Source of the DNA: Patescibacteria group bacterium
GTDB lineage: Bacteria; Patescibacteriota; Minisyncoccia; Phycocordibacterales; Phycocordibacteraceae
Reading direction: 5' to 3'
DNA length: 64,000 bases
Assembly: GCA_018826905.1 (NCBI GenBank)
Contig: JAHJYC010000004.1
Span: forward strand, 207,988-271,987
The position numbers and the translations under genes were made by a program. Below are positions 1-64,000 of this stretch, piece by piece (positions within the stretch are counted from its first letter, which is position 1; each line of letters begins with the position of its first letter). Under the pieces are notes generated by a model. That model made no database searches. It worked only from the letters and a program-made list of their open reading frames with translations, and was not told the origin of the DNA.

Positions 1-573
1 AAGAACGGTAGTACCGAGCTCATTGATCTTCTTCAAGATATCCATGATCTCGTACGTGTTCACCGGATCCAGGTTTCCTGTAGGCTCATCAGCAACAATC
101 ACATCAGGCTGATTGATAATGGCGCGACCAATAGCCACGCGCTGCTGCTCTCCTCCAGAGAGCTGACTTGGGAAATGATGTGCCTTGTTTCCAAGGTCAA
201 CCAAATCAAGAATGTGTGGCACATCTAGTTCAATCTCGTCTTGCGGTCTTCCTGCTGCCTCCATAGCGAAAGCAATATTTTCATATGCTGTCTTGTTTGG
301 AATAAGACGGAAATCCTGGAACACCATTCCAATCTTTCTGCGATAGTGATGCAACTGACTTTTAGGGAGTGAGTGTACATCTGTTGATTCAAAGTACACA
401 GTTCCATCAGTAGGACGATCTTCTGCAAGAAGCATTTTAAGCAAAGTAGTCTTTCCTGCTCCTGAGTGCCCTACAACAGAAACAAATTCCTTTGGAGCGA
501 TGGAGATGGTGACATCCTCAAGTCCGGGAGTGCCGTCGTGATGGATTTTTGTAACCTTGTCAAAATAGATCAT
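1..573 (-). CDS. ftsE: Cell-division ABC transporter ATP-binding protein FtsE (C-terminal part runs off the window start)
   Basis: My own reverse-strand translation from the ATG at complement(571..573) gives MIYFDKVTKIHHDGTPGLEDVTISIAPKEFVSVVGHSGAGKTTLL, with Walker A, Q-loop, the LSGGEQQRVAIGRA signature and Walker B DEPTGNLD. It is absent from the ORF track only because it is truncated at the window edge; the listed ORF 225..428 is an out-of-frame artefact inside it. Confidence 0.85.
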   Translation of the reverse strand, partial: MIYFDKVTKIHHDGTPGLEDVTISIAPKEFVSVVGHSGAGKTTLLKMLLAEDRPTDGTVYFESTDVHSLPKSQLHHYRRKIGMVFQDFRLIPNKTAYENIAFAMEAAGRPQDEIELDVPHILDLVDLGNKAHHFPSQLSGGEQQRVAIGRAIINQPDVIVADEPTGNLDPVNTYEIMDILKKINELGTTVL

Positions 574-586
574 ATAACAAAGAGCA

Positions 587-1453
587 TTATACCTCAGCGT
601 CCCTAGACGCGTCTATAAAGCTATCCAGGTTTCCGGACAATATATCCTCCGGATCATGCGATTCGTGGCCTGATTCATGATCTTTCACCAATTTATACGG
701 ATGAAGGACATAGGATCTCATCTGGCTTCCCCATTCGTTCGCTGTTGTCGCCGCGATAGAACGTCCTTTTGCTTCGCTCTGGCGAGTCGCTTCCTCAATT
801 GCAAACAGCTTTGCTTTCACCAGCTCCATTGCCTTTTCGCGGTTGGCTAGCTGCGTCCGCTCTGAAGACACATGCGCAGAGACTCCTGAAGGAGTATGCA
901 CAATACGCACTGCTGTCTCTCTTTTATTTACGTTCTGTCCTCCTGCTCCCCCTGAGCGTGCAAACTGAATATCCAAATCGTCTGGCTTTAGTTCTATGGC
1001 TTCATTTCCAGAGAGTTTAGGGAGTACCTCAACAAGTGCAAATGACGTTTGGCGCTTTGCATTTGAATTAAAAGGAGAAATACGCACCAACCGATGCACT
1101 CCCGCCTCAGACTTAAGTCTTCCGTACACTCCCTTTCCTGTTATTTGGAGCATGACATTACGAAACCCTCCCTGAGGATTCTCATTTGAATGAAGTTCTG
1201 ACACTCCCCACCCTTGTTTGGAAGCGTACCCTTCATACATTCGTCGCAACATGCGCGCAAAGTCTTCTGCATCGTCTCCTCCGGCTCCAGCGAGGATAGC
1301 GAGTGTTGCAGGACCCGCATCATGCGAGTCTCCCGTCCCTCCTTCTTTAAGACTCTGATATTCAGCAATGTATCTTTGTGCTTCTGCTGGATCTTTCCAG
1401 AAGTCTGGTGAAGCCATCATGGCTTCAAGTTCTGCAATGCGCTCCTCGTTCAT
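587..1453 (-). CDS. prfB: Peptide chain release factor 2 (short form, no programmed frameshift)
   Basis: SPF tripeptide motif (RISPFNSNAKRQTSFALVEV) and GGQ motif (SGGAGGQNVNKRETAVRI). The ORF-track start at 1543 would read through the tRNA gene, so I chose the ATG at complement(1451..1453) (MNEERIAELEAMMASPDFWKDPAEAQR), which aligns to about residue 27 of E. coli RF2. Confidence 0.85.
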   Translation of the reverse strand: MNEERIAELEAMMASPDFWKDPAEAQRYIAEYQSLKEGGTGDSHDAGPATLAILAGAGGDDAEDFARMLRRMYEGYASKQGWGVSELHSNENPQGGFRNVMLQITGKGVYGRLKSEAGVHRLVRISPFNSNAKRQTSFALVEVLPKLSGNEAIELKPDDLDIQFARSGGAGGQNVNKRETAVRIVHTPSGVSAHVSSERTQLANREKAMELVKAKLFAIEEATRQSEAKGRSIAATTANEWGSQMRSYVLHPYKLVKDHESGHESHDPEDILSGNLDSFIDASRDAEV

Positions 1454-1485
1454 ACGAGTGAGTATACCAGGAACGATTTTTTCTG

Positions 1486-1558
1486 AGCCACCGTCCGGGA
1501 TTGAACCGGAGACCTTTTCGTTACGAGTGAAATGCTCTACCAACTGAGCTACGGTGGC
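1486..1558 (-). tRNA. tRNA-Thr (anticodon CGU)
   Basis: Manual cloverleaf fold: acceptor GCCACCG/CGGTGGC, D-arm GCTC-AGTTGGTA-GAGC, anticodon loop CTCGTAA, T-arm TCCGG-TTCAATC-CCGGA, discriminator U. There is an A31-C39 mismatch in the anticodon stem and the CCA is not encoded. Confidence 0.8.
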
Positions 1559-1582
1559 GAATCTGGTTCAGGATAGCGGGAA

Positions 1583-1613
1583 AGCACTTCTGCATCAAGC
1601 AGAAGTGCTTTTA
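1583..1613. other. 11-bp perfect stem-loop (AGCACTTCTGC-atcaa-GCAGAAGTGCT) followed by TTTT, lying between the two tRNA-Thr genes; a processing or terminator hairpin
   Basis: Inverted repeat seen directly in the sequence. Confidence 0.4.
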
Positions 1614-1645
1614 AGAATTGGGTCTATTGTTCTTTACGTTAGTGG

Positions 1646-1718
1646 AGCCGATGCCCGGGATTGAACCGGGGACCTCATCCTTACCATGGATGCGCTCTAC
1701 CGACTGAGCTACATCGGC
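1646..1718 (-). tRNA. tRNA-Thr (anticodon GGU)
   Basis: Manual fold: acceptor GCCGATG/CATCGGC, D-arm GCTC-AGTCGGTA-GAGC, anticodon stem CATCC/GGATG with loop ATGGTAA, T-arm CCCGG-TTCAATC-CCGGG, discriminator U. The CCA is encoded at 1643..1645. Confidence 0.85.
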
Positions 1719-1834
1719 CGTTGCTCCATATGGAACCTCTGCAGAGTACGGTATTTTGAGCATGTTTTCAATGCATCCAATATCCTCCCGAAGGAGTTAT
1801 ACTTCCTGAACCCTTATTGGTAACGCTCATCTCT

Positions 1835-3664
1835 ATGTGTGGAATTGTTGGCTATGTAGGCAAGAAGAACGCAGCTCCCTTCCTTCTTGAAGGACTCTCA
1901 GCGCTTGAGTACCGCGGATACGATTCAGCGGGCATGTATGTATCAGGGGCAGGAGCCTTGAAGCGCGCCGGGAAAGTAGCAGAACTCATTGCCTGCACGC
2001 CAGACACCTTTGAAGGAACGAGTGGTATTGCACACACTCGCTGGGCAACACACGGAGCTCCCACAGAGCTCAATGCCCACCCACACACTGATGCCACGAA
2101 GACTATCTGGCTCGTCCATAACGGCATTATTGAAAACCACGCAGAGATACGAAAGGAATTGGAGGCAACAGGTATTGTCTTCGCTTCTCAAACGGACACA
2201 GAGGCACTCGCCCAATTAATTGGACACCTCTATGCAGAAGGGACGCTTCTTGAGGATGCTGTTCGCGCTGCGCTAAAACAGGTACATGGGACATATGGTG
2301 TGGCTGTTGCAAGCGTACGAGAGCCTGAGAAAGTTGTTGTTGCACGTATGGGGAGTCCTCTCATGCTCGGTGTTGGCGAGGATGGTGTGTACGTCGCTTC
2401 AGACGCCACCCCTATCCTTCCTTACACCAGGAAGGCAGTGTATTTAGATGATGGAGAGATGGCCATCATTACAGATCAAGGCTATGTCATAACAGACGCC
2501 GATGAGGAAACGATAGACAAGCCTGTCACTTCCCTTGAGTGGTCTGCCGAAGCAGCTCAGAAGAAAGGCTACGAGCACTTTATGCTAAAGGAGATCATGG
2601 AAGTTGGAGAGGTTATTGAGAACACCCTCCGCGGAAGACTAGACAAAGAAAACGCTACGGCAATTCTTGGAGGATTCCAAGACACTGATATTCATAGTTA
2701 CTTAAAGCACGCAAAGCGCATCAGCATTACTGGCTGTGGAAGTGCGTATTATGCCGGACTTATCGGCAAAACAATGATTGAGGAGCTTGCAGGAATCCCT
2801 GTTGAAGTAGAGATCGCCTCTGAGCTCAGATACAGAACACCAACGGCAGATCCTAAGGATACTGTTCTCATCGCAGTGTCTCAGTCTGGAGAAACAGCAG
2901 ACACGCTAGAAGCCATTCGTGCAGCAAAAAGGCACGGCATGCTTACACTCGGCATCGTAAACGTTGTGGGTAGTACTGTTGCGAGAGAAACTGATGCGGG
3001 AGTATACAACCATGCAGGACCAGAGATTGGAGTTGCTTCAACAAAAGCATTTATCTCCCAGGTCTTGGTGTTTGCTCTTGTTGCACTACACCTTGCACGT
3101 GAACGTGGGCTTTCAGAGAAAGACGGCGCTACATTCATAGCTGAACTTGAGGCACTTCCAGCAAAGGCTCGCGAAATACTAGAACGCACAAAGGATATTG
3201 AGGCCGTTGCAAAGAAGTACGCACAGACTCGCGACTTCCTCTACTTGGGACGCAAGTTCCAGTGCCCTATTGCTTTTGAAGGAGCATTAAAACTAAAAGA
3301 GATCTCCTATATTCATGCTGAAGGATACGGCGCAGGTGAGATGAAGCACGGCCCGCTCGCACTCATTGATACAGAGTTTCCAAGCCTTGTGCTTGCTCCA
3401 AGAGATTCAATGTACGAGAAGACTGCTTCTAACATTGAAGAGATACGTGCACGCTCTGGGAAAGTTGTTGCGCTCACCACTGACGGGAACACTGATATTA
3501 CTCGCCTGGCAGACGACGTGCTGTATGTTCCGGAAACTCATGAAGCACTTCTCCCTGTGCTCACCACCATTCCACTACAACTCTTTGCGTACTACATAGC
3601 AAAAGAGCGTGACTGCCCTATAGACAAGCCACGCAATCTTGCAAAATCAGTAACGGTTGAATAA
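1835..3664 (+). CDS. glmS: Glutamine--fructose-6-phosphate aminotransferase (isomerising)
   Basis: N-terminal MCGIVGYVG with the catalytic Cys2; class-II glutaminase domain and two SIS domains; C-terminal ...NLAKSVTVE. The ATG at 1835 is chosen over the track's TTG at 1817. Confidence 0.95.
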   Translation: MCGIVGYVGKKNAAPFLLEGLSALEYRGYDSAGMYVSGAGALKRAGKVAELIACTPDTFEGTSGIAHTRWATHGAPTELNAHPHTDATKTIWLVHNGIIENHAEIRKELEATGIVFASQTDTEALAQLIGHLYAEGTLLEDAVRAALKQVHGTYGVAVASVREPEKVVVARMGSPLMLGVGEDGVYVASDATPILPYTRKAVYLDDGEMAIITDQGYVITDADEETIDKPVTSLEWSAEAAQKKGYEHFMLKEIMEVGEVIENTLRGRLDKENATAILGGFQDTDIHSYLKHAKRISITGCGSAYYAGLIGKTMIEELAGIPVEVEIASELRYRTPTADPKDTVLIAVSQSGETADTLEAIRAAKRHGMLTLGIVNVVGSTVARETDAGVYNHAGPEIGVASTKAFISQVLVFALVALHLARERGLSEKDGATFIAELEALPAKAREILERTKDIEAVAKKYAQTRDFLYLGRKFQCPIAFEGALKLKEISYIHAEGYGAGEMKHGPLALIDTEFPSLVLAPRDSMYEKTASNIEEIRARSGKVVALTTDGNTDITRLADDVLYVPETHEALLPVLTTIPLQLFAYYIAKERDCPIDKPRNLAKSVTVE

Positions 3665-4075
3665 TTACCGTTGCTTAAGAAGCGCAATGATCTCATCAAG
3701 CTTCTCTACTTCTATGCGTGAGAGATCTTCTTGTAGGCGCTCTATCTCTGCCTTTGCATCTATATTAGTTTGATAGTCATCAAGTGCTTGCTGATGATCT
3801 CGTTCTGCGGCTCGCTTTTGAGTCATCATAATGATGGGTGCTGCGTACGCCGCTTGCGTTGAGAAGAGTAAGTTCAGGAGTATGAACGGATATGGATCCC
3901 ACTGTTGCAGGTAGCCAATTATATTCGCAGTAACCCAAAGGAGGATAATAGCTGTTTGAATAATAATGAAAGGCCACGAACCCATGCCGCTTGCGATAGC
4001 GTCAGCAATCCTCTGTCCAAGAGTCCGGTTCTCCTTCACTTTCTGGTGCCATGTTGGCAAGCGGTTGTGAGTCAT
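3665..4075 (-). CDS. DUF1003-family membrane protein
   Basis: GSWPFIIIQTAIILLWVTANII...WDPYPFILLNLLFSTQAAYAAPIIMM core typical of DUF1003, with a C-terminal coiled region. The internal ATG is chosen as the start. Confidence 0.65.
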   Translation of the reverse strand: MTHNRLPTWHQKVKENRTLGQRIADAIASGMGSWPFIIIQTAIILLWVTANIIGYLQQWDPYPFILLNLLFSTQAAYAAPIIMMTQKRAAERDHQQALDDYQTNIDAKAEIERLQEDLSRIEVEKLDEIIALLKQR

Positions 4076-4146
4076 ACCCAAACGATAGCACCCACAAGAT
4101 GCCTTCCTCATACTTCCTTTGGATAGAGTGGTATAGGCTACTAGAG

Positions 4147-4881
4147 ATGGAACTTTCTGTTGACCTTCTCAATCTGCAGTCTGGTATTGGCGTTACTCGT
4201 GGATACCGGCAGTACGCTACACGCGGCATGCGCTATATCATTCCTCACTCAAGCAAGCCCCTCGTGCATGCAGGGACATTCTTAAATGGTTCCCATTGCG
4301 ATATTGCCCTCCTCACTGAAGTAGATGGCGGCTCCCGTAGGTCAAAGTATATTTCTCAGCTAGATACCCTTAAAGAGAGCACTTCTTTTACTGATGGCTA
4401 TTTCTTTCCAACAAGAAGTTTAGGGAATTCAATAAACGAGGGGAACGGCATACTAAGTCTCTACCCATTAGAACGGAACCGCACTCACCCTCTTCCGAGT
4501 GCCACAAATCCAAGAGTGCTTGGCGAGAGCCGTATAACAATCAAGGGAATTCCTATAACACTATTTGTTGCACATCTTGCTCTTCGTACAGAAACTCGCT
4601 CACTACAGATAAAAAGAATTGGTGAAATACTTTCAAGTACATCTACACCAATCCTGCTTGGTGGAGACTTTAACGAGCGAGACGCTAAGAAATTCCGCTT
4701 ACTCACCAATATCGGTCTTTCATTCATTACCGCCCCCGGCTATCCTTCCTGGAAGCCAATTCATTCGCTGCAGGTTTTGTTCTACAGCTCACACTTTGAA
4801 GCGCATAACGCTTTTACGAATAAAGATACTCTCTTTTCAGATCACCTCCCCTTACATATAGACCTCACGTTTACTGCGTAG
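4147..4881 (+). CDS. Endonuclease/exonuclease/phosphatase (EEP) family protein
   Basis: C-terminal SDHLPL motif and GGDFN motif typical of the EEP fold. The start is taken at the internal ATG (MELSVDLLNL). Confidence 0.65.
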   Translation: MELSVDLLNLQSGIGVTRGYRQYATRGMRYIIPHSSKPLVHAGTFLNGSHCDIALLTEVDGGSRRSKYISQLDTLKESTSFTDGYFFPTRSLGNSINEGNGILSLYPLERNRTHPLPSATNPRVLGESRITIKGIPITLFVAHLALRTETRSLQIKRIGEILSSTSTPILLGGDFNERDAKKFRLLTNIGLSFITAPGYPSWKPIHSLQVLFYSSHFEAHNAFTNKDTLFSDHLPLHIDLTFTA

Positions 4882-5668
4882 CAATAGCAAGCGCTCCGTA
4901 AAGCCCTGATTGATCCTCAAGAATTCCTTTGGCGAGGGTTGGCATTTCTACACCGTCTGCTATTCGTGCTAATTCAGTTTGTACATCCAAAAGTCTGAAC
5001 GCAGTTTCTTCGTTCATAAGAGACCCTCCCAACACCAATACGTCTGGAGACCAGTGTCGCACTGTGTTGTATATCCCTGTAGCAAGCAGAACAGTTCTCT
5101 CTTCATAAAACGATCTAGGGAGACTTTCTGAAAGCTCTCCCGTCTCCTTTTGAATTCCTGCTCCGCTCACGGCGTCTTCTAGTGTCTTCCCGGTATGGTG
5201 ATCAATGATCTGTTTTCCAGGCTCAAGACCGTGTACAAAGGGAACGATTCTTTTGTTATGGATGAGTGTTCCACCCACCCCAGTACCTATGCCAAGGTAC
5301 CCAACAAGCACAGCTTCCTTCCCTGCTCCGTACACTGCTTCGCCAAGACCGGCCAAGTCTGCGTCGTTATACATGGAGACCGATACCCCGCTCGCTTGTG
5401 CGAGAAGAGTACCAAAAGATACTCCATTCCACTCTGGCAGATTAGGAGAGTGTTGTACTATTCCGTCTGAAATAGTGCCCGCCACCCCTCCCACAATTCT
5501 CTCAATCTCTCCCTCTTTCTCACTTATGCTTATGTAGGAAAGAACCATTTTGATAGCCTCCTCAGGATCTTTAGGTGTGGCGTAAGTTTGTACTAAAGAA
5601 AGACTAGTACCATCGCAAAGCGCAAGACGCATTTTCGTTCCCCCTATATCAAAAAGAAGAATACTCAT
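4871..5668 (-). CDS. ROK-family sugar kinase (glucokinase-like)
   Basis: N-terminal LLFDIGGTKMRLAL and a glycine-rich ROK signature (GYLGIGTGVGGTLI). Its start overlaps the upstream stop as ATGA. Confidence 0.8.
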   Translation of the reverse strand: MSILLFDIGGTKMRLALCDGTSLSLVQTYATPKDPEEAIKMVLSYISISEKEGEIERIVGGVAGTISDGIVQHSPNLPEWNGVSFGTLLAQASGVSVSMYNDADLAGLGEAVYGAGKEAVLVGYLGIGTGVGGTLIHNKRIVPFVHGLEPGKQIIDHHTGKTLEDAVSGAGIQKETGELSESLPRSFYEERTVLLATGIYNTVRHWSPDVLVLGGSLMNEETAFRLLDVQTELARIADGVEMPTLAKGILEDQSGLYGALAIATQ

Positions 5669-6591
5669 AGTAATTTCTTAAAGTCAGCAATTAAGGGAGT
5701 GGCGTCCGCCATAACTCCATACGTATCTGCAAGCAGATGCGCGGCAGTGCGCACGAGCATCAGAGACCAGAGCACTTTGTACTCATATGTACCCTCGGGA
5801 AACGCTATAGAAATAACTTTTACATTTCTCTTTCTCAACACCTCTTCAAGTGCATCCATACGAACTTGAATACGTTCATGGTCTGAAGCATCTTTATACA
5901 AAACAACAACGAGAGGTTCAGAAAGTTCTGCGGTCTTTCCTAAGGGATCAAGTCCCTGTATCTCGTTATGATTAAGCTCAGGGAACGTATTGGAGAATGC
6001 GGGGACTTTTGCTGTCTCGTTCAGCGTTATCTTTGCAAGATATGCTGCGGGTTCGTTTCTTTGCGAAGAATATATAAGTGGGATGCCCGCCTCCAGTGAA
6101 GTCGCAAGCAGCTTTGCCTCTTCAAGAGTTTCTTCTTCTAGGTCTGGATACGCGCTCCACGCCGCCATGCGTTCTTGCTCTCCAAGAAGCGCAAGAAGTG
6201 CTTTAACCAGCACAAGGAACGCATCTCTTGGTTCTCTTCCAGAAGGAACTTCAATGTAGGGAATGTTCTTTGCTTTTGCTTTTGCTAAGAGGCTTCCTCC
6301 AGCAGCAATGACAGCAGTTCTATATCCGCGTTCTTGCGCTTCATTAAAGAAAGAGAGGGTTTCTTCTGTCTCCCCAGAATACGATGTTGCTATATACAAA
6401 GCATCTGGAGATGCATTCTCCGGAACACCGTAGTCTGTGTGCATCTGGATATGAGGCAATTGTCCCTGGAGCACACGTGCATGCAGTGCCGAACCTCCCA
6501 TGCCTCCACACACCACCGAAGACGTAGCAGGAATATCTCCAACTATCTCTGGCACATATGCACACTGCTCCTTTAAAAAGGCTGTACTCAT
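5665..6591 (-). CDS. Bifunctional phosphoglucose/phosphomannose isomerase (archaeal-type SIS-domain PGI/PMI)
   Basis: SIS-domain motifs (CGGMGGSA, SYSGETEET). The start is chosen at the ATG overlapping the upstream stop (ATGA at 6588..6591). Confidence 0.7.
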   Translation of the reverse strand: MSTAFLKEQCAYVPEIVGDIPATSSVVCGGMGGSALHARVLQGQLPHIQMHTDYGVPENASPDALYIATSYSGETEETLSFFNEAQERGYRTAVIAAGGSLLAKAKAKNIPYIEVPSGREPRDAFLVLVKALLALLGEQERMAAWSAYPDLEEETLEEAKLLATSLEAGIPLIYSSQRNEPAAYLAKITLNETAKVPAFSNTFPELNHNEIQGLDPLGKTAELSEPLVVVLYKDASDHERIQVRMDALEEVLRKRNVKVISIAFPEGTYEYKVLWSLMLVRTAAHLLADTYGVMADATPLIADFKKLL

Positions 6592-7781
6592 ATATCCATC
6601 ATATCTAATACTAATGCTCCCCACGTAAAGCGTGTTGCCCCGTACCCCCTACCTGTTTCTGGATTGAAGTACTCTCTGAAGCCGTTACGAGTTACGAGCG
6701 CAAGTGTTGTGTCTCGCATCCATTCAGCTTCTTCCTGGAAGCCGTACGACTTCAGTCCTTGATATATAAACCATTGCGGCGCAAACCAAATAGGACCCCT
6801 CCAGAATCCCTTTGGTCTATACGAAGGTTCTTGCTTAGAGACCGTACGAATACCAAAAGGAGAATGGAAGGTATCAGGGTTATGGAAATGAGTTTCTATA
6901 AGTGCCTTTGCTTCTTCTGGTGTGTATATCCCCGCAAACAGCGGAGCAAAGTGTGCCCATGTATCAACTTTTAGAAGCTCATGGTTCTCCCCTGCTCCAG
7001 ACCAAAACACTCCATCCTCAAGCAGGTGCTCTCGCATCGCTTCCTTGATAAGGCGTGCATGGAGAAGCGAATAGGTTTCTGCCTCAGTCTCTCCAAGCAA
7101 AGAAGCAATGTGCGCAAAGATTTCCAAATTCTTTATAAGAATGGAATTAAAGGGGACATCCTTCACCCAGAAGTGATTCCTGGTGCAGATTTCAACATCA
7201 AAGTTGCATACCCGATTTGCAGCAACAAGCTTCCATCGCTCATACATGTGTCCAAAGAAAGAAATGCTCTCCTTTAGTTGCATAGGCCCGTCAAAACGAG
7301 GCGAATTATCTTCCCCAGATTCGTCTGGATTTATGATGCTTATGAGATGGTTGTCTCGCGGATCACGGTGCTCAATAAGATACTTATGAAAGTTATGGAT
7401 TGGGAGAAAGATCTCACGCAAGAACGCTTCGTCTCCTGTCTTCTTGTATATCTCCCACGCAGCATACGCAATCATGGGTGGCTGTGTAATAGAGCTCGTT
7501 CCCTTCTTTCCCCACCCTATGTTATAGGGCCTCGTTATAAGCGGATTCCAAAACACCATGTGTGGAATCATCCCGTCATCAAACTGACGCGGAAGTAAGG
7601 AACGCAGTTCCTCTTTAGCAGCTTCAGGTTCTAGTTCAGCGAGCACAATGGCATGGAAACAGGAGTCCCAGAGCCATTGGTAGGGATAGGTGCGTGGAGA
7701 AGGGACCGTGTATTGATATCCATCTAGCGTGTGCCGGCGATTGGCACGATAGAGAGCATGAGCTGCTTCACGGACATCCAT
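6588..7781 (-). CDS. (alpha/alpha)6-barrel glycoside hydrolase (GH63/MGH-like glucosidase)
   Basis: YQWLWDSCFHA motif and overall similarity to the GH63 / mannosylglycerate-hydrolase / debranching-enzyme family. It is the first gene of the coupled GH-PGI-ROK operon. Confidence 0.65.
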   Translation of the reverse strand: MDVREAAHALYRANRRHTLDGYQYTVPSPRTYPYQWLWDSCFHAIVLAELEPEAAKEELRSLLPRQFDDGMIPHMVFWNPLITRPYNIGWGKKGTSSITQPPMIAYAAWEIYKKTGDEAFLREIFLPIHNFHKYLIEHRDPRDNHLISIINPDESGEDNSPRFDGPMQLKESISFFGHMYERWKLVAANRVCNFDVEICTRNHFWVKDVPFNSILIKNLEIFAHIASLLGETEAETYSLLHARLIKEAMREHLLEDGVFWSGAGENHELLKVDTWAHFAPLFAGIYTPEEAKALIETHFHNPDTFHSPFGIRTVSKQEPSYRPKGFWRGPIWFAPQWFIYQGLKSYGFQEEAEWMRDTTLALVTRNGFREYFNPETGRGYGATRFTWGALVLDMMDI

Positions 7782-7809
7782 ACGACTATCATAACAAACG
7801 ATTCTGACC

Positions 7810-8142
7810 CTATGTAACCGTGCTCAGGATGGCGGTAATACGCTTTATTGTTACAAAGCCATACCCCCATAGTACAGGGAGCCAAAGCGGCATCACCCCA
7901 AATAGAGTCTGGCGCTCAAAGGTTTCCACTCCTGTGCTCACAAACAAGTACTCCGCAATAGTCATGCCGATGAGTCCAACGACAAAAGCAAGAAAATCGT
8001 GCTTGCCTGCAATAAGGAGTCCCGCAGCACTTATAAAGAAGAAGATCGCCGTTAAGAGGTAATCATTCAATACCAGTGGAATGAGCCCTATCATGAGGAG
8101 CACAGGGAGCGTGTGCAGGAAAATCTTTAGCGTTGTTTTCAT
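7810..8142 (-). CDS. Small multi-pass membrane protein (hypothetical)
   Basis: Three to four hydrophobic helices. The start is set at the internal ATG (MKTTLKIF) to avoid a long overlap with the upstream gene. Confidence 0.4.
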   Translation of the reverse strand: MKTTLKIFLHTLPVLLMIGLIPLVLNDYLLTAIFFFISAAGLLIAGKHDFLAFVVGLIGMTIAEYLFVSTGVETFERQTLFGVMPLWLPVLWGYGFVTIKRITAILSTVT

Positions 8143-8149
8143 AACAAAA

Positions 8150-9049
8150 CTATACCAAAGGAGGAAGAAGAGACTGTATAAGTTTCTTGTATAGAGACAC
8201 GATCTCCTCTTCCCCATTGTCTCGTATGTAAATACCAAATCCTGGCTGACTATTAATTTCCACAAGATACATCTCTCCCTTCGTGTTGAGGATAACGTCC
8301 AGTCCTGCAAACTCAACGCCAACCACCTGTTGGAGAGGCTGTATGAATTTGGTGAGTGCTTGTATGAGCACAGGATCGTTCACGTGATGCGCCACTGCAT
8401 TTTCATAATGCAGTGGGCTTAGGTTGCCAGAGAAGGTTGCTCCAGAAAAGTCTTTCTCGTACACAAGTACTATTTCCCCTTTGAAAACTACAACCCTAAA
8501 CTCCTGCGCTCTTTCTACATATTCTTGTGCAAGAGCTATGTAGTCATAGTGCTGAGAAGTATGATTGAATATTTCCTTTATTGAAGAAAGCACCTCTTCT
8601 GAAGTGTGCGCGAGAAACACATTCGCGCCTTGTCTTCCCGAATTCATTTTTACAATAACCGGGAGCGAAAACTCTGAGAGGATTCTTTCTGCAATCTCTT
8701 CGTACGATTTCTCCTTGATGTAGCATTTGTTTTCTTCAGCCTTTGGAAATGGATCAAAGAAACTATGTGTTCGTGGAGTTTGAATAACTTCTCCGACAAG
8801 CTTTGCGGTGAACTCCTTATCCTTGCAAATTCTGTGTATGGAATCAGAATTGAAAGGCGTTGAGTAGTTAGCAAAATATATCTTTTTCTGTGTGTCTATA
8901 GAAATAAGATTTCCATACAAATCATGAACGGTATAGAGTACTGCCAATTCTTCAGCAGCACGGCGTACACAGCGCATGTTTGGTATGGTGCCTCCCTTTA
9001 AAGCTGGCTGAGGTGGTTGCATATATGCAGGTAGCAGAAGTATACCCAA
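8150..9049 (-). CDS. ATP-grasp family protein (RimK/YheC-YheD-like)
   Basis: VIVKMNSGRQGANVF and LVEINSQPGFGIY motifs characteristic of ATP-grasp ligases. The exact start codon is uncertain (Met at residue 1, 10 or 25). Confidence 0.5.
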   Translation of the reverse strand: MGILLLPAYMQPPQPALKGGTIPNMRCVRRAAEELAVLYTVHDLYGNLISIDTQKKIYFANYSTPFNSDSIHRICKDKEFTAKLVGEVIQTPRTHSFFDPFPKAEENKCYIKEKSYEEIAERILSEFSLPVIVKMNSGRQGANVFLAHTSEEVLSSIKEIFNHTSQHYDYIALAQEYVERAQEFRVVVFKGEIVLVYEKDFSGATFSGNLSPLHYENAVAHHVNDPVLIQALTKFIQPLQQVVGVEFAGLDVILNTKGEMYLVEINSQPGFGIYIRDNGEEEIVSLYKKLIQSLLPPLV

Positions 9050-9087
9050 CTTTGGGATTCAAACACAAAACTACCGTACCTGCAGGA

Positions 9088-9693
9088 CTATGAACTTTGC
9101 AGAATAACCGAACAAGCAAAAGTGAAATCTGTTGGTGCTTCAGTACCCTCGTACAATGGTGCCTGTATGAGGAGGGTAATCTCTTCGTTATTTGTTAGTG
9201 CCTGCTCAATGGCTGATCTTGCTCTTTCTGAAATTGCTGCAGAGCTTTCAAGTGTTCCATCAGTTAGAATCCCCAGTTTGTACAGCAAGCGATTTTCTTC
9301 TACACGATTCACCGTGTTCCCTCTCTCTACTCGTTCACTATTATAGGAACTAAAGGAGGACGGAGATGAGGACGCTACTTGTAGATATACTGCCGTGACC
9401 CTTTCTCCTAGGATTGTAGTGTCTCGCGAGACAATTTGTCCTTCAACCATGGCAGTGCCAGCCCCTCTAGAATCAGTGACGCGAAATGGTTCATTGATTA
9501 CCCGAAGCACATCAGGCTCTGTCGTACTGCAGGTAGCCTGGTTAGAGAGAAAGGAACGCTCCGTATCCTGTACTGAAGTATCTTCGGGCTGGCGCTGATT
9601 AGATCCATTGGGAGAAGCGGGGTTGAGTATCAGGAACACAACGAGACCAACAATAAGCACTACAGCAAGAAGCATAGGGATAGTATGTTTCAT
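9088..9693 (-). CDS. Hypothetical membrane-anchored protein
   Basis: N-terminal transmembrane segment (MLLAVVLIVGLVVFLIL); no recognised domain. Confidence 0.4.
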   Translation of the reverse strand: MKHTIPMLLAVVLIVGLVVFLILNPASPNGSNQRQPEDTSVQDTERSFLSNQATCSTTEPDVLRVINEPFRVTDSRGAGTAMVEGQIVSRDTTILGERVTAVYLQVASSSPSSFSSYNSERVERGNTVNRVEENRLLYKLGILTDGTLESSAAISERARSAIEQALTNNEEITLLIQAPLYEGTEAPTDFTFACSVILQSS

Positions 9694-9770
9694 ATACTGA
9701 TACAACAGGAAAGCAACTGAAAATTTAATTAATATTCAAGCTTTTACTCTTTCTGAGTATCTATCACAAA

Positions 9771-9799
9771 CAAAAACCGCCTGCGTAGGCGGTTTTTGT
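9771..9799. terminator. Bidirectional intrinsic terminator
   Basis: AAAAACCGCCT-gcgt-AGGCGGTTTTT: a perfect hairpin flanked by an A-run and a T-run. Confidence 0.7.
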
Positions 9800-9813
9800 A
9801 ACAGATGAAGGAG

Positions 9814-10353
9814 TTAGATTGTTAACTGATAGGTTTCTACATTACTTGCACCTGCGTCTTTGAAAATGGTTACTGCCTCATCTTCCTTGTCGGTGTGTGC
9901 TGCAACAAGGACATCACCTGCCTCAACACGGTCTACATATCGCTGAGCGTGTTCTTCAGAAATACCGAGTCGGACGAGACCAGCGAGTATACCGCCTGCC
10001 GCTGCTCCGGTGACTCCACCAGCCGCAGCAGCTCCTACAGCTCCAGTGAAGCCAAGTGCCGCTGCGATTGGGCCCGCTGCAAACAGTGGACCAATAACAG
10101 GAATAATCCCTGCGAAAGCTGCGAGACCCGCAAGGGCACCTACTGTTCCACCAACGGCCGCGCCTTTTCCGGCGCTTTCAGTAACTGTGCTACGAGCAAT
10201 GTCGTCTGCGTCTTCTTCTTTTATCTCCCCTTCAGTATTCCGATACACGTAGGATATGTCATCTGCAGGAACCTTGAGATCGTTATGAAGTTGATTAATG
10301 GCCTTCTCCGCATCTTCACGATTTACAAATGCACCAATGGTAAATGTTTTCAT
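9814..10353 (-). CDS. General-stress-protein-like (DUF1269 N-terminal domain with a glycine-zipper membrane segment)
   Basis: Gly/Ala-rich glycine-zipper segment (GAAVGGTVGALAGLAAFAGIIPVIGPLFAAGPIAAALGF) flanked by YflT-like soluble parts. Confidence 0.5.
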   Translation of the reverse strand: MKTFTIGAFVNREDAEKAINQLHNDLKVPADDISYVYRNTEGEIKEEDADDIARSTVTESAGKGAAVGGTVGALAGLAAFAGIIPVIGPLFAAGPIAAALGFTGAVGAAAAGGVTGAAAGGILAGLVRLGISEEHAQRYVDRVEAGDVLVAAHTDKEDEAVTIFKDAGASNVETYQLTI

Positions 10354-10490
10354 GTCTGTAAGTAGTTACTTACTAATAGACGCAGTGTACGCAAGAAACG
10401 ATGAACACCTCATTAAATGCATCGTACTTCTCGCTATCGTAAAAGCACACACTTCCTTCACCCTATATTTTTTAGCATTACTTCAACTAT

Positions 10491-11474
10491 ATGCTTCGTC
10501 TACTAGACCGATACCAAGTGCTTATTGCATTTGCAGTGATTCTCACTCTCCTTGCGGCATGGCACTTGAAGTATCTACTCGTCACGCTTTTCGGTAGCTA
10601 TGTGCTTGCCGCATCAATGCTTATACCAACCGAGTGGATTACTAAACGAGGAGTGCCGCGCCCCGGAGCAATTCTCATCTCGTATGGAGGAGCATTGCTT
10701 ATACTTGCCTCTCTTCTAACACTTGTCATAGCTCCCGCAAGCAATGACATTGCTCGCTTTGTGGGCACGCTACCTACCTATCTGAACCAGTTCACAACAA
10801 TGATTGAGCGCCTCGGGTTTGGGAGTATTGATACTGCAAATCTGGTTACCGCCATCCAAACTGAGATTGTACGTATAACAACCGGCTTCGCGAGCGCTGT
10901 GTCTGGGCTCGCGCTCGCACTTATCGTAAGCATCTATCTAGTGAGCGATTGGGAAAGAATCCATAAAGCACTTTCTGAACTTGCGCCCAAAAAGCAGCAA
11001 TCTACCCTGAATTGTTTCTTTGAGCGTTCCCGTCATAGCATCGCATCATGGGTACGTGGCCAACTTATACTCTCGTTCCTTATTGGAGCTCTTTCTTATG
11101 TCGGACTTCTGCTACTTGGTATCCCCTTCGCTTCAGTCCTCGCTATATTTGCAGCACTGCTTGAATTCATACCTGTTATCGGAGCGGTGATAGCTGCACT
11201 ACCCGCACTTATTGTTGCCTTCAGCATCTCCCCACTTGAAGCTCTCTTTGTCCTCATTCTGTACACTGCGATACAACAAGTAGAGGGACAGCTACTTGCA
11301 CCACTTGTTATGAAGCGTGCAGTCTCGCTGCATCCCATCGTTATCATCTTTGCTATACTCGTCGGTTTTCAGGTCCTCGGCATTGTGGGTGCACTTCTCG
11401 CTGTTCCCTTCTTTGCAGTACTTTGGGTTGCAGTCTCTATGTGGCGGGCGCGCGATAAATCAATACCTTCGTAG
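10491..11474 (+). CDS. AI-2E family transporter (UPF0118/PerM)
   Basis: Eight-transmembrane profile and the conserved C-terminal segment of the AI-2E family (GAVIAALPALIVAF...QQVEGQLLAPLVM). Confidence 0.75.
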   Translation: MLRLLDRYQVLIAFAVILTLLAAWHLKYLLVTLFGSYVLAASMLIPTEWITKRGVPRPGAILISYGGALLILASLLTLVIAPASNDIARFVGTLPTYLNQFTTMIERLGFGSIDTANLVTAIQTEIVRITTGFASAVSGLALALIVSIYLVSDWERIHKALSELAPKKQQSTLNCFFERSRHSIASWVRGQLILSFLIGALSYVGLLLLGIPFASVLAIFAALLEFIPVIGAVIAALPALIVAFSISPLEALFVLILYTAIQQVEGQLLAPLVMKRAVSLHPIVIIFAILVGFQVLGIVGALLAVPFFAVLWVAVSMWRARDKSIPS

Positions 11475-11522
11475 CTTTGCTGGACAAACCTTTCACTAAC
11501 TCCTACTTTTTTTGATTTCAAT

Positions 11523-11552
11523 ACAAAAGCCCCTCCGTAAGGGGCTTTTGTA
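11523..11552. terminator. Bidirectional intrinsic terminator between convergent genes
   Basis: AAAAGCCCCT-ccgta-AGGGGCTTTTG. Confidence 0.65.
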
Positions 11553-11585
11553 TAACGCACAATCTAGTGGACGTTGTTGGAACTG

Positions 11586-11864
11586 CTACTCAAGCTCTAA
11601 CTGTATGCCGCCCGTGCGCTTAGCGAGAAAATTGTAAATCCAAGCCGTAACATATCCGCCGATCCATCCCATGAGTCCATAGATCAAGGTCAGGAAGATA
11701 GGAGCAGCGACACCGAATATGACACCCACTACCCCTGACTCTTCTGTGCTGGCGACGAGCGAGATGAACATCATGATAAGACCAAAGATGAGGCCGAAAA
11801 TTGCATACATGAGACCCATGAGCTTAGCCAATGACTTTGGGGATATTCTTTTGAGCGTTTTCAT
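11586..11864 (-). CDS. Small membrane protein (hypothetical)
   Basis: Two or three hydrophobic helices, 92 aa. Confidence 0.4.
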   Translation of the reverse strand: MKTLKRISPKSLAKLMGLMYAIFGLIFGLIMMFISLVASTEESGVVGVIFGVAAPIFLTLIYGLMGWIGGYVTAWIYNFLAKRTGGIQLELE

Positions 11865-11981
11865 ACTCTAAGCCTAGCATCGAATCATGAATGCGAAACA
11901 TGACCTATTGAAGAACAAGACCACCCGAATGGACGGTCTTGTGGACGCTGTTGGAACCAGGATTAGAGAGTGGCCGGTCGG

Positions 11982-13043
11982 TCACTGCAACGTAATGGTC
12001 TCAGGAGTGATAATCAAAGGGTTGGGCACACCCTCGTCCTTATACCAAAGCTGTTCAAGCAGCAGAGTGTCTATAAGTGCATACACGTTCTTCCCACAAT
12101 ATTCGCGAGTAAATGTTTTCTCATCACTTGCGCCAAATGCCTGTCGATCTAGGGTCGGCCAGACACTGGAGAAATTCGGCACAAGCTGCGCATGTAGTAT
12201 TCCCTCAATCTCCCACGTGAATAGGTCACATGCACGTCTGAAATCGGATTCATGAATCTCGGCATTAAAATGCTTACCGCTACCATCATAGTCACGAAGG
12301 CCGTACAGGTTATCTGCAAGAGATACACCAGAGGAAAGTTGATGTATACGAAGAAAATGGACTGGAGTACCTGATTCACTACGGTAGTACACATCGCCAG
12401 AGTACGGATCAAATGTGAAGTTTGCAGCGGTAAGATTACTCCCATCCGTTGAATACACTTCAAAGGTTAGCCGCTTGTTAGATAGTGGCGAGATATTGAG
12501 TGATGGGTATGCGTAAGGCGTAGAAACAGTAGTAGATATATCTGACTGTTCAGGTTGTGGTGGCTGGATACTAAACGCAAAGGTAATGTCTTGTTTCGTG
12601 CGCGTGACAAGCGTAAGGTCATACTCTCCCTGAGCAGAAGGGATATCTATTGATACATGATCGTCTAGTTGGCGTGGCGGATTCCCAAAATCAACACCCG
12701 TATAAGTTCGCGGGGCAATTTCAATGCGCGATGAATCGGTTACACTGACACGTACGTTAAGATTCTCAATGCGTGCTTTAGTTTGAACAGTGAGTACGAA
12801 CCTAGAAAGATATCCGTCCTCAATTGGCTCTACTGACACCAACATGGCTTGCATAACAGGTGCCTGTGCATCAGTGTCTTCTGTGCCCTGTATTTTCTTT
12901 ATAGCCTCATCGAACACGAGTCCGAGATCGTTGACTGTGTTACCGGGCATATCCTTTGTGCCCCACCAAAGTCCTAATGCGATGATGAGTACTAAAATCA
13001 GGGAACAAAGAATTATGTAAGGAGCGCCATGCTTTTTCTTCAT
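11982..13043 (-). CDS. Hypothetical membrane-anchored extracytoplasmic protein
   Basis: N-terminal transmembrane anchor then a 320-aa beta-rich region with no recognised domain. Confidence 0.45.
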   Translation of the reverse strand: MKKKHGAPYIILCSLILVLIIALGLWWGTKDMPGNTVNDLGLVFDEAIKKIQGTEDTDAQAPVMQAMLVSVEPIEDGYLSRFVLTVQTKARIENLNVRVSVTDSSRIEIAPRTYTGVDFGNPPRQLDDHVSIDIPSAQGEYDLTLVTRTKQDITFAFSIQPPQPEQSDISTTVSTPYAYPSLNISPLSNKRLTFEVYSTDGSNLTAANFTFDPYSGDVYYRSESGTPVHFLRIHQLSSGVSLADNLYGLRDYDGSGKHFNAEIHESDFRRACDLFTWEIEGILHAQLVPNFSSVWPTLDRQAFGASDEKTFTREYCGKNVYALIDTLLLEQLWYKDEGVPNPLIITPETITLQ

Positions 13044-13173
13044 GAAGAAAGCATAGCACTAGTTCACAGCTACTTAGACCGAAATACAGAATCGCTCATT
13101 TGGCGCTCCTACAGTGCGTGCCCTTATGGACGCTGTTGGGAGCACTCTACGCCTGTGATGCTATGCTGTTCTC

Positions 13174-14013
13174 GTGTCAGCCCTCATTCTCGTTTTTCTT
13201 TCAAGTCTCTTCCGCGAGGTCAGCGTATCGATTGGCAAGCGCCAGGTAGCGAATCATACAGAATCTCTCTATGGGATGGGTTTTCTCGGTGCAATATGGA
13301 GCACTCTATTCTTCATAGGCATAGCAGTGTTCTCGTCTACCAATCTCGTTTTTCTTCCGGAAAGCCTGCCGACATTTATCCTTCGCGCGGTCTTTGAAAT
13401 CATTCTGCTCTTCGTTGTTCTTCATGCCATTAAGGACGCTGACAGGAGCACGCTCAGCTCACTGCGCGTCCTAACGATCCCTCTTCTGCTTCTGGTCGAT
13501 ATCACGCTCGGCTACGCAATGTCAGCAATGCAAATGGCAGGGGTACTGCTACTTATGGCGTCGGCAGCTATCATTCTATTCAAGGTCCCTTCTCTTGCTT
13601 CGAAAGGAAAGATTATGGCACTGACGTCTGCAGTTCTCGCAGTTATCACTATCTCCCTCTATAAGTACGACATCACGAACTTTAATTCGGTAGAAGCAGA
13701 GCAGGGACTGATGTACTTCATCCTTCTTATTGCACTTCTTATCGGTTCAATAGTACAAGGTCATGAGAACGTATTCAGATATCTGTTGCGCCCAGTGTGT
13801 CTCTTCCAATCCATTACTGCAGCTGCAGCTGCAGTCTTCCATTCCTTTGCGTATGTATTCATGCCTGCGTCAGTCATACTTGCACTATCCCGCTCAAGCG
13901 AAGTGTTCTTGTCTATGATCTCAGGTCGTCTATATTTCCATGAAGCCGGGCTGCTCTCCCGAGCAGTTGCGTTCTTACTTATTATTGCAGGCATCACCCT
14001 TTGCGTTCTGTAG
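13174..14013 (+). CDS. Multi-pass membrane protein (possible DMT/EamA-like transporter)
   Basis: About ten hydrophobic segments in two halves; GTG start at 13174 (alternative internal Met). Confidence 0.4.
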   Translation: MSALILVFLSSLFREVSVSIGKRQVANHTESLYGMGFLGAIWSTLFFIGIAVFSSTNLVFLPESLPTFILRAVFEIILLFVVLHAIKDADRSTLSSLRVLTIPLLLLVDITLGYAMSAMQMAGVLLLMASAAIILFKVPSLASKGKIMALTSAVLAVITISLYKYDITNFNSVEAEQGLMYFILLIALLIGSIVQGHENVFRYLLRPVCLFQSITAAAAAVFHSFAYVFMPASVILALSRSSEVFLSMISGRLYFHEAGLLSRAVAFLLIIAGITLCVL

Positions 14014-14056
14014 ACGCAAAACACAAAACCGCCCATGTGGACGGTTTTGTGATCTG

Positions 14057-14130
14057 CGCGGTCGACGAGACTTGAACTCGCAACCTCCCGCGTGACAGGC
14101 GGGTGCTCTAACCAGTTGAGCTACGACCGC
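14057..14130 (-). tRNA. tRNA-Asp (anticodon GUC)
   Basis: Manual fold: acceptor GCGGTCG/CGACCGC, anticodon stem CCCGC/GCGGG with loop CTGTCAC, T-arm GCGAG-TTCAAGT-CTCGT, discriminator G. Confidence 0.9.
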
Positions 14131-14189
14131 AGATATAGCGCACGGCACCGATAGAATATAGCCTGTTTCCAGACCTAAGACAACTCGTG

Positions 14190-14263
14190 TGCTGGCGGGA
14201 GGACTTGCACCTCCGACCTTAGGTTTATGAGTCCTATGCTCTAACTACCTGAGCTACGCCAGC
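14190..14263 (-). tRNA. Elongator tRNA with CAU anticodon (tRNA-Met or the lysidine-modified tRNA-Ile2)
   Basis: Acceptor GCTGGCG/CGCCAGC with a G1-C72 pair; C11-G24, so elongator type; anticodon loop CTCATAA. Atypical features are an A31-A39 mismatch and a T-loop reading UGCAAGU, with G at position 55. Confidence 0.65.
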
Positions 14264-14299
14264 GAATACTACGCACAGTACTATACAGTTCCCCTACGT

Positions 14300-14983
14300 T
14301 CAACGCCCGAGCTCTTTGAGTATCTCCTCAGCACGCCCAATGTCCTCTGGATACCCTACAGGAATCCAGAGAGGCTGCTCTATAACCATGATGGGATGAT
14401 CCTTCCCAAGACTCGCTACGGGGTCCGTGAGGAAATACTCGCCGCTCTCATGACGAGGAGCTGGGTAATCAAAGATACGCTCGTCTAGCATGATCCCTCC
14501 AGTTGAGACGAGATTGCTCGCTGGGTTTTCTGGCTTTTCAACGAGTTGCTTGAGTGTCCCGTCTTCGTGTCGTTCTATAACTCCAAACTTTGAAGGTTCC
14601 GCATGTGGCGCTGCAAGAAGAGAGTATGGGTGTTTAGTAGCTTCCATGAGCGCCTCTGCCCCATGTATGTCGTCCCCATACATAAATAAGAATCTGCCCT
14701 TAAGGAGGGGACGCGCAATAGAAAGAGCGTGCGCTGTTCCTGCTGGCATCCACTGATGTACATACTGAATCCTTCTCCCCGCGTACGAGTCTCCAAGTCG
14801 CTCTCGTATCATCTCGCCCTTATATCCAACAACCACGATAACCTCGTCAACCTCTTCAGGGAGTGCATCAATAATGTACTCAATGATTGGCTTTCCGTTA
14901 ATCTCAATCAACGGCTTTGGTGTGTCTAGCGTCAATGGACGCATGCGCTTTCCTTCTCCTGCGGCGAGTATAACTGCTTGCAT
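14300..14983 (-). CDS. Sugar-phosphate nucleotidyltransferase
   Basis: N-terminal MQAVILAAGEGKRMRPLTLDTPKPLIEING nucleotide-binding signature. The internal ATG is chosen over the long upstream extension. Confidence 0.75.
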   Translation of the reverse strand: MQAVILAAGEGKRMRPLTLDTPKPLIEINGKPIIEYIIDALPEEVDEVIVVVGYKGEMIRERLGDSYAGRRIQYVHQWMPAGTAHALSIARPLLKGRFLFMYGDDIHGAEALMEATKHPYSLLAAPHAEPSKFGVIERHEDGTLKQLVEKPENPASNLVSTGGIMLDERIFDYPAPRHESGEYFLTDPVASLGKDHPIMVIEQPLWIPVGYPEDIGRAEEILKELGR

Positions 14984-14993
14984 ATACTTTCTA

Positions 14994-15914
14994 TTACTCA
15001 ATAACAATCGTATTGGTAGCACCAGACCCCTCTGGAACAACCGGCTCAGAAGAAGAAAGCACAACATATACCAACACTCCAAGCACGATAGAGATGATAA
15101 CGAACGCCGCTCCAATAACTTCAATGTATTGCACGCGCGCATGCGCAATAAGCGCAATGATCAAGAGAAATACAACCGCACCAAGAAGACCGAGGAGTAA
15201 GTATATGTAGGTATGTGTTGGAGAAGCTGCTACTTGTGACATAAACGAAACGAATTGCGCATCAAGCGTTTCTATTTCAGCTCCCAATACCTGCCCAGTT
15301 CCAGCACCAAGAGATCCAACTCCTCCTCCAAGCGTAGGTCCTGCTCTTGGTGTTGCAAAGAACTGCACTACGAAGGTAGTTTTCTTTCCTTTATATTCTC
15401 CCTCTGCAGTACCAATCCCAATACGGGTGTACTGAGGCTTTACGATATTGGCGCGGTGCGTTGGCGAATTCATCCACGCCTCTTCAACATCCTCTGAATC
15501 CTTAAAATCAACGGCCAGGTTTTCTCCCGCATAGGTGTACGAATAGCCCACTTGATCTAACCAATACCAAGGTGCATTTCCAGAAGGATCAACATGGGAA
15601 AAGTATCCTTTCTCCGCCATATCATTCGCCTTCAATTGCGCGGCCTCAGCTAACAGCGGATCCGGAGTAAGAGCTGCTACTCCATTCTTTTCGCGATCAT
15701 CGTTTGTGAGAGTTGAAAGTACTCCAGGAAGCACTGACGCCATGAAATTCGTCTGCGTGAACACAACAAGTGTCTGCAAGACGTATGCTGCATGGAGAAG
15801 TAGCAATCCACTTATGACAATAGCAACACCTGCTCCTGTGAAAAACAGTGGCTTGTGCCCGTTCCCTGAATGAGGGAGTAGGTAATCCTTAAGTGTCTTT
15901 TTTGGCTGTGCCAT
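14994..15914 (-). CDS. CAP (SCP/PR-1-like) domain protein with a C-terminal membrane anchor
   Basis: CAP-domain core (EAWMNSPTHRANI, GYFSHVDPSG), then a Gly-rich linker and a transmembrane segment. Confidence 0.6.
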   Translation of the reverse strand: MAQPKKTLKDYLLPHSGNGHKPLFFTGAGVAIVISGLLLLHAAYVLQTLVVFTQTNFMASVLPGVLSTLTNDDREKNGVAALTPDPLLAEAAQLKANDMAEKGYFSHVDPSGNAPWYWLDQVGYSYTYAGENLAVDFKDSEDVEEAWMNSPTHRANIVKPQYTRIGIGTAEGEYKGKKTTFVVQFFATPRAGPTLGGGVGSLGAGTGQVLGAEIETLDAQFVSFMSQVAASPTHTYIYLLLGLLGAVVFLLIIALIAHARVQYIEVIGAAFVIISIVLGVLVYVVLSSSEPVVPEGSGATNTIVIE

Positions 15915-15917
15915 GAA

Positions 15918-17444
15918 TTATGCTTCCTGTGCTGCTAAGAGCGCTTGCAATTGTGCGAGAAGCGCAAGCAACTGCGTAAGAAGTGCTAGACGCTCTGTTT
16001 CAGACATCCCTACACTTCCCTGGTTAAGAAGTGCGAGCGTTTGCGGACCAACTCTCCCTGCAGCAGGAAGTCCATGACTTTTCTGATACGCCGCAACTGC
16101 GTTGTATGTTTGGGTTCCATAAAAACCGGTCGCCTCTCCTGCAAAAAATCCTTCTGTCTTTAGAAGTTCTTGTAGCGCAACAACGTCTGAACCAGACATA
16201 CCTGGAGAAAGCTCTACAGCAAAGCGATAGGTAGAGGCACCAAGCACTTCTCCTACAGAACCAGAATCAATTGATCCCCCAGAAGACGAAGAGCTTGAAC
16301 TACGACGTGAGCCTCCACTGCTACCTCCCCCTCCCCCGCCACCCCCAGAACTTGGTGTGGGAGCGGCAACAACCTCTATTGTTCGCGTTACAGGTGTTGC
16401 TTCATTTCCTGCGGCATCTTCAGCTGAGTAGGTAATGAGGTACGTTCCAGCTACAGCAGTATCTACGTCCTCAACTCCTTCACTCGTAACAGCGACATCG
16501 CCGTCATGAGTATCTGTTGCGGTTGCTTCTATATCAGGAAGCACGAGAGCCTCACCCTCTGTAAGAGAAATAGTTGCGTCTCCAAGAAGAGTTATAACTG
16601 GCGCTTCTGTATCAACGATAAATGAAGAGACCTCGAGTGAAATCTTAGTACCAAGTCCGTCAGGCACACGAAGTATACAATCCACGTACTCTCCGTCCTC
16701 TAGCGGCTCAAACACTACTGTGTTTTCTCCAACAATGGCTTCTGTTGTAAGGCTTGTACATTCTCCTTCATACTCAATAGAGCCCGCGAGAGTACTTCTG
16801 AACGAATATTCTGGTGATGAACTATTTGTTACAGCAGGAACTGCGCCAGTCTCAGTTAAAGTTGCGGCAACAATAACTTCTTTGGTTGTTGTTGATGTGT
16901 TACCCGCACGATCAGTCGCACTGTATACAACTTGGTACGTTCCCGCAGCCTCAGGAAGCACGTCCTGAATAACATCCACCTCTCCATCAAGTGCGTCTAG
17001 AGCGGTAAAGTCTCCTGCATCTTCTGTAATAACTGGTGGGGTACTGTCAAACGTAACGCTAAGCAAGGTATCTGTAGTTGGTCCACTTGATCCACCAGGA
17101 AAAATTGTTTGTAACTTAAAGTTATGAACGCCGTCTGTAAAACTCCATCCACCTGGTGTAAGGTCCCCAAACTCCCAGGTTGTATTAGTCAACCATTTAA
17201 CAAGTCCAAGGTGTATTTCATCAGAAGTTCCTTCTGGAGTGGTGACGAGTCGAAAATCACTTAAATAAGCATCTGCGGTACCTACAAAAAAAGTATTGGA
17301 ACTTTTTGAAGTGATGTTGTCTCCCACAACTCCCGTATCGCTCTTTGCAGCAAGTTCTATCGTTGGAAGCACCTCGTCAGCCCTAACAAGAGCGGGGGCT
17401 GAGACAAAAGCAGAAACTAGAACTAGTGAGAGGATAAATCGCAT
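15918..17444 (-). CDS. Secreted surface protein with Ig-like (DUF5011-type) repeats, a Gly/Ser low-complexity linker and a C-terminal peptidoglycan-binding domain
   Basis: Signal peptide; repeated ...AGTYQVVYSATDRAGN... / ...AGTYLITYSAEDAAGN... modules; C-terminal PG_binding_1-like segment (ALQELLKTEGFF...GPQTLALL). Confidence 0.6.
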   Translation of the reverse strand: MRFILSLVLVSAFVSAPALVRADEVLPTIELAAKSDTGVVGDNITSKSSNTFFVGTADAYLSDFRLVTTPEGTSDEIHLGLVKWLTNTTWEFGDLTPGGWSFTDGVHNFKLQTIFPGGSSGPTTDTLLSVTFDSTPPVITEDAGDFTALDALDGEVDVIQDVLPEAAGTYQVVYSATDRAGNTSTTTKEVIVAATLTETGAVPAVTNSSSPEYSFRSTLAGSIEYEGECTSLTTEAIVGENTVVFEPLEDGEYVDCILRVPDGLGTKISLEVSSFIVDTEAPVITLLGDATISLTEGEALVLPDIEATATDTHDGDVAVTSEGVEDVDTAVAGTYLITYSAEDAAGNEATPVTRTIEVVAAPTPSSGGGGGGGGSSGGSRRSSSSSSSGGSIDSGSVGEVLGASTYRFAVELSPGMSGSDVVALQELLKTEGFFAGEATGFYGTQTYNAVAAYQKSHGLPAAGRVGPQTLALLNQGSVGMSETERLALLTQLLALLAQLQALLAAQEA

Positions 17445-17531
17445 GAAAATAAGTAGGCCAGTAAGCTGTATACGTCTAACTATATAAAGGAATGAGCACT
17501 ATGCAACCCACAAGATGCTAGGATACGAATA

Positions 17532-18338
17532 ATGAAGGTTCTTGGGATATCCCTCCTTTTTCTCTCCCTTTTGCTGTGGACACAAAGCAGTGTCCTTGCC
17601 GCAGGGCTTCCTGCAGGCTTTGCACCCGGTCCAATATGGGTTTCTAAACAATCTCCTTCTGAAGGAGAGCGGATAGAACTCTATGCAGCAGTGTACAACT
17701 CAAGTGATACGTCTATTGAGGGGTCAATAACCTTCCTCGTAGACGATGCTGAGATTGGTTCAGTTCCCTTCTCGCTAAACGATGGGGAGACTAGTATTAA
17801 ATCAGTGGAATGGGTAGCAGTTGTGGGAGCACATAAGATACGTGCCTTCGTAGACACTGCTATAGAACGCAACTCAAAGCAGAAAGCGAATATTGAACAT
17901 GCTGAGGTAGCAAATATTTCTATACACGTAGCAGAAAAGGAACCAGAACCTAAGGTGCTCACTACACTAGATACAGCAGGATCAGCACTTACCAGTGTGA
18001 TTGCCTCAAGTAGCCCCCTCACCTCAAGCATTACTCAGAGCGTAGTACAGACAACCGAATCAATCCGCACTGCTGGAGAAAGTTTCCTCTCGGGCATTGC
18101 AGGCACAAGTACTCCAGCATCCTCGCGTTCTTCTGGAGAGGTGTTGGGTGCAGAAACGTTTGTTGCAGAACCTGAAGAAGAATCCTCTCCTGGATTTATT
18201 GCTCGTATTGCAGAAACACTGCTTCCTATTTTTAGATACCCAGCAATCTTTTATCCAGTCTTTTTAATACTGCTTGGTGCTGTCTTTTGGATACTTGCAG
18301 GAAGGCTTCGCAACCCTGGTAGACGAAGACGTCGCTAA
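17532..18338 (+). CDS. Secreted hypothetical protein with a C-terminal transmembrane anchor and an Arg tail
   Basis: Signal peptide MKVLGISLLFLSLLLWTQSSVLA and a C-terminal hydrophobic helix followed by RRRRR. Confidence 0.45.
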   Translation: MKVLGISLLFLSLLLWTQSSVLAAGLPAGFAPGPIWVSKQSPSEGERIELYAAVYNSSDTSIEGSITFLVDDAEIGSVPFSLNDGETSIKSVEWVAVVGAHKIRAFVDTAIERNSKQKANIEHAEVANISIHVAEKEPEPKVLTTLDTAGSALTSVIASSSPLTSSITQSVVQTTESIRTAGESFLSGIAGTSTPASSRSSGEVLGAETFVAEPEEESSPGFIARIAETLLPIFRYPAIFYPVFLILLGAVFWILAGRLRNPGRRRRR

Positions 18339-19324
18339 CGTGCTGGCGTGGTTGTTGCATCAATCAGATCAATGCCAAGTGTATGGTCTGCAATAAGTAG
18401 CGTCTCAAGCACGGAAAGCTGAGAATGTGCTTCTGAGTAAAGAAGGAAGGCTTCACTGTTGTCCTCTGCTTCCTCCGCGACAACCCCCTGATCTATAAGT
18501 TCTTGGATACCAATAAAGGACTCTGCTACTGATTCTTTGTCTTCTTCATTCAACAGAGCAAGTCCCCCCTCAAGACGCAGCTTAAGCGCAAGAAGTGCAG
18601 TCTCTGCTTCTTGTTTTTGCGTATTTACTGTATGCGTATCAACGCCAGTTACCTCAACCCCCTCCTCAAGCTCAACAGCTGTATTTTCTGCTTCTTGGAG
18701 TGCTTCATCAAGCCGTGCGTGTAGCAGGGCCACGTCTTCTACCGCCTCTGGGTAGATAGCACCCACCTTCCCAAGAATAGATTTATGCGCAGATAAAAGT
18801 GAATGTAAATCTGTATTAGACTGTATCGCTACTTCTGTTTCGCCTGCATCATGCAGCGCATCAATGTCCTCCTGTGCTTTCTCTAAACGCTCTGCAAGAG
18901 AACCCATTATAAGAGCAACCGTTTCTTCTGAGAGAGTTCCCTTAAAGGAAGCTGCAGCAAATTCCTCCAACCTGTCCCCAGCAAACGCTACCTCAAGCTC
19001 TGCTCTCTCCTCTGTATCTCGCGCGAGTGCAATCTGTACTGGCTCTCTAACCTTGAGCTTAACTGGGTACAACAAGTCTCCTGGTGTCGCTCCACCTGAG
19101 GCAGACACAACTCCGGTTCCACCGACTATAAGGAATAGTGCAAAAGCTGTTACATAGCGGGCGCTTGAGGCGAAGAACGTTGCATAGGGAGAACGTACAG
19201 GTTTCTTTCCTGCATGCATAAAGGCGAGAAGGTTCTCTCTATGCGTCTGCTTTTCGTCCGCACGCAAAGACACCCGCGTTCCCGCGTCTTTAAGCAGCTC
19301 CTCAATGTTGTGGTCTTTGTTCAT
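18335..19324 (-). CDS. Putative anti-sigma factor (DUF5667-like, single transmembrane segment)
   Basis: Overlaps the ECF sigma stop as ATGA; short cytoplasmic N-terminus, one transmembrane segment, long acidic helical extracytoplasmic domain. Confidence 0.5.
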   Translation of the reverse strand: MNKDHNIEELLKDAGTRVSLRADEKQTHRENLLAFMHAGKKPVRSPYATFFASSARYVTAFALFLIVGGTGVVSASGGATPGDLLYPVKLKVREPVQIALARDTEERAELEVAFAGDRLEEFAAASFKGTLSEETVALIMGSLAERLEKAQEDIDALHDAGETEVAIQSNTDLHSLLSAHKSILGKVGAIYPEAVEDVALLHARLDEALQEAENTAVELEEGVEVTGVDTHTVNTQKQEAETALLALKLRLEGGLALLNEEDKESVAESFIGIQELIDQGVVAEEAEDNSEAFLLYSEAHSQLSVLETLLIADHTLGIDLIDATTTPAR

Positions 19325-19827
19325 ACAGCGTGCATTCGTTCTTGTAATTCTTTTATCGCTCGGTGGATTCGTACAGAAATGGTGTTCGGTGCTTCTCCGA
19401 GCATCTCGGCAATTTCAGCAACCGGAAGTCCGTTCATATATCTGAGGGTAAGAAGTTCTTGAGTCTCTTCAGGAAGAGCTGCTACATGCTTCATAAGAAG
19501 TGAGTGCTCGCTTGCCTGTTCCGGACTAACATCTTGTTTGTCCTCTGGATCAAATCCCGCAATCTCTTGCATCTCATCAAGCGAAAAACTCTTTGAGCGG
19601 ACCGCTTCATTGGCGCATAGGTTATGGGCAGTCTTGTAAAGGAAGGCACGCAGGTGCTCTACCTCCTTCCCCATTTCAATATATGCCCATGTCCGCGTGA
19701 ACGTATCCTGCATAAGGTCTTGTGCTCGTTCGCGATCATACACCCGGAAGGCACAATAACGGAATATCTCGTCAGCATACTCATCATACGCTCGTATAAA
19801 GGTAGCTTCATCTATCTTCCGCTTCAT
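19321..19827 (-). CDS. RNA polymerase sigma-70 family ECF sigma factor
   Basis: Sigma region 2 (FIRAYDEYADEIFRYCAFRV...DLMQDTF) and region 4 helix-turn-helix (LLTLRYMNGLPVAEIAEMLG). Confidence 0.85.
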   Translation of the reverse strand: MKRKIDEATFIRAYDEYADEIFRYCAFRVYDRERAQDLMQDTFTRTWAYIEMGKEVEHLRAFLYKTAHNLCANEAVRSKSFSLDEMQEIAGFDPEDKQDVSPEQASEHSLLMKHVAALPEETQELLTLRYMNGLPVAEIAEMLGEAPNTISVRIHRAIKELQERMHAV

Positions 19828-19850
19828 ATAGGACAGGCAGCTACGACTTT

Positions 19851-19874
19851 TGTTACAAAGCTAGTTTTGTAACA
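19851..19874. promoter_or_regulatory. Perfect 9-bp inverted repeat TGTTACAAA-N6-TTTGTAACA just upstream of the ECF sigma gene (candidate operator or promoter element)
   Basis: Seen directly in the divergent intergenic region 19828..19986. Confidence 0.3.
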
Positions 19875-19986
19875 TTTTCTGACCTTACTGGTCTTATATA
19901 TATCCCTAAGCCTAAGAGCGGGGTTGCTGGTCTGAAACCTACACATTACAGGCATATCGTACCAGATTACTACTTAAACATTGATT

Positions 19987-21780
19987 ATGAAGCTTACTAA
20001 AAAAATAAGTTCTCAAGCAGCAGTACTCGGCCTTGTCGCCGTTTTGCTTCTTGGGAACACCGGTACGGCTCACGCACAAAGTGTGAATCCTGCCTTTACT
20101 CGCGACCTTACCAATAACTCTACTGGAGCTGATGTAACACAACTTCAGGCCTGGCTTATTGGAAAGGGATTTACTATTCCTGCTGGCGCAACAGGATTCT
20201 TTGGTCCACAGACTAAAGCAGCACTAGCGGTTTACCAAGCAGCAAACGGCATTAGCCCTGCAGTTGGATACTTTGGTCCAATTACACGAGCTAAGGTGAA
20301 TGCTGAAGCTAGCGTGCCAACCACCCCAACAACTCCAGATGACGAAGGATCTACTCCAACGGGAGATCTTAAAGGAGGCGAAGCTACTCTAAAAAGCTTT
20401 GATCTTCGTAGAGAAGATTCAAGCGGAAGTGAGGGTGAGGCAGGTGTGTCTGTTATGACCGCCGAGTTTAAAGTTGATGGAGGCGATGTACGCGTAGAGC
20501 GTCTTGACCTTGTCGCTACTGCAGACAACAGTGGTCTTGAGACAAAGCCATGGAAGTTCTTTGATCGCGCACTTATCCTTGTTGATGGAAAGGAGATTGC
20601 AAAGAAGTCTGTTTCAAGCAAAGCTGCATGGAGCAAGACCTCTGGAAACACCTATCGTCTTTCTCTCACAGGACTTAAGCAGATTGTTCGCGAGAACAGC
20701 ACTGCAAAGATAACAGTTGCATTTGATATCGGAGATGGTATTGATGCAGACGATCTTGATCAGACATTCACCTTCAAGATTGAAGACCGTGGTATTCGCG
20801 CTGTTGATTCTCTAGGTATCCAGCAGTACGTTGGAAACTCTTCAGACAGTCTCAGCTTCGGGTTTGACGATGCAAAGAATGGAGATATCTCTATTCGCAC
20901 GAACTCAGACAACCCTCGCGCAACGATTCTTGTTGCTGACGAGAGACGTGAGTCAGGCAACTACGAGGTGTTCACTTTTGACCTCAAGAATAAGGACGAT
21001 GTTGATTCCATCATCACTGACCTTACGATTGACGTCACTGGTATGAACTCTGAAGTTACTGCAAGCTCTGTTATCAAGAACGCAACACTTAAGGTCGGAC
21101 GTGACTCATTCAAGGGGCGCGTTACTGCTTCAGCACTTCAGTTTGATGATATTGAACTTGAAGTTGACGGAGACAAGACAACCACAGTGAAGCTTCTTGT
21201 AACACTTGCACGCAACGCAACATCAACCCCTATCATCTTCTCACTCGTTAACACCAATGTTGACGCTGAGGGAGCAAGGAGCGGTGATCGCGCGCAGGTA
21301 TCAGGTTCAGTTGAAAGTAAGACACACACCATTGCATTCGCTGGAGTTGATGTCGCACCAGTATCAACTTCTCAGGCAGTGTTCACTCCTGGAGGAGATG
21401 CATCTGGCACTTACGGATCCTACACTCTTAAGTTCAAGGTTACTGGTCTAAAGGAGGATGCATATATCGCTTCTACGACTGATAGCACTGGAACAGTTGG
21501 AGTTACCTACGAGATTGATGGTACTGAGTACACAGGTACAACATCAGCTGTGTTGAGCTCTTCTGCTCGCACACAGGATGGGTACTACCTCGTTCGTGAC
21601 GGCAGCACTGAGACGTTCACCCTTACGGTAACGCTCAACCCAGACACTGCAGGAACGTTTGGTGTCCGCATTGTAAGCATCCGCTTCAATGATGACTCAA
21701 ACTTTACTGACAGTACGCTCTTCACGGTAAGCCAAAACGATACCGGCTTCCGCACTGATCCTATCTACATCGCCAACTAA
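19987..21780 (+). CDS. Secreted protein with an N-terminal peptidoglycan-binding domain and C-terminal beta-rich repeats (paralogous domain shared with 51536..53779)
   Basis: Signal peptide; PG_binding_1-like segment (ADVTQLQAWLIGKGF...GPQTKAALAVYQ); C-terminal domain containing ...GDTETFTLTVTL... also found in the 782-aa protein. The ATG at 19987 is chosen. Confidence 0.6.
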   Translation: MKLTKKISSQAAVLGLVAVLLLGNTGTAHAQSVNPAFTRDLTNNSTGADVTQLQAWLIGKGFTIPAGATGFFGPQTKAALAVYQAANGISPAVGYFGPITRAKVNAEASVPTTPTTPDDEGSTPTGDLKGGEATLKSFDLRREDSSGSEGEAGVSVMTAEFKVDGGDVRVERLDLVATADNSGLETKPWKFFDRALILVDGKEIAKKSVSSKAAWSKTSGNTYRLSLTGLKQIVRENSTAKITVAFDIGDGIDADDLDQTFTFKIEDRGIRAVDSLGIQQYVGNSSDSLSFGFDDAKNGDISIRTNSDNPRATILVADERRESGNYEVFTFDLKNKDDVDSIITDLTIDVTGMNSEVTASSVIKNATLKVGRDSFKGRVTASALQFDDIELEVDGDKTTTVKLLVTLARNATSTPIIFSLVNTNVDAEGARSGDRAQVSGSVESKTHTIAFAGVDVAPVSTSQAVFTPGGDASGTYGSYTLKFKVTGLKEDAYIASTTDSTGTVGVTYEIDGTEYTGTTSAVLSSSARTQDGYYLVRDGSTETFTLTVTLNPDTAGTFGVRIVSIRFNDDSNFTDSTLFTVSQNDTGFRTDPIYIAN

Positions 21781-21794
21781 GGCAACTAGATACA

Positions 21795-21835
21795 GATACG
21801 AAAACACCCCGCCAAAAACGGGGTGTTTTCGTATC
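21795..21835. terminator. Strong bidirectional intrinsic terminator (17-bp stem)
   Basis: GATACGAAAACACCCCG-ccaaaaa-CGGGGTGTTTTCGTATC. Confidence 0.75.
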
Positions 21836-21842
21836 TCCTAAG

Positions 21843-23498
21843 CTAGTTCCTTAGATACACTTCGTACTTAGTTGTGTGGCTACTTGTTGTTGCTGGAATG
21901 CGTGCTGGGTACCCTCCAGACACCCAATTCACATAAAACTTAGCGTACCCTGCTGCAGTGTCGTACAACCAGAATTTCTCCTGTCCTAGATCTCGTGACC
22001 AATCTCCTGCAAGATCCGGTCCCCCAGAAGGAAGCGTGAGTCGTATCGCATACGGGTGTTCCGTACTGTACATGATTCCAGTGTCTGCTTTTTGATTCAG
22101 GTTATACACCCCTCCTGTGTAGTTAAGAGTATACGGAGTACTGGTACCAATCTGCGCGCGATTGAATCCACTTCCATCCAATGCCCCCGTTGAAGGGAGT
22201 AGGCTCGGATAAAAGTTATACAGTTCATATCCTGGAAGGAAGTGGTGCTCATGTGAAATGTCCATCCCATCTTTTGTGAACACATGTGAGAGCGTTGAGG
22301 AGCCAACTACAATTGAGTTGTTCTTTGGAAGCAAGGTCTCCAAAGACTGCGCAATGGTAAATGTATCTCCGGTTCTATATTCTCCAACCGGAATGTTTGC
22401 CACATCAACTCCGTCTAGCGTAAATGATGCTGAGAGTGGATTCTCATCCCCATGAGCACTTCCATAGTCTCCCCAATTAGCTGCCCCAGCTGGATCCCCC
22501 GCCACCCCAAGGAACCCTGCATATTCCCAAACTGATGCAGTGTTTGCGAGCATGCGTGGCACGGTAACACCAGTGAAATCAAGAATTCTGAGACCCTGAA
22601 TGTTCCATACTCCCTTCGCTACTTTCCTAAACGTATATTCTGCATATGTTGCTTCTTCAGCATCAGGGACTTGTACGCGCGCAAGATATTCTGACTGTCC
22701 ACTACGCACGAGCATAACTGGGTTAAGTGTCGCAGTTACATCATTCTTATCAAGAAGGATTTGAGCAGGGGTCCTGATGTAATCGTAAATTTTAACTTCA
22801 TCTATACCTCCCTGGAAAAACTGTGCTCCCGCTGCAGAGTGCCAGTTCCCAAATGTGAGATTAGAAAGCGCATCGCTGACGTAGGTACCTGAACCAGGAA
22901 TCTGCAAGCCATAGGACACCTCCGTACCATTCACATATATCTTTGCCGTCTTATCTGTGGCGCTCCACGTAACAGTGAGATGACTCCATGTGTTTGGAGA
23001 AATAGTATTTGGAGCAGCGATATATGTTGCACGGGTTCCAGAATGATACACGTCTAAGCGTGGATTACAGGATCCTCCGCTTCCATACAAATAAAACCCT
23101 ACCGGTCCTCCGTTACTCTTACCCGCAAGATGACGCACTGAGTTACAAGACGTTGGGTTTATCCACGCAGATATTGTTACGTCGTGTACAAACAAATCGT
23201 TTATAGCTGATGGCCTCCCAAAATTTATTGCGTCATTAATTCCATCAAATAGAAGTGCCTTTCCTTTTGCACCAGTACTCATCCACCCACTTGTTGCTGT
23301 TGCTGGGTCTGCGATGTTCGTGAGTACTCCAGGAACAGAAGTCATTGCACTGTTTGAAACTGTTGTGCCGGCACCCTCTTCAAACTTCCAGAAGCCAACA
23401 GGAGCTCCTGATGCTTGAACGGAACCCATAACTGAAAATAAAAGAACTCCTACGAAAGATGCACGGAGTATAAATGAAAACATAGGTGAAATATTCAT
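21843..23498 (-). CDS. Secreted concanavalin-A-like lectin/glucanase (LamG-like) domain protein
   Basis: Signal peptide; LamG signature (ALLFDGINDAINFG...VTISAWINP...IYVNGTEV). Confidence 0.6.
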   Translation of the reverse strand: MNISPMFSFILRASFVGVLLFSVMGSVQASGAPVGFWKFEEGAGTTVSNSAMTSVPGVLTNIADPATATSGWMSTGAKGKALLFDGINDAINFGRPSAINDLFVHDVTISAWINPTSCNSVRHLAGKSNGGPVGFYLYGSGGSCNPRLDVYHSGTRATYIAAPNTISPNTWSHLTVTWSATDKTAKIYVNGTEVSYGLQIPGSGTYVSDALSNLTFGNWHSAAGAQFFQGGIDEVKIYDYIRTPAQILLDKNDVTATLNPVMLVRSGQSEYLARVQVPDAEEATYAEYTFRKVAKGVWNIQGLRILDFTGVTVPRMLANTASVWEYAGFLGVAGDPAGAANWGDYGSAHGDENPLSASFTLDGVDVANIPVGEYRTGDTFTIAQSLETLLPKNNSIVVGSSTLSHVFTKDGMDISHEHHFLPGYELYNFYPSLLPSTGALDGSGFNRAQIGTSTPYTLNYTGGVYNLNQKADTGIMYSTEHPYAIRLTLPSGGPDLAGDWSRDLGQEKFWLYDTAAGYAKFYVNWVSGGYPARIPATTSSHTTKYEVYLRN

Positions 23499-23625
23499 TA
23501 GACTAATGCTGCTCAGGTAGAGTGTAGCAGATGCTCTAAAAGGAACTTTCAGACGAGGGTTTGCGGTTAAACGTAGCGTACTAGCAGGATTTCTTTTAAT
23601 CTCTGACAGACTGATTACCTGTCCA

Positions 23626-23656
23626 CAGAAAACGGCACCGTGTGGTGCCGTTTTCT
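23626..23656. terminator. Intrinsic terminator downstream of nirK
   Basis: AAAACGGCACC-gtgt-GGTGCCGTTTT. Confidence 0.6.
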
Positions 23657-23737
23657 AAACTAGTTGATAGGGCCGGATTGGTTGCCCAATTCTCAAAACA
23701 GATTGAATTGTTTGTTTCTGAACACCGCGCACCGCTA

Positions 23738-24958
23738 TTAGTGCCCGTACCCTTCTATGATAGCTCCGTCATATATCTCCTTATTCTCTTCACCAGATAC
23801 CTGCAACACTCCCCACGCACCCCGGTCTACCCGCGCTAACGCATGGTCAACGAAGATGTAGTTTCCTGGGACTTGAGTGTCGAATTCGACAACAGTCGCT
23901 CCGCCTGCCGGAACGAGTGTTGTTTGGACATTGGTGTGAGGCTCGGATGTGAGTGAGGCTTCAGGGAAGACTCGATCAAACACTTCGCCAATCAGGTGAA
24001 ACGAGGAGATGAGATTTACACCTCCGTTGCCCATGTAGATACGCGCAGTCTCTCCTGTTTTCATCTGCATCTTGTCCATGAGACCGTTCGTCTTCCCGTT
24101 AAAGACGATGTAGGTCGGCTGACCCGCGAGCATCGCCTCTGCATCAAAGAGTTGGATACCCTTGCGGCCCATGCCGCCTGAGGCATAGAACTCGCCCTGC
24201 ATAACGTAATATTCATGATCCACTGCCGGCAGACCCTCCTCAGGCTCGACGAGAATGAGACCGTACATGCCATGGGTCATATGGTTCGCGACGTTCGGAG
24301 TGGCGCAGTGATAGACGAAGAGACCGGGATGAAGTGCCTTGAACGTCACGGTTGCGGACTCTCCCGGAGCGACCATGGTAGAGACTGCGCCACCACCAGG
24401 ACCAGTGACGGCATGCAGGTCGATGTTGTGATAATGCAGACTTGTCGGATCGTTATGTAGTGTCAGCTCCACCGTATCCCCTTCCCGCACCCGAATCATT
24501 GGTCCGGGTATCTGTCCATCGAAGGTCCAATAGTTTATGAATACTCCCGGTGCCATTTCGGCTATAACTTCTTTCGTTGTGAGTTCCACCTTCACGAGCT
24601 CAGGTTCTGTGCGCGTAACAGGCACCGGCACGTCGTTTGGATCGCGAGCAATGTTCGCAACGCGTTCAAACTTGTCAAAGTTCCCGAAGAACTTAAGGAC
24701 GCTTCCGAGAGACAGTACCGGCCCCTCGGCAGGACCATAGGTCTTGAGGAAGAATGGATATTCGAATCCACGCGGCAGTCCATGTGGCGCATAGAAGAAT
24801 ATCGACACACCGAGGAATACAGCAACGAGTGTAACAGTAAGCCATGTCGAGTGAAGCTTTCGCAGCACGAGGTATAGAAAGACTCCTGCGAAGATGAACG
24901 CTATGAAGAGACCGAACCATTCGACGAGTACTGTGCGGAGCAGATAAATAATTTCCAT
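23738..24958 (-). CDS. nirK: Copper-containing nitrite reductase NirK, with an N-terminal transmembrane anchor
   Basis: Type-1 and type-2 copper ligand motifs (LHYHNIDLHAVTGPGGGA and FVYHCATPNVANHMTHGMYGLILVEP); two cupredoxin domains; an N-terminal hydrophobic helix of about 50 aa. Confidence 0.85.
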   Translation of the reverse strand: MEIIYLLRTVLVEWFGLFIAFIFAGVFLYLVLRKLHSTWLTVTLVAVFLGVSIFFYAPHGLPRGFEYPFFLKTYGPAEGPVLSLGSVLKFFGNFDKFERVANIARDPNDVPVPVTRTEPELVKVELTTKEVIAEMAPGVFINYWTFDGQIPGPMIRVREGDTVELTLHNDPTSLHYHNIDLHAVTGPGGGAVSTMVAPGESATVTFKALHPGLFVYHCATPNVANHMTHGMYGLILVEPEEGLPAVDHEYYVMQGEFYASGGMGRKGIQLFDAEAMLAGQPTYIVFNGKTNGLMDKMQMKTGETARIYMGNGGVNLISSFHLIGEVFDRVFPEASLTSEPHTNVQTTLVPAGGATVVEFDTQVPGNYIFVDHALARVDRGAWGVLQVSGEENKEIYDGAIIEGYGH

Positions 24959-24967
24959 GAGAAAGGA

Positions 24968-25312
24968 TTAGTAGGGTATCTTGCACTCATCAAAGCAGTG
25001 CGCATCGCGATTCAGGCTATAGATGCGTTCACGACCTGAATCAATACTTGCAACTGCATCGACTGAACGTAATACGTTCAGGTGATGGGTAATGGTTGGC
25101 TGTTGTAGCTCGAGCTCTGCGGTCAGCTCAGTAACGGTCATTCCCTCCTTGGCCTTTCCAAGAAGGCAGACGAGCTGATACCGACTACGGCTCCCTACCA
25201 CCTTGAAGCAATCGGGGCAAAGCTCCTCTTCAGCACTATCTACCCACGACGGACGCTTGTACGTGCGCTCCGCAGCTACTTTCTTAGTTGTCCCCACCTT
25301 TTTCTTATTCAT
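24968..25312 (-). CDS. ArsR/SmtB-family transcriptional regulator
   Basis: Winged helix-turn-helix (MTVTELTAELELQQPTITHHLNVLRSVDAV); Cys pairs (CPDC, CFDEC) suggest metal sensing. Confidence 0.8.
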   Translation of the reverse strand: MNKKKVGTTKKVAAERTYKRPSWVDSAEEELCPDCFKVVGSRSRYQLVCLLGKAKEGMTVTELTAELELQQPTITHHLNVLRSVDAVASIDSGRERIYSLNRDAHCFDECKIPY

Positions 25313-25377
25313 AGACAGTCATCTATTGATACACTAATAAACCCATAGACACTTATCAATATATCATCATCTTCGCT

Positions 25378-27663
25378 ATGCCACGAACAGAATCCCCAGT
25401 TATAGAATCAGTCATTAAGAGAGACGGAACGATTGTCTCGTTCGAGCGAACGAAGATAGAGAACGCAATCGCAAAAGCGCTCGAGGCAACCGGCGAAGGA
25501 TCGCGTGAGCAATCCAAAGTCATCGCAGAATCGGTTGTAAACTCACTGAGCAACACGCTACGAGCAGACGCTCGGACAATTCCCTCGGTGGAAGAGGTGC
25601 AGGACAGCGTTGAGACCGAACTCATGAAGGCAGGGTTCGGCGCGACTGCCAAGGCATACATTTTGTATCGCGTGCACCACGCCAAGTTGCGGGAAGCTTC
25701 CTCTGAGGTGTCCCCTTCCATACGAGCCATAGTCGCTGAAAGCAAGAAGTATTTTTCCAATCAACTTTCTGAGTTCGTCTATTACAGCACGTACTCCCGC
25801 TGGCTCGATGATGCGGGACGCCGTGAGGCATGGGTTGAGACGGTTAACCGCTATGTAGCATTCATGCGCGAGAATCTAGGAGACACGCTCCTAGAAAACG
25901 AGTACGCAGAGATACGCGAGAACATGCTAGCAATGAAAGCAATGGGCTCAATGCGTCTCCTATGGAGCGCAGGAGCACCTGCACGCGCATCGAACGTCTG
26001 CGTGTACAATTGCTCGTTCATCGCACCAGCCACTTGGCAGGATTTTGCTGAGATTATGTATATATCCATGTGCGGCACCGGCGTCGGCTTCTCTGTCGAA
26101 CGTCAGACCGTTAAGATGTTGCCACGTATTGAACCGCAGACAGGAGAAATACTTGCTGAATATATAATAGAAGATTGCAAAGAAGGCTGGGCGGATGCAC
26201 TTGCCCATGGACTCACTGCCTGGTCTTCTGGAAAGGACGTTTCGTTCAACTACGAATATATCCGACCGCGCGGCGCAAGACTGCGTACTATGGGAGGGCG
26301 GGCGTCGGGCCCTGAGCCGCTCAGGAACCTGCTCGACTTCGCTCGCGAGCGCATGCTCGAGCGCCAGGGTCGACACCTCTCGACGCTCGACGTACATGAC
26401 CTTGTCTGCAAGATAGGCGAGATTGTCGTTGCGGGTGGAGTGCGAAGAAGTGCCTTGATTTCCCTCTCCGATCTCGACGATATGGAGATGCGCGAGGCAA
26501 AGAACGGCCAGTTCTATGTTACCCAGCCGCAACGTGCCATGGCGAACAATTCCGCCGTCTATAACGAGAAGCCAAGCGCGATTGCGTTCATGGAGGAGTG
26601 GCTGAACCTCGCACGAAGCGGGTCTGGAGAACGCGGCATTTTTAATCGCGGAAGTCTCAAGGGGCAGCTGCCCGAGCGTCGGTGGCCTCTTTTTGAGAAA
26701 GATGCTGCGCAAAGCGGCACCAATCCATGCGGCGAGATAATTTTGAAATCAAAACAGTTCTGCAATCTAAGCGAGGTCGTCGTGCGCCCAGAGGACACGC
26801 TAGAAACTCTAAAAGAGAAAGTGCGTATTGCGACCATACTTGGAACCTACCAAGCATCTTTGACCTCTTTCCCCTATCTCTCACCTGAGTGGAAGAAGAA
26901 CTGCGAGGAAGAGGCTCTGCTGGGAGTTTCCATGACCGGCCAGTGGGATAACCTCGCTGTACGCGATTCTGCTGCACAGAGTGCTCTTAAGGAAGTCGCG
27001 CTCGAAACTAACAGAATCTATGCCAAGCGGTTCGGCATCAATCCGTCCACTGCAATAACCGCTGTAAAACCGTCAGGGAACGGTTCGCAGCTCTTTGATT
27101 GTGCATCAGGCATGCATCCACGACATGCAAAATATTATCTGCGTCGTGTCCGGATAGAAGGACACAATCCGCTCAAGCGGCTTCTTGAGGACGCTGGGGT
27201 TCCCTGCGTGCCGGAAGTTGGGCAGACGAAAGATACTGCAACAACCTGGGTGCTTGAGTTCCCGATTAAAGCTCCAGAAGACGCCGCTGTGAAGGGTGAC
27301 CACACAGCACTCGACCAGCTCGAGTACTGGAAGATGGTGAAGGAGAACTATTGCGAGCACAATCCGTCGGTTACGGTAACGATCGCTGACGACGAGTGGC
27401 TCGCGGTCGGCAATTGGGTATACGCGCACTGGGATATTGTTGGCGGTCTCTCATTCCTTCCGAAAAGCGAACACGTGTACCAGCTCGCTCCCTATGAGGA
27501 AATCAGCAAGGAACGGTATCTTGAGCTTGCATCCACATTCCCTGACATAGACTTCGCACGGTTAGTCCAGTACGAAACGAGCGATACGACCACCGGAGCG
27601 AAGGAACTCGCTTGCGTATCGGGAACATGCGAGGTTGACGTGCTTACTGCACCCACATCATAA
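25378..27663 (+). CDS. nrdJ: Adenosylcobalamin-dependent ribonucleotide reductase (class II, NrdJ/RTPR-like) with an N-terminal ATP-cone
   Basis: ATP-cone (VIKRDGTIVSFERTKIENAIAKA); class II thiyl-radical loop (NPCGEIILKS); C-terminal Cys pair (ACVSGTC) as in the L. leichmannii RTPR tail. Confidence 0.85.
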   Translation: MPRTESPVIESVIKRDGTIVSFERTKIENAIAKALEATGEGSREQSKVIAESVVNSLSNTLRADARTIPSVEEVQDSVETELMKAGFGATAKAYILYRVHHAKLREASSEVSPSIRAIVAESKKYFSNQLSEFVYYSTYSRWLDDAGRREAWVETVNRYVAFMRENLGDTLLENEYAEIRENMLAMKAMGSMRLLWSAGAPARASNVCVYNCSFIAPATWQDFAEIMYISMCGTGVGFSVERQTVKMLPRIEPQTGEILAEYIIEDCKEGWADALAHGLTAWSSGKDVSFNYEYIRPRGARLRTMGGRASGPEPLRNLLDFARERMLERQGRHLSTLDVHDLVCKIGEIVVAGGVRRSALISLSDLDDMEMREAKNGQFYVTQPQRAMANNSAVYNEKPSAIAFMEEWLNLARSGSGERGIFNRGSLKGQLPERRWPLFEKDAAQSGTNPCGEIILKSKQFCNLSEVVVRPEDTLETLKEKVRIATILGTYQASLTSFPYLSPEWKKNCEEEALLGVSMTGQWDNLAVRDSAAQSALKEVALETNRIYAKRFGINPSTAITAVKPSGNGSQLFDCASGMHPRHAKYYLRRVRIEGHNPLKRLLEDAGVPCVPEVGQTKDTATTWVLEFPIKAPEDAAVKGDHTALDQLEYWKMVKENYCEHNPSVTVTIADDEWLAVGNWVYAHWDIVGGLSFLPKSEHVYQLAPYEEISKERYLELASTFPDIDFARLVQYETSDTTTGAKELACVSGTCEVDVLTAPTS

Positions 27664-27668
27664 GCACC

Positions 27669-28214
27669 ATGAAAAATCCTTCCCTGTCGCTCACCACTCA
27701 GATCCTGCTCTTGCTCGTGCTCCTCATGATCGGCATCGGTTCTCGGTTCCTGCCGCATCCGCCATCAGCCACGGCACTGACTGCCGTCATGTTTGCCAGT
27801 GCCCTGTACCTACGACCCCACCTAACCATTGCGCTTACTTTGTTGCTTCTGTTGTGGTCAGACATGACACTGGGGAGCTACGAACTACCAGTGATGGCTT
27901 CGGTATATGGATCGTTCCTGATAATCGCAGGCTTCGGGATGTGGTTCGCGCGCACGAAGAACATCGGTGGACGAGTACTCATGCTCGCGAGCTCTTCGGT
28001 CCTGTTCTTTCTCATAACAAATGCAGCTATCTGGTATTTCACCCCTTGGTACGCAAAGGACATAAGCGGACTCATGCTGTCCTACTCGCTCGGCCTCCCG
28101 TTCTTGAAGAACATGCTCCTTGCTGACTTCCTCTACACGCCGGCTTTGATCGCCGCACTTGCGCTCGTCTTTAGTTCGAGTCCAGCACCTAAAACTTCCT
28201 TGTATGTATCGTAA
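27669..28214 (+). CDS. Small multi-pass membrane protein (possible ECF-type S-component or vitamin-uptake protein)
   Basis: 181 aa with five or six transmembrane helices; it starts 5 nt after nrdJ and overlaps the next gene. The function is inferred from genomic context only. Confidence 0.35.
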   Translation: MKNPSLSLTTQILLLLVLLMIGIGSRFLPHPPSATALTAVMFASALYLRPHLTIALTLLLLLWSDMTLGSYELPVMASVYGSFLIIAGFGMWFARTKNIGGRVLMLASSSVLFFLITNAAIWYFTPWYAKDISGLMLSYSLGLPFLKNMLLADFLYTPALIAALALVFSSSPAPKTSLYVS

Positions 28215-28644
28215 ATGGACACTCATTGTTGCGGGCATACTTGCTATTGCATCCACTGCACTCATACTCTTTTCTTCTTATGAGCGAGCAGTTGAGTTGT
28301 CGCCATCTCAAGACGTATCGGAAGAAGTCTCTAATGAAATACCGCTGCGTCAGGAATCAGTAGCTGAAGAGGTTGCTCCAGCGATACCCGCTCGCACACA
28401 TGTTCTTATTGCGGATACGGCTGGCACCGTGGAGTCCTCAATGCAGAAAGAGTATGAAAGAGGGTCGCTCGTGTATACGAGCACTTCATATCCGACACTC
28501 GGATCATTCTTGGAGTCTATTAATGGACTGAAGAACGAGAATGGTTTCTATTGGATGCTCTACATAAACGGATCATCCGCTTCTGTTGGAATGTCCCAAG
28601 CGTATGTGGTACCTGGCGATCTAATCGAATGGCGCTATGAATAA
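28204..28644 (+). CDS. Membrane-anchored DUF4430-like (transcobalamin beta-domain-like) protein
   Basis: N-terminal transmembrane segment; C-terminal YWMLYINGSSASVGMSQAYVVPGDLIEWRYE pattern reminiscent of DUF4430. The ATG at 28204 is chosen. Confidence 0.45.
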   Translation: MYRKWTLIVAGILAIASTALILFSSYERAVELSPSQDVSEEVSNEIPLRQESVAEEVAPAIPARTHVLIADTAGTVESSMQKEYERGSLVYTSTSYPTLGSFLESINGLKNENGFYWMLYINGSSASVGMSQAYVVPGDLIEWRYE

Positions 28645-30622
28645 GTACCTTCTTCTGGCCCTATTTCTGGTTCTTGCACTCGCAAGTCCACAAAGCGTCC
28701 GCGCTGACGAGACAGCTTCGACTACGCCCGAAGTCCTTGCAACAACGACCCCTATCGTTGAGCTGCCCGAACCCGTAACTGAGCCAGTAATTGCTACTAC
28801 GACTGGTGTGGTAGCAACATCTACAGAATTCGTAACAGCCAGTACGACCGATGCAGTAGCAATATCGACTGAGCCTACCCCGACCGCACTGCCTTCAGTA
28901 GATATCGCGCTCACGGTCGCAACCGGGGAGCACATTCTCTTTGCGGATTCTATTACCGTAACCGCCTGCGCGCCCCGTCCTGATATGGAGCCTGCTGTCA
29001 GCGGATACTGTGCACTTGAGCAATCTGGCGCTCCTATGGCGTGGACATGGTATGGAAACGACGCTTTTGTCGATTCAATTAGTGGAGTCGGGAACGACTA
29101 TGAGGGCAATGCATACTGGAATTGGTTCTCGGATCTCTCTTATGGCATGACCTCTCTCAATGCACATACACTACATGCAGGCGAGTCCCTAATCGTCAGC
29201 ATCGGGCGCTTTCCTCTACGCCTCCAGACCACCTCCGATTCAGAACAGGCAGGGAACGAGATCATTATTACGGTAGAGCAGTTTAGTTTTGACAGTACCT
29301 ACAGTCCTATATGGGAGCCTGCAGCAAGCAGTACGATAGTCATACATGACACTCTCTACGAAACTACAGGAGACGGTACGTTGTCTTATAATCTTCCTGC
29401 CTCAGACTCAATAGAAATCCACGCGCGCAAGGAAGGCTACCTTGATGCAACTCCCCTGACCGTACGTATCACTGAGGCACCAGAATCCGACACAGGCAGC
29501 AGCTCAAATCCTGGCCCGGTCCCAAAGCCAGCCGATGCTGTTGCTGCTGCAGCGAGCTTCCTTCTTGAGTACCAACATGCAGATGGGTCGTTTGGAACTT
29601 CCCTTTTGTCTGACTGGGCTGCACTCGCATTCAAGAGTGCGAACATGTCTACTAGAACATTGAAAGAATATCTTGAAGGCGGACCAGGCTCTCTCAAAAC
29701 AGCTACTGACTTCGAGCGACGAGCCATGGCACTCTCCGCACTCAGAATCAATCCCGTTCAGAAAGTCAGCGAAGTTCTGAATCGGTTTGATGGCACACAG
29801 ATCGGAGATCCGTCTCTTTGGAATGACGACATCTTCGGACTTATTGCGCTTCGGGCTGGCGGATACGATGAGTCTGACATAGTGATTAGAAGTGTTGCCG
29901 CATCGCTTATCGCCGTCCAGAAAAGCGACGGTTCGTGGGGAGGCGTCGATCTTACTGCTGCCTCTATACAAGCACTTGTGCCTATCTCTTCGCTTCCTAG
30001 CGCCGAGTCTGCACTTGCAAAAGCACGAGAATATCTCGTATCCCGCCAGCAACCGGATGGGTGTTTCGGGAATAGCTTCGCGACAAGCTGGAGCATCATG
30101 GCAATTGAAGCAATTGGGGAGTCTCCAAATACATGGACCATGACTGGTGGCGCGACACCGCTATCCTGTCTCCGTGCGCTTCAGTCTCCTGACGGAGGAT
30201 TTGAGGCAGGAGCGAGCGAAGACACAAGGATTTGGGCGACTGCTTACGCCCTACCAGCACTTACAGGCAAGACGTGGGATTCCTTGCTTATTCGTTATCC
30301 AAAGGCGCAGAGTATAGACACGCCTCCCATTAATAATTCACATGCAACATCGACCGATGAGGTGCTGCCGCCAGAAGACACGACACTTCCTATAGCCGTC
30401 CCCACACCAATCGAACTGCCCATAATTTCCGAAATCGTTTCAGAACCTTTTATCGCAAAAATAGAGGAGGCTTCACCAATACTCACAAACCGCAGACTTG
30501 CTGCATCTGCAGGATCTGCCTTGGCAGATACCGGACTTCCTGCTGAACAGCGTTCCAACGACTCGGGTCTATGGGTATCGATTATGCGTTTCTTAATGTC
30601 GTTGTTTGGGTTCCTCTTTTAA
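28637..30622 (+). CDS. Large surface protein: signal peptide, a DUF4430-like region, prenyltransferase-type alpha/alpha-toroid repeats, and a C-terminal hydrophobic anchor
   Basis: Repeated Q..DGSFG / SDGSWGG / QPDGCFG / SPDGGFE motifs of the prenyltransferase/terpene-cyclase repeat fold; overlaps the previous gene by 8 nt. Confidence 0.55.
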   Translation: MNKYLLLALFLVLALASPQSVRADETASTTPEVLATTTPIVELPEPVTEPVIATTTGVVATSTEFVTASTTDAVAISTEPTPTALPSVDIALTVATGEHILFADSITVTACAPRPDMEPAVSGYCALEQSGAPMAWTWYGNDAFVDSISGVGNDYEGNAYWNWFSDLSYGMTSLNAHTLHAGESLIVSIGRFPLRLQTTSDSEQAGNEIIITVEQFSFDSTYSPIWEPAASSTIVIHDTLYETTGDGTLSYNLPASDSIEIHARKEGYLDATPLTVRITEAPESDTGSSSNPGPVPKPADAVAAAASFLLEYQHADGSFGTSLLSDWAALAFKSANMSTRTLKEYLEGGPGSLKTATDFERRAMALSALRINPVQKVSEVLNRFDGTQIGDPSLWNDDIFGLIALRAGGYDESDIVIRSVAASLIAVQKSDGSWGGVDLTAASIQALVPISSLPSAESALAKAREYLVSRQQPDGCFGNSFATSWSIMAIEAIGESPNTWTMTGGATPLSCLRALQSPDGGFEAGASEDTRIWATAYALPALTGKTWDSLLIRYPKAQSIDTPPINNSHATSTDEVLPPEDTTLPIAVPTPIELPIISEIVSEPFIAKIEEASPILTNRRLAASAGSALADTGLPAEQRSNDSGLWVSIMRFLMSLFGFLF

Positions 30623-30664
30623 GAGATCTTCGTTAAGGCTTCCAGTGGTCTGAGAGGCTCACAT

Positions 30665-30690
30665 AAAAGACGCTCTTTTGAGCGTCTTTT
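30665..30690. terminator. Bidirectional intrinsic terminator
   Basis: AAAAGACGCTC-tttt-GAGCGTCTTTT. Confidence 0.6.
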
Positions 30691-30823
30691 ACTGGCCTTG
30701 GACCTATCGGTTGCGATACTTCCCTTCGGCACTTTTGATGTCTGGCAGTCTGGAGAACAGACTGTCCAAACGCGTCTCCGTCATTCTAGAGCCGTGGTAT
30801 GAAATACAAATCCAACAAAACTT

Positions 30824-31222
30824 TTAACTAAATTTAACAATGAAATTGTACATACCCATGCTGCACGTACCCTGTAGGGATGTTCCCGTTTGAGATGTAC
30901 CGATATCTATTATCTCCTCTCCCGTTTGAGGAAGAGCCTTCTGGTATCCAATGGAGCGTATTACTAGAGCAGTAGAACAATCATAGGTGCCACTCGTTTT
31001 GACGATGAGTTTTGTTGGAATATCAGCCTGTGCGGACGAAACCTTGGGGAAATAACCGCCCTTCGCGTCGATAGTTATGTACTGAATACCATCCCTTATT
31101 TCAATATTCTGCCCGGACTGCGAAGACACAGTTTTGGCACTGTTATTTGAATCGCCTAGGAAAATGATGCCAATTCCTATGACCAGTCCAAGCGTGACGA
31201 TTGACAGAGCGGTTTTATTCAT
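30824..31222 (-). CDS. Small secreted protein, last gene of the cop operon (possibly a cupredoxin-like metal-binding protein)
   Basis: Signal/anchor helix; C-terminal TCSMGMYNFIVK loosely resembles the Cupredoxin_1 ligand loop; context is csoR-copA-HMA. Confidence 0.35.
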   Translation of the reverse strand: MNKTALSIVTLGLVIGIGIIFLGDSNNSAKTVSSQSGQNIEIRDGIQYITIDAKGGYFPKVSSAQADIPTKLIVKTSGTYDCSTALVIRSIGYQKALPQTGEEIIDIGTSQTGTSLQGTCSMGMYNFIVKFS

Positions 31223-31231
31223 AAAGCGTAA

Positions 31232-32239
31232 TTATATATTAAATAACGGACTGATGATGCCAAGGCCGGCAAGGCCCGCGAGAAGCGCAAATAGTCCAAG
31301 ACCTATCACCACCACTCCTGCCGACTTAAAGAACAGTGGTGCATATTTCGAGTGAGCAAATGATGCAGAGCCAAAAGAGAGCAACAAGAGCATCGGAAGT
31401 GTTCCAAGAGCAAACGCAAACATGATAAGCATTCCTGACACAAAGGATCCACTACTCAGAGCAGATACCTGCATTGACTGCGTAAAACCACAAGGCAAGA
31501 AAAACGTCGCAAAACCTAGAATGAGCGGAGTAAGGGTTTTGTGTTCGATCCTTCTAAAGAAATTGAATAAGTTTGAAGGTAAGGAAACTTTATTCTTTGC
31601 AAATACTCCAACCAGATTCAGACCAAGCAACAACATTACAACGGAAGCCAGAATGCCCAGTAGTGCGGTAAGCGTGAAATTTATACCAATTGCCCCACCA
31701 ATCGCACCAAGGACACCACCTAATATAGCAAAGCTCACTATTCTTCCAGTGTGAAAGAGAGTAAAAGTTTTTGTATCGCTCACATTATCCTGCGATATCT
31801 TTGCGGAAAGCGACAACACCAATCCTCCCACGATTGCAAGGCAACTCGAGACCGATGCAATAAGGCCTATGATGAAGCTTGTGATAGGGGTTGTCTGTCC
31901 GCCAAGACCGAGATTGAGGACTCCGGACTTCTGCAATAGAAAGAACAGCACAAGGAGACCAAGTCCGATCGGAAGCGCCTTCCAGATAACATCACTTTCA
32001 TGCTTTACCTTTGCTGATTTCTCTGCAGACAAAGTGTAGCCATTCGACTGAATCTTACTTGTCAGAACTCTTGCAAGCTCTTCCGGATTCTCTTCATTAT
32101 AGGTCTCGACTTCTACCATTTCCCTTTTTAGATCGGCGCGTGCGCTCCGTACTATGTCCTGTTCGTCTAAAATGTCCTCGATAAGGATTTTACAGGACGT
32201 GCAGTGGGTACCAGAAACATGGAATGTGTACGTATTCAT
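31232..32239 (-). CDS. Heavy-metal-associated (HMA) domain fused to a DsbD_2/TauE-like transmembrane domain
   Basis: N-terminal HMA motif (GTHCTSC); membrane domain with conserved Cys (SSCLAIVGG, FLPCGFT). Confidence 0.65.
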   Translation of the reverse strand: MNTYTFHVSGTHCTSCKILIEDILDEQDIVRSARADLKREMVEVETYNEENPEELARVLTSKIQSNGYTLSAEKSAKVKHESDVIWKALPIGLGLLVLFFLLQKSGVLNLGLGGQTTPITSFIIGLIASVSSCLAIVGGLVLSLSAKISQDNVSDTKTFTLFHTGRIVSFAILGGVLGAIGGAIGINFTLTALLGILASVVMLLLGLNLVGVFAKNKVSLPSNLFNFFRRIEHKTLTPLILGFATFFLPCGFTQSMQVSALSSGSFVSGMLIMFAFALGTLPMLLLLSFGSASFAHSKYAPLFFKSAGVVVIGLGLFALLAGLAGLGIISPLFNI

Positions 32240-32241
32240 AT

Positions 32242-34536
32242 TTACAATTTCTTAGCTTTAATGCGGAGCGAGTTAGATACCACAGAGACCGACGACATCG
32301 CCATAGCAAAGCCCGCAAAGACAGGATTTAAGAGCCAGCCAAAGATTGGATAGAAGACACCTGCCGCAAGTGGAATACCGACAATATTGTAGATGAATGC
32401 CCAGAAAAGATTTTGCTTGATTCCTCGCATGGTGATTTTTGAAAGCTTGATGGCCTTCACGAGCTTTGAAATATCGCCACCGAGCAATGTGATGCCTGCT
32501 GATTCGATAGCCACATCCGTACCTGTTCCCATGGCAATACCCACATCGGCTTGGGCAAGTGCGGGAGCGTCATTCACCCCATCACCCGCCATAGCAACAA
32601 TGCGACCTTGTGATTGAAGCTCTTTTATTTTTTCAAGCTTATCCTGCGGCAACACGTGGGCAATCACATCATCGATACCGACGAGAGAAGCCATATATTT
32701 TGCAGCCTTCTCATCGTCACCAGTAAGCATCACGACTTTGATACCAAGTTTGTGAAGATCGGCAACGGCCTGTTTTGATTCTTCTTTTATTTCGTCAGCC
32801 ACCATAACAAAGCCGAGTACACTGTCTTTTGTTGTGAGAATAACTGGGGTTTTTCCCTGAGAGGTAAATTCGTTTAACTTGGTCACATCAAACGGAATTT
32901 CAAGATCGCTGACAAGTTTTGCGTTACCGACAAAATATTCAGTGCCCTTAACCGTTCCCTTGAGACCCTTGCCCTGTATTCCCTCAAAGCCAGAAACATC
33001 AGATGGGGAGATATTTTTCTCTTGTGCATAGCTTACTATTGCGTGTGCAATTGGGTGTTCAGACTTCTTTTCAAGCGATGCAAGTATCGAGACGAGCTCC
33101 TCATCAGAGAGTGTTGAAAGATTTTGTATATCAACAAGAGTTGGCTTTCCTTTGGTAATCGTTCCCGTCTTATCAACCACAACCGTGTTTACCTTATGTA
33201 GCTTTTCGAGAGTAGCCGCATCTTTGATGAGAATTCCTTCCTTAGCACCCTTCCCGACACCCACGATGATTGCAGTCGGTGTCGCAAGCCCAAGGGCACA
33301 AGGACAAGCTATTACAAGAATTCCCACAAATGAGACAAGGCCAAAAGATAGTGCCTGAGAGAATCCTAGGTACTGCGACCCGACGATAAGCCATGTTCCC
33401 AGTGTAAGGAAAGCAATTACAAGCACGATTGGTACAAAGACTGCTGATATCTTGTCTGCCAATGCCTGTATCGGGGCCTTGCTTCCTTGTGCCTCCTCCA
33501 CCATTTTTATGATCTGAGCCAAGAGTGTTTCCGACCCGACCTTCGTCGCCTTAAATGTGAATGAGCCGCTAGTATTTATGGTGCCAGATACAACAGCATC
33601 TCCTTCTTTTTTCTGTGCTGGCATCGGTTCTCCTGTAACCATTGACTCGTCAATGAACGATTCCCCTTCAGTGATAACGCCATCTACAGGAATCTTTGCA
33701 CCTGGTTTTACAATAATAGAGTCGCCATACTTAACATCGTTTACGGAAATCTCAACTTCTTTACCATCTCTAACAACGAGAGCTGTTTTTGCTTGAAGGT
33801 TGAGAAGCTTCTCAATGGCATCACCAGTCTTAATCTTTGATTTTGCCTCAAGATACTTGCCAAGAGCGATAAAAGTAATGACAACAATCGTCACATCGTA
33901 GTACTGGTAGTCGACGTTTATGAATGGACGCAGAACATCCTCAAAGGCACTGACAGCAAAACTGTACAGAAAAGCAGCAACTGTACCGATACCGATAAGC
34001 GTATCCATGTTTGCCTTGCCGTATCTAAGAAACCTATAAAAGCCGAGTAGGTACGGCTTACCAACTACGAAAAGGATATATGTTGCAAATATCGGAAGAA
34101 GATGATGAAAGAACTCCTTGAGCGTATAACTCATTGCAGAGACAACTCCATACTCGGAGAGAATGTCCCAGCCCATAACGAAAGCAGCAAATAGTGCGAG
34201 CGGAATAGCCGAAAGTACCTTCATTCGCATATCGGCAACTTCTACAAGCTTCTCTTTTTTGGACTGATTCAATCCAAGATGAGCCTCGTGTTCGCCGGCA
34301 GACATACCCATTTCTTCAGCAGAAGGAGAGACTTCCAGAGTGTACCCGAGTGGCTCAATGTGTCTAGAAAGATCGTGCGGATTCGTCTTTGAAGGATCAA
34401 AAGAAACCTTCGCTTTTTCTGTTCCGTAGTTCACTTCGGCAGCATGTACACCCTCAACTTTCTTAAAAGTCTTTTCGATAACCGACGAACATGACGCACA
34501 GTGCATTCCTTTTACTTTATAAGTTTGTGTATGCAT
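32242..34536 (-). CDS. copA: Copper-translocating P1B-type ATPase
   Basis: N-terminal HMA (GMHCASC); CPC transmembrane motif (ACPCALGLATP); DKTGTIT phosphorylation site; GDGVNDAPAL hinge. Confidence 0.95.
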   Translation of the reverse strand: MHTQTYKVKGMHCASCSSVIEKTFKKVEGVHAAEVNYGTEKAKVSFDPSKTNPHDLSRHIEPLGYTLEVSPSAEEMGMSAGEHEAHLGLNQSKKEKLVEVADMRMKVLSAIPLALFAAFVMGWDILSEYGVVSAMSYTLKEFFHHLLPIFATYILFVVGKPYLLGFYRFLRYGKANMDTLIGIGTVAAFLYSFAVSAFEDVLRPFINVDYQYYDVTIVVITFIALGKYLEAKSKIKTGDAIEKLLNLQAKTALVVRDGKEVEISVNDVKYGDSIIVKPGAKIPVDGVITEGESFIDESMVTGEPMPAQKKEGDAVVSGTINTSGSFTFKATKVGSETLLAQIIKMVEEAQGSKAPIQALADKISAVFVPIVLVIAFLTLGTWLIVGSQYLGFSQALSFGLVSFVGILVIACPCALGLATPTAIIVGVGKGAKEGILIKDAATLEKLHKVNTVVVDKTGTITKGKPTLVDIQNLSTLSDEELVSILASLEKKSEHPIAHAIVSYAQEKNISPSDVSGFEGIQGKGLKGTVKGTEYFVGNAKLVSDLEIPFDVTKLNEFTSQGKTPVILTTKDSVLGFVMVADEIKEESKQAVADLHKLGIKVVMLTGDDEKAAKYMASLVGIDDVIAHVLPQDKLEKIKELQSQGRIVAMAGDGVNDAPALAQADVGIAMGTGTDVAIESAGITLLGGDISKLVKAIKLSKITMRGIKQNLFWAFIYNIVGIPLAAGVFYPIFGWLLNPVFAGFAMAMSSVSVVSNSLRIKAKKL

Positions 34537-34537
34537 A

Positions 34538-34813
34538 TTATTTCCTCTTTAGCTTATAAACTTTCAAAATCTCTTCCTTGGCTTTTTCGGTCTGTCCAGA
34601 CTTTACCTGGTTCATGATGCATCCCCCAAGGTGGTTCTCAAGTAATAAATCTTCAACATTGGAAAGCCCCTGCTTAACTGCAGATGTTTGAGTAATTACG
34701 TCTATGCAGTACGTATTGTTCTCGATCATCTTTTGTAAGCCACGAACCTGACCCTCGATGAGCTTAAGTCGACGGATGATCTTAGACTTGTTTTTGTCTT
34801 CTAAATATTTCAT
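34538..34813 (-). CDS. csoR: CsoR/RcnR-family copper-sensing repressor
   Basis: DUF156 fold with the C-H-C ligand pattern (YCIDV...HLGGC). The ATG at 34813 is chosen because the upstream extension would read through the operator palindrome. Confidence 0.8.
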   Translation of the reverse strand: MKYLEDKNKSKIIRRLKLIEGQVRGLQKMIENNTYCIDVITQTSAVKQGLSNVEDLLLENHLGGCIMNQVKSGQTEKAKEEILKVYKLKRK

Positions 34814-34825
34814 GTGTAATAGTAT

Positions 34826-34843
34826 ATACCCCCCAGGGGGTAT
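34826..34843. promoter_or_regulatory. CsoR-type operator: perfect GC-tract palindrome ATACCCCC-CA-GGGGGTAT, 13 nt upstream of csoR
   Basis: Seen directly; it matches the known architecture of CsoR operators (a pseudo-palindrome with C/G tracts, for example the B. subtilis copZA operator). Confidence 0.55.
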
Positions 34844-34987
34844 CAAGCAAGTCAAACAAAACTACCAGTGGAAATGGTTTTGTTCTGGACACTACTCTGA
34901 ACAATTATGCCTCTTTAGGATAGGCCTCTCGACGCACGGAAACCTAGCATAAGTTAACTACCCGAGACTGAGATTGGAACTGTATAC

Positions 34988-35018
34988 ACAAAAGGCGCGA
35001 GAAATCGCGCCTTTTGTG
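34988..35018 (-). terminator. Intrinsic terminator downstream of tRNA-fMet
   Basis: Minus-strand hairpin GGCGCGA-tttc-TCGCGCC followed by TTTTGTGT. Confidence 0.55.
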
Positions 35019-35052
35019 CTTGTCGGTCTGCTTTGCAGGCCGTACTGCTTTG

Positions 35053-35123
35053 TTGCGGGGGCCGGAATCGAACCGGCGTCTGGAGGTTATGAGCCTCCCG
35101 AGGTACCTCTCCTCTACCCCGCT
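35053..35123 (-). tRNA. Initiator tRNA-fMet (anticodon CAU)
   Basis: A1-A72 mismatch at the top of the acceptor stem, A11:U24 pair, anticodon loop CUCAUAA, and a 3' end CCGGCCCCCGCAACA that is near-identical to E. coli tRNA-fMet. Confidence 0.8.
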
Positions 35124-35162
35124 ATGGGCTATATAATACGCTATTCTTTGATTTAGGCAAGC

Positions 35163-35753
35163 CTAAATCTCTCCAAATTCCCTCATAACTGCCTCAAAAT
35201 GAGCAATGGTGCGGTGTGCGTGGCGCTCAGTTAGTTGATACGCATATCCCTGGTGCGCTATCTCGTTGCGTACTTTATGTCCCTCCCATGCATCCTGCAG
35301 GGTATTCATACGCTTCGGATCAACAGCTTTTAGCTTCTCTCCCACGGTTTCTCCAGGATACCCAAGCTGGGACAAAAGATCGTCCAGCATGATGTCTGCT
35401 TCAATAATGGCCTGCCTCCAATCATTCTCATGAGGACTCTCAATAAGCTCCCTGATATGATCCCATCGGCTATGATCTCGCTCAGTCTCTGCGTGTGCCG
35501 CATCAAGTGTGGTGAACTTATGTGCTTGCCCACGCAATACTTGATAATACCGAAGACTTGAATGAATAAAGACAGCAAGAATACCAATCGTAACGAGTGT
35601 TGAAATAATAGTAACGAGAATCCAAATCTGAGAGGCAAGAGAAAGAAAATCTATTTGAACTCCCCCAACACGAGCTCCAGTAACAAGATCATAGAGCAAA
35701 CGGAAGAAGTACTCTACGTTTAAAAAATGTATCGGTCCTGGTGAGCTCTCCAT
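35163..35753 (-). CDS. Membrane-anchored hypothetical protein with a C-terminal helical domain carrying an R-x4-H (HEPN-like) motif
   Basis: One transmembrane helix, then ...EGHKVRNEIAHQGYAYQLTERHAHRTIAHFEAV. No confident family assignment. Confidence 0.35.
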   Translation of the reverse strand: MESSPGPIHFLNVEYFFRLLYDLVTGARVGGVQIDFLSLASQIWILVTIISTLVTIGILAVFIHSSLRYYQVLRGQAHKFTTLDAAHAETERDHSRWDHIRELIESPHENDWRQAIIEADIMLDDLLSQLGYPGETVGEKLKAVDPKRMNTLQDAWEGHKVRNEIAHQGYAYQLTERHAHRTIAHFEAVMREFGEI

Positions 35754-35761
35754 CCCTCTGA

Positions 35762-37201
35762 TTATAGCGTTTCTTTGGTCACGAGTGCGCCAATTTTAAA
35801 CAATAGCTGATCAGCACCGTGAGGAGCGGTGAAATGCATGCCAGTCGGAAGTAAGACACCCTCTCTCTCAACAGTTCCCATAGGAACAGAGATAGCTGGC
35901 ATACCTGTAAGATTCGCAGTTACCGTAAAGATATCTTCCAAATACATAGACACGGGGTCTGATTTTTCTCCAAACTTAAAAGCTGGAGATGGTGTTGTTG
36001 GGAATGCAATAACATCTACCTCCTTGAAAGCAGTGTTGTATTCGTCTCTAAGAACATCTCGTACTGCATCAGCCTTTCTGTAGTACGCATCAATATATCC
36101 AGAAGAGAGAACAAACGTCCCAAGCAAGATACGTCGCACCGTCTCAGGACCAAACCCTTCTGTTTTGCTTAAAACATAGTCTGAGAGAAGTGTCTCTCCT
36201 CTCGCCGCATGTCCGTAGCGAATACCATCAAAACGAGCAAGGTTTGCAGATGCCTCAGCAGGCATAATGACGTAGTACACAGGAAGTGCGTACTCGCTGG
36301 TAGGTAATGAAACATCAACCAGGGTGTGGCCCTCAGCTTCCAGACGACTAAGTGTCTCATTAAAATGAGCGAGTACGTCCGCATCCATTCCCTTGGAGAG
36401 CAGGTCTCTGGGCACACCGATACGAAATACGGAAGGCACCTCCTTTGTGTTTCGCATAGAGTCCGGAAGTGTTGTTGCGTCCAACTCATCCTTTCCTTCT
36501 AGTGTGTCAAAAAGAATCTTGGCGTCAGCAACAGTCTTTGCGAGTGGACCCGCCTGATCTAGCGAAGAGCCGAGCGCGATAAGTCCACTCCTTGAAACAG
36601 CTCCATAGGTTGGTTTCATTCCAACAAGCCCTGTATGTGCTGCCGGCTGCCGTATAGACCCGCCCGTATCAGTTCCAAGTCCCGCTAGCCCTATATGAGC
36701 CGCTACCGCTGATGCAGACCCCCCAGAAGATCCTCCTGCAGTGCGCGACACATCAAGTGGATTCTTTGCAACACCATACGCAGAATGCTCGGTTGAAGAC
36801 CCCATGGCAAACTCATCCATGTTTGTACGCCCAATAAACAACGCACCGGCTTCTTTAAGCTTTTTAGTAATTGTTGCGTCTCGTACTGCCACATGATTCT
36901 CAAGCATGCGAGATGCTGCACTCGCCACCTTCCCCTCAATAAGGATATTGTCTTTCATGGCAAGCGGAATACCGCACAAAAGAGGAGCAGCATCCTTCTC
37001 TGTATCAATACGCTTCTGTGCTACAGCCATAGCCTCTTCATCTGCTTCAAAGATTTCCAAATACGCATTTAGTTCTGTATTTCTTTCCTTTGCTACAGAC
37101 ACGCACGCATCCCACAACTCCCGTACAGAGAATTCCCCTGCACGAAGACCACGTGCTGCTTCTGTTATTGAAAGTTCGTTCAGTGCTTTAGTCATGCGCA
37201 A
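35762..37201 (-). CDS. gatA: Glu-tRNA(Gln)/Asp-tRNA(Asn) amidotransferase subunit A
   Basis: Amidase signature (GGSSGGSASAVAA...GTDTGGSIRQPAA). Confidence 0.9.
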   Translation of the reverse strand: MRMTKALNELSITEAARGLRAGEFSVRELWDACVSVAKERNTELNAYLEIFEADEEAMAVAQKRIDTEKDAAPLLCGIPLAMKDNILIEGKVASAASRMLENHVAVRDATITKKLKEAGALFIGRTNMDEFAMGSSTEHSAYGVAKNPLDVSRTAGGSSGGSASAVAAHIGLAGLGTDTGGSIRQPAAHTGLVGMKPTYGAVSRSGLIALGSSLDQAGPLAKTVADAKILFDTLEGKDELDATTLPDSMRNTKEVPSVFRIGVPRDLLSKGMDADVLAHFNETLSRLEAEGHTLVDVSLPTSEYALPVYYVIMPAEASANLARFDGIRYGHAARGETLLSDYVLSKTEGFGPETVRRILLGTFVLSSGYIDAYYRKADAVRDVLRDEYNTAFKEVDVIAFPTTPSPAFKFGEKSDPVSMYLEDIFTVTANLTGMPAISVPMGTVEREGVLLPTGMHFTAPHGADQLLFKIGALVTKETL

Positions 37202-37490
37202 TAATCTGCTTTACAGACAATGAATCACCCTCTTTCTCAGGGAACTGCCCAACAATTTTCTCTGTCCATGTCCCAGGCACGAACGGTTCTCCGTCCTCTC
37301 TAAAGACGTTGCGGAGCTCAGGAACTCGTTTCTCTGTATCAGGGAGCGAGAGCTCATCCAGCTTTCCCACATAGGCTAAAATACTCTCAAACTCAGTAGC
37401 GAAGCCCTCTAAGTCCGATTCGTTAACCTGTATACGTGCGAGCGCCGCAAGGCGCTGTACATCTTCTGCTGAAGTACGAGATTCACTCAT
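37188..37490 (-). CDS. gatC: Glu-tRNA(Gln)/Asp-tRNA(Asn) amidotransferase subunit C
   Basis: About 100 aa with a GatC-like pattern (VQRLAALARIQVNESDLEGF...), overlapping the gatA start. The internal ATG is chosen. Confidence 0.75.
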   Translation of the reverse strand: MSESRTSAEDVQRLAALARIQVNESDLEGFATEFESILAYVGKLDELSLPDTEKRVPELRNVFREDGEPFVPGTWTEKIVGQFPEKEGDSLSVKQIIAHD

Positions 37491-37503
37491 TACTGCCAAT
37501 CTA

Positions 37504-39522
37504 TCACGCTTTAAGCCTCCTGAGGAACTCCGCTGCACCTATAACTGGAACTTCAAGTTCTTCTGCCGCCTTAAGCTTTGATCCTGGTTTCTCGCCTGCA
37601 AGCACAAATCCTGTCTTACGCGAGACTGCACTACTTACCGTTCCTCCTTCTTTTCTTATGAGTGCTCCTGCCTCTTCACGAGAGAACTCATCAAAACTTC
37701 CTGTTATCACCACTGAAACGCCTGAAAATACTCCGGCACGAGGGGTAACGGACACTGTTGCTATTGATAAGTGGCGCTGTAACCGCTCCACAAGCGCACG
37801 ATTCCCTTCATCACTAAACCATTCAGATACTGCTTTCATGCCGATCTCTCCGATGCCATGAATATCGCTAAATTCGTGTGGCTTTGCGTTCAGCATTTTG
37901 GATAGCGTTCCAAATTCAGCAGCGAGAAGGAAGGCCGTCTCTGTTCCTACATGCGGTATGGAGAGCCCAGCAAGTAACTTATCAAGCGGGATGCGTGTCC
38001 GTTCCTGTATTGCATCTATAAGTTTACGAGCAGAAATTTCCTTAAACCCTGGGAGGGAGAGAACCTCATCATAGGTAAGCTCAAAGAAATCATCGTACTC
38101 ACTTACAAGATCATGCTCCATAAGAAGCTTCACTGTTTTAGCGCCAAGACCATCAATATTAAGTGCGCTCTTTCCTGCAAAATGAGTAAGCTTTCTAAAT
38201 TGCTGATCAAAAGATCCAGGAACCTTGCACTTCCTTGCGGCAGATCCTGACACCCGTTCTATCTCGCCCTCTCCTCCACAGAGAGATGACCTCTTTGGGA
38301 ATACCCATTTCTTTTCTTTCCCAGTACGAAATTCAGGCAATACCTGAATAATCTCTGGAATAATGTCTCCAGCCTTCTGCAGAATAACGGTGTCTCCTAT
38401 ACGAATATCCTTCTCGGCAATAAAGTCTTCGTTATGAAGCGTAGCTCTAGCAACTGTACTTCCCGCAACTGAAACAGGGTGTAAGTGCGCCACTGGAGTT
38501 AGCACCCCTGTGCGTCCAACTTGCAGAGTTATTTCAGTAACTTTTGTTGTTACTTGTTCTGCAGGAAACTTTAGCGCTATAGCAAAGCGAGGACCCTTCC
38601 CGGTATACCCAAGAGCGTTCCTGTACTCTGCTTCGTTTACTTTAAGCACCACCCCATCAATAAGATAGTCTTCCTTCTCCCGCTTATCTCCGTGCCAAAC
38701 ATCCCAGTATGCAATTGCTTCTTCAATACTATTTGCATGGATACTTTTGGTATTAACCGGAAGTCCAAGTTCCTTAATGTAGGAAAGTGCGCCAGCTTGT
38801 GTTTCTGGCATTCCCTCACTTGCCACATCTACGTCGTATAAAAATGCTGCCAAGGGGCGAGAAGCAGCTGCCTTCACATCTATCTGTCGCAATGATCCTG
38901 CTGCAGCGTTTCGGGGATTTGCAAACAACGGTTTTCCTGTCTTTTCCTGTTCAGAATTTAGTATCGCAAAGCCTGAACGCGTCATGTACACCTCTCCCTC
39001 AACAACAAGATCTACTGAGCGACTCAGGTTCCCTGGAATGTTTTTAATCGTGCGCACGGCATGCGTTACATCCTCCCCTATCACTCCGTCCCCACGCGTT
39101 GCAGCGAGCACTAACACTCCCTTCTCATACGTAAGAACTATATGTAACCCATCAATCTTAAGTTCTACGCTATAGGTAGGACTCGGGTCCTTAATGCCCG
39201 CCCGTACCAGTCCTCTTCTAACTCGCTCATCAAATGCTTTTGCTTCCTCTTTCGTAAATGCATCATCCAAAGACCATTGCGGAACAGCGTGTGTTACTTT
39301 TTTAAGACTTGTAAGGGGCTTCCCCGCAATAGTCTGCGTGGGAGAATCTGGGACAATAAGTTCTGGATGCACACGCTCCAGCTCTGCGAGCTCATGCTTA
39401 AGAGAATCTAGCGCCTCCGGAGAAATGGAGGATGAATCATTTTCATGATATTCCGCCCTGTATGCAGTTATCGCAACGCGAAGCTTCCTTGCCCTATCTT
39501 GAATCTCCTTTGAAACTGACAT
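37504..39522 (-). CDS. ligA: NAD-dependent DNA ligase
   Basis: Adenylation KxDG motif (ELKIDGL), OB fold, Zn finger (CGG...C), HhH motifs and a C-terminal BRCT domain. Confidence 0.95.
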   Translation of the reverse strand: MSVSKEIQDRARKLRVAITAYRAEYHENDSSSISPEALDSLKHELAELERVHPELIVPDSPTQTIAGKPLTSLKKVTHAVPQWSLDDAFTKEEAKAFDERVRRGLVRAGIKDPSPTYSVELKIDGLHIVLTYEKGVLVLAATRGDGVIGEDVTHAVRTIKNIPGNLSRSVDLVVEGEVYMTRSGFAILNSEQEKTGKPLFANPRNAAAGSLRQIDVKAAASRPLAAFLYDVDVASEGMPETQAGALSYIKELGLPVNTKSIHANSIEEAIAYWDVWHGDKREKEDYLIDGVVLKVNEAEYRNALGYTGKGPRFAIALKFPAEQVTTKVTEITLQVGRTGVLTPVAHLHPVSVAGSTVARATLHNEDFIAEKDIRIGDTVILQKAGDIIPEIIQVLPEFRTGKEKKWVFPKRSSLCGGEGEIERVSGSAARKCKVPGSFDQQFRKLTHFAGKSALNIDGLGAKTVKLLMEHDLVSEYDDFFELTYDEVLSLPGFKEISARKLIDAIQERTRIPLDKLLAGLSIPHVGTETAFLLAAEFGTLSKMLNAKPHEFSDIHGIGEIGMKAVSEWFSDEGNRALVERLQRHLSIATVSVTPRAGVFSGVSVVITGSFDEFSREEAGALIRKEGGTVSSAVSRKTGFVLAGEKPGSKLKAAEELEVPVIGAAEFLRRLKA

Positions 39523-39549
39523 TCCCCCTATTTTACCGCGTTTAGTGCC

Positions 39550-40020
39550 CTAGTACACAACCTTAAGTCCGCGCTCAATGCGACGCGGGTTGGTTGTGTC
39601 ACACGTGTTATACCCGTTTGCGTATATACAGCTCGTCTTTCCATTACTACAGGTTGCTCCGCCACTTGCTTTATACACCTCAACTACAGCTGAAGTACCT
39701 CCCCCAGAACATGAAACAGAGAATGTGGCCTTTTGTACATTATTTGAAATGCTTGCTGTTACAGGGAACGAAACTCCAGTACATGAGACAGAGGAACTTG
39801 GGGAGCCATACGCAAATGCTCCCTCCTGTTGATCCCAATACAGCGCACACTCAAGCGCAGAATCTGCTGCATAAAATGCTGTTTGTGATTGTTTTGCTGT
39901 TGAAGAAAGAACCACTTGCTTGTATGCAACATCAAGAAGAGCGAGCCCTACAGACAAAAGAACTGACGTGAGAATAACGGCAATGAGTAGTGTGAATCCT
40001 TTTTGCGGTGTCTTCATCAT
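39550..40020 (-). CDS. Type IV pilin-like protein (pseudopilin/minor pilin)
   Basis: Prepilin leader plus hydrophobic helix (MMKTPQKGFTLLIAVILTSVLL). Confidence 0.6.
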   Translation of the reverse strand: MMKTPQKGFTLLIAVILTSVLLSVGLALLDVAYKQVVLSSTAKQSQTAFYAADSALECALYWDQQEGAFAYGSPSSSVSCTGVSFPVTASISNNVQKATFSVSCSGGGTSAVVEVYKASGGATCSNGKTSCIYANGYNTCDTTNPRRIERGLKVVY

Positions 40021-40541
40021 AGCCAGTTGTGTAGGGTCTCAGTAACAGTAGTAGTGTACGGCACCGTCCGTGTCATCCATGACATCGTTACCGTCACTCG
40101 CACCTCACTCACGCTAACAACAGTGAGTCGTACTCTGCGAGTAAAGGGGGTGACTGTTCCTGCACCTTGCTGATTATAAACATTCGCTGAGTTTATATAT
40201 AAAGGAGTTATCGCTGTGTTTACCGTTCCCTGTTTTGCGTCAACAACACAGTCTGCAGCTATGCAGTTACGTCCCCCAGTTCCGTCCAAGCCATATAGCC
40301 ACGAATGAGTCGCCCCTGGGTTTTGCAAGTTATACAGATAATTCCCGTCGCGAATACTACGCACATACTCAATAGCCTCTTGTGCAAGCGAGGAGGCTAT
40401 AAGCTGATCACGAGCACTTCGTGATGCGTTCAGTGATTGCTGAACAGCATAAAAGGGACCCACCAAAGCTAGAGCAATGATAGTAATCGCTACAAGCGTT
40501 TCAACAAGCGTAAATCCTTTTTGTGGGTTGGGTTTCATCAT
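40017..40541 (-). CDS. Type IV pilin-like protein (pseudopilin/minor pilin)
   Basis: MMKPNPQKGFTLVETLVAITIIAL: a class III signal peptide with the GFTLVE motif. Confidence 0.65.
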   Translation of the reverse strand: MMKPNPQKGFTLVETLVAITIIALALVGPFYAVQQSLNASRSARDQLIASSLAQEAIEYVRSIRDGNYLYNLQNPGATHSWLYGLDGTGGRNCIAADCVVDAKQGTVNTAITPLYINSANVYNQQGAGTVTPFTRRVRLTVVSVSEVRVTVTMSWMTRTVPYTTTVTETLHNWL

Positions 40542-41089
40542 ATGTCTATAAATCGCTGTGTGGCCGCTGTCTGAATCGTAAACTCCGTTGTCTTATTCGC
40601 ATCTATCCTCATTGTGCCCTTAATAACGAAAATGACCTGTGGTTGGACCGTGTCCCCTGTACCCACACCCTTCACATAAAAGGTAAGGGACTGAACGGTG
40701 ATAAGAGGATCTGTGAGAGATGTTGCACGTGCCTCGCTACATCCACCCGTACACTGACCGATGGTGCCATCACCGCGTTTGAAGTACGTAACCGTCTGCC
40801 CCTGACTGTCTACGAATGAAATGCTTGTTCCCCCGTTCACGCAGTTTGGTGACACAGAACTTCCGTTACATGCGTATGCAGTTCCTGTACGCATGTTGCG
40901 CGCCATACTCTCAACGGCAAAAGACAAGCTTGTTACGAGTTGGTTGTTTGCTCGTGCCTGCCTATCAAGACTTATAAGGGTGAGGTACGCCCCTGTTACC
41001 ACCACCATCACGAGGCTAAAGATTCCCAAAGAGACAATCATCTCCAGGAGGGTGTATCCGCGTTGTGGTTTTTTTATACTCATGGGCAT
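40538..41089 (-). CDS. Type IV pilin-like protein (pseudopilin/minor pilin)
   Basis: ...KKPQRGYTLLEMIVSLGIFSLVM prepilin motif. The start is taken at the internal ATG to avoid overlap. Confidence 0.6.
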   Translation of the reverse strand: MPMSIKKPQRGYTLLEMIVSLGIFSLVMVVVTGAYLTLISLDRQARANNQLVTSLSFAVESMARNMRTGTAYACNGSSVSPNCVNGGTSISFVDSQGQTVTYFKRGDGTIGQCTGGCSEARATSLTDPLITVQSLTFYVKGVGTGDTVQPQVIFVIKGTMRIDANKTTEFTIQTAATQRFIDI

Positions 41090-41760
41090 ATTCCTACAGA
41101 TACCTGACCAACCTTCGTCACACTTACACATCGCTCAGTTCCTCCATCAGGAGACGCGAGGTATATAGTAGCGTCCTCAAGAGTCATAGGCGCTCCCGAG
41201 CGCTTCCCTGTAATAATGGACTGCGTGTTGGGGCGCAGATATACAATATCTAACGAATCCAAATTCGTTCCAGAACAACGAGTTTCATTTAGTGCTTTAT
41301 CAAATCCACAAAACTTACTTATCTTGAACCCCCTATTGAAGGTTGATGTACGAACTCCTTCAGTCGGCAGTTCATACGTGCAGTTCCCTGGCCGTGCTTC
41401 TGGTCCAAAGGCAACCGTGTGTCCGGGGCATACTCCTCCCTGACTTGATCCAGGGATACCTGGGTTTGTGTCTGCGAAAAGTATATATGAGGTTAGAGAA
41501 CCGCTACTAAAGTGGACTCCGTAGCCGGCATTCTGGAAGCCGCCAAAATACCTACTGGAAAGTCCGAGAGACTGTGCTTCTCGTATTGAGAACGCGAGCG
41601 TGTAGGCAGTATCAGTAAGAATAACTGACTTATTGAAAGAAGACTGTCCGTTTATAGCGATGGCAGTAACAATAACAATAATGGCAAGCACAACGAGCAT
41701 CTCCACGAGAGTGAAGCCTTGCGGAGCTTTTTTTAGAACGTGAGTAGAAGAGGATTCCAT
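41080..41760 (-). CDS. Type IV pilin-like protein (pseudopilin/minor pilin)
   Basis: ...KKAPQGFTLVEMLVVLAIIVIV prepilin motif. The true start may be an internal GTG that would give a short leader. Confidence 0.6.
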   Translation of the reverse strand: MESSSTHVLKKAPQGFTLVEMLVVLAIIVIVTAIAINGQSSFNKSVILTDTAYTLAFSIREAQSLGLSSRYFGGFQNAGYGVHFSSGSLTSYILFADTNPGIPGSSQGGVCPGHTVAFGPEARPGNCTYELPTEGVRTSTFNRGFKISKFCGFDKALNETRCSGTNLDSLDIVYLRPNTQSIITGKRSGAPMTLEDATIYLASPDGGTERCVSVTKVGQVSVGICP

Positions 41761-42485
41761 TGCGTAAATAGTGCGAAGACGTATCCAAGTGCTAGAAATG
41801 GTACGAACGGTACTTCAATTCCCATTCTAGTTCCTTTCGGACGTGATACCAATATGCCGATGCCGATAATGGCACCAGCCCAGAAAGAAAACAGAAGGCC
41901 AGCAAGAGCCTGAGGGCCAGCCACTAATGAAAGCGCGAGCGCTACAGGACTGTCTCCAAGCCCCATTGCTCTCCCTCTAGAGAGAGCAAACAAAAGAAAG
42001 AACAGTGTAGCGATAACACCTGAAACGATAAACACTGGCCCAAGCACAGCAGGACTCCATGTAATAAATGCATACAGTACCGAAAGCAGTACCAACACAC
42101 CTGACGCGAGCGGAGGCACAATCATGTGCCGTAAGTCATACAGCACGATAAACAAGAGTACTGAAAGAATTATGAGAAGAATACCTGTCTGAAGAGTGAG
42201 TCCGAACATGCTATAGGCAAGCGCAAAAAGTACTCCCAGCGTTCCCTCTGAGATTGAGTATAGAAAAGGAACTCGTGCCTTACAGGTCCTGCAACGACCG
42301 CGTGATAGCAGCCAAGAAAACAAGGGGACCAAATCAAGAACGGTTAGTTGACGGCTACATGAATTGCACCGAGATCTTCCAGCAAAGAGTGGCTCTCCTG
42401 TATACACTCGCTCAGCAAGCACACCCACAAAGCTCGCAAGCACAGCACCAAGTGCAAAGAAGAAACAAGTGATGAGTACCTCCAT
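41733..42485 (-). CDS. pilD: Prepilin peptidase (A24 family)
   Basis: N-terminal transmembrane segment, Zn-binding CxxC...CxxC (CNSCSRQ...CRTCKA), and the catalytic Asp region (MGLGDSP). An alternative ATG lies at 42515. Confidence 0.8.
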   Translation of the reverse strand: MEVLITCFFFALGAVLASFVGVLAERVYTGEPLFAGRSRCNSCSRQLTVLDLVPLFSWLLSRGRCRTCKARVPFLYSISEGTLGVLFALAYSMFGLTLQTGILLIILSVLLFIVLYDLRHMIVPPLASGVLVLLSVLYAFITWSPAVLGPVFIVSGVIATLFFLLFALSRGRAMGLGDSPVALALSLVAGPQALAGLLFSFWAGAIIGIGILVSRPKGTRMGIEVPFVPFLALGYVFALFTQWNPLLLTF

Positions 42486-42580
42486 TCCTCTCAGTATACC
42501 GCCCCGTCCCACCATGAACGCAAAAACCCTGCCTCACATGAGGACAGGGTCTTGTGCGTTACCCGTTTAACTCCGTAGTG

Positions 42581-43033
42581 CTATGGACACGCAGTGTCAG
42601 TGTTTGCTGGGGCTGCTGAAAGCTCAGCCTTCTGTCCAGTTGAGTCCAAACACCAGTACTTAGTGTTGTCACTAATCAACTGAGAGGCAACCATGTAGGT
42701 GTCAGATGTTGATGTACAAACAATTGTTCCTGCACCGTTTGCAGTGTCAATTGCAGCGATTGCGTTTCCAATTGTTGTGTTTGCAAACAACGTATCTGCT
42801 GCTGAACAGCTCGCGCCTGCTCCTGTATTTGCCACTCCGTAGCTGTTGCTGTTCTCGCTGTAATAGAGTGCTGCCTGAGACGCAACAGAGTCAGTGTTTG
42901 CCTTAATGGCAGCATCATTTCCCTTTGAGCGTGCCGTGTTGAGTGAGGCAAGCACAACGGAAGAGAGGATACCAATAATGGCGATAACAACGAGGAGCTC
43001 GATCAAGGTGAAACCGCGCTTCATGCTAGTCAT
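42581..43033 (-). CDS. pilA: Type IV pilin (major-pilin-like)
   Basis: MTSMKRG|FTLIELLVVIAIIGILSSVVLASLNTARSKGNDAAI: canonical class III signal peptide and alpha1 helix; C-terminal Cys pair. Confidence 0.8.
   Translation of the reverse strand: MTSMKRGFTLIELLVVIAIIGILSSVVLASLNTARSKGNDAAIKANTDSVASQAALYYSENSNSYGVANTGAGASCSAADTLFANTTIGNAIAAIDTANGAGTIVCTSTSDTYMVASQLISDNTKYWCLDSTGQKAELSAAPANTDTACP
42905..43015. repeat. 111-bp perfect direct repeat, copy 1 (pilin N-terminal helix coding region)
   Basis: Identical to 43381..43491, checked by direct comparison. Confidence 0.9.
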
Positions 43034-43059
43034 AAGAGTAATCTGAGTTAGCTAATAAG

Positions 43060-43545
43060 CTACGGACACGTTGTTCCTGTAGTGAAGTCAGTAGTTCCCT
43101 TTTTACGCGCTCCTGTTGAGTCAACACAGAAGTAGGTTCCTGAGGTTGAAGGAAGTGCAGATGAGATCACGTATGCTGTTCCGCTTGAGAAACATTTTAC
43201 GTTTGCAGAACCGTTTGAAGTCTCAGCATGTGCAATTGCCTGGCGAATTGATGTATCTGCATAGAACATGCTCGTTCCTGAAGTAGGACAAGTTCCAATT
43301 GACACCGCACCTCCGTATGCATTGCTGTTGCTGTCGTAGTACAACTCTGCCTGAGTTGCAGCACTTGAGAGATCTGACTGAATGGCAGCATCATTTCCCT
43401 TTGAGCGTGCCGTGTTGAGTGAGGCAAGCACAACGGAAGAGAGGATACCAATAATGGCGATAACAACGAGGAGCTCGATCAAGGTGAAACCTTTGGTCAC
43501 GTGTCCTGAACGAATATGTCCAAGTCGTGTAGATGCGATATTCAT
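43060..43545 (-). CDS. Type IV pilin, second tandem paralog
   Basis: Its first 37 mature residues are identical to the preceding pilin; a long annotated leader (a GTG start at complement(43498..43500) would give MTKG|FTLIEL); the C-terminal domain diverges and carries a Cys pair. Confidence 0.75.
   Translation of the reverse strand: MNIASTRLGHIRSGHVTKGFTLIELLVVIAIIGILSSVVLASLNTARSKGNDAAIQSDLSSAATQAELYYDSNSNAYGGAVSIGTCPTSGTSMFYADTSIRQAIAHAETSNGSANVKCFSSGTAYVISSALPSTSGTYFCVDSTGARKKGTTDFTTGTTCP
43381..43491. repeat. 111-bp perfect direct repeat, copy 2
   Basis: Identical to 42905..43015. Confidence 0.9.
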
Positions 43546-43639
43546 AAGAATGATGATAGATAGGGCGGATTACGGGTAAGTGCCGCTCTCTGTATTGTAC
43601 GGGATACCTACCATATTAGGTATCTTCGTGTGGATAAGA

Positions 43640-44848
43640 CTACGAGATTGAACCGGCAAGGTTATAGATAGGGATAAGCACGGAGGCGAGAAGTGTTCCC
43701 ACACCAAGTCCTAAGATAACAATCATGAGTGGTTCAATAAGATCAACCAGTGTATCAACAGCAGTTGATACCTCACGTCTATAGAACTTAGCGAGAGTGG
43801 TAAGGATATTGCCTAATTCTCCTGTCTCTTCTCCCACACGCACCATAGCTGTCATAATTCCAGGAATCTCAGCGTGGCGCCCAAGCGCATCTGATATAGA
43901 AGAGCCTCCCTTCACGTCCTCACTCACCTGCTTCAAGATGAGTTCGTAGGTGCTACTCCCCACCACAGACGCAGTAATCTCCACCGCTTCAACAACAGGT
44001 ACTCCAGACACAAGCATTGTGGCGAAGTTATCTGCGATTCGTGAGAGATACAATTTCTGATACAAATCCCCAATATAAGGGAAATCCAGCTTTAACTTAT
44101 CAAAGAAAAGTCGTCCGTTCGGCGTCTGCAAGGAGCGATATGCAAAGAACGCAGCCACCGCAAGAGCAATAAGGATAAGGAATCCATACTGCACAAGTGC
44201 ATCTGATATAGAAATAACAATCTGCGTGTAAAACGGTATCTCCTGTCCTGAATCCTTCAGAATGGCACTAATACGAGGAATCACGAGCGTGAGCATGAGT
44301 CCCATCACCACAAAGAACACACCGATAACAAAGGCTGGGTAAATGAGTGCGTTCTGCGCCTTGCTCATCACCTCATAGGTACGGTCCAGGTAGTCAGCCA
44401 AGTACCCGAATGTCTCAGAGAGCTTTCCAGACTCTTCTCCTGAACGAACCATGTTTACATAAAATCCTGTGAAGACCTTTGGGTGCCGCGCCATCGCCTT
44501 TGAGATAGGACTTCCTCCCTGCAGGTCGTCTGCTACTTGCGTCATGATCTCGCTCAGATACTTGTTATCAACCTCAGCCGCAAGCAAACGGAAAATACGG
44601 AGCGCTGATACCTGTGCTTCAAACAGTGTTGCAATCTGCCGAGACAGAATCACAATCTCCTTGTTAGAAACGCGCTTAAAAAGCCCCAACTCAACATTAA
44701 GAATTGATTTCTTAACTGCTGGCTCTATGGAAGAAACAATAAGTCCTCTTCTTTGGAGAGTTGAGACCGCAACATCAACAGAGAGTGCCTCAACAGTACC
44801 CTGTCGTTCGTGTCCATCTTTGTCTAAGGAGTGATAGGAAAAAAGCAT
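43640..44848 (-). CDS. pilC: Type IV pilus assembly inner-membrane platform protein (GspF/PilC family)
   Basis: Two GspF repeats and three transmembrane segments. Confidence 0.9.
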   Translation of the reverse strand: MLFSYHSLDKDGHERQGTVEALSVDVAVSTLQRRGLIVSSIEPAVKKSILNVELGLFKRVSNKEIVILSRQIATLFEAQVSALRIFRLLAAEVDNKYLSEIMTQVADDLQGGSPISKAMARHPKVFTGFYVNMVRSGEESGKLSETFGYLADYLDRTYEVMSKAQNALIYPAFVIGVFFVVMGLMLTLVIPRISAILKDSGQEIPFYTQIVISISDALVQYGFLILIALAVAAFFAYRSLQTPNGRLFFDKLKLDFPYIGDLYQKLYLSRIADNFATMLVSGVPVVEAVEITASVVGSSTYELILKQVSEDVKGGSSISDALGRHAEIPGIMTAMVRVGEETGELGNILTTLAKFYRREVSTAVDTLVDLIEPLMIVILGLGVGTLLASVLIPIYNLAGSIS

Positions 44849-44851
44849 AAG

Positions 44852-45919
44852 CTAGAGATAGCGCTCAAAGGTCTTGGGGTCGTTTGCGCGCTCATACGCG
44901 TTCTCAATCGTTACTTCCCCTCGGCGAACAAGTTCTGCCAGTGAACGATCCATATCAATCATACCCTCTTGGGAAGAAGTCTGAATAACTGTTGTTATTT
45001 CATGGGTTCGTCCTTCACGAATGAGGTTTGAGATAGCGCTGTTGTTAATCAACAACTCGTACGCAGGGAGCTGTCCTCCAGAGATTCGCGGAATAAGTCG
45101 CTGAGAGAAAATACCTGCAAGAGACCCAGCGAGCTGTACGCGCACCTGGTCCTGCTGGTTTGGAGGGAACATGTCAATAATACGGTCAATAGTTTGTGCA
45201 GCATTGTTCGTGTGGAGTGTTGAAAGTACCAAGTGTCCTGTTTCTGCAGCAGTCACCGCTGAAGAAATAGTCTCTTGGTTACGCATTTCTCCCACCATGA
45301 TTACATTCACATCTTCACGGAATGCTGAGTTCAGTGCTGAGTGGAAGTCAGGAGCATCAATATGTACCTCACGCTGGTGAATAAGAGACTTCTTTTGCTC
45401 AAAGATATATTCAATAGGGTCCTCAATCGTTAGTATGTGCTCCGCTCTCGTCTCGTTAATACGATCAATGATCGTCGCGAGCGTGGTTGATTTCCCTTGC
45501 CCCACCGGTCCCACCACAAGAAAGAATCCCTGTGATCGCTGACTAAACACCTCAAGAATAGGAGGGAGTCCAAGATCCTGGAATGTACGAATCTCATGCG
45601 GGATAAGACGCATAGCAATAGTAACGGCACCCTGTACGGTATATCCGTTTACACGAAAGCGAGTCTTTGGTCCATGTGCGTATGAAAAGTCTGTCGCCTG
45701 ATCTTGTTCAAATTTCTGCCAGCGGTCTGGCGGAAGAAGGCTCTGTAGCATTGCCTTTGTCTCTTCTGGAGTAAGTGGAGGCTGCTGAAGCAAAGGAACA
45801 AGCGACCCAGAGATACGCAAAATAGGATTGTTACCTGCAGAGAGATGCAAGTCTGATGCGTCTTCGGCAACAACCGTATCAAGGAGCGTGCCCAATCGTG
45901 ATGAGAGGGCGTCGCTCAT
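44852..45919 (-). CDS. pilT: Type IV pilus retraction ATPase PilT
   Basis: Walker A (GPVGQGKST), Asp box, Walker B and His box (LVLSTLHTNNAAQTIDRI). Confidence 0.9.
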   Translation of the reverse strand: MSDALSSRLGTLLDTVVAEDASDLHLSAGNNPILRISGSLVPLLQQPPLTPEETKAMLQSLLPPDRWQKFEQDQATDFSYAHGPKTRFRVNGYTVQGAVTIAMRLIPHEIRTFQDLGLPPILEVFSQRSQGFFLVVGPVGQGKSTTLATIIDRINETRAEHILTIEDPIEYIFEQKKSLIHQREVHIDAPDFHSALNSAFREDVNVIMVGEMRNQETISSAVTAAETGHLVLSTLHTNNAAQTIDRIIDMFPPNQQDQVRVQLAGSLAGIFSQRLIPRISGGQLPAYELLINNSAISNLIREGRTHEITTVIQTSSQEGMIDMDRSLAELVRRGEVTIENAYERANDPKTFERYL

Positions 45920-46302
45920 GCTGTCTTTTCAATTATGGCAATAGTCTCTGAAAATACTTCAGAAGGAATGGCAGATGCCTTGATGATGTACCCAGAGGCA
46001 CCGAGTTCCTTGGCGCGAGTAATATCTGATTCCTGACCCTGATTTGAGAGCACAATAAGTTTTGATGTCTTTGCGAGCTGTTCGCGCTTCACTGTCTCAA
46101 GTATCTGAAACCCATCAAGTCCTGGCATTACGATATCAAGCAGTACAGCATCAGGAGCGGGGTTCTCACGGAGTGCCGCAAGTACGTCTTCTCCACCAGC
46201 GAATGCCGTTACCTCATGCCCAGCAGTTCTGAATTTCACCGCATACATATCCAAAAGAAACCGATCATCGTCTACGAGGTAAATGCGATAAGAGGTAGCC
46301 AT
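45916..46302 (-). CDS. Single-domain response regulator (CheY-like receiver; PilH-like)
   Basis: Receiver-domain motifs (YLVDDD...LLDIVMPGLDG...YIIKA); overlaps the pilT start as ATGA. Confidence 0.75.
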   Translation of the reverse strand: MATSYRIYLVDDDRFLLDMYAVKFRTAGHEVTAFAGGEDVLAALRENPAPDAVLLDIVMPGLDGFQILETVKREQLAKTSKLIVLSNQGQESDITRAKELGASGYIIKASAIPSEVFSETIAIIEKTA

Positions 46303-46312
46303 ACAGTAGAAA

Positions 46313-48046
46313 TTATCCGAGATCTTCGTCGTCTGGGAAGATTTGTCCGCCAAGAGTGTTTACTTCCTCAAACGGAATCTCGCCTGCTAACGCTTTCATG
46401 ATAGCATCCTCGCGCATTGTGATCATTCCCTTTGCGCGAGCAGCTGCATATACCTCTTCCTCAACGGGGTTTGTGAGCACTACATGTTCTAGCTCCTTGT
46501 CCATGCGCAAAAACTCAAACACTGCCAAACGCCCTCTTGTTCCATTGGGACAATCTGCTGTTGGGTTTGCTGTATAGAAGGACTTAAACTCTGGTAGCTT
46601 TTTACGGTGCTCCTCTGGCAGATCTGCAAACTGCTTATCTAGCATGCCATGTAAGCTTTCCGTTATAGGTACTGCCTTCCCTGCCCCCGGACACAGTCTG
46701 CGCACCAGACGCTGTCCTACGGCAGCAATCAAAGTTGGTGCTATCAAATACGGATCAACACCCATATCTACAAGACGCGGAATAACTCCCGCTGCAGTAT
46801 TCGTGTGAATGGTTGAAAATACGAGGTGTCCGGTGAGCGCTGCTTGAATCGCAAGCTGTGCTGTTTCTTTATCACGAATCTCTCCCACCATAATAATGTC
46901 GGGGTCCTGTCGCAAGATTGAACGAAGTCCTGCTGCGAATGTGTATCCAATTTCCGGACGTACTTGAGATTGAGAGACACCTTTAATTTCATACTCAACA
47001 GGATCTTCAACAGATACTACGTTTGCAGTTTCCCTGTCTAGCTCAGAAAGCATAGAGAAGAGCGTCGTTGATTTTCCTGAACCTGTTGGTCCTGCAATAA
47101 GTACGATGCCGTAAGGCTTCTTTATGATTTCTCGTACCTGAGCTAAATCCGTTTCGGACAATCCAATTGTTTCAAGTGTAGCGATTGATTTAGCGCTATC
47201 CAAAATACGCATCACCACCTTTTCTCCTCCTTGAGTTGGGAAAGTGGACACACGGAAATCAATACGTCGTCCTTCAACAGTAGCAGAGAAGCGTCCGTCT
47301 TGCGGCTTTCGCTTCTCGTCAAGTCGCATCTGAGAAAGAATCTTAATACGAGCAATAACTGCCTGATGCACTTTTGCAGGGAGCTCCAAAGAGGTGTGCA
47401 AATCTCCGTCCATACGGAACCGAACCTTCGTCTTTTCTGGTGACGGTTCTACGTGAATGTCTGATGCTCCTCCTTCAACTGCATACCTTAGTATTGTGGC
47501 TACGATCTTCGTAACTGGAGCATCTGCCTTGATAGTGGTTTCAACAGGTGTATTAGGCTTTCCCCCAATCTCTCCTATAGATTCAGACCCCTCAAACTCA
47601 GACAACGCTTCTCCCACTTCTCCTGAAAGGTTTTCATACTCCTGCAACACCTGATCAAAGTCGCTGTGGTTTATCAGAAAAATCTTATAGGGCATCCCTG
47701 CACGGGAAGAAATAAACTGGAGTGCATCCAATGCTTCAATGTTTTCAGGATCAAGTACTCCCACGGAAAGTGCTCCGTCTTTAACCTCAAGCGGAACAAA
47801 CTGGTAGTGTCGTGCAGACTCTTCTGGAATATATTCCAGTGCACTCTGGTCAGCATTCTCTGCAGGAAGATTCCGATACGGAATACCGTACTTTTCAGAC
47901 GCAACTGCATATGCCTTTTCTACGGGGACTCCCTGCTTCTCTATAAGCTCGTCAACAGATCCTCCCTCACTTACGCCCTTCTGTACCTCAGCAGCAGCTT
48001 CCGCAGTTAAAAGTCCTTTCTCTGTAAGTAGTTCAACTAAGTTCAT
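46313..48046 (-). CDS. pilB: Type IV pilus assembly ATPase PilB (GspE family)
   Basis: N-terminal GSPII_E_N domain, Walker A (GPTGSGKSTTL), the tetracysteine region is degenerate, and a His box. Confidence 0.9.
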   Translation of the reverse strand: MNLVELLTEKGLLTAEAAAEVQKGVSEGGSVDELIEKQGVPVEKAYAVASEKYGIPYRNLPAENADQSALEYIPEESARHYQFVPLEVKDGALSVGVLDPENIEALDALQFISSRAGMPYKIFLINHSDFDQVLQEYENLSGEVGEALSEFEGSESIGEIGGKPNTPVETTIKADAPVTKIVATILRYAVEGGASDIHVEPSPEKTKVRFRMDGDLHTSLELPAKVHQAVIARIKILSQMRLDEKRKPQDGRFSATVEGRRIDFRVSTFPTQGGEKVVMRILDSAKSIATLETIGLSETDLAQVREIIKKPYGIVLIAGPTGSGKSTTLFSMLSELDRETANVVSVEDPVEYEIKGVSQSQVRPEIGYTFAAGLRSILRQDPDIIMVGEIRDKETAQLAIQAALTGHLVFSTIHTNTAAGVIPRLVDMGVDPYLIAPTLIAAVGQRLVRRLCPGAGKAVPITESLHGMLDKQFADLPEEHRKKLPEFKSFYTANPTADCPNGTRGRLAVFEFLRMDKELEHVVLTNPVEEEVYAAARAKGMITMREDAIMKALAGEIPFEEVNTLGGQIFPDDEDLG

Positions 48047-48049
48047 GCA

Positions 48050-48361
48050 TTAAGGTTGTGCGGCAGCCCCTCCAAGCGGAGCAAATGGATCGGTGCGTCC
48101 CGAAGCTTCAGGAACGATAAGAGTATGAATATCTTGCAATTGAAGGAACCGCGGATCATTCAATACCTTTGGACTGAATGAGATTGGATCCAGCTGTGCA
48201 GCGAGAAGGAGGAATGTAGACTGTGCTTCGCTCGTAGGGACTGCACTGTCTGTAGTGATGGTATCAATCTCTGGAGTACGTCCCATAAAGAAATACGCAA
48301 CAGCTCCAAGTACAACAATACCGACTGCTATATAGGTGAGATTTTTTCGTGACATGTTCAT
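48050..48361 (-). CDS. Small single-transmembrane protein in the pilus operon (hypothetical)
   Basis: N-terminal transmembrane helix; located between pilO and pilB. Confidence 0.35.
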   Translation of the reverse strand: MNMSRKNLTYIAVGIVVLGAVAYFFMGRTPEIDTITTDSAVPTSEAQSTFLLLAAQLDPISFSPKVLNDPRFLQLQDIHTLIVPEASGRTDPFAPLGGAAAQP

Positions 48362-48372
48362 ATATATAGGTA

Positions 48373-48924
48373 TTAGCGGAGCCAGTACAATCTGAAGGTT
48401 ACTTCATAGGTGTACACGCTGGTCTCAGAGTCTTTGACTACAATCTCCACCACGTCTAGCGGGCGCAGACTATTCTCAACTCCCTCAAGGAACGTGCGGA
48501 ACGCAGCGTACGATCCTACTGCTGAGACAGACAGATCAAGTGAATCGTAGGGAGTCTGTGGACCTAACTGAGACGTATCAAATGTATTCCCTTCCTCTTT
48601 GTTTTGCGCAACATCAAAGTCAGACAGCTGCACTCCTGAGCGAGCCGCTAAAGAGTTAAGGTCTAAAATAAGTTGCACGTTATCTACACTATCAGGGAGA
48701 AACGTCTCTAGCCGCAGAAGTTGCTCAGCAGATAACTGATCCTTCTCAGTTGCCAGCTGAACTTCCTTTTGCTTAAAGCGCTTTGCGGCCTCAAGTGCGA
48801 GCTTGTAATTATCAATTTCCGCAGAGAGTGCTGTTATGTTTCCCGTATACGTCGGGTGTATGTATCCTGCAAATAGACCAATTGCAGCGAGGATGAGAAC
48901 AACGGGAAGAAGTCGTGTAATCAT
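48373..48924 (-). CDS. pilO: PilO-like pilus assembly protein
   Basis: N-terminal transmembrane segment and coiled coil, then an alpha/beta domain; operon position after pilN. Confidence 0.5.
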   Translation of the reverse strand: MITRLLPVVLILAAIGLFAGYIHPTYTGNITALSAEIDNYKLALEAAKRFKQKEVQLATEKDQLSAEQLLRLETFLPDSVDNVQLILDLNSLAARSGVQLSDFDVAQNKEEGNTFDTSQLGPQTPYDSLDLSVSAVGSYAAFRTFLEGVENSLRPLDVVEIVVKDSETSVYTYEVTFRLYWLR

Positions 48925-49598
48925 AGGACAGGTGATGAAGTTGCCGGAGTCGTCGTAGCCGCAGGCACACTTGTATCAATACCAGGAAGTGTTGACTCAG
49001 GGAGCGGTTCAATCAGAGTAGCGTCTCCAGCTAATACGAGACGAGGGTCCAGTTCAGCAGTCAGCTCAAAGCTCACTGTTCCTGTGGTATTTACCGTGAT
49101 GCTTGAGAAAATAGCACGCTTGATTCGTTTCTCACTCGCAAACGCTTCGCTTTGTGCAGCGAGTGCATTAAAAGTGCGAGCAACTCCCTCCATCTTTATT
49201 TCTGCTGAACGGTCGTCTAGCACAGAAAGTGTGAGTGACCCAAACCGTACGCTCTGCAATGTGTGCTTTTCTAGCACGTCAAAGAATTGAGAGCTGTAGA
49301 CGTGCTGATTCAAAAGAGTCTGCGCAGAATCAAGACGGTTACGAAGTCGTATGAACCCTTCAATTGTATCCTCGTTAATAGCATCCTGTGCGCGCTGAAG
49401 TTCTGCTGCCTTCGCATCACGGACATTTTCCAAATACAGCTTGTATCCAAAGGTTCCTCCTGCACCAACAACAGCAACTCCGACTATAATGCTGGCAACA
49501 ATAAGAAAGGCATTCATTCCGCTTTGCGGACGACGCATGCCAGTTGTTACTGGTTGTTTTGGAACGAACGAAGTTGGTATCGTTGGAGGTATCGCCAC
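48921..49598 (-). CDS. pilN: PilN-like pilus assembly protein
   Basis: Short cytoplasmic N-terminus, transmembrane segment, periplasmic coiled coil; follows pilM. Confidence 0.5.
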   Translation of the reverse strand: MAIPPTIPTSFVPKQPVTTGMRRPQSGMNAFLIVASIIVGVAVVGAGGTFGYKLYLENVRDAKAAELQRAQDAINEDTIEGFIRLRNRLDSAQTLLNQHVYSSQFFDVLEKHTLQSVRFGSLTLSVLDDRSAEIKMEGVARTFNALAAQSEAFASEKRIKRAIFSSITVNTTGTVSFELTAELDPRLVLAGDATLIEPLPESTLPGIDTSVPAATTTPATSSPVL

Positions 49599-49654
49599 AG
49601 TATATATAAGTATACGGTCTTATCCCTTATTGTGCGCATGCTTTATGCACAGTA

Positions 49655-50743
49655 TTACCCGAGCTCTTCCAGCTTACGAAGTGCAAGCCCAACAGCAACA
49701 GCAAACTCAGGCCCAATTGATTCTAGTACTGGCTTCATGAATGCTGGAGCTTGCGTCTTTCCAAACGGATTTGCAATATGCACATCCATTGCAAAGAATG
49801 TCTTCGCATACTGCTCCAGTTCCTTTGTTACCCCTCCTCCTCCGGTAAGGATAAGGCTTACAGCCTTCTTTTGATGATTGTTTTCATATTGGCTAAGTGC
49901 ACGCTTCGCCTCTTCAAAAATTCGCGAGAACACGAGCTCAATACTTCGCAAATCATAGGTGCCCTCCTCTTGAGCAAATCCATGTTCCTTCTTTAGGTTC
50001 TCTGCCTTCCCAACGGTAAGTCCCTGAGAAGTTGCAATAGTGCGTGTCACGTCTTGTCCGCCCTGAGGAATATTATGAGAGAGCGCAACGACTCCATGCT
50101 CAACGACATACACCTTTGTTGCAGAGGCTCCAATATCAAGCACCATCACCGGCTTCACGGGCTCGTCAACAACTGAACGAATAGTGCTAAAGATTTCTAT
50201 TTCATAAAATGAAGCAGCAAGTTCTGCTCCTCGCACCACACCCTCAAGCAAGGAGAGTTCGTCGTTATGCACAGCAACGAGAAGTACCTGTACCTTCTGT
50301 GGTTTCTCCGCGCCCTCAGGGAGAGCCTGTGGGATTATGAAATAATCCAGTTGCACTTCTGAAACGGGAACAGGAATATATTTCCTCGCCTCAAGCTCAA
50401 TAACGGTCTTTTGTTCGTCTGGATCGTCTCGTCTTGGCAACTCAACAAGAGTGAGCAAGGAACGAGAGAACGGAATAGAAATACCCGCATCTTTAGTCGT
50501 TACGTTTGCCTCTCGCATTAAGTCTCTTAGGGACTCTGCAATGGTATCTGCAGGAAGATTGGTTGCTTGACCTGCTTCTCCTCCAGCGTAGGGGCCCAGT
50601 GCTAACTCTCCATAGGTTTCAAGCACTGCCGTAGCTCCTTCGCGACGCAACTGCACAACCTTCAAAGAAGAAGAGCCTACGTCAACACCAATGACGCTTC
50701 TGCCACTTTTGCTTGATCCAAAGAGATTGCTAAGGAAGCCCAT
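49655..50743 (-). CDS. pilM: Type IV pilus assembly protein PilM (actin-like ATPase fold)
   Basis: VIGVDVGSSSLKVVQL actin-like ATPase motif. The ATG at 50743 is chosen (MGFLSNLFG). Confidence 0.8.
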   Translation of the reverse strand: MGFLSNLFGSSKSGRSVIGVDVGSSSLKVVQLRREGATAVLETYGELALGPYAGGEAGQATNLPADTIAESLRDLMREANVTTKDAGISIPFSRSLLTLVELPRRDDPDEQKTVIELEARKYIPVPVSEVQLDYFIIPQALPEGAEKPQKVQVLLVAVHNDELSLLEGVVRGAELAASFYEIEIFSTIRSVVDEPVKPVMVLDIGASATKVYVVEHGVVALSHNIPQGGQDVTRTIATSQGLTVGKAENLKKEHGFAQEEGTYDLRSIELVFSRIFEEAKRALSQYENNHQKKAVSLILTGGGGVTKELEQYAKTFFAMDVHIANPFGKTQAPAFMKPVLESIGPEFAVAVGLALRKLEELG

Positions 50744-50763
50744 GCGAGAATTGTAGCATTGGT

Positions 50764-51354
50764 ATGAATCTTGCACGCATATTCCTTGACTGTATATTCC
50801 CTCCAAGAAAAACAGAACGCATTACGCGGTCTCTTTCTGTGGAAGAGGTGCGGGTTCTCTTGTCTCCCATATCCGTCACTCCACACATAACCGCCTTACT
50901 CCCCTATCGCACTCCGCAGGTCTCCGCACTTATTCGTGAGGCAAAGTTTAAGGACAATGCGCACGCGCAAAAGATTCTTGGTGTCCTATTACATGACTAT
51001 TTAAAAAAGGAAGAGATTTTGGGCGCAGTATTCGTCCCTATACCGCTGTCTTCAGTGCGCCACAAGGCACGCGGATACAATCAAGTAGAGCGAGTACTTA
51101 CGAGTGCCGGGATTCCCTATGTGCCGAGCCTGCTGCTACGCACCAGAGACACCGTACCCCAGACAAGCCTACGGGCATCCCATAGAAAGACGAATCTGAA
51201 GGACGCTTTCAAGGTACAGGGGCTTATAGACCCAAACTGTACCTATATAGTGCTAGACGACGTTAGTACTACTGGAGCAACTCTCATTTCAGCTATAGAA
51301 ACCCTTACAACAGCTGGCGCGGTAAAGGTACGCGGTATCACATTGGCGCATTAG
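50764..51354 (+). CDS. comFC: ComF family protein (phosphoribosyltransferase-domain competence protein)
   Basis: C-terminal PRTase motif (YIVLDDVSTTGATL). Confidence 0.7.
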   Translation: MNLARIFLDCIFPPRKTERITRSLSVEEVRVLLSPISVTPHITALLPYRTPQVSALIREAKFKDNAHAQKILGVLLHDYLKKEEILGAVFVPIPLSSVRHKARGYNQVERVLTSAGIPYVPSLLLRTRDTVPQTSLRASHRKTNLKDAFKVQGLIDPNCTYIVLDDVSTTGATLISAIETLTTAGAVKVRGITLAH

Positions 51355-51379
51355 GGCGAAAATGATACTTTGTAGTGAC

Positions 51380-51466
51380 GGAGACGTGGCTGAGTGGTCG
51401 AAAGTACCTCACTGCTAACGAGGCGAGCTGTAAAAGGCTCCGAGGGTTCGAATCCCTCCGTCTCCG
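51380..51466 (+). tRNA. tRNA-Ser (anticodon GCU), class II
   Basis: Acceptor GGAGACG/CGTCTCC, discriminator G, anticodon loop CUGCUAA, long variable arm (GAGC-tgtaaaag-GCTC), T-arm GAGGG-TTCGAAT-CCCTC; A31-C39 mismatch. Confidence 0.85.
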
Positions 51467-51488
51467 CCCGAAGGATTACGTGACAGAA

Positions 51489-51526
51489 AGAAAAACCCGC
51501 CTTATGGCGGGAATTTCTTTTATTTC
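51489..51526. terminator. Bidirectional intrinsic terminator
   Basis: AAAAACCCGCC-ttat-GGCGGGAATTTCTTTTATTT. Confidence 0.6.
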
Positions 51527-51535
51527 AACGAAGCG

Positions 51536-53779
51536 TTAGGGCTTCAGAGTACTCCACTTGTCTACTAACACTTTCAACTGCGCAGCAAGTGAAGCAAGTG
51601 CTGCATCAGCTCCAACAATTGCACTTGCGCCAAGCACCTCGGGTGCAATAGTCTTCGTGTTCGTAGGTCCTGGATTTATGAGTGGTCCAGTAGTGTCCTC
51701 TATGATGAGGGATCCTGTCGCGAGGGTCGCGTTATTTGCTGAAAGCGTAACGCTGTACTTCCCAGGAGAAAGCGAAGGAGACACTGTTACGGACCATCGC
51801 CCATTTTTCACAGTAACGTCTCCACTTCCGTATACCTTATCTCCGTTTGCAATTGAGATTCCAACAGTATTGGCATTAGTTGCTGTACCGCTGATTGTTG
51901 GGTTGCCTGAGTATGCGTAGAGCGAACTGCTATCAATTGAGCCTGAAGCCGTTGGCGATGAAACCAAGACTGCAATCCTCTTTTCTGAGCGAGGAGCATC
52001 CTCCTTACCTGTCTGTGAACCGTTAACACAGTTGAGACGATAGACCATCGTAGACGACGGAGTGAGTGTCATAGACCCATTCACACCGATGTAATACTCG
52101 TTCGTAGTAGACATAAGGCTACACTGCGTCGCATTCTTTGTTGACCATGAGAGGGTCGTAGCACCTCCGCTCACAATTTGGCTTGGTGAGGCCGTAAAAG
52201 AGATAGTCGGTTTCGGACCAAGATCTATATCTCGGCGATATATCTCCTTCTTTCCCCATGTGCAATATATGCCTGTGCCTGGATTGTTTGTCGCGTTAAG
52301 TTTGCAATTCTCCAGTGCTGCAGCTTCCGTGATGTTCTTTGTCTCTATAAAGAGTCGTCCATTCATGTACCCGCGATACGTATCGGTTGCAGTAGTATCG
52401 TCAATCGTTACTCTAAGTGCCGTAACGGCGATTGGCACTGTCCCTACACCAGAAGTGAGCATGAGTGAGTACACTTCAGTCTTTCGGGGCAGGTCTGGAG
52501 AAACAGTGACTGCCCAGCGACCATTCACGACTTTGATCTGCGTGTCCCTAAACATACGCTGACCATTTTTGTCAGTAATCGTAAGCGCAACAGTAGATGT
52601 GTTGCTTGCCAAACCTGTAATACGGGGAGCTGTTGTGGTTACCTCAACACCAGCAGACCCTGGAGCTACATCAAACGAGCCTGTTGGCTTCAGTGTTGTA
52701 TCCCCCGTGTCTGGAATCCAAATCTGATCCGTCTGAAAATCTCCGTTATCATACGGTGCCGGTATGTACTGGTACGTTTGTATACCAGCCGCAAGACGGT
52801 ACACCCCATCTATATGCACGCCATACGCCGCTGACGTCGTTGGGTCCAGCGTCACGGTAAGTGTAAATGTTTCAGTATCTCCTTCTTGAACTACGTACGC
52901 TCCTCCCAGCTTGTCACCAGTAGAAGTTAGTACAGCTGACGATGTCCCGTTGAATGTAGGACTGCCCGCGATTCTGTACACAACACCAGCCTTGGGTGAT
53001 GTGTTTGCTGTTCCAGGAATTACGATGTCAGAGTTTCCGGCAGAGACGTCAAACTTTATCGTGTACGTTCCATACGAGTTACTTACAGGACTCAATGTTG
53101 TTACAGATTGACTTGCGCTCACTGCCTCAATCCACACACCCTCAAGCGAAAGAATATGTTCAGCTGATACCGCAGTACCTGCAACACGTGGCTTCCCTCC
53201 TGTCTCAAGATTTACTGCAGAAACACCCTCTCCACTGAGAGAAAACTCTATAGTAGTGCCTAACTCGTACGCGCTCTTTGAGGCAGCGAACGCGACCTCA
53301 AGTTCAAATGTTTCAGTATCTTCAGCTTTAATCTCTGCATCCATATTTCTGAACACAATGGATCCATCCTCTTTCCTCTCAATAACACCATTGTAATAGT
53401 CTCCATCAAATGAAAGTGTTGCTGAATCTACAAGAGCGCTTGTTTTCAAAGTACCAAGAGTCTCTGTGTCTAAAACCAGTTCAGATACTTCTATATCCTC
53501 ATCAGTTGTATTCTCAAGTTCAAACACAAATACGGTATAGTCCTCAGAAACCTGAGTCTCACTTACCTCTAGAGTTGCTGCATCAGGATTCTCCGCACTC
53601 TCGTGTAGTACGAGATCAGCATTGCGTGCCTGAAGCTGTGCCTGAAGCAATGCGAGTTGAGCCAAAAGCACTTGTATCTGCGCCTGCAAGGACGATATGG
53701 ACTGAGCACTCGCTGCGTTTGGTATGGAAAGTGCCAGGACGAGCGTAAAGACGACAGCGATGTTTCTAAGTTTCAACAT
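51536..53779 (-). CDS. Large secreted surface protein with multiple beta-rich repeat domains (paralog of 19987..21780)
   Basis: Signal peptide (MLKLRNIAVVFTLVLALSIPNAASA), N-terminal coiled coil, repeated ...KNGRWAVTVSP... / ...KNGRWSVTVSP... modules, and a shared GDTETFTLTVTL domain. Confidence 0.55.
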   Translation of the reverse strand: MLKLRNIAVVFTLVLALSIPNAASAQSISSLQAQIQVLLAQLALLQAQLQARNADLVLHESAENPDAATLEVSETQVSEDYTVFVFELENTTDEDIEVSELVLDTETLGTLKTSALVDSATLSFDGDYYNGVIERKEDGSIVFRNMDAEIKAEDTETFELEVAFAASKSAYELGTTIEFSLSGEGVSAVNLETGGKPRVAGTAVSAEHILSLEGVWIEAVSASQSVTTLSPVSNSYGTYTIKFDVSAGNSDIVIPGTANTSPKAGVVYRIAGSPTFNGTSSAVLTSTGDKLGGAYVVQEGDTETFTLTVTLDPTTSAAYGVHIDGVYRLAAGIQTYQYIPAPYDNGDFQTDQIWIPDTGDTTLKPTGSFDVAPGSAGVEVTTTAPRITGLASNTSTVALTITDKNGQRMFRDTQIKVVNGRWAVTVSPDLPRKTEVYSLMLTSGVGTVPIAVTALRVTIDDTTATDTYRGYMNGRLFIETKNITEAAALENCKLNATNNPGTGIYCTWGKKEIYRRDIDLGPKPTISFTASPSQIVSGGATTLSWSTKNATQCSLMSTTNEYYIGVNGSMTLTPSSTMVYRLNCVNGSQTGKEDAPRSEKRIAVLVSSPTASGSIDSSSLYAYSGNPTISGTATNANTVGISIANGDKVYGSGDVTVKNGRWSVTVSPSLSPGKYSVTLSANNATLATGSLIIEDTTGPLINPGPTNTKTIAPEVLGASAIVGADAALASLAAQLKVLVDKWSTLKP

Positions 53780-53942
53780 GAAGTTTTGGTGAGAGTGAGT
53801 AACTACACAAACCTTAGCCGGGATGCTGAAATACACAAGAGCACGGAAGTGCATAAAGACAAGCACAATTAAGAATATTGACAATACAGAAATTATGTAC
53901 TACTGTGTTCTCCAGTACAGTCATGCTGGGCATTGGGCCCTA

Positions 53943-54515
53943 ATGGAGAACATGATGAAGAAGATCCTTTTTGGAGTTATGGCTGCCGGGGCCATGTTGG
54001 CTGCGGCAGGAGGGGCGAATGCACAAGTTCGCCAGGACACAGTCACGCTGCCCGACGGTTCAACCGTCGCCATCGTGACGACGCGCGAGGGTGGCTGGCT
54101 TCGCAGCCAGGAGACCGGACGGCTGGTCTTCCACTGCACCCCACAGTGCGGACTGGCGCAGGCGACCAACGGAAGCTCGCCCGGTATCTTGCCGGGGTTG
54201 GTCGGAAACCTGATCAATGGCTTCAGCATCGTGCGCGCGGCCGAAGTTCTGCGTCCGTCGGAGACCCACGTCTCCAACTACGCAGGCGGCGGCAACGCAG
54301 ACGCCTGGTCGGACGCGTATGTCCGAAATGACGTCACCAACGAGAACGAGACGTCGGTGGACGTGGACGCCCGCAACAACGGCACCACCCCGCCGCCCCT
54401 TCCGCCGATCACACCGCCCTGCTGTGTGGGCCCGACGCCTCCCTTCCCGCCTCCGCCTCCTCCTCCACCACCTCCTCCGCCTCCGCCGCCCTTCCCGGTA
54501 ACTCCCGGGAACTAG
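53943..54515 (+). CDS. Secreted proline-rich protein encoded in a GC-rich island
   Basis: Signal peptide (MMKKILFGVMAAGAMLAAAGGANA); C-terminal PPPLPPITPPCCVGPTPPFPPPPPPPPPPPPPPPFP; local GC of about 65% against about 47% in the flanks. Confidence 0.45.
   Translation: MENMMKKILFGVMAAGAMLAAAGGANAQVRQDTVTLPDGSTVAIVTTREGGWLRSQETGRLVFHCTPQCGLAQATNGSSPGILPGLVGNLINGFSIVRAAEVLRPSETHVSNYAGGGNADAWSDAYVRNDVTNENETSVDVDARNNGTTPPPLPPITPPCCVGPTPPFPPPPPPPPPPPPPPPFPVTPGN
54437..54496. repeat. (CCN)n simple-sequence repeat encoding a polyproline tract
   Basis: cctcccttcccgcctccgcctcctcctccaccacctcctccgcctccgccgcccttcccg. Confidence 0.8.
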
Positions 54516-54533
54516 GGGACGGAACGACAAAAC

Positions 54534-54562
54534 CAAGGGCCTGTCTTCGGACGGGCCCTTTT
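54534..54562. terminator. Intrinsic terminator closing the GC-rich island
   Basis: GGGCCTGTC-ttcg-GACGGGCCC followed by TTTTT. Confidence 0.6.
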
Positions 54563-54563
54563 T

Positions 54564-55415
54564 CTATTCTTCCAACAAACTGTTTAGCTGAGCAGTAAAT
54601 TCCTTTGGTGGAATTGTTGCGACATTCTGAATTTCAGCCTTCTTCTTCGTAAGATCATACGCCTCTCGCACCTCCTCTTTTGTGGCACTCCCTAGCGCTA
54701 TAAATCCCTGATCCATTAAATACAGATCTGCATATCCAGTAAGTTGCCAAGCAATGTCATACGGGAGTGTGTTGGGTGCTATATCGTTCACAATATGAGC
54801 AAGAGCGTTCGTACAGTTCTCTGTAAGCGTATTGTAAAAGCGAGGCGTCTCAGCAAGAGTATTAGTTTTCTCTATTACTCCACGGAAAAGCCCTTCGCGC
54901 ATCTCTGACGTGAGTGAAAGCGGGTATCTGTGTATCGGATGATCCAGATACAGCAACCGTCTTGCTATAAAATCTCGTTCTGTTCCCCACTGGTACGCAA
55001 GTTCGTACTCTTTAAATAACCCGCGGATTGCAGAATAGTCTTCTCCAACTTCGCGTTTCGCTTCTACAGAGAAAGAAAGTACGGTACCGTCCTCAAACTC
55101 AAAAGAAAGAAAGGTGTGCCCCACAGCTTCCCAAGAAGAAAATGGTTCTGTGACAAACCACACTTGAGTGACCCTTGCTGGATCTACCGTGATGTCTTCC
55201 CATTCCTTTTCAAGAATAGTTAGATCTCCGTATGTCCAGTTGCGGACATTCTTTATTGCTACTTTTCCCTCCTGCGTATATGTAGCGCTCATTGTCTTAG
55301 AGAACTCCTGAGACCAATCACGATTACCCTCTGGAGACTTAAGACTTATAGATACGAGCAGCAGAACAACTGCTATAGAGGCAAGTACAAGCACTAGCTT
55401 AAGGGGAAACTTCAT
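54564..55415 (-). CDS. Membrane-anchored DUF4105-like protein
   Basis: N-terminal transmembrane segment; central FLSFEFEDGTVLSFSVEAKRE...YELAYQWGTERD segment resembling DUF4105. Confidence 0.4.
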   Translation of the reverse strand: MKFPLKLVLVLASIAVVLLLVSISLKSPEGNRDWSQEFSKTMSATYTQEGKVAIKNVRNWTYGDLTILEKEWEDITVDPARVTQVWFVTEPFSSWEAVGHTFLSFEFEDGTVLSFSVEAKREVGEDYSAIRGLFKEYELAYQWGTERDFIARRLLYLDHPIHRYPLSLTSEMREGLFRGVIEKTNTLAETPRFYNTLTENCTNALAHIVNDIAPNTLPYDIAWQLTGYADLYLMDQGFIALGSATKEEVREAYDLTKKKAEIQNVATIPPKEFTAQLNSLLEE

Positions 55416-55507
55416 TGCTGGAAGTGTAGCACTTTAGGAATCTATACTCATGGCTTCTTCAGCACTCTCCTTGATACAATTACTACATAATCAGTAACCT
55501 CTACTCT

Positions 55508-55888
55508 ATGATCGCTCATCTCACCATCCATGTTAATGATATAGAAGCAAGCAAGACCTTTTATACAAAAGCACTTGCGCCCCTCGGATATGAACTCTTA
55601 AATGAATACCCTGAGTGGAAGCTTGCGAGCTTTGGAAAGAATGGGAATGCTGAGATCTGGCTCTATGGCGCTGAGGGAGCAAAGCAAGAAGGACATATCG
55701 CTTTTGTAGCTGAGAGCAAAGAGCAGGTAGAACAATTTTATTCAGAGGGACTCACCGCAGGAGGAACTGACAATGGTGCGCCTGGCTATCGTAAGAATTA
55801 CGCACCTGGCTACTACGCTTCATTCGTTTATGACCCAAGCAAAAACAACATAGAGGCAGTCTTCATGGACCCAGAGCCATCTGAGTAG
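55508..55888 (+). CDS. VOC (glyoxalase/bleomycin-resistance) family protein
   Basis: Paired beta-alpha-beta-beta-beta modules (HLTIHVNDIEASKTFY...GHIAFVAES). Confidence 0.7.
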   Translation: MIAHLTIHVNDIEASKTFYTKALAPLGYELLNEYPEWKLASFGKNGNAEIWLYGAEGAKQEGHIAFVAESKEQVEQFYSEGLTAGGTDNGAPGYRKNYAPGYYASFVYDPSKNNIEAVFMDPEPSE

Positions 55889-55978
55889 ATAGAAGCCACG
55901 CACAGAACCAGACTCCTCGTGAAGCATTAACTTTCTTAAATTCGTATTTGTTTTAAATCCCTGGTATATACAAGGGAC

Positions 55979-56833
55979 ATGTCTAAGCACTTTAAAATTG
56001 TCCTCTTTTCAGTACTCGCGCTCTTTGCTGCGATAGGACTCCTTTTCTCCGCAGTGTTTGTTGCCATGCAGTTTGGACTATTAAATGTGCGTGGATCAGC
56101 TCTTGAACGAAACTCATTCTTTACGGACGGCACTCCTGCAGAAACAAAGATTGCCTCAACTCCGTGTACCGTTGAGGAACGAAAAGTGTGTCCCTGGAAC
56201 GAGACCCCTGAATGGGAAGTGGTAGCAGGAGGACTTCAGAAGGATGCTGCAATAATCGCACGAGTAGAAAAAGAAACAGGGGTTTCAGGGAGACTTATCG
56301 CTGCTGTAGTTATTCCTGAGCAAATACGATTCTTTACCTCAGAACGTGAGGTTTTTAAAAGATACTTTGAGCCACTCAAAATACTTGGCTCTCTTTCGCA
56401 ATTCTCTCTTGGAGTGTCTGGGATAAAACAAGAAACCGCAAAGAAGGTAGAAGAGTATGCACAGGATCCTTCCTCTCCTTTTTATCCGGGACCTGAAGCA
56501 GCGGTGCTTCTTTCCTATCCAGAGGGCGTAGACAAAAATAGCGAACTCTTCCGTAGACTCACGGACGACAAAGATCATTATTACTCGTATCTATACACCG
56601 CTCTTTATCTAAAAGAGATTCAAGCACAGTGGCGAAACGCAGGATTCCCCATTAACGAAAACCCGGAAGCACTCGTAACACTATTTAATATTGGATTTAC
56701 TAATTCGCGTCCAAATCCCTCTCCACAGCCTGGAGGAGCTCCTATTACAGTTGGCGGAACGACGTACGCATTCGGAACACTCGGTGCAGAATTCTATCGC
56801 TCTTCTCTCCTTACAGAGTTCTTCCCTAGATAG
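55979..56833 (+). CDS. Hypothetical membrane-anchored extracytoplasmic protein
   Basis: N-terminal transmembrane segment; Cys pair (CTVEERKVCPW); no recognised domain. Confidence 0.4.
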   Translation: MSKHFKIVLFSVLALFAAIGLLFSAVFVAMQFGLLNVRGSALERNSFFTDGTPAETKIASTPCTVEERKVCPWNETPEWEVVAGGLQKDAAIIARVEKETGVSGRLIAAVVIPEQIRFFTSEREVFKRYFEPLKILGSLSQFSLGVSGIKQETAKKVEEYAQDPSSPFYPGPEAAVLLSYPEGVDKNSELFRRLTDDKDHYYSYLYTALYLKEIQAQWRNAGFPINENPEALVTLFNIGFTNSRPNPSPQPGGAPITVGGTTYAFGTLGAEFYRSSLLTEFFPR

Positions 56834-57074
56834 GTCCTTCACACACCTCTCATGCATAAGCGCGTACCATTCGCGCATATGGATATAAGCATAGAGGCAC
56901 TTCTCGCTCGTAAACCGAAGGAAACGAATCTTTTACCAAAGCAATTGTGGTTTCTTCGTGCTCCCTTACGCGTACATAGAGAGCCGCGCGAACAATGGGT
57001 ATCACTTCCTCCACTGGTCCTTAGATAAGTAGTACACTACTGGAAGCCTATGAGGCCTAACACTCACACTACCT

Positions 57075-57554
57075 ATGGATAAAAAAACTACCTGGATTGT
57101 TCTTGCTTTAATTCTTGTTGCTCTCGTTGGAGGCTACATGCTATTTGCTAAGCAAGCAGCAGCTCCAACCACTGGTACTCCAGTTTCTGAAGAACTTCCC
57201 CCAGCCGGAGTTGGTGTGCCAACGGAGTCTGAATCAGCAACCATTGTCACCTATACAGACGAAGGATTTTCACCGGAAACAGTCTCCATCTCTATTGGAG
57301 AGACCGTACGCTTTACGAATGCGAGCTCTGGCGGTATGTGGGTAGGGTCAGACGACCATCCAACACATACCAATTATGATGGTACTTCCACACGCGAGCA
57401 CTGCGCTGATGGAGAGACAACAGGAGGCACATTTGATGCGTGCCGCGCATACGCAAATGGCGAGAGTTATGACTTCACTTTCACCAAGGCAGGCACCTTT
57501 GAATACCACAACCATGTTGGTGCTTCAAAGGGAGGTACGGTGATTGTTCGCTAG
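57075..57554 (+). CDS. Membrane-anchored putative cupredoxin-like protein
   Basis: Transmembrane anchor, Thr/Pro linker, beta-rich domain with Cys/His candidates (EHCADG...DAC...FEYHNHVG...GTVIV). The assignment is tentative. Confidence 0.35.
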   Translation: MDKKTTWIVLALILVALVGGYMLFAKQAAAPTTGTPVSEELPPAGVGVPTESESATIVTYTDEGFSPETVSISIGETVRFTNASSGGMWVGSDDHPTHTNYDGTSTREHCADGETTGGTFDACRAYANGESYDFTFTKAGTFEYHNHVGASKGGTVIVR

Positions 57555-57555
57555 C

Positions 57556-57924
57556 ATGCTGAATCCTCTTTCTCTCTCGCCCAGCGAGCTTCTCCTTCGC
57601 CTTGCTGTTGTATTCTCTTTCCTCTATCCACCCTTCTCAGCCCTCTCTGACCCTTATTCATGGCTTGGGTACCTTCCCGTGTGGGCTGCAGCAGTCCTTG
57701 GGACGCATGCACTGCTTGCGCTCCATGTCTTTGGGATACTTGAGGTGCTGCTTGCGCTCTGGATACTCTTTGCAAAAGACATCCGTATTCCTGCGTATGG
57801 ATCAGCCATCATGCTTCTTCTCATTGTCTTCCTCAACATGCCTCAGTTCCCTATTCTCTTTAGAGATGTCTCTATAGCGCTCGCAGCGCTCGCGCTTGCT
57901 CATCTTCCCCATGCAAGAAGTTAA
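57556..57924 (+). CDS. Small multi-pass membrane protein (hypothetical)
   Basis: Four hydrophobic helices; the ATG at 57556 is chosen over the track's TTG. Confidence 0.35.
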   Translation: MLNPLSLSPSELLLRLAVVFSFLYPPFSALSDPYSWLGYLPVWAAAVLGTHALLALHVFGILEVLLALWILFAKDIRIPAYGSAIMLLLIVFLNMPQFPILFRDVSIALAALALAHLPHARS

Positions 57925-58348
57925 AGCACGATGCGCTGGAGGTATTGTCCTTGGAGATGGCGGAACTATCGCACTCGTGCGAAACAGGAAGGAAACATTA
58001 TGGTTTTTCCCTAAGGGCCATGTTGACCTGGGAGAATCAGACGAAGAAGCCGCACGCAGAGAAATAGCAGAGGAAACTGGCCTTACCGACTTGGAATATA
58101 TAGACGACCTCGGCTCATATGAACGCCCACGAATACAAAAAGATGGTTCAGACCATCACGAGATTAAAAGCATTCATATGTATCTATTTGCAGCTCCTCC
58201 ACACTCAGAAGTACGAGGAGGTATGGAGATTGCAGAGGCGCAATTTGTCTCTTTTAAGCACGTACTAGAATCCCTAGAACACGCAAAAGACAGAGCGTGG
58301 TTTATAACAGTCTTTGAACGAGTTCGTCAGGCTATACAGCGAGACTAG
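57911..58348 (+). CDS. NUDIX hydrolase
   Basis: Nudix box GHVDLGESDEEAARREIAEETGL. Confidence 0.8.
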   Translation: MQEVKARCAGGIVLGDGGTIALVRNRKETLWFFPKGHVDLGESDEEAARREIAEETGLTDLEYIDDLGSYERPRIQKDGSDHHEIKSIHMYLFAAPPHSEVRGGMEIAEAQFVSFKHVLESLEHAKDRAWFITVFERVRQAIQRD

Positions 58349-59487
58349 CGAATTGCCTTTGCAATTGTTGGCACTACTCGCTTATCAAACATATCGGGCA
58401 CGATCTTTGTTGCTGTTGGCTTCTCAACAAGTACTGCGAGCGCGCGGGCAGCCTTTAGCTTCATAGGCTCCGTTATCCGACGCACTCCACGATCCAAGGC
58501 TCCACGGAATACTCCCGGGAACACAAGTGCGTTATTAATCTGATTAGGGAAATCAGATCGTCCCGTTGCAATAACAAAGGCACCTGCTTCTTTCGCCTCG
58601 TCCGGCATAATCTCAGGAACAGGGTTTGCCATAGCAAAGACAATTGAACGAGGAGCCATGCTCCTTACATGATCTTTATGCAACAGCCCTTTCCCTGAAA
58701 GACCTATAAATACATCGGCATCCTGCATTACGTCCTCAAGGTCCCCTTCTCGTTTATGTGTATTTATAAGAGCGAGTTCTTTTTTGTGTGGAGGGAGGTC
58801 CGTACGCCCCAAATGAATGGCGCCCTTACGATCTAGCGCAACAATGTCTACAATGCCGGCAGCAGCAAGCAACATCGCTACTCCGTGTCCTGCCGCACCA
58901 GCTCCTGAGACTACTATTCGCAAAGATTTGAGCGGCTTTTTAACAACCTTCGCTGCATTAATGAGCCCGGCAAGCACAACAATAGCGGTGCCGTGCTGGT
59001 CGTCATGCATAACAGGAATAGGGAGCGCATCATTAATCCTGCGTTCAATTTCAAAACACTGTGGAGACGCAATATCTTCCAAGTTAATACCTCCCCACCC
59101 TGGAGCTATGGCGAGTACGGTACGCACAATCTCATCTGGGTCTTGGGTATTTAAAACAATTGGCCATGCATCAATACCTGCGAACTCTTTAAAGATGAGT
59201 GCCTTGCCTTCCATAACAGGAAGTGCGCCATAGGGACCAATATTGCCGAGCCCTAAGACAGCTGATCCGTCTGAAATAACTGCGACGCTGTTTTTCTTCA
59301 CTGAGTAGCTTGAAGTCTCTTCAGGGTGTGCAGCAAGATGTTCTGAAGCAACACCAACACCCGGTGTGTAATACAGGGAAAGATCTTCAAGCTTCTTCAG
59401 CTTTACGCGAGATTTCGTCTCAATACGCGCACCAGTCTCTTTAAAGGCAGCGAGTATCTGCTTTGGTGTTCTCTTCCCCTTCTTCAT
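58345..59487 (-). CDS. NAD(P)-dependent malic enzyme (short form)
   Basis: Malic-enzyme N-terminal domain and a Rossmann motif (VVSGAGAAGHGVAMLL). Confidence 0.85.
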   Translation of the reverse strand: MKKGKRTPKQILAAFKETGARIETKSRVKLKKLEDLSLYYTPGVGVASEHLAAHPEETSSYSVKKNSVAVISDGSAVLGLGNIGPYGALPVMEGKALIFKEFAGIDAWPIVLNTQDPDEIVRTVLAIAPGWGGINLEDIASPQCFEIERRINDALPIPVMHDDQHGTAIVVLAGLINAAKVVKKPLKSLRIVVSGAGAAGHGVAMLLAAAGIVDIVALDRKGAIHLGRTDLPPHKKELALINTHKREGDLEDVMQDADVFIGLSGKGLLHKDHVRSMAPRSIVFAMANPVPEIMPDEAKEAGAFVIATGRSDFPNQINNALVFPGVFRGALDRGVRRITEPMKLKAARALAVLVEKPTATKIVPDMFDKRVVPTIAKAIR

Positions 59488-59489
59488 AC

Positions 59490-59867
59490 CTACTTTTTCT
59501 TAGGGTGCACAAATACCTTTACTGGACACGTCGCAACTCCCCCGTCTTTTGTTATGAAGGTAAGAGGAAAGATGTGCTTTCCTACAACTCCAATAGCAAC
59601 GCGTTGTTTTCCACGAGTTGGCCACTCAGCTGTTGCCGTTGAAAGACCCTTCATGGTCTCAGCTCCCTTACTTTTCCAGGTGATGATCACTGCATCTCCT
59701 GAAGTGATGACGCGCTTTGAGGCACGTGCATAACAAGTCGGAGGCTTTGGAACAATAGTAATATTGGTAACTTCAAATGAAAGTGTTTCAGCAGCCTGTA
59801 CTGGGGCAGCAGAGAACACACCTGAAGCAAGAACGGCAATGGCAAGAAGAAATGGAAGCTTTTTCAT
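59490..59867 (-). CDS. Small secreted protein (hypothetical)
   Basis: Signal peptide MKKLPFLLAIAVLASGVFSAAPVQA. The internal ATG is chosen so that the gene does not overlap recG. Confidence 0.4.
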   Translation of the reverse strand: MKKLPFLLAIAVLASGVFSAAPVQAAETLSFEVTNITIVPKPPTCYARASKRVITSGDAVIITWKSKGAETMKGLSTATAEWPTRGKQRVAIGVVGKHIFPLTFITKDGGVATCPVKVFVHPKKK

Positions 59868-59921
59868 ACCTCTATAAGACCATGGTGCTCCTAAAAATGC
59901 TACCGGGTATACTTGTAAGAC

Positions 59922-62090
59922 ATGAAGCCAGACGCTCCTCTTACTGAACTGTTCCCTCGCTTGAAGCCCGAACAGAAGAAGGCACTTCAAAAACTCGGTA
60001 TTACTACTATCCGGGACCTCCTCTTTCATTTCCCAGCTCGCTACGAAAACGTGGGACCAACTGGCACCATAGCTGGTGCCAATACCGGCTCAGAGGTAAC
60101 GCTGTACGGAACTATACGAAAACCAGAGGCGAAGAAAGCATGGAAGACAAGGCGCCCAATGGGTGAAGCGTGGCTTGAGGACGCGTCCGGACGAATCAAA
60201 TTACGTTGGTTCTCACAACCCTATATTGCGAAGTCTCTTACAGACGGCATGCATGTAAAAGCAAGCGGAAAGATAACGGGAATAGGAGACAAGCTGTATC
60301 TAGCAAACCCTGAGATTGATCGCTCACCAGTAAATCCTGAAGACGTACACGAAACACTCTTTCAGCACGCGAATCAACCGGAACAAGAATCCCTTCATGG
60401 CATTTATCCAGAATCTAAGGGAGTGTCGTCTTTATGGTTCTTACATGCCGTAAAGCGCGCCTTTGAGGCAGGAATCCATGAACAGATTCCTGACCCAATT
60501 CCGCAAGAACTTCTTGAGCGATACAACCTTCCCACCCTCAGTACTGCATTCATCTGGATACATGCTCCGCGCAAACTGCCAGACGCGCAGGCGGCAAGAA
60601 AACGCTTTGCGTTTGAAGAGGTGCTTGCGATTCAACTCACCACACAAAAAAGGAAGCTGGACGCCACAAAGGAAGAGGCACTTCCAGTTACAGTAGACCG
60701 GTCTTCACTCAAAGGGTTCATGGACTCGTTCCCCTTTCCTCCAACAAAGGCACAAGAAACTTCTATTGAGAGCATTGTGTCAGATTTTGAGCGCGCACAC
60801 CCTATGCGTCGCCTGCTTGAAGGAGACGTGGGAAGCGGAAAGACCGCAGTGGCTGCAGCCACTGCATATATGGTTGCAACAAGCAGGCCTCCGGGACGGG
60901 TAGCAGGAGCACTCCAAGTCGCCTACATGTGCCCTACAGAGATCCTTGCTAAACAGCACTTCTCTACCTTTGTTTCCTATTTCAAAGACCATCCAATTCC
61001 CATTGGACTCATAACTGGAAGCGAGTGCAGGAAGTTTCCCTCTAAAGTGAGGTACGAAGAGTCTGCAAAAGTGTCCCGAGCACAGTTTTCAAAATGGGTA
61101 GCAAACGGCGAGATTCCTATTGTTATAGGAACGCATGCACTCGTATATAAATCTCTCGCTTTTCAGAATCTGGCATACGCCATCATTGATGAACAGCATC
61201 GCTTTGGAAAAGCACATCGCCAGAAACTTACAAAGAAAGACGGGCAACTCTCCCCACATCTTTTGTCCATGACTGCCACTCCTATTCCCCGCACCCTCGC
61301 CCTCTCTATTTATGGGGATCTTGATCTTTCTCTCCTAGACCAAATGCCTCTTGGCAGGAAGCCAGTTATTACGGAAATTGTGGGACCAGAGAAAAGAGAA
61401 GAAGCATATGCACGAGTTCGTTCCGAACTTGCCCTTGGGCATCAAGCGTATGTTATCTGCCCTCGCATTAATGAACCTGACCCCAATAAGGAAATGGCTG
61501 TCCAGGCAAAATCTGTGAAAGCAGAAGCGGCACGTCTGCAAGACACGGTTTTCCCAGAGACCTCTATAGATATCTTGCACAGCAAGATGACACCGAAAGA
61601 AAAAGAAGATGTTATGAAGCGGTTTGAGGACAGGAAGATAGATATTCTCGTTGCAACTTCAGTTGTTGAAGTAGGAGTGAACGTACCGAATGCCACCGTT
61701 ATTCTCATTGAGGGAGCAGAGCGCTTTGGGCTCGCGCAGCTTCATCAGCTCCGTGGACGCGTTATTCGCTCAAGCAACCAAGCGTACTGCTTCGTCCTTC
61801 CTGAGTCCTACGGACCAACAACAAAAGAACGCCTGAAGGCACTCACCACGGCAAAGAATGGTTTTGAACTTGCTGAGTATGATCTCGCACTCAGAGGAGC
61901 TGGAGAGCTGTATGGTGCGCGCCAGTGGGGAGTCTCAGATATTGCTATGGAGGCACTGAAGAACATAAAGATGGTTGAGGCTGCAAGAACAGAAGCTGCA
62001 GCACTCATTGGCAAGGATCCAGAGTTAAAGAAATATCCTCTCCTAAAAGCCATTGCTAAGGAAGTTGATGAGGAGGTGCATCCTGAGTAG
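59922..62090 (+). CDS. recG: ATP-dependent DNA helicase RecG
   Basis: Wedge domain followed by a superfamily-2 helicase core (GDVGSGKT, DEQHRFG) and the TRG motif region. Confidence 0.9.
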   Translation: MKPDAPLTELFPRLKPEQKKALQKLGITTIRDLLFHFPARYENVGPTGTIAGANTGSEVTLYGTIRKPEAKKAWKTRRPMGEAWLEDASGRIKLRWFSQPYIAKSLTDGMHVKASGKITGIGDKLYLANPEIDRSPVNPEDVHETLFQHANQPEQESLHGIYPESKGVSSLWFLHAVKRAFEAGIHEQIPDPIPQELLERYNLPTLSTAFIWIHAPRKLPDAQAARKRFAFEEVLAIQLTTQKRKLDATKEEALPVTVDRSSLKGFMDSFPFPPTKAQETSIESIVSDFERAHPMRRLLEGDVGSGKTAVAAATAYMVATSRPPGRVAGALQVAYMCPTEILAKQHFSTFVSYFKDHPIPIGLITGSECRKFPSKVRYEESAKVSRAQFSKWVANGEIPIVIGTHALVYKSLAFQNLAYAIIDEQHRFGKAHRQKLTKKDGQLSPHLLSMTATPIPRTLALSIYGDLDLSLLDQMPLGRKPVITEIVGPEKREEAYARVRSELALGHQAYVICPRINEPDPNKEMAVQAKSVKAEAARLQDTVFPETSIDILHSKMTPKEKEDVMKRFEDRKIDILVATSVVEVGVNVPNATVILIEGAERFGLAQLHQLRGRVIRSSNQAYCFVLPESYGPTTKERLKALTTAKNGFELAEYDLALRGAGELYGARQWGVSDIAMEALKNIKMVEAARTEAAALIGKDPELKKYPLLKAIAKEVDEEVHPE

Positions 62091-62114
62091 GTCTGCGCTA
62101 CAGTATTCCAGTAG

Positions 62115-62188
62115 CCACCCTTAGCTCAGTTGGTTAGAGCACGGAGCTTATACCTCCGCGGTCCTTGGTTCGAGTCCAAGAGGGTGGA
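62115..62188 (+). tRNA. tRNA-Ile (anticodon UAU)
   Basis: Acceptor CCACCCT/AGGGTGG (perfect), D-arm GCTC-AGTTGGTTA-GAGC, anticodon stem CGGAG/CTCCG with loop CTTATAC, T-arm CTTGG-TTCGAGT-CCAAG, discriminator A. Confidence 0.75.
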
Positions 62189-62238
62189 CAAATAACAAAC
62201 TATCTATAGAGTGCGAGAGGACAAACACGGAGGAAATC

Positions 62239-62553
62239 ATGTCCGAAACAACCCACCTCAGCAGGTTTTGGGGGGCGATCTGGAAATCCTTTCTGTTCCC
62301 CTATCGGATGTTGCGGTATCTGAAGAAGGAACAGGAGAATTTCAGCACCTGGTATTTCTGGGAATGGATCTGCGCCAGCATTCTCTTTCTGTTCGGCAGC
62401 AGTACGCTGCTCGGCCTGGTGCAGTGGCAGCGACACGACGAGCTCAGTGTCCTCTTCGGGACCCTGATCGCCTATCTCATCTTCGTCGCCCTGAACCTGA
62501 TCGGCTACGGCCTGAAGACTGTCGCTGAGATGGGCCCAGGCACGTACGACTAA
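62239..62553 (+). CDS. Small membrane protein encoded in a GC-elevated segment next to tRNA-Ile (hypothetical)
   Basis: 104 aa with two or three hydrophobic helices; GC of about 60% in its 3' half; followed by its own terminator. Confidence 0.35.
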   Translation: MSETTHLSRFWGAIWKSFLFPYRMLRYLKKEQENFSTWYFWEWICASILFLFGSSTLLGLVQWQRHDELSVLFGTLIAYLIFVALNLIGYGLKTVAEMGPGTYD

Positions 62554-62580
62554 ACGACCCTTTCAGGTCGTTTTTCTTTT
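62554..62580 (+). terminator. Intrinsic terminator
   Basis: ACGACC-ctttca-GGTCGT followed by TTTTTCTTTT. Confidence 0.5.
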
Positions 62581-64000
62581 ATATGCTTTCCTCTTCTTCC
62601 TCTTTTGATTTTGGTGTTATGCCATTCGCGATAAGAATCTTTTCAAACTCCTCTCGCTCCAGTGTCTCAACTTCAACTAGGCGAAGAGCGATAGCGTCTA
62701 ACGCCTTGCGGTGCTCCGTGAGAACTGCGCGTGCGCGCTCCTTCGCTTCGTCAATAATACGCGCTACTTCTGCGTCAATCTTTGCGGCAATATCTTGAGA
62801 GTATCCACCCTCTCCGTTTGCGCGATCTGCATCATACGCAACGGGGCCAAGCACATCAGACATGCCATACCGCGAAACCATGTTACGTGCGAGGTTTGCA
62901 ATAACAGAGAGATCGTTAGAAGGGCCAGTAGTGATGTCTCCGTACACCATCTCTTCAGCCACATACCCTCCAAGGGTGCCTGCTATATCGTCTAGGAAAC
63001 TCTTTCGTGAGTGCATCTTCTTGTCATCAAACGGAAGCTTCAGGGTGTATCCGGCAGCGCGCCCGCGACTAATGATAGAAATCTTGTGAATTGGGTCTGC
63101 ATGCTCAAGCACTGAACCAACAAGCGCATGCCCTGCCTCGTGATATGCCGTAAGCTTCTTCTCTTTCTTTCCGAGCAAATGTGACTTTCGTTCTGGACCA
63201 AGCATTACCTTCTCAATAGAACGAATAAGGTCGTACTGTGTAATCTCTTTACGATCTTCCCGGGCAGCAAGAATCGCTCCTTCGTTCATAAGTGAGTACA
63301 ACTCTGCTCCTGAGAATCCTGGGGTGCGCTCTGCGATAACTTCAAAATCAACGTCAGGACCAAATGGCTTCTTGCGCGCGTGCACGGCAAGAATTTCCAA
63401 ACGGTCTTTCCTATCAGGAAGATCAATAATTACACGTCGGTCAAAACGTCCCGGACGTAGAAGTGCGGGGTCAAGTACATCAGGACGGTTCGTTGCGGCC
63501 ATAATGATTACCTTCTCAGTTGGGTCAAACCCATCCATCTCAACAAGAATCTGGTTGAGTGTTTGTTCGCGCTCATCATTTCCTCCTCCAACACCAGATC
63601 CACGCACGCGTCCCACTGCGTCAATCTCGTCCACGAAGATTATGGAAGGCGCGGTGCGCTTAGCCATCTGGAAGAGATCGCGGACACGAGATGCACCAAC
63701 TCCAACAAACATCTCCACGAACTCAGATCCTGAGATAGAGAAGAATGGCACTCCTGCTTCTCCCGCAACAGCCCTTGCAAGGAGTGTCTTTCCTGTACCC
63801 GGCGCTCCCATAAGAAGGATTCCCTTTGGAATACGAGCTCCGATGTCTAGGAACTTCTTCGGATTCTTTAGGAAGTCTACGATTTCAAGCAGTTCTTCCT
63901 TTGCCTCTTTAGCTCCTGCAACGTCAGCAAAAGTAACACGCTGATTTGTATCTGCTGGATCAATCATTCGTGCCTTTGATTGGCCGAATGAAAACGCCTG
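62579..64000 (-). CDS. ftsH: ATP-dependent zinc metalloprotease FtsH (N-terminal part beyond the window end)
   Basis: AAA+ module ([23 protein letters not shown], Walker B DEID, SRH) and the HEAGH zinc site. The reading frame continues upstream of the listed Met (..[27 protein letters not shown]). Confidence 0.9.

Follow-up and report, generated by a model that had tools for sequence, protein, structure and literature searches.

In a 64-kb stretch of DNA from a member of the Patescibacteria (CPR), analysed as a whole and hereafter called the window, we found that the gene of a copper-containing nitrite reductase (nirK) lies directly behind a gene for a small, Cys-rich ArsR-type regulator, and that the two face the class II ribonucleotide reductase gene nrdJ across a short control region with two predicted operators (Table 1). 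The most probable explanation, in our judgement, is that the regulator is an oxidant- or NO-responsive, cysteine-based repressor acting on nirK and probably also on nrdJ, with a signal that we infer from the gene neighbourhood. What appears to be undescribed here is the Cys-rich regulator together with the DNA target shared with nrdJ, and not NirK.

Table 1. Position of the genes, gene parts and predicted operators of the window discussed in the text.
Feature	Position	Strand	Description
nirK	23738..24958	-	406-aa copper-containing nitrite reductase; residues 100-406, two-cupredoxin catalytic core
nirK part, conserved linker between hairpin and catalytic core	24662..24787	-	residues 58-99; invariant columns in alignment A1
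nirK part, N-terminal helical hairpin	24788..24919	-	residues ~14-57: TM1 14-32, RKLHS loop, TM2 39-57
arsR-like gene	24968..25312	-	114-aa winged-helix protein; NF033788, HTH_5, HTH_20
operator O2 (predicted)	25311..25326	.	6-4-6 palindrome ATAGATgactGTCTAT, read on - strand
divergent control region, common to arsR-nirK and nrdJ	25313..25377	.	65 nt
operator O1 (predicted)	25345..25360	.	ATTGATaagtGTCTAT, read on - strand; within near-invariant TATATTGATA box
nrdJ	25378..27663	+	class II (adenosylcobalamin-dependent) ribonucleotide reductase with ATP-cone
genes 3' of nrdJ (likely a B12-capture cluster)	27669..30622	+	DUF6580 membrane protein, DUF4430 protein, 661-aa protein with weak squalene-cyclase-like repeats
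weak Cupredoxin_1 protein	30824..31222		132 aa
HMA+DsbD_2 gene	31232..32239		
copA	32242..34536		
csoR	34538..34813		dedicated Cu(I) sensor, adjoins copA
plastocyanin-family protein	57075..57554		159 aa

The initial annotation had placed an ArsR-type, Cys-rich regulator directly upstream of nirK, which our analysis bears out, and had described it as divergent from nirK, which is not the case. Since the two ORFs lie on the same strand and are separated by 9 nt, they form a co-directional two-gene operon, presumably co-transcribed, and the divergent gene is nrdJ.

The host was confirmed as a member of the Patescibacteria/CPR by the NCBI MAG (GCA_018826595.1), the source names of the homologues, a type IV pilus cluster and the gene content typical of a small genome. 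A contamination, or a chimeric join with the contig of a conventional denitrifier, could be suspected from the slightly raised GC content at 24-30 kb (0.51-0.54 vs ~0.47) and from the presence of CPR-type NirK in MAGs labelled Anaerolineae, Gammaproteobacteria and Woesearchaeota. However, an identical NirK with the same flanks was found in four independent assemblies, two of them NCBI MAGs and two from Logan, on contigs of up to 376 kb, and the order of nrdJ and arsR-nirK recurs on dozens of related Patescibacteria contigs, including a complete 721-kb chromosome. The window NirK, moreover, groups inside the CPR clade. This repeated synteny effectively refutes a chimeric contig, an explanation that we consider scarcely credible.

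The identification of the 406-aa ORF as a NirK with copper-ligand motifs was confirmed. The protein scored 352.5 bits against the NCBIfam model TIGR02376 (copper-containing nitrite reductase, EC 1.7.2.1; cut-off 296.3), it contains two cupredoxin domains (Pfam Cu-oxidase_3 and Cu-oxidase_2), and solved NirK cores match its residues 99-406 over their whole length, with ~55% identity. Both motifs quoted earlier are present in the translation (HYHNIDLHAVTG and FVYHCATPNVANHMTHGM). The type 1 copper ligands (H177, C218, H226 and M231) align with those of 6the and 6qpt, and they are invariant in the 26 homologues of alignment A1, as are the type 2 His triad (H182, H217 and H372), the catalytic D180 (HNIDLH) and H321, and the gating I323 (SSFHLIG). 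A multicopper oxidase lacking the type 2 His triad was ruled out by the TIGR02376 score, the alignments with solved structures and the invariant ligands: the closest solved relatives are all NirKs (6the_A, E = 2.8e-101), and the full triad is there. Judging from these residues, the window NirK is an AniA-like copper nitrite reductase with a complete catalytic apparatus. It shares its core identity and the HCx7Hx4M spacing with AniA-type (class II/clade II) NirKs (Neisseria AniA, 1kbv; Ralstonia pickettii NiR core, 3ziy; 6the), and the SSFH around its catalytic His is what we take to be the motif of the AniA-type clade. In contrast to AniA, which is a lipoprotein, and to the other close solved relatives, which have a cytochrome c or cupredoxin donor domain fused to them, the window NirK has an N-terminal transmembrane hairpin, a 40-aa linker and no fused donor.

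In a neighbour-joining tree, the CPR-type NirK proteins form a single clade, with the window NirK inside it, and more than 120 clusters at 90% identity with the same 406-aa architecture are present in the database. The initial annotation had regarded nirK in such lineages as reported only sporadically; conversely, a large CPR clade of stand-alone nirK genes in small-genome Patescibacteria has already been described (Danczak et al. 2017, Microbiome 5:112; He et al. 2021). [quoted passage not shown] Among the terms searched in Danczak et al. 2017, a two-helix membrane hairpin, a conserved linker and any regulator are unmentioned; the comparison with He et al. 2021 concerned its "nirK" passages.

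The membrane anchor noted at the N terminus of NirK is indeed present, as two hydrophobic helices (residues ~14-32 and 39-57) rather than the single one proposed. When the hydropathy of 80 homologues was scanned, 36/38 CPR-type NirKs whose 5' end is intact showed two hydrophobic segments, sometimes three, and conventional NirKs showed one at most. The hairpin is also kept in alignment A1, and the AF2 monomer places helices at residues 2-34 and 38-59, in a low-confidence model (pLDDT 59.6) too poor for a fold search. On the basis of the positive-inside rule and of the basic RK(L)H loop, the hairpin would be oriented N-out/C-out, which would leave the enzyme on the outside of the cytoplasmic membrane. 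Neither a Tat nor a lipobox motif was found in NirK, and the lack of a Tat motif suggests that the protein probably enters the membrane unfolded and receives its copper outside the cell. The linker (residues 58-99) has no match in Pfam, and its residues P58, G60, P62, P68, G75, G79, P80 and E98 are invariant in alignment A1.

The regulator scored 58.2 bits against NF033788 (cut-off 55), the sole model above its cut-off in NCBIfam, and matched the Pfam domains HTH_5 (36.2 bits vs 22) and HTH_20. It contains five Cys (C32, C35, C49, C106 and C110), and the CPDC motif (C32-P-D-C35), C49 and H105-C106-x3-C110 are invariant in an alignment of 32 homologues (A2). The AF2 model (pLDDT 82) comprises alpha1-alpha4 and a beta wing, with CPDC in helix 1 and C49 in helix 2. 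The long alpha5 dimer helix is missing: 14 residues follow the wing, with a 4-residue helix at 105-108, and H105 aligns with His86 of CzrA (alpha5 site), followed by 9 residues vs 20 in CzrA. All Foldseek matches in the PDB are generic ArsR/SmtB proteins (TM ~0.55-0.6), with HlyU and BigR among the nearest folds, and profile searches of the PDB sequences also returned generic ArsR/SmtB only. Neither a specific NCBIfam model nor a solved PDB structure was found for this subfamily.

Like the ArsR/SmtB metalloregulators (CzrA, SmtB, CadC and ArsR), the protein has a winged helix, with a QPTxTHHL recognition helix, and a palindromic operator over its own promoter, whose position suggests autoregulation. 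Unlike them, it lacks the long alpha5 and carries CPDC in alpha1 plus HCxxxC in place of the alpha3 CVC, alpha3N and alpha5 DxH...HxxE sites. More generally, the described sensory sites of the family (alpha3 CxC, alpha3N, alpha4C, alpha5 and alpha5C) are absent: there are no Cys in alpha3 or alpha4, and the alpha5 DxH motif has no conserved Asp, position 103 being variable in alignment A2.

We found 611 clusters of homologous regulators, and all those with a source name come from Patescibacteria lineages. Seven clusters at 50% identity have E<=1e-30 and 40 have E<=1e-10, after which the matches become generic ArsR. On sequence similarity, the regulator belongs to a tight, Patescibacteria-specific ArsR/SmtB subfamily. 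More distant relatives of 85-99 aa keep CxxC...CxxxC, and lose C49 and mostly H105; the gene contexts of two of them were uninformative. A search of the open-access literature, which is weak evidence, returned nothing relevant on ArsR proteins with nirK and CPR, or with nrdJ.

Two 6-4-6 palindromes lie 5' of the arsR-like gene, O1 (pattern ATTGATn4RTCTAT) at 17 nt from the nrdJ start codon and O2 (pattern ATAGATn4ATCTAT) with its final half-site entering the arsR start codon (TCTATG). Among 83 distinct upstream regions the operator is present in 73-76, with O1 in 76 and O2, at no more than one mismatch, also in 76; O2 ends in ATG in 70 of them. O1 and O2 are spaced by 26-27 nt in 55 regions and by 34 nt in five, the latter being the class of the window, and the distance between the arsR and nrdJ starts clusters at 51-68 nt across loci (mode 58-59). 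O2 is found at 10/10 arsR starts, vs one chance match in 70 nirK loci without arsR. In 0.5 Mb of metagenome loci, 107 sites lie at arsR starts and four elsewhere, three of these four being perfect; of the three, two are at a promoter ahead of an AdoCbl-riboswitch-like sequence (the Rfam comparison concerned locus L124), and one lies between a cd1-like gene and its upstream region, taken as nrdJ. Within the window, further copies are limited to chance-level matches with two mismatches, and the copper genes have no operator copy nearby. No Shine-Dalgarno sequence precedes arsR, which suggests that both the arsR-nirK and the nrdJ transcripts would have to be nearly leaderless. A simple consensus scan of positions 23400..25500 identified no sigma-70 promoter, and at the gathering threshold Rfam matched only tRNAs in the window.

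No gene accompanies the regulator as constantly as nrdJ. In the window, this gene encodes the Pfam domains ATP-cone, RNR_Alpha and RNR-II_ins_dom (TIGR02505 264.9 bits, under the cut-off of 340), and in 59/70 metagenome loci a divergent nrdJ starts within 250 nt of the arsR start, at a distance of about 58-65 nt. The genes behind the regulator are more variable: nirK follows directly in 37 of the 80 loci, and others are followed by DoxX (5), the alternative oxidase AOX, cytochrome bd subunit I or a TM-cyt b5-Cytochrom_D1 protein. In seven of the 80 loci, no co-directional gene follows arsR.

These neighbours bear directly on the copper logic that the initial annotation had implied for the regulator, namely that of a sensor of Cu(I), or of another thiophilic metal, tying NirK synthesis to copper availability. 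ArsR/SmtB proteins are classically metal sensors, the one model above its cut-off is named "metalloregulator", and the protein is rich in Cys and has a His, H105, aligned with a metal-site ligand of CzrA. NirK needs copper, and the copper theme of the window was confirmed, with csoR, copA, an HMA+DsbD_2 gene and cupredoxin-like ORFs. However, homologues with 62-86% identity, and with Cys and operator unchanged, stand in front of AOX (di-iron), cytochrome bd (haem), cyt b5-cd1 (haem) or DoxX, and the dominant pairing is with nrdJ, whose product depends on cobalamin. Furthermore, the genome already has a CsoR next to copA, and the operator does not recur near the copper genes of the window. Given the non-copper neighbours and the separate CsoR, a copper-sensing regulator is quite improbable. 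As to the copper of NirK itself, it may be supplied by the nearby operon of csoR, copA, the HMA/DsbD_2 gene and a gene for a Cys/Met protein.

A different reading gives the four Cys of the CPDC and HCxxxC motifs a purely structural role, as a Zn site replacing alpha5, and makes the regulator a constitutive or growth-linked autoregulator of nrdJ and B12 uptake, similar to NrdR, with nirK hitch-hiking. The constancy of nrdJ would be expected from it, as would the loci without any gene behind arsR. In the AF2 secondary structure the CxxC forms a knuckle followed by a helix and the CxxxC lies on a short helix, an arrangement that, we assume, resembles treble-clef Zn sites. In addition, perfect operators lie ahead of the AdoCbl-riboswitch-like sequence and of a putative B12-binding gene: in locus L124 a fused, DUF4430-containing homologue is preceded by an AdoCbl riboswitch-like element (RF01482, 47.1 bits vs a gathering score of 50), with a perfect operator copy at the promoter of the element, and locus L115 has the same upstream sequence, with no Rfam match at the gathering threshold. 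The likeness to NrdR consists in a probable repression of a ribonucleotide reductase gene from sites overlapping the promoter and in four conserved Cys; NrdR is instead a Zn-ribbon protein with an ATP-cone, whereas the regulator has a winged helix, no nucleotide-sensing domain and another operator. Against a merely structural cluster, the variable downstream genes are not random but strongly enriched for terminal oxidases and reductases, and C49 and H105, which the distant Cys4 relatives lack, do not vary within the CPR subfamily, which suggests an added sensory feature. Moreover, the riboswitch-like element at the same promoter would already sense B12, so that a second, different input is likely; for the same reason, B12 sensing by the regulator itself, behind whose operator the element stands in L124, is unlikely. 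On balance we regard the structural reading as unlikely.

The terminal oxidases and reductases could also indicate that NirK, rather than being regulated for stress or detoxification, is a respiratory terminal reductase in a short electron-transport branch, with the regulator as an anaerobic or microaerobic switch like FNR or ANR-DNR, a subset of the explanation that we prefer. Anr and Dnr co-control nrdJ and denitrification genes in Pseudomonas aeruginosa. The regulator also fronts the bd and AOX quinol oxidases, and in one locus adjoins a cyo-type oxidase operon; a route from NDH or an Nqo-like complex through a cupredoxin to NirK has been proposed in the literature (Danczak et al. 2017). 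In the 64-kb window, however, we found no quinone-linked complex, no cytochrome and no canonical blue-copper carrier, and many nirK-bearing CPR lack any proton-translocating machinery, as Danczak et al. 2017 point out. With regard to the cupredoxin donor posited there, neither of the two cupredoxin-like proteins of the window has the canonical His-Cys-His-Met set of blue-copper ligands: the 132-aa protein has C...CSMGM and no His ligands, and in the 159-aa plastocyanin-family protein His and Lys replace the type 1 Cys and Met. Both were discarded as canonical donors. The earlier observation that no other denitrification genes are present in the window also held: none of its large ORFs (>=110 aa, plus csoR; ten ORFs without any match) showed a nar, nor or nos domain in Pfam. 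Nitrite detoxification or partial denitrification, as suggested in the initial annotation, would be a possible role of NirK. A respiratory role is rather doubtful, and the hairpin, together with the lack of a recognisable blue-copper donor, sharpens the question of where NirK takes its electrons from in organisms without a respiratory chain.

In the explanation that we favour, the oxidant- or NO-responsive repressor, the arsR-nirK operon would be transcribed divergently from nrdJ out of the shared control region. The regulator would bind O1, next to the nrdJ start, and O2, over its own start codon, and repress itself, nirK and probably nrdJ. The Cys cluster (CPDC, the HCxxxC at the position of the truncated alpha5, and C49) would act as the sensor for oxidants, which may be O2, ROS or NO, through a site that could be an Fe-S centre, a Zn-thiolate or a dithiol switch, and its modification would release the protein from DNA. 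The membrane-held NirK would catalyse NO2- + e- + 2H+ -> NO + H2O. The choice of signal, the most conjectural step, comes from the downstream genes: they encode copper, di-iron and haem enzymes, all of them terminal electron-accepting or oxidant-related, and this points to a redox or NO signal rather than to a specific metal. It agrees with such a signal that a homologous NirK, in a MAG assigned to the Anaerolineales, is flanked by CRP/FNR and Rrf2 regulators.

Some observations weigh against this explanation. The four conserved Cys could be structural Zn ligands, with the effector site elsewhere or absent. As NirK makes NO, an NO-induced nirK would amount to a positive feedback, unless a partner organism removes the NO. 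Nor did the consensus scan give a sigma-70 promoter, and the two cupredoxin-like proteins of the window are not canonical donors for NirK. Finally, it is with nrdJ and B12-related genes, and not with nirK, that the regulator is most tightly associated, which leaves room for a DNA-precursor or cobalamin signal.

In other bacteria, nirK/aniA, aox and hmp are under the control of NO/O2 sensors. The putative targets of the regulator (nirK/aniA, a cd1-type nitrite-reductase-like gene, the alternative oxidase and the bd oxidase) overlap those of NsrR (Rrf2, [4Fe-4S]), DNR/NnrR (CRP/FNR) and ArnR, although nrdJ, the gene with which it is chiefly paired, does not belong to the classical NsrR targets. 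The analogy with NsrR, DNR and NnrR is one of role: the regulator has no kinship of sequence or fold to Rrf2 or CRP proteins, and no Rrf2 domain was matched in Pfam or NCBIfam. C49 appears to occupy what we take to be the place of the sensing Cys in alpha2 of BigR and HlyU. Two winged-helix precedents for the predicted chemistry are ArnR, which senses NO via a Cys-ligated [4Fe-4S] cluster (PMC12343034), and SurR, in which oxidation of a CxxC abolishes DNA binding and re-routes the terminal electron flow (PMC7289023). As in SurR, the regulator has its CxxC where a helix of the DNA-binding domain begins. Unlike SurR and the regulators with an alpha2-alpha5 Cys pair (BigR/SqrR/HlyU/RexT), the protein has five Cys and not two, another operator and another regulon; against the BigR model NF040642 it scored 30.4 bits vs a cut-off of 155.

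More broadly, we tentatively suggest, as a possibility less probable than the explanation above, that the regulator represents a class of redox/NO sensors with an ArsR fold, undescribed so far and spread across the Patescibacteria, in which a Cys4(+Cys/His) Fe-S or Zn-thiolate centre replaces alpha5 and a single, near-invariant operator co-ordinates nrdJ, B12 capture and the terminal oxidase or reductase of each lineage (membrane-anchored NirK, cd1-type, AOX or bd). Such a class would be the CPR counterpart of NsrR/FNR/DNR, and its regulon among the first to be inferable in uncultured symbionts. Very little is known of regulation in Patescibacteria, and here a small, 12-kDa repressor and a 16-bp palindrome, the latter conserved across hundreds of contigs, come with definable targets (nrdJ, B12 capture, NirK, AOX, bd and cd1-like genes). 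NO chemistry attacks cobalamin and the radicals of ribonucleotide reductases. Should O2 or NO prove to be the signal, this would show when these symbionts start nitrite reduction and would tie their DNA-precursor supply to oxidant or NO exposure.

The 406-aa ORF is a copper nitrite reductase, as the initial annotation had read it. It scores 352.5 bits against the NCBIfam equivalog TIGR02376 (cut-off 296.3), contains two multicopper-oxidase cupredoxin domains (Pfam), and its closest solved structures are all copper nitrite reductases: the top one is 6the_A (E=2.8e-101), followed by the Ralstonia pickettii, Neisseria AniA, and Hyphomicrobium enzymes, with ~55% identity across residues 99-406. 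Across 26 aligned family members, the T1 ligands (H177, C218, H226, and M231), the T2 triad (H182, H217, and H372), the catalytic D180 and H321, and the gating I323 are all invariant. A multicopper oxidase devoid of the T2 triad is ruled out by the invariant histidines. The SSFH motif around the catalytic His, which we take to be a marker of the AniA-like clade, and the nearest structures place NirK with that clade. NirK ends with a conserved G-[HG]-G-H tail (window 23738..23752), which 6the also has; H406 of this tail is invariant in 26 homologues.

Residues 1-99 have no Pfam match, yet they are conserved throughout the family. The alignment shows two hydrophobic helices (about 14-32 and 39-57) separated by a basic RK(L)H loop; after them comes a linker rich in Pro and Gly, several positions of which are invariant. 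The N-terminal membrane anchor noticed initially is thus present, as a two-helix hairpin rather than a single helix. In a hydropathy scan of 80 NirK homologues from species-representative genomes, 36/38 CPR-type NirKs with an intact 5' end carried two (occasionally three) hydrophobic segments, against zero or one in conventional NirKs. By the positive-inside rule, the hairpin would be N-out/C-out and would put the enzyme on the outer side of the membrane. For full-length NirK, the AF2 model was poor (pLDDT 59.6) and was used only for its two predicted helices.

Identical NirK with the same neighbours is carried by two MAGs (one of them NCBI GCA_018826595.1, on a 376-kb contig) and by two independent Logan assemblies. 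More than 120 NirK clusters at 90% identity are present in the database (67-93% identical, all about 406 aa); those that carry a source name are [quoted passage not shown]. The remaining window genes (a type IV pilus cluster, PG-binding surface proteins, a few central-metabolism genes) also match Patescibacteria, in agreement with the proposed CPR-like host. Danczak et al. (2017, PMC5581439) describe a CPR nirK clade, including its conserved Cu ligands and stand-alone status, and discuss detoxification and partial denitrification, the readings first proposed here, as possible roles; a text search of the paper found no mention of NirK transmembrane parts, signal peptide, or regulator. As NirK falls within this clade, it is an ordinary representative of a known group; with so many clusters and a published clade, the idea that CPR nirK occurs only sporadically does not hold. 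In a neighbour-joining tree of the catalytic core, all hairpin-bearing NirKs form one clade, with three Anaerolineae-labelled sequences nested inside and one Woesearchaeota sequence at the base, which suggests lateral transfer or mis-binning. These Anaerolineae- and Woesearchaeota-labelled hairpin NirKs are at loci L011, L014, L016, and L038. In the window, GC content is 0.51-0.54 at 24001..30000 (nirK-arsR-nrdJ and the B12 cluster) versus about 0.47 elsewhere, which could reflect conserved-gene composition or an older acquisition.

While the enzyme is of a known kind, the module formed by the regulator, its operator, and nrdJ/nirK is, judging by the searchable literature, an undescribed ArsR/SmtB variant, and it is readily testable. 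The ArsR-type gene does lie immediately upstream of nirK, as first annotated, but it is not divergent from it: both are on the minus strand, 9 nt apart, and the divergent partner is nrdJ. The regulator gene and nirK are presumably co-transcribed.

Positions and supporting evidence of the features discussed (window coordinates unless a homologous locus, L-number, is named)
Feature	Position	Strand	Evidence
nirK, 406-aa ORF	23738..24958	-	ORF call
Regulator gene, 114-aa ORF	24968..25312	-	ORF call
O2, candidate operator	25311-25326		palindrome match
O1, candidate operator	25345-25360		palindrome match
nrdJ, class II ribonucleotide reductase with ATP-cone	25378..27663	+	Pfam domains
DUF6580, DUF4430, and 661-aa protein genes	27669..30622	+	
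csoR-copA-(HMA+DsbD_2)-132-aa operon	30824..34813	-	
Membrane-anchored plastocyanin/azurin-family protein	57075..57554	+	PF00127, 22.3 bits vs cut-off 21.2
tRNA-Ile, anticodon UAU	62115..62189	+	ARAGORN; Rfam tRNA, 67.1 bits
Hairpin NirK region, Anaerolineales MAG JAXIPJ010000229.1 (L011)	6989..9729		
cyt b5-Cytochrom_D1 protein, L107	about 4400..6500		directly behind regulator
cyt b5-Cytochrom_D1 protein, L039	about 5220..7320		directly behind regulator
cyt b5-Cytochrom_D1 protein, L096	1809..3893		directly behind regulator
Regulator homologue and alternative oxidase, L091-L093	5372..10354		PF01786
DUF4430/toroid fusion gene, L124	2..1526	-	
Upstream sequence shared with L124, L115	about 700..1100	-	

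The regions upstream of the regulator are strikingly similar in 83 distinct loci, with the pattern TATATTGATA-N4-TCTAT-N10/11-ATAGAT-N4-ATCTATG, in which the closing ATG is the start codon of the regulator. Two 6-4-6 palindromes make up this block, O1 (ATTGATn4RTCTAT) and O2 (ATAGATn4ATCTAT), each found in 76/83 regions and both in 73/83. The O1-O2 spacing was 26-27 nt for 55 regions, another five shared the 34-nt spacing class of the window, and the regulator ATG is the end of O2 in 70/83. An operator site is present at 10/10 regulator starts in genome loci; nirK loci without the regulator gave one chance match in 70, and further matches across the window were at chance level only. As the operator abuts the ATG and the regulator gene has no Shine-Dalgarno sequence, its transcript is probably leaderless or nearly so. 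A simple sigma-70 scan found no promoter.

The strongest link of the regulator is to the upstream nrdJ, which starts divergently within 250 nt in 59 of the 70 loci with enough sequence; where the nrdJ start could be placed, the two start codons are mostly 51-68 nt apart (mode 58-59). Downstream, the gene content is more varied. Among species-representative genomes, the regulator is directly upstream of nirK in seven loci and within 4 kb in three more; these loci are spread over the two major subclades of the CPR NirK tree. In a metagenome scan of 80 loci, seeded on the regulator and hence blind to neighbours, the gene directly behind it encoded hairpin NirK in 37, a DoxX-like protein in five, and AOX, cytochrome bd subunit I, or a membrane-anchored cyt b5 plus Cytochrom_D1 (NirS-like) protein in one each; 22 had other or unknown genes, seven none, and in six the downstream sequence was too short to judge. 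Single-homologue look-ups in Levybacteria and Paceibacteria agree on NirK behind the regulator. In Paceibacterota contigs L091-L093, a regulator homologue precedes an alternative oxidase whose neighbour is a cyo-type quinol oxidase operon (COX1-4 plus UbiA), which indicates that some Patescibacteria have modules for aerobic respiration. The ~700-aa cyt b5-Cytochrom_D1 protein combines several TM helices at its N-terminus with a cytochrome b5-like domain and a NirS-type beta-propeller (E=2e-67), a cd1-like architecture that is unusual for CPR contigs.

Across about 0.5 Mb of metagenome loci, the operator recurs elsewhere in only four places, with three perfect copies (about 0.03 expected by chance). 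One perfect copy lies between the cd1-like gene of L096 and its upstream region, taken as nrdJ; in this contig the control region is seemingly duplicated, with one copy on each side of the cd1-like gene. The other two (L124 and L115) directly precede a TATAAT box and an AdoCbl-riboswitch-like sequence. In L124, this element scores 47.1 bits against RF01482 (E=1.7e-7), just below the gathering score of 50, and heads a gene in which DUF4430 is fused to an alpha/alpha-toroid domain. The same sequence lies upstream in L115, with no Rfam match at the gathering threshold, and the window itself showed no riboswitch. Behind nrdJ, the window encodes a DUF6580 protein, a DUF4430 protein, and a 661-aa protein with weak squalene-cyclase-like repeats. 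This layout recalls transcobalamin, which pairs an alpha/alpha toroid with a beta domain, so that by analogy a B12-capture cluster may stand beside the B12-dependent reductase. Given the synteny and the extra operator copies, the ancestral unit looks like nrdJ (with B12 capture) facing the regulator, with nirK or another terminal oxidase/reductase recruited behind. In one main rival to redox sensing, the regulator would be an nrdJ-centred autoregulator with a structural Zn.

The regulator passes the generic ArsR/SmtB model (58.2 bits, cut-off 55) and none of the specific NCBIfam models. Its AF2 model (pLDDT 82) is a winged helix with alpha1 to alpha4 and a wing, and the position of alpha5, the usual dimerisation and metal-sensing helix of ArsR/SmtB proteins, holds only a four-residue helix; Foldseek matches are generic ArsR/SmtB structures only (TM about 0.55-0.6). 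C32, C35, C49, H105, C106, and C110 are invariant in 32 homologues (ELCPDCFKVVG...LVC...AHCFxxCxIP). In the alignment with CzrA, H105 falls on His86, which is the first His in the alpha5 regulatory site; unlike CzrA, the regulator stops nine residues later. The family is tight: an exhaustive HMMER search, clustered at 50% identity, reached E<=1e-30 for seven clusters and E<=1e-10 for 40, beyond which are generic ArsR proteins. The nearest outliers (85-99 aa) keep the CxxC at the start of alpha1 and a C-terminal CxxxC or CxxC, while C49 is absent and H105 mostly so; thus, the core consists of the four Cys, to which the CPR subfamily adds C49 and H105.

A Cu(I) sensor, the other main rival, would suit a copper enzyme such as NirK, but the targets also include haem (cd1-like, bd), di-iron (AOX), and cobalamin (NrdJ) proteins, and copper has its own CsoR-CopA circuit, which makes a copper or other metal-specific signal unlikely. 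Since the targets are terminal electron-accepting or oxidant-related, and Cys- or Fe-S-based winged-helix sensors have precedents, we favour an O2/ROS/NO-responsive Cys-based switch, a reading to which we give about an even chance. The regulator would bind O1 and O2, silencing both divergent promoters, and modification of its Cys cluster would free it from DNA. NO sensors of other organisms classically control nirK/aniA and aox. In L011, the homologous nirK has a DUF1858 protein and a CRP/FNR regulator upstream and an Rrf2 regulator downstream, in place of the ArsR-type gene. The precedents are ArnR, a winged-helix sensor with a [4Fe-4S] cluster responding to NO (PMC12343034), and SurR, in which a CxxC redox switch governs electron-flow pathways (PMC7289023).

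As first reported, no nar, nor, or nos genes showed up in the 64-kb window, where Pfam annotation covered ORFs of at least 110 aa plus csoR; overall, the initial observation stood with corrections, and its interpretation was supported only partly. The 132-aa protein behind copA is membrane-anchored, with a weak Cupredoxin_1 match, C82...C120-S-M-G-M, and no His ligands; it looks more like a Cu(I)-handling protein and could be an extracytoplasmic Cu(I) chaperone for NirK metallation. In the plastocyanin-family protein, the T1 Cys and Met positions are His and Lys (FEYHNHVGASKGG), with an HPTH motif upstream, which points to a copper site of non-canonical, possibly all-His type rather than to an obvious electron donor. 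Behind its gene, there is a 126-aa membrane protein without Pfam match. Lastly, the window encodes a tRNA-Ile(UAU), an uncommon solution for AUA decoding that can substitute for the tRNA-Ile(CAU)/TilS route.

Follow-up and report, generated by a model that had tools for sequence, protein, structure and literature searches.

The mammalian vitamin B12 carriers transcobalamin, intrinsic factor, and haptocorrin (PDB 2bb5, 2pmv, 4kki) consist of a Cobalamin_bind (PF01122) toroid joined to a C-terminal DUF4430/SLBB domain. Bacterial fusions of SLBB domains with toroids have been predicted to scavenge B12, with another SLBB paralogue frequently encoded in the operon, and the permuted order, in which SLBB precedes the toroid, has already been recorded in bacteria, for example in the Bacillus protein gi 42782379, whose toroid is C-terminal; the same work proposed that animals obtained their B12 carriers from bacteria (Burroughs, Balaji, Iyer, and Aravind 2007, PMC1796856). 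CbrT is an experimentally proven B12-specific ECF S-component (Santos et al. 2018, PMC5997447, PDB 6FNP); in Lactobacillus delbrueckii its gene lies in an nrdJ-cbrS-cbrT-pduO cluster, and CbrT alone is inactive in E. coli. The only related system that has been studied genetically, the ECF-like lsa1836-1840 system of Lactobacillus sakei, has been reported to import heme. Patescibacteria (CPR) are ultra-small, mostly uncultivated, and unable to make most cofactors. Literature searches found nothing that links them to transcobalamin or to B12 uptake, those combining 'ECF' with CPR returned only the sigma-factor usage of the term, and nothing was found on the family DUF6580, which is considered below.

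Within the window analyzed here, a 64-kb stretch of patescibacterial DNA, the last gene of a tightly packed operon encodes a 661-aa protein that most probably captures corrinoid (vitamin B12) at the cell surface, as a bacterial counterpart of transcobalamin and intrinsic factor in which the domain order is reversed. The operon consists of nrdJ, a DUF6580 gene, a small DUF4430 gene, and the gene for the 661-aa protein, with a gap of 5 nt at the first junction and overlaps of 11 and 8 nt at the next two (Table 1). The initial annotation named no ligand; cobalamin is proposed here from context, because of the nrdJ operon, the CbrT-like neighbor, and the cobalamin riboswitches of related loci. The architecture, which had been described as unusual, turns out not to be, since transcobalamin and intrinsic factor are likewise made of a DUF4430/SLBB β-grasp and a toroid, and a bacterial version was described in 2007 (PMC1796856). 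The protein is a new member of this already predicted SLBB-toroid kind, the prior prediction being computational. Minus-strand ORFs that overlap its gene (28621-28935, 29437-30141, and others) are unsupported and were treated as spurious.

Table 1. Features of the operon and of the 661-aa protein (positions in the window)
Feature	Position	Strand	Extent or basis
nrdJ, class II (adenosylcobalamin-dependent) ribonucleotide reductase with ATP-cone	25378..27663	+	first operon gene
DUF6580 membrane protein, 181 aa, six helices	27669..28214	+	Pfam DUF6580 E 5e-31
Small DUF4430/SLBB protein, 146 aa from ATG 28204	28204..28644	+	Pfam DUF4430 E 2e-11; gene caller's start
Transcobalamin-like surface protein gene	28637..30622	+	661 aa + stop codon
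Signal peptide, aa 1-23	28637..28705	+	sequence itself; helix 3-16 in AF2 model; predicted cleavage after VRA
Disordered N-terminal linker, Thr/Val/Pro/Glu-rich, aa 24-82	28706..28882	+	composition; pLDDT <50
SLBB/DUF4430 β-grasp, aa 83-200, hairpin after helix	28883..29236	+	DSSP, hhalign, orthologue Pfam
Seven-stranded β-sandwich spacer, aa 201-285	29237..29491	+	strands 208-277, pLDDT >90; AF2 model
α6/α6 toroid, aa 295-556	29519..30304	+	12 helices, Foldseek, Pfam in relatives
Disordered tether, Pro/Ala/Ser/Ile-rich, aa 557-643	30305..30565	+	pLDDT <50; composition
C-terminal amphipathic helix, aa 644-661, reaches last residue	30566..30619	+	helix 645-660 in AF2 model

The 661-aa protein is extracytoplasmic, because it combines a signal peptide with an invariant Cys111/Cys125 pair and a co-varying Cys476/Cys511 pair. 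The signal peptide, MNKYLLLALFLVLALASPQSVRA, has a predicted cleavage site after V-R-A and before DE, and a hydrophobic N-terminal stretch is present in 76 of 78 family members. Conservation analysis finds the first cysteine pair invariant in the family, and the second co-varies perfectly (35:33, with zero mixed cases). The signal peptide, a Thr/Pro-rich linker, and a surface rather than cytoplasmic location had all been claimed in the initial annotation, and each of them holds; the linker has 17 T and 7 P in 59 residues and is disordered in the AF2 model. The C-terminal hydrophobic tail claimed there is likewise present. A helix is indeed modeled within the tail LWVSIMRFLMSLFGFLF (aa 645-661), and C-terminal hydrophobic or amphipathic tails, or else a classical TM helix with a basic tail, recur across the family, but S648, R651, S655, and G658 lie on one polar face, making the helix amphipathic and not uniformly hydrophobic. 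It is presumed to be a membrane anchor or docking helix.

The AF2 model of the protein has a mean pLDDT of 81.6, with values above 90 in all folded parts; since the pTM is only 0.56, the geometry between the domains is uncertain. By DSSP, the β-grasp comprises strands 87-95 and 100-109, a helix at 123-129, a hairpin at 134-139/142-148, and strands 162-165, 184-188, and 193-199; the post-helix hairpin in the model is a trait typical of the transcobalamin clade. C111, C125, and W161 are invariant, and Y160, W163, H177, and E183 are near-invariant. A Pfam scan of the target sequence itself gives no DUF4430 match. However, the orthologues P0046 (26.5 bits) and P0109 (27.4 bits) score above the DUF4430 gathering cut-off of 23.8 bits, in a region corresponding to target residues 134-190, and hhalign profile-profile comparison of family residues 82-200 with the small DUF4430 family gives a probability of 96.5% (E 8e-10) at target residues 140-192. 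The resemblance to the upstream DUF4430 ORF that had been remarked upon in the N-terminal part of the protein (GNAYWNWF...VSIG, aa 157-190) is thus real homology. The β-sandwich spacer has a CarboxypepD_reg match in one relative.

The toroid is modeled confidently, with its 12 helices within residues 301-542 and pLDDT above 90. Both this α/α toroid, for which a structure prediction had been named as the check, and its four QxxDGxWG-type repeats had been anticipated; the repeats, of the form Q-x-x-D-G-x-[WF], lie at 313, 428, 471, and 516, and only the one at 428 has the literal QxxDGxWG form. Invariant toroid residues are D326, W327, R361, Q388, D397, D398, F400, Q428, W485, D519, R531, W533, Y537, and W547. 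The target itself scores below every Pfam threshold (SQHop_cyclase_C, PF13243, 23.7 vs 26.1 bits; Cobalamin_bind 18.3 vs 25; PF00432 15.5 vs 26.5). The Cobalamin_bind cut-off is passed by the orthologues P0046 (30.5 bits), P0109 (35.5), and P0044 (31.6), and P0046 and P0109, which pass the DUF4430 cut-off as well, share the target's layout.

By sequence alone the toroid is not nearer to transcobalamin than to the cyclases, because the family profile, when compared with PDB sequences, finds squalene-hopene cyclase (E 3e-10) and only cyclases, transcobalamin not being found, and because about as many relatives match SQHop_cyclase_C (47 of 68) as match Cobalamin_bind (48 of 68; Pfam, E <= 1e-3). 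With the single target sequence as query, squalene-hopene cyclases are again the best PDB matches (E 4e-6) and transcobalamin is reached at E 0.2-0.5; for the orthologue P0109 the match to transcobalamin has an E of only 0.11. In the Foldseek comparison, the intrinsic factor α-domain 2pmv_B aligns with a TMt of 0.65 and an rmsd of 4.9 Å over 277 columns, transcobalamin and haptocorrin appear at E 4e-6 to 5e-5 alongside small squalene-hopene cyclases, and the small cyclases 8paj and 8pak have a TMt of 0.58. The assignment of the toroid is undecided by sequence; it is the fused SLBB domain and the gene context that decide it.

The first gene of the operon encodes its B12 consumer, a class II ribonucleotide reductase (Pfam ATP-cone, RNR_Alpha, and RNR-II_ins_dom; NCBIfam TIGR02505 RTPR, E 1.3e-78). 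The small DUF4430 protein has an N-terminal membrane anchor; the mechanical ORF of its gene starts at TTG 28159. The gap upstream of nrdJ is only 65 nt. No cobalamin riboswitch is found at gathering score in the whole window, or at E <= 1 between 24500 and 29000, a promoter/terminator scan of the operon gave nothing above shuffled expectation, and the window holds no PduO gene.

Members of the family occur in 475 or more species genomes of Patescibacteria and fall into about 1,000 clusters when grouped at 50% identity. Neighbors were counted in the fetched flanks of 79 related loci, which an unbiased search through species genomes had yielded. A small DUF4430 gene adjoins the large gene in 67 of these loci (64 of the 70 in which the upstream sequence suffices), and 61 of the 67 small proteins have an N-terminal hydrophobic stretch. 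DUF6580 is found in 33 of the 79 loci, RNR-II in 24, and the cobalamin adenosyltransferase PduO in 8, and PduO lies within the cluster in 8-9 relatives; one locus has the order RNR-II, homologue, PduO, DUF4430, DUF6580. Rfam models for cobalamin riboswitches (AdoCbl, AdoCbl-II, Cobalamin) match at gathering score in 24 of 60 related loci. Every one of these matches has the orientation of the operon and lies immediately 5' of the pair formed by the small DUF4430 gene and the large gene; in roughly 880 kb there is no other. In 14 of these 24 riboswitch loci, no DUF6580 gene was found in the fetched sequence.

The DUF6580 protein is predicted to be a CbrT-like S-component that carries B12 across the membrane. 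When the DUF6580 family profile is compared with the PDB, the one match is 6fnp_A, which is CbrT (E 2.9e-5 over 80 residues). The AF2 model of the protein (pLDDT 92) has six helices, and ECF S-components account for each of its top 12 Foldseek matches (TM 0.49-0.63), at E values of 0.05 to 0.6 and none <= 0.001. An ECF energizing module (EcfT plus EcfA/A') is absent from the 64-kb window and from the neighborhood of the cluster in 83 loci, and CbiQ is absent from the Pfam domain lists. A dedicated ECF ATPase beside the cluster was considered and rejected: just 2 of the 83 loci have ABC-ATPase-like ORFs within 1.5 kb of the cluster, in each case of exporter size.

From these elements a path for B12 can be proposed. 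Once its signal peptide is cleaved, the 661-aa protein would be tied to the membrane through the C-terminal amphipathic helix and a flexible tether of about 85 residues, and would display the β-grasp and the toroid with the β-sandwich spacer between them. By analogy with transcobalamin, B12 would be clamped between the β-grasp on one side and the toroid's loop face on the other. It would then pass to the DUF6580 protein, probably by way of the small membrane-anchored DUF4430 protein, and the DUF6580 protein, acting as a CbrT-like S-component, would move it across the membrane, where it would serve the class II reductase that nrdJ encodes. Some relatives carry the PduO adenosyltransferase gene in the cluster, and there PduO may adenosylate B12 before its use by the reductase.

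Heme is the chief competitor of B12 as the ligand. Capture of heme or another tetrapyrrole in place of B12 has a precedent in L. sakei, where deletion of lsa1836-1840 impaired heme uptake, complementation restored it, and the operon encodes transcobalamin α-like and β-like proteins (Lsa1840 and Lsa1839) that are homologues, in kind, of the target's two domains. However, the binding of heme by the two L. sakei proteins was docked, not measured, and a heme ligand here is unlikely given the class II reductase in the target's own operon, the PduO genes and cobalamin-clan riboswitches of the related loci, and the fact that the genes seen beside the cluster include none related to heme. That the protein has no part in cofactor uptake and is instead a general surface scaffold (an adhesin, glycan binder, or protease trap with a TED-like or glycan-active toroid) is suggested by Pfam TED_complement matches in 19 of 68 relatives, by top-ranking Foldseek matches to complement C3, C5, α2-macroglobulin, and a polysaccharide lyase, and by a tblastn search for annotated relatives on plasmids, whose one weak match is a related toroid in a cadherin-like surface protein of Vescimonas with no B12 context. 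These Foldseek matches are poor, though (TM 0.13-0.28, rmsd 15-34 Å), and the target lacks the CGEQ thioester motif, so that a thioester-domain identity was rejected; a scaffold of this sort would also leave unexplained the riboswitches, the nrdJ, PduO, and CbrT-like neighbors, and the obligatory DUF4430 partner, and is very unlikely.

That the protein is a terpene cyclase/prenyltransferase-superfamily enzyme with a polyprenyl or an envelope lipid as its extracellular substrate is scarcely credible, and this identity was rejected: although the toroid superfamily and QW-like repeats are common to the target and to squalene-hopene cyclase, the class II terpene cyclases, and protein prenyltransferase β subunits, and although cyclases give the best PDB sequence matches and are found by Foldseek, the target has one 12-helix toroid and not the two-barrel (β-γ) cyclase body, has no D-x-D-D anywhere, falls below the cyclase cut-offs (TIGR03463 37.1 vs 851; TIGR01787 26 vs 322.7; TIGR01507 16.1 vs 431; and PF13243 and PF00432, as above), is secreted with disulfide-type cysteine pairs and fused to a ligand-binding SLBB domain, and lies in a B12 and not an isoprenoid gene context. 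The same features, together with the missing thioester motif, bear out the initial view of the toroid as a ligand-binding scaffold and not a prenyltransferase. The names that NCBI gives to the family are 'terpene cyclase/mutase family protein' and 'prenyltransferase/squalene oxidase repeat-containing protein'; the label "terpene cyclase" is most likely a mislabeling.

Reading the 661-aa protein as a surface catcher of B12 would correct this annotation and would give a testable function to both DUF4430 and DUF6580. It would also mark a module of B12 dependence (nrdJ plus uptake) that could guide cultivation with B12 supplementation, and the family would supply many diverse bacterial sequences with which to test the bacterial origin of the animal B12 carriers proposed in 2007. 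A broader picture can be offered tentatively, as a possibility that we consider doubtful in its entirety. It is of a Patescibacteria-wide B12 relay, often controlled by riboswitches and operating without a dedicated ECF module, in which a tethered catcher and a small SLBB hand-over protein serve a DUF6580 protein that may be a solitary (BtuM-style) transporter, and in which the toroid, with its intact cyclase-like QW repeats, might be an extant intermediate linking terpenoid-cyclase-type toroids to the α-domain of the animal B12 carriers.

Among known systems, the cluster of L. delbrueckii resembles this operon and its relatives in having an RTPR-type class II reductase, a CbrT-related S-component, PduO (in some relatives), and no energizing module in the cluster; it differs in that no transcobalamin-like capture protein has been reported there, and DUF6580 is only distantly related to its CbrT, as the E value above indicates. 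The names CbrS and CbrT are said to come from Rodionov et al. in 2009. Like this operon, the L. sakei system encodes extracellular transcobalamin-like α and β modules beside an S-component, but there the α and β parts are separate proteins, the operon includes an ECF module, and heme is the substrate reported. BtuG and BtuH of Bacteroides, surface-exposed, high-affinity B12-binding lipoproteins that are under B12-riboswitch control and feed a membrane transporter, are functional analogues. Their folds are unrelated to that of the target, BtuG being a β-propeller, and their partner is the outer-membrane TonB-dependent BtuB. The proteins predicted in 2007 share with the target a signal peptide, an SLBB domain N-terminal to the toroid, a surface anchor, a paralogous SLBB protein in the operon, and a context of B12 use, which in the present family consists of the riboswitches, nrdJ in the operon, and PduO in relatives. 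This likeness is to the proteins as published, and those proteins are from Firmicutes, with LPXTG anchors and CbiO/CbiQ in the operon, whereas the Patescibacteria-wide family has a C-terminal amphipathic or TM tail, a link to DUF6580, and no ATPase or T-component nearby. Sequence similarity between the family and the animal B12 carriers is marginal (E 0.1-0.5). Unlike those carriers, the target has its β-grasp before the toroid with a β-sandwich between them, is membrane-tethered and not soluble, and keeps QW-like repeats in the toroid; like them, it is secreted, it joins an α6/α6 toroid to a β-grasp with a hairpin insert, and it probably binds B12.

The target protein is encoded by the last gene of a packed operon, in which it follows nrdJ, DUF6580, and a small DUF4430 gene at spacings of +5, -11, and -8 nt, respectively. 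The initial annotation had described a surface protein with several parts, all of which are present: a signal peptide (MNKYLLLALFLVLALASPQSVRA/DE), a Thr/Pro-rich linker (residues 24-82, rich in Thr, Val, Pro, and Glu), a DUF4430-like segment (residues 157-190), four QxxDGxWG-type repeats (Q-x-x-D-G-x-[WF] at 313, 428, 471, and 516), and a C-terminal tail (LWVSIMRFLMSLFGFLF, 645-661). An AlphaFold2 model built on a 78-sequence alignment has a mean pLDDT of 81.6, exceeding 90 across all folded parts, and places the repeat region in a single toroid, as had been proposed. In the family alignment, toroid residues D326/W327, R361, Q388, D397/D398, Q428, W485, D519, R531/W533, Y537, and W547 are invariant. 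C111/C125 are also invariant in the family, while C476/C511 are both present in 35 sequences, both absent in 33, and mixed in none; together with the signal peptide, these invariant and all-or-none cysteines support a location outside the cytoplasm. The amphipathic C-terminal helix forms the exact protein end in many clades, with the pattern W-x3-h-x2-[FL][FL]-x2-L[FL] and no basic tail; other clades end in a classical TM helix followed by a Lys/Arg tail. The amphipathic helix may serve as an anchor particular to the lineage, or may dock onto a partner in the membrane.

The B12 operon is flanked on both sides by copper-handling genes, with a multicopper oxidase and an ArsR-type regulator on one side and a cupredoxin-like protein, an HMA-DsbD_2 protein, a CopA-type P-ATPase, and a CsoR-like repressor on the other. 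The oxidase/ArsR pair is also found upstream of nrdJ in a related locus, L001. The G+C content is 0.51-0.54 over the ArsR/nrdJ/B12-uptake stretch (24001-30000) versus ~0.47 in the remaining window, which could arise from transfer or from gene-specific composition. Elsewhere in the window, a type IV pilus cluster also holds several N_methyl pilins, a prepilin peptidase, and PilM.

Features of the window, of the target protein (aa), and of related loci
Feature	Position	Strand	Details
Copper-handling flanks	23738-25312 and 30824-34855	(-)	
Class II ribonucleotide reductase (nrdJ)	25378-27663		ATP-cone; RNR-II_ins_dom; TIGR02505 E 1.3e-78
DUF6580	27669-28214	(+)	
Small DUF4430 protein	28204-28644		N-terminal membrane anchor
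Target ORF	28637-30622	(+)	661 aa
SLBB domain of target	28883-29236		
C-terminal amphipathic helix	30566-30619 (aa 644-661)	(+)	
Disordered stretches	aa 17-80, 556-643		AlphaFold2
Beta-grasp	aa 87-199		Two strands, helix 123-129, hairpin 134-148, three more strands; AlphaFold2
Seven-stranded beta-sandwich	aa 208-277		AlphaFold2
Twelve helices (alpha6/alpha6 toroid)	aa 301-542		AlphaFold2
Terminal helix	aa 645-660		AlphaFold2
Type IV pilus gene cluster	39550-50806	(-)	
PilC-like	43640-44848	(-)	Pilus cluster
PilT-like	44852-45919	(-)	Pilus cluster
PilB-like ATPase	46313-48046	(-)	Pilus cluster
Cobalamin-clan riboswitches, related loci	L003 7067-7202; L038 7038-7177; L029 7254-7320; L037 7072-7138; L042 7278-7433		And 19 further loci

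The resemblance of the N-terminal segment to the upstream protein, described previously as an echo, is true homology: in a profile-profile comparison of family residues 82-200 with the small DUF4430 proteins, target residues 140-192 align at 96.5% probability (E 8e-10). In a domain HMM scan the target itself falls below every Pfam and NCBIfam threshold; orthologues with its layout exceed the Pfam DUF4430 gathering score through matches corresponding to target residues 134-190. Transcobalamin provides a histidine ligand. Within the SLBB domain of the target family, a histidine adjoining a YW-x-W motif, H177, is near-invariant (65 of 68 sequences) and, by loose likeness, is a candidate for coordinating cobalt or contacting the corrin. 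Longer relatives (780-1,120 aa; P0025, P0033, P0037, P0051, P0092, and others) carry two matched DUF4430 stretches before the toroid, and the separate small DUF4430 gene is still found upstream of them.

In transcobalamin, intrinsic factor, and haptocorrin, a DUF4430/SLBB-type beta-grasp and an alpha6/alpha6 toroid clamp one cobalamin, and the two domains of the target are the two domains of these carriers. Foldseek matches include the alpha-domain of intrinsic factor (2pmv_B, TMt 0.65) and transcobalamin and haptocorrin (E about 1e-5), as well as small squalene-hopene cyclases (TMt 0.58) and, with poor TM, complement TED domains. Orthologues score 30.5-35.5 bits with Pfam Cobalamin_bind, above the gathering score; in a set of 68 relatives, Cobalamin_bind has 48 matches and SQHop_cyclase_C has 47. 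When the family profile was compared with PDB sequences, squalene-hopene cyclase was found (E 3e-10) and transcobalamin was absent from the matches. Because the Pfam counts are nearly equal and the profile match is to a cyclase only, sequence alone sets the superfamily, not the nearest branch; the deciding evidence is the fused SLBB domain and the genomic context. Vescimonas fastidiosa (L087, pMM35_01, 810301-815001) also has a toroid segment, within a 1,566-aa 'cadherin-like beta sandwich domain-containing protein', that shares 30% identity with target residues 357-541; no B12 genes were found near this protein.

The target family yielded 318 matches in a word-indexed search, and a profile search with a limit of E <= 1e-30 gave 1,047 cluster representatives; at least 475 species genomes encode it. 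Of the 80 loci retained, nearly all are Patescibacteria by title, a few having evidently mis-assigned bin labels, and neighbours were counted by an unbiased scan of the 79 usable loci. The small SLBB protein is an obligatory partner of the family; its gene adjoins the large gene on the same strand in 67 of the 79 loci. Among the 70 loci whose upstream sequence extends for 700 nt or more, it is adjacent in 64. The family is also frequently linked to a CbrT-like membrane protein (DUF6580, 33/79), a B12-dependent RNR (RNR-II, 24/79), and a PduO-type adenosyltransferase (8/79); in L001 the order is RNR-II, homologue, PduO, DUF4430, DUF6580. No PduO-type enzyme was found in the 64-kb window, while 8-9 related loci have one inside the cluster; the genome must either encode PduO elsewhere or import AdoCbl directly.

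The strongest evidence for a B12 context is the control of relatives by B12 riboswitches. An Rfam scan of 60 related loci (about 880 kb) at the gathering score found a cobalamin-clan riboswitch in 24, in three classes (AdoCbl RF01482, AdoCbl-II RF01689, and Cobalamin RF00174). All 24 are on the operon strand directly upstream of the small DUF4430 gene (in L017, of the large gene itself), and none was found elsewhere in the 880 kb. DUF6580 was not found in the fetched sequence of 14 of these loci, so that there the riboswitch heads an operon starting with the two surface proteins; in L042 it separates nrdJ from the uptake genes, and uptake is therefore regulated separately from the enzyme. No cobalamin riboswitch was found in the window, which fits an operon headed by a B12-using enzyme, not by uptake genes. 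Another related Patescibacteria locus, L073, contains a group I intron match at the Rfam gathering score (16805-17559, (-)).

This context bears on what the target binds. In L. sakei, an operon whose transcobalamin alpha-like and beta-like parts are separate proteins has been reported to import heme, and the target might likewise be a heme capture protein; however, the presence of nrdJ, PduO, and riboswitches favours corrinoids. A generic TED-like or glycan-binding scaffold accounts for none of the genomic context. The terpene cyclase or prenyltransferase of the database name fails the defining tests and is rejected, since the model has one barrel only, the target has neither a DxDD nor a CGEQ motif, and cyclase scores are a small fraction of the cut-offs. 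The initial reading of the toroid as a ligand-binding scaffold, not a prenyltransferase, is supported but incomplete.

A profile of DUF6580 built from 77 proteins matched a single PDB entry, 6fnp_A (E 2.9e-5), which is CbrT, the cobalamin-specific S-component of an L. delbrueckii ECF transporter whose gene sits within an nrdJ-cbrS-cbrT-pduO cluster (PMC5997447). The DUF6580 model has six helices (pLDDT 92), and its 12 best Foldseek matches are ECF S-components (TM 0.49-0.63), none at E <= 0.001. After this sequence relative and the S-component fold, a CbrT-like function is predicted for the whole DUF6580 family, on which a literature search found no paper. A search around the cluster, covering the window and 83 loci, found no ECF ATPase or T-component. 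In group II ECF systems the shared module is encoded elsewhere, and the energising module for DUF6580 could likewise be shared and encoded elsewhere in the genome. Alternatively, DUF6580 might act alone, as BtuM does (PMC6072759); the inactivity of solitary CbrT in E. coli counts against this (PMC5997447).

The feature is real, and its function can be interpreted with good confidence. The target has the two-domain build of transcobalamin and is both secreted and tethered; it likely captures a corrinoid. Cobalamin or another corrinoid would be bound between the SLBB domain and the toroid face bearing the invariant polar/aromatic residues, with reach provided by the two long disordered linkers; the small anchored SLBB protein would then hand the ligand on to DUF6580, and the cofactor would be used by NrdJ.

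The finding is unsurprising to a B12 specialist; it opens the way to direct tests of how CPR bacteria acquire a cofactor, and DUF6580 gains a function to test. Literature searches found no paper that treats transcobalamin-like proteins or the uptake of B12 in Patescibacteria, nor one that assays B12 binding by a bacterial member. The target, which public databases mis-annotate, belongs to a known, computationally predicted kind. It fits the proteins described by Burroughs, Balaji, Iyer, and Aravind in 2007, who defined the SLBB superfamily and predicted both that such proteins scavenge B12 and that the animal carriers came from bacteria (PMC1796856). It differs from those proteins in its lineage, Patescibacteria; in its anchor, an amphipathic or TM tail at the C-terminus in the target family where those proteins have LPXTG; in its partner, DUF6580, within an operon that has no energising module; and in the beta-sandwich that lies between its two domains.
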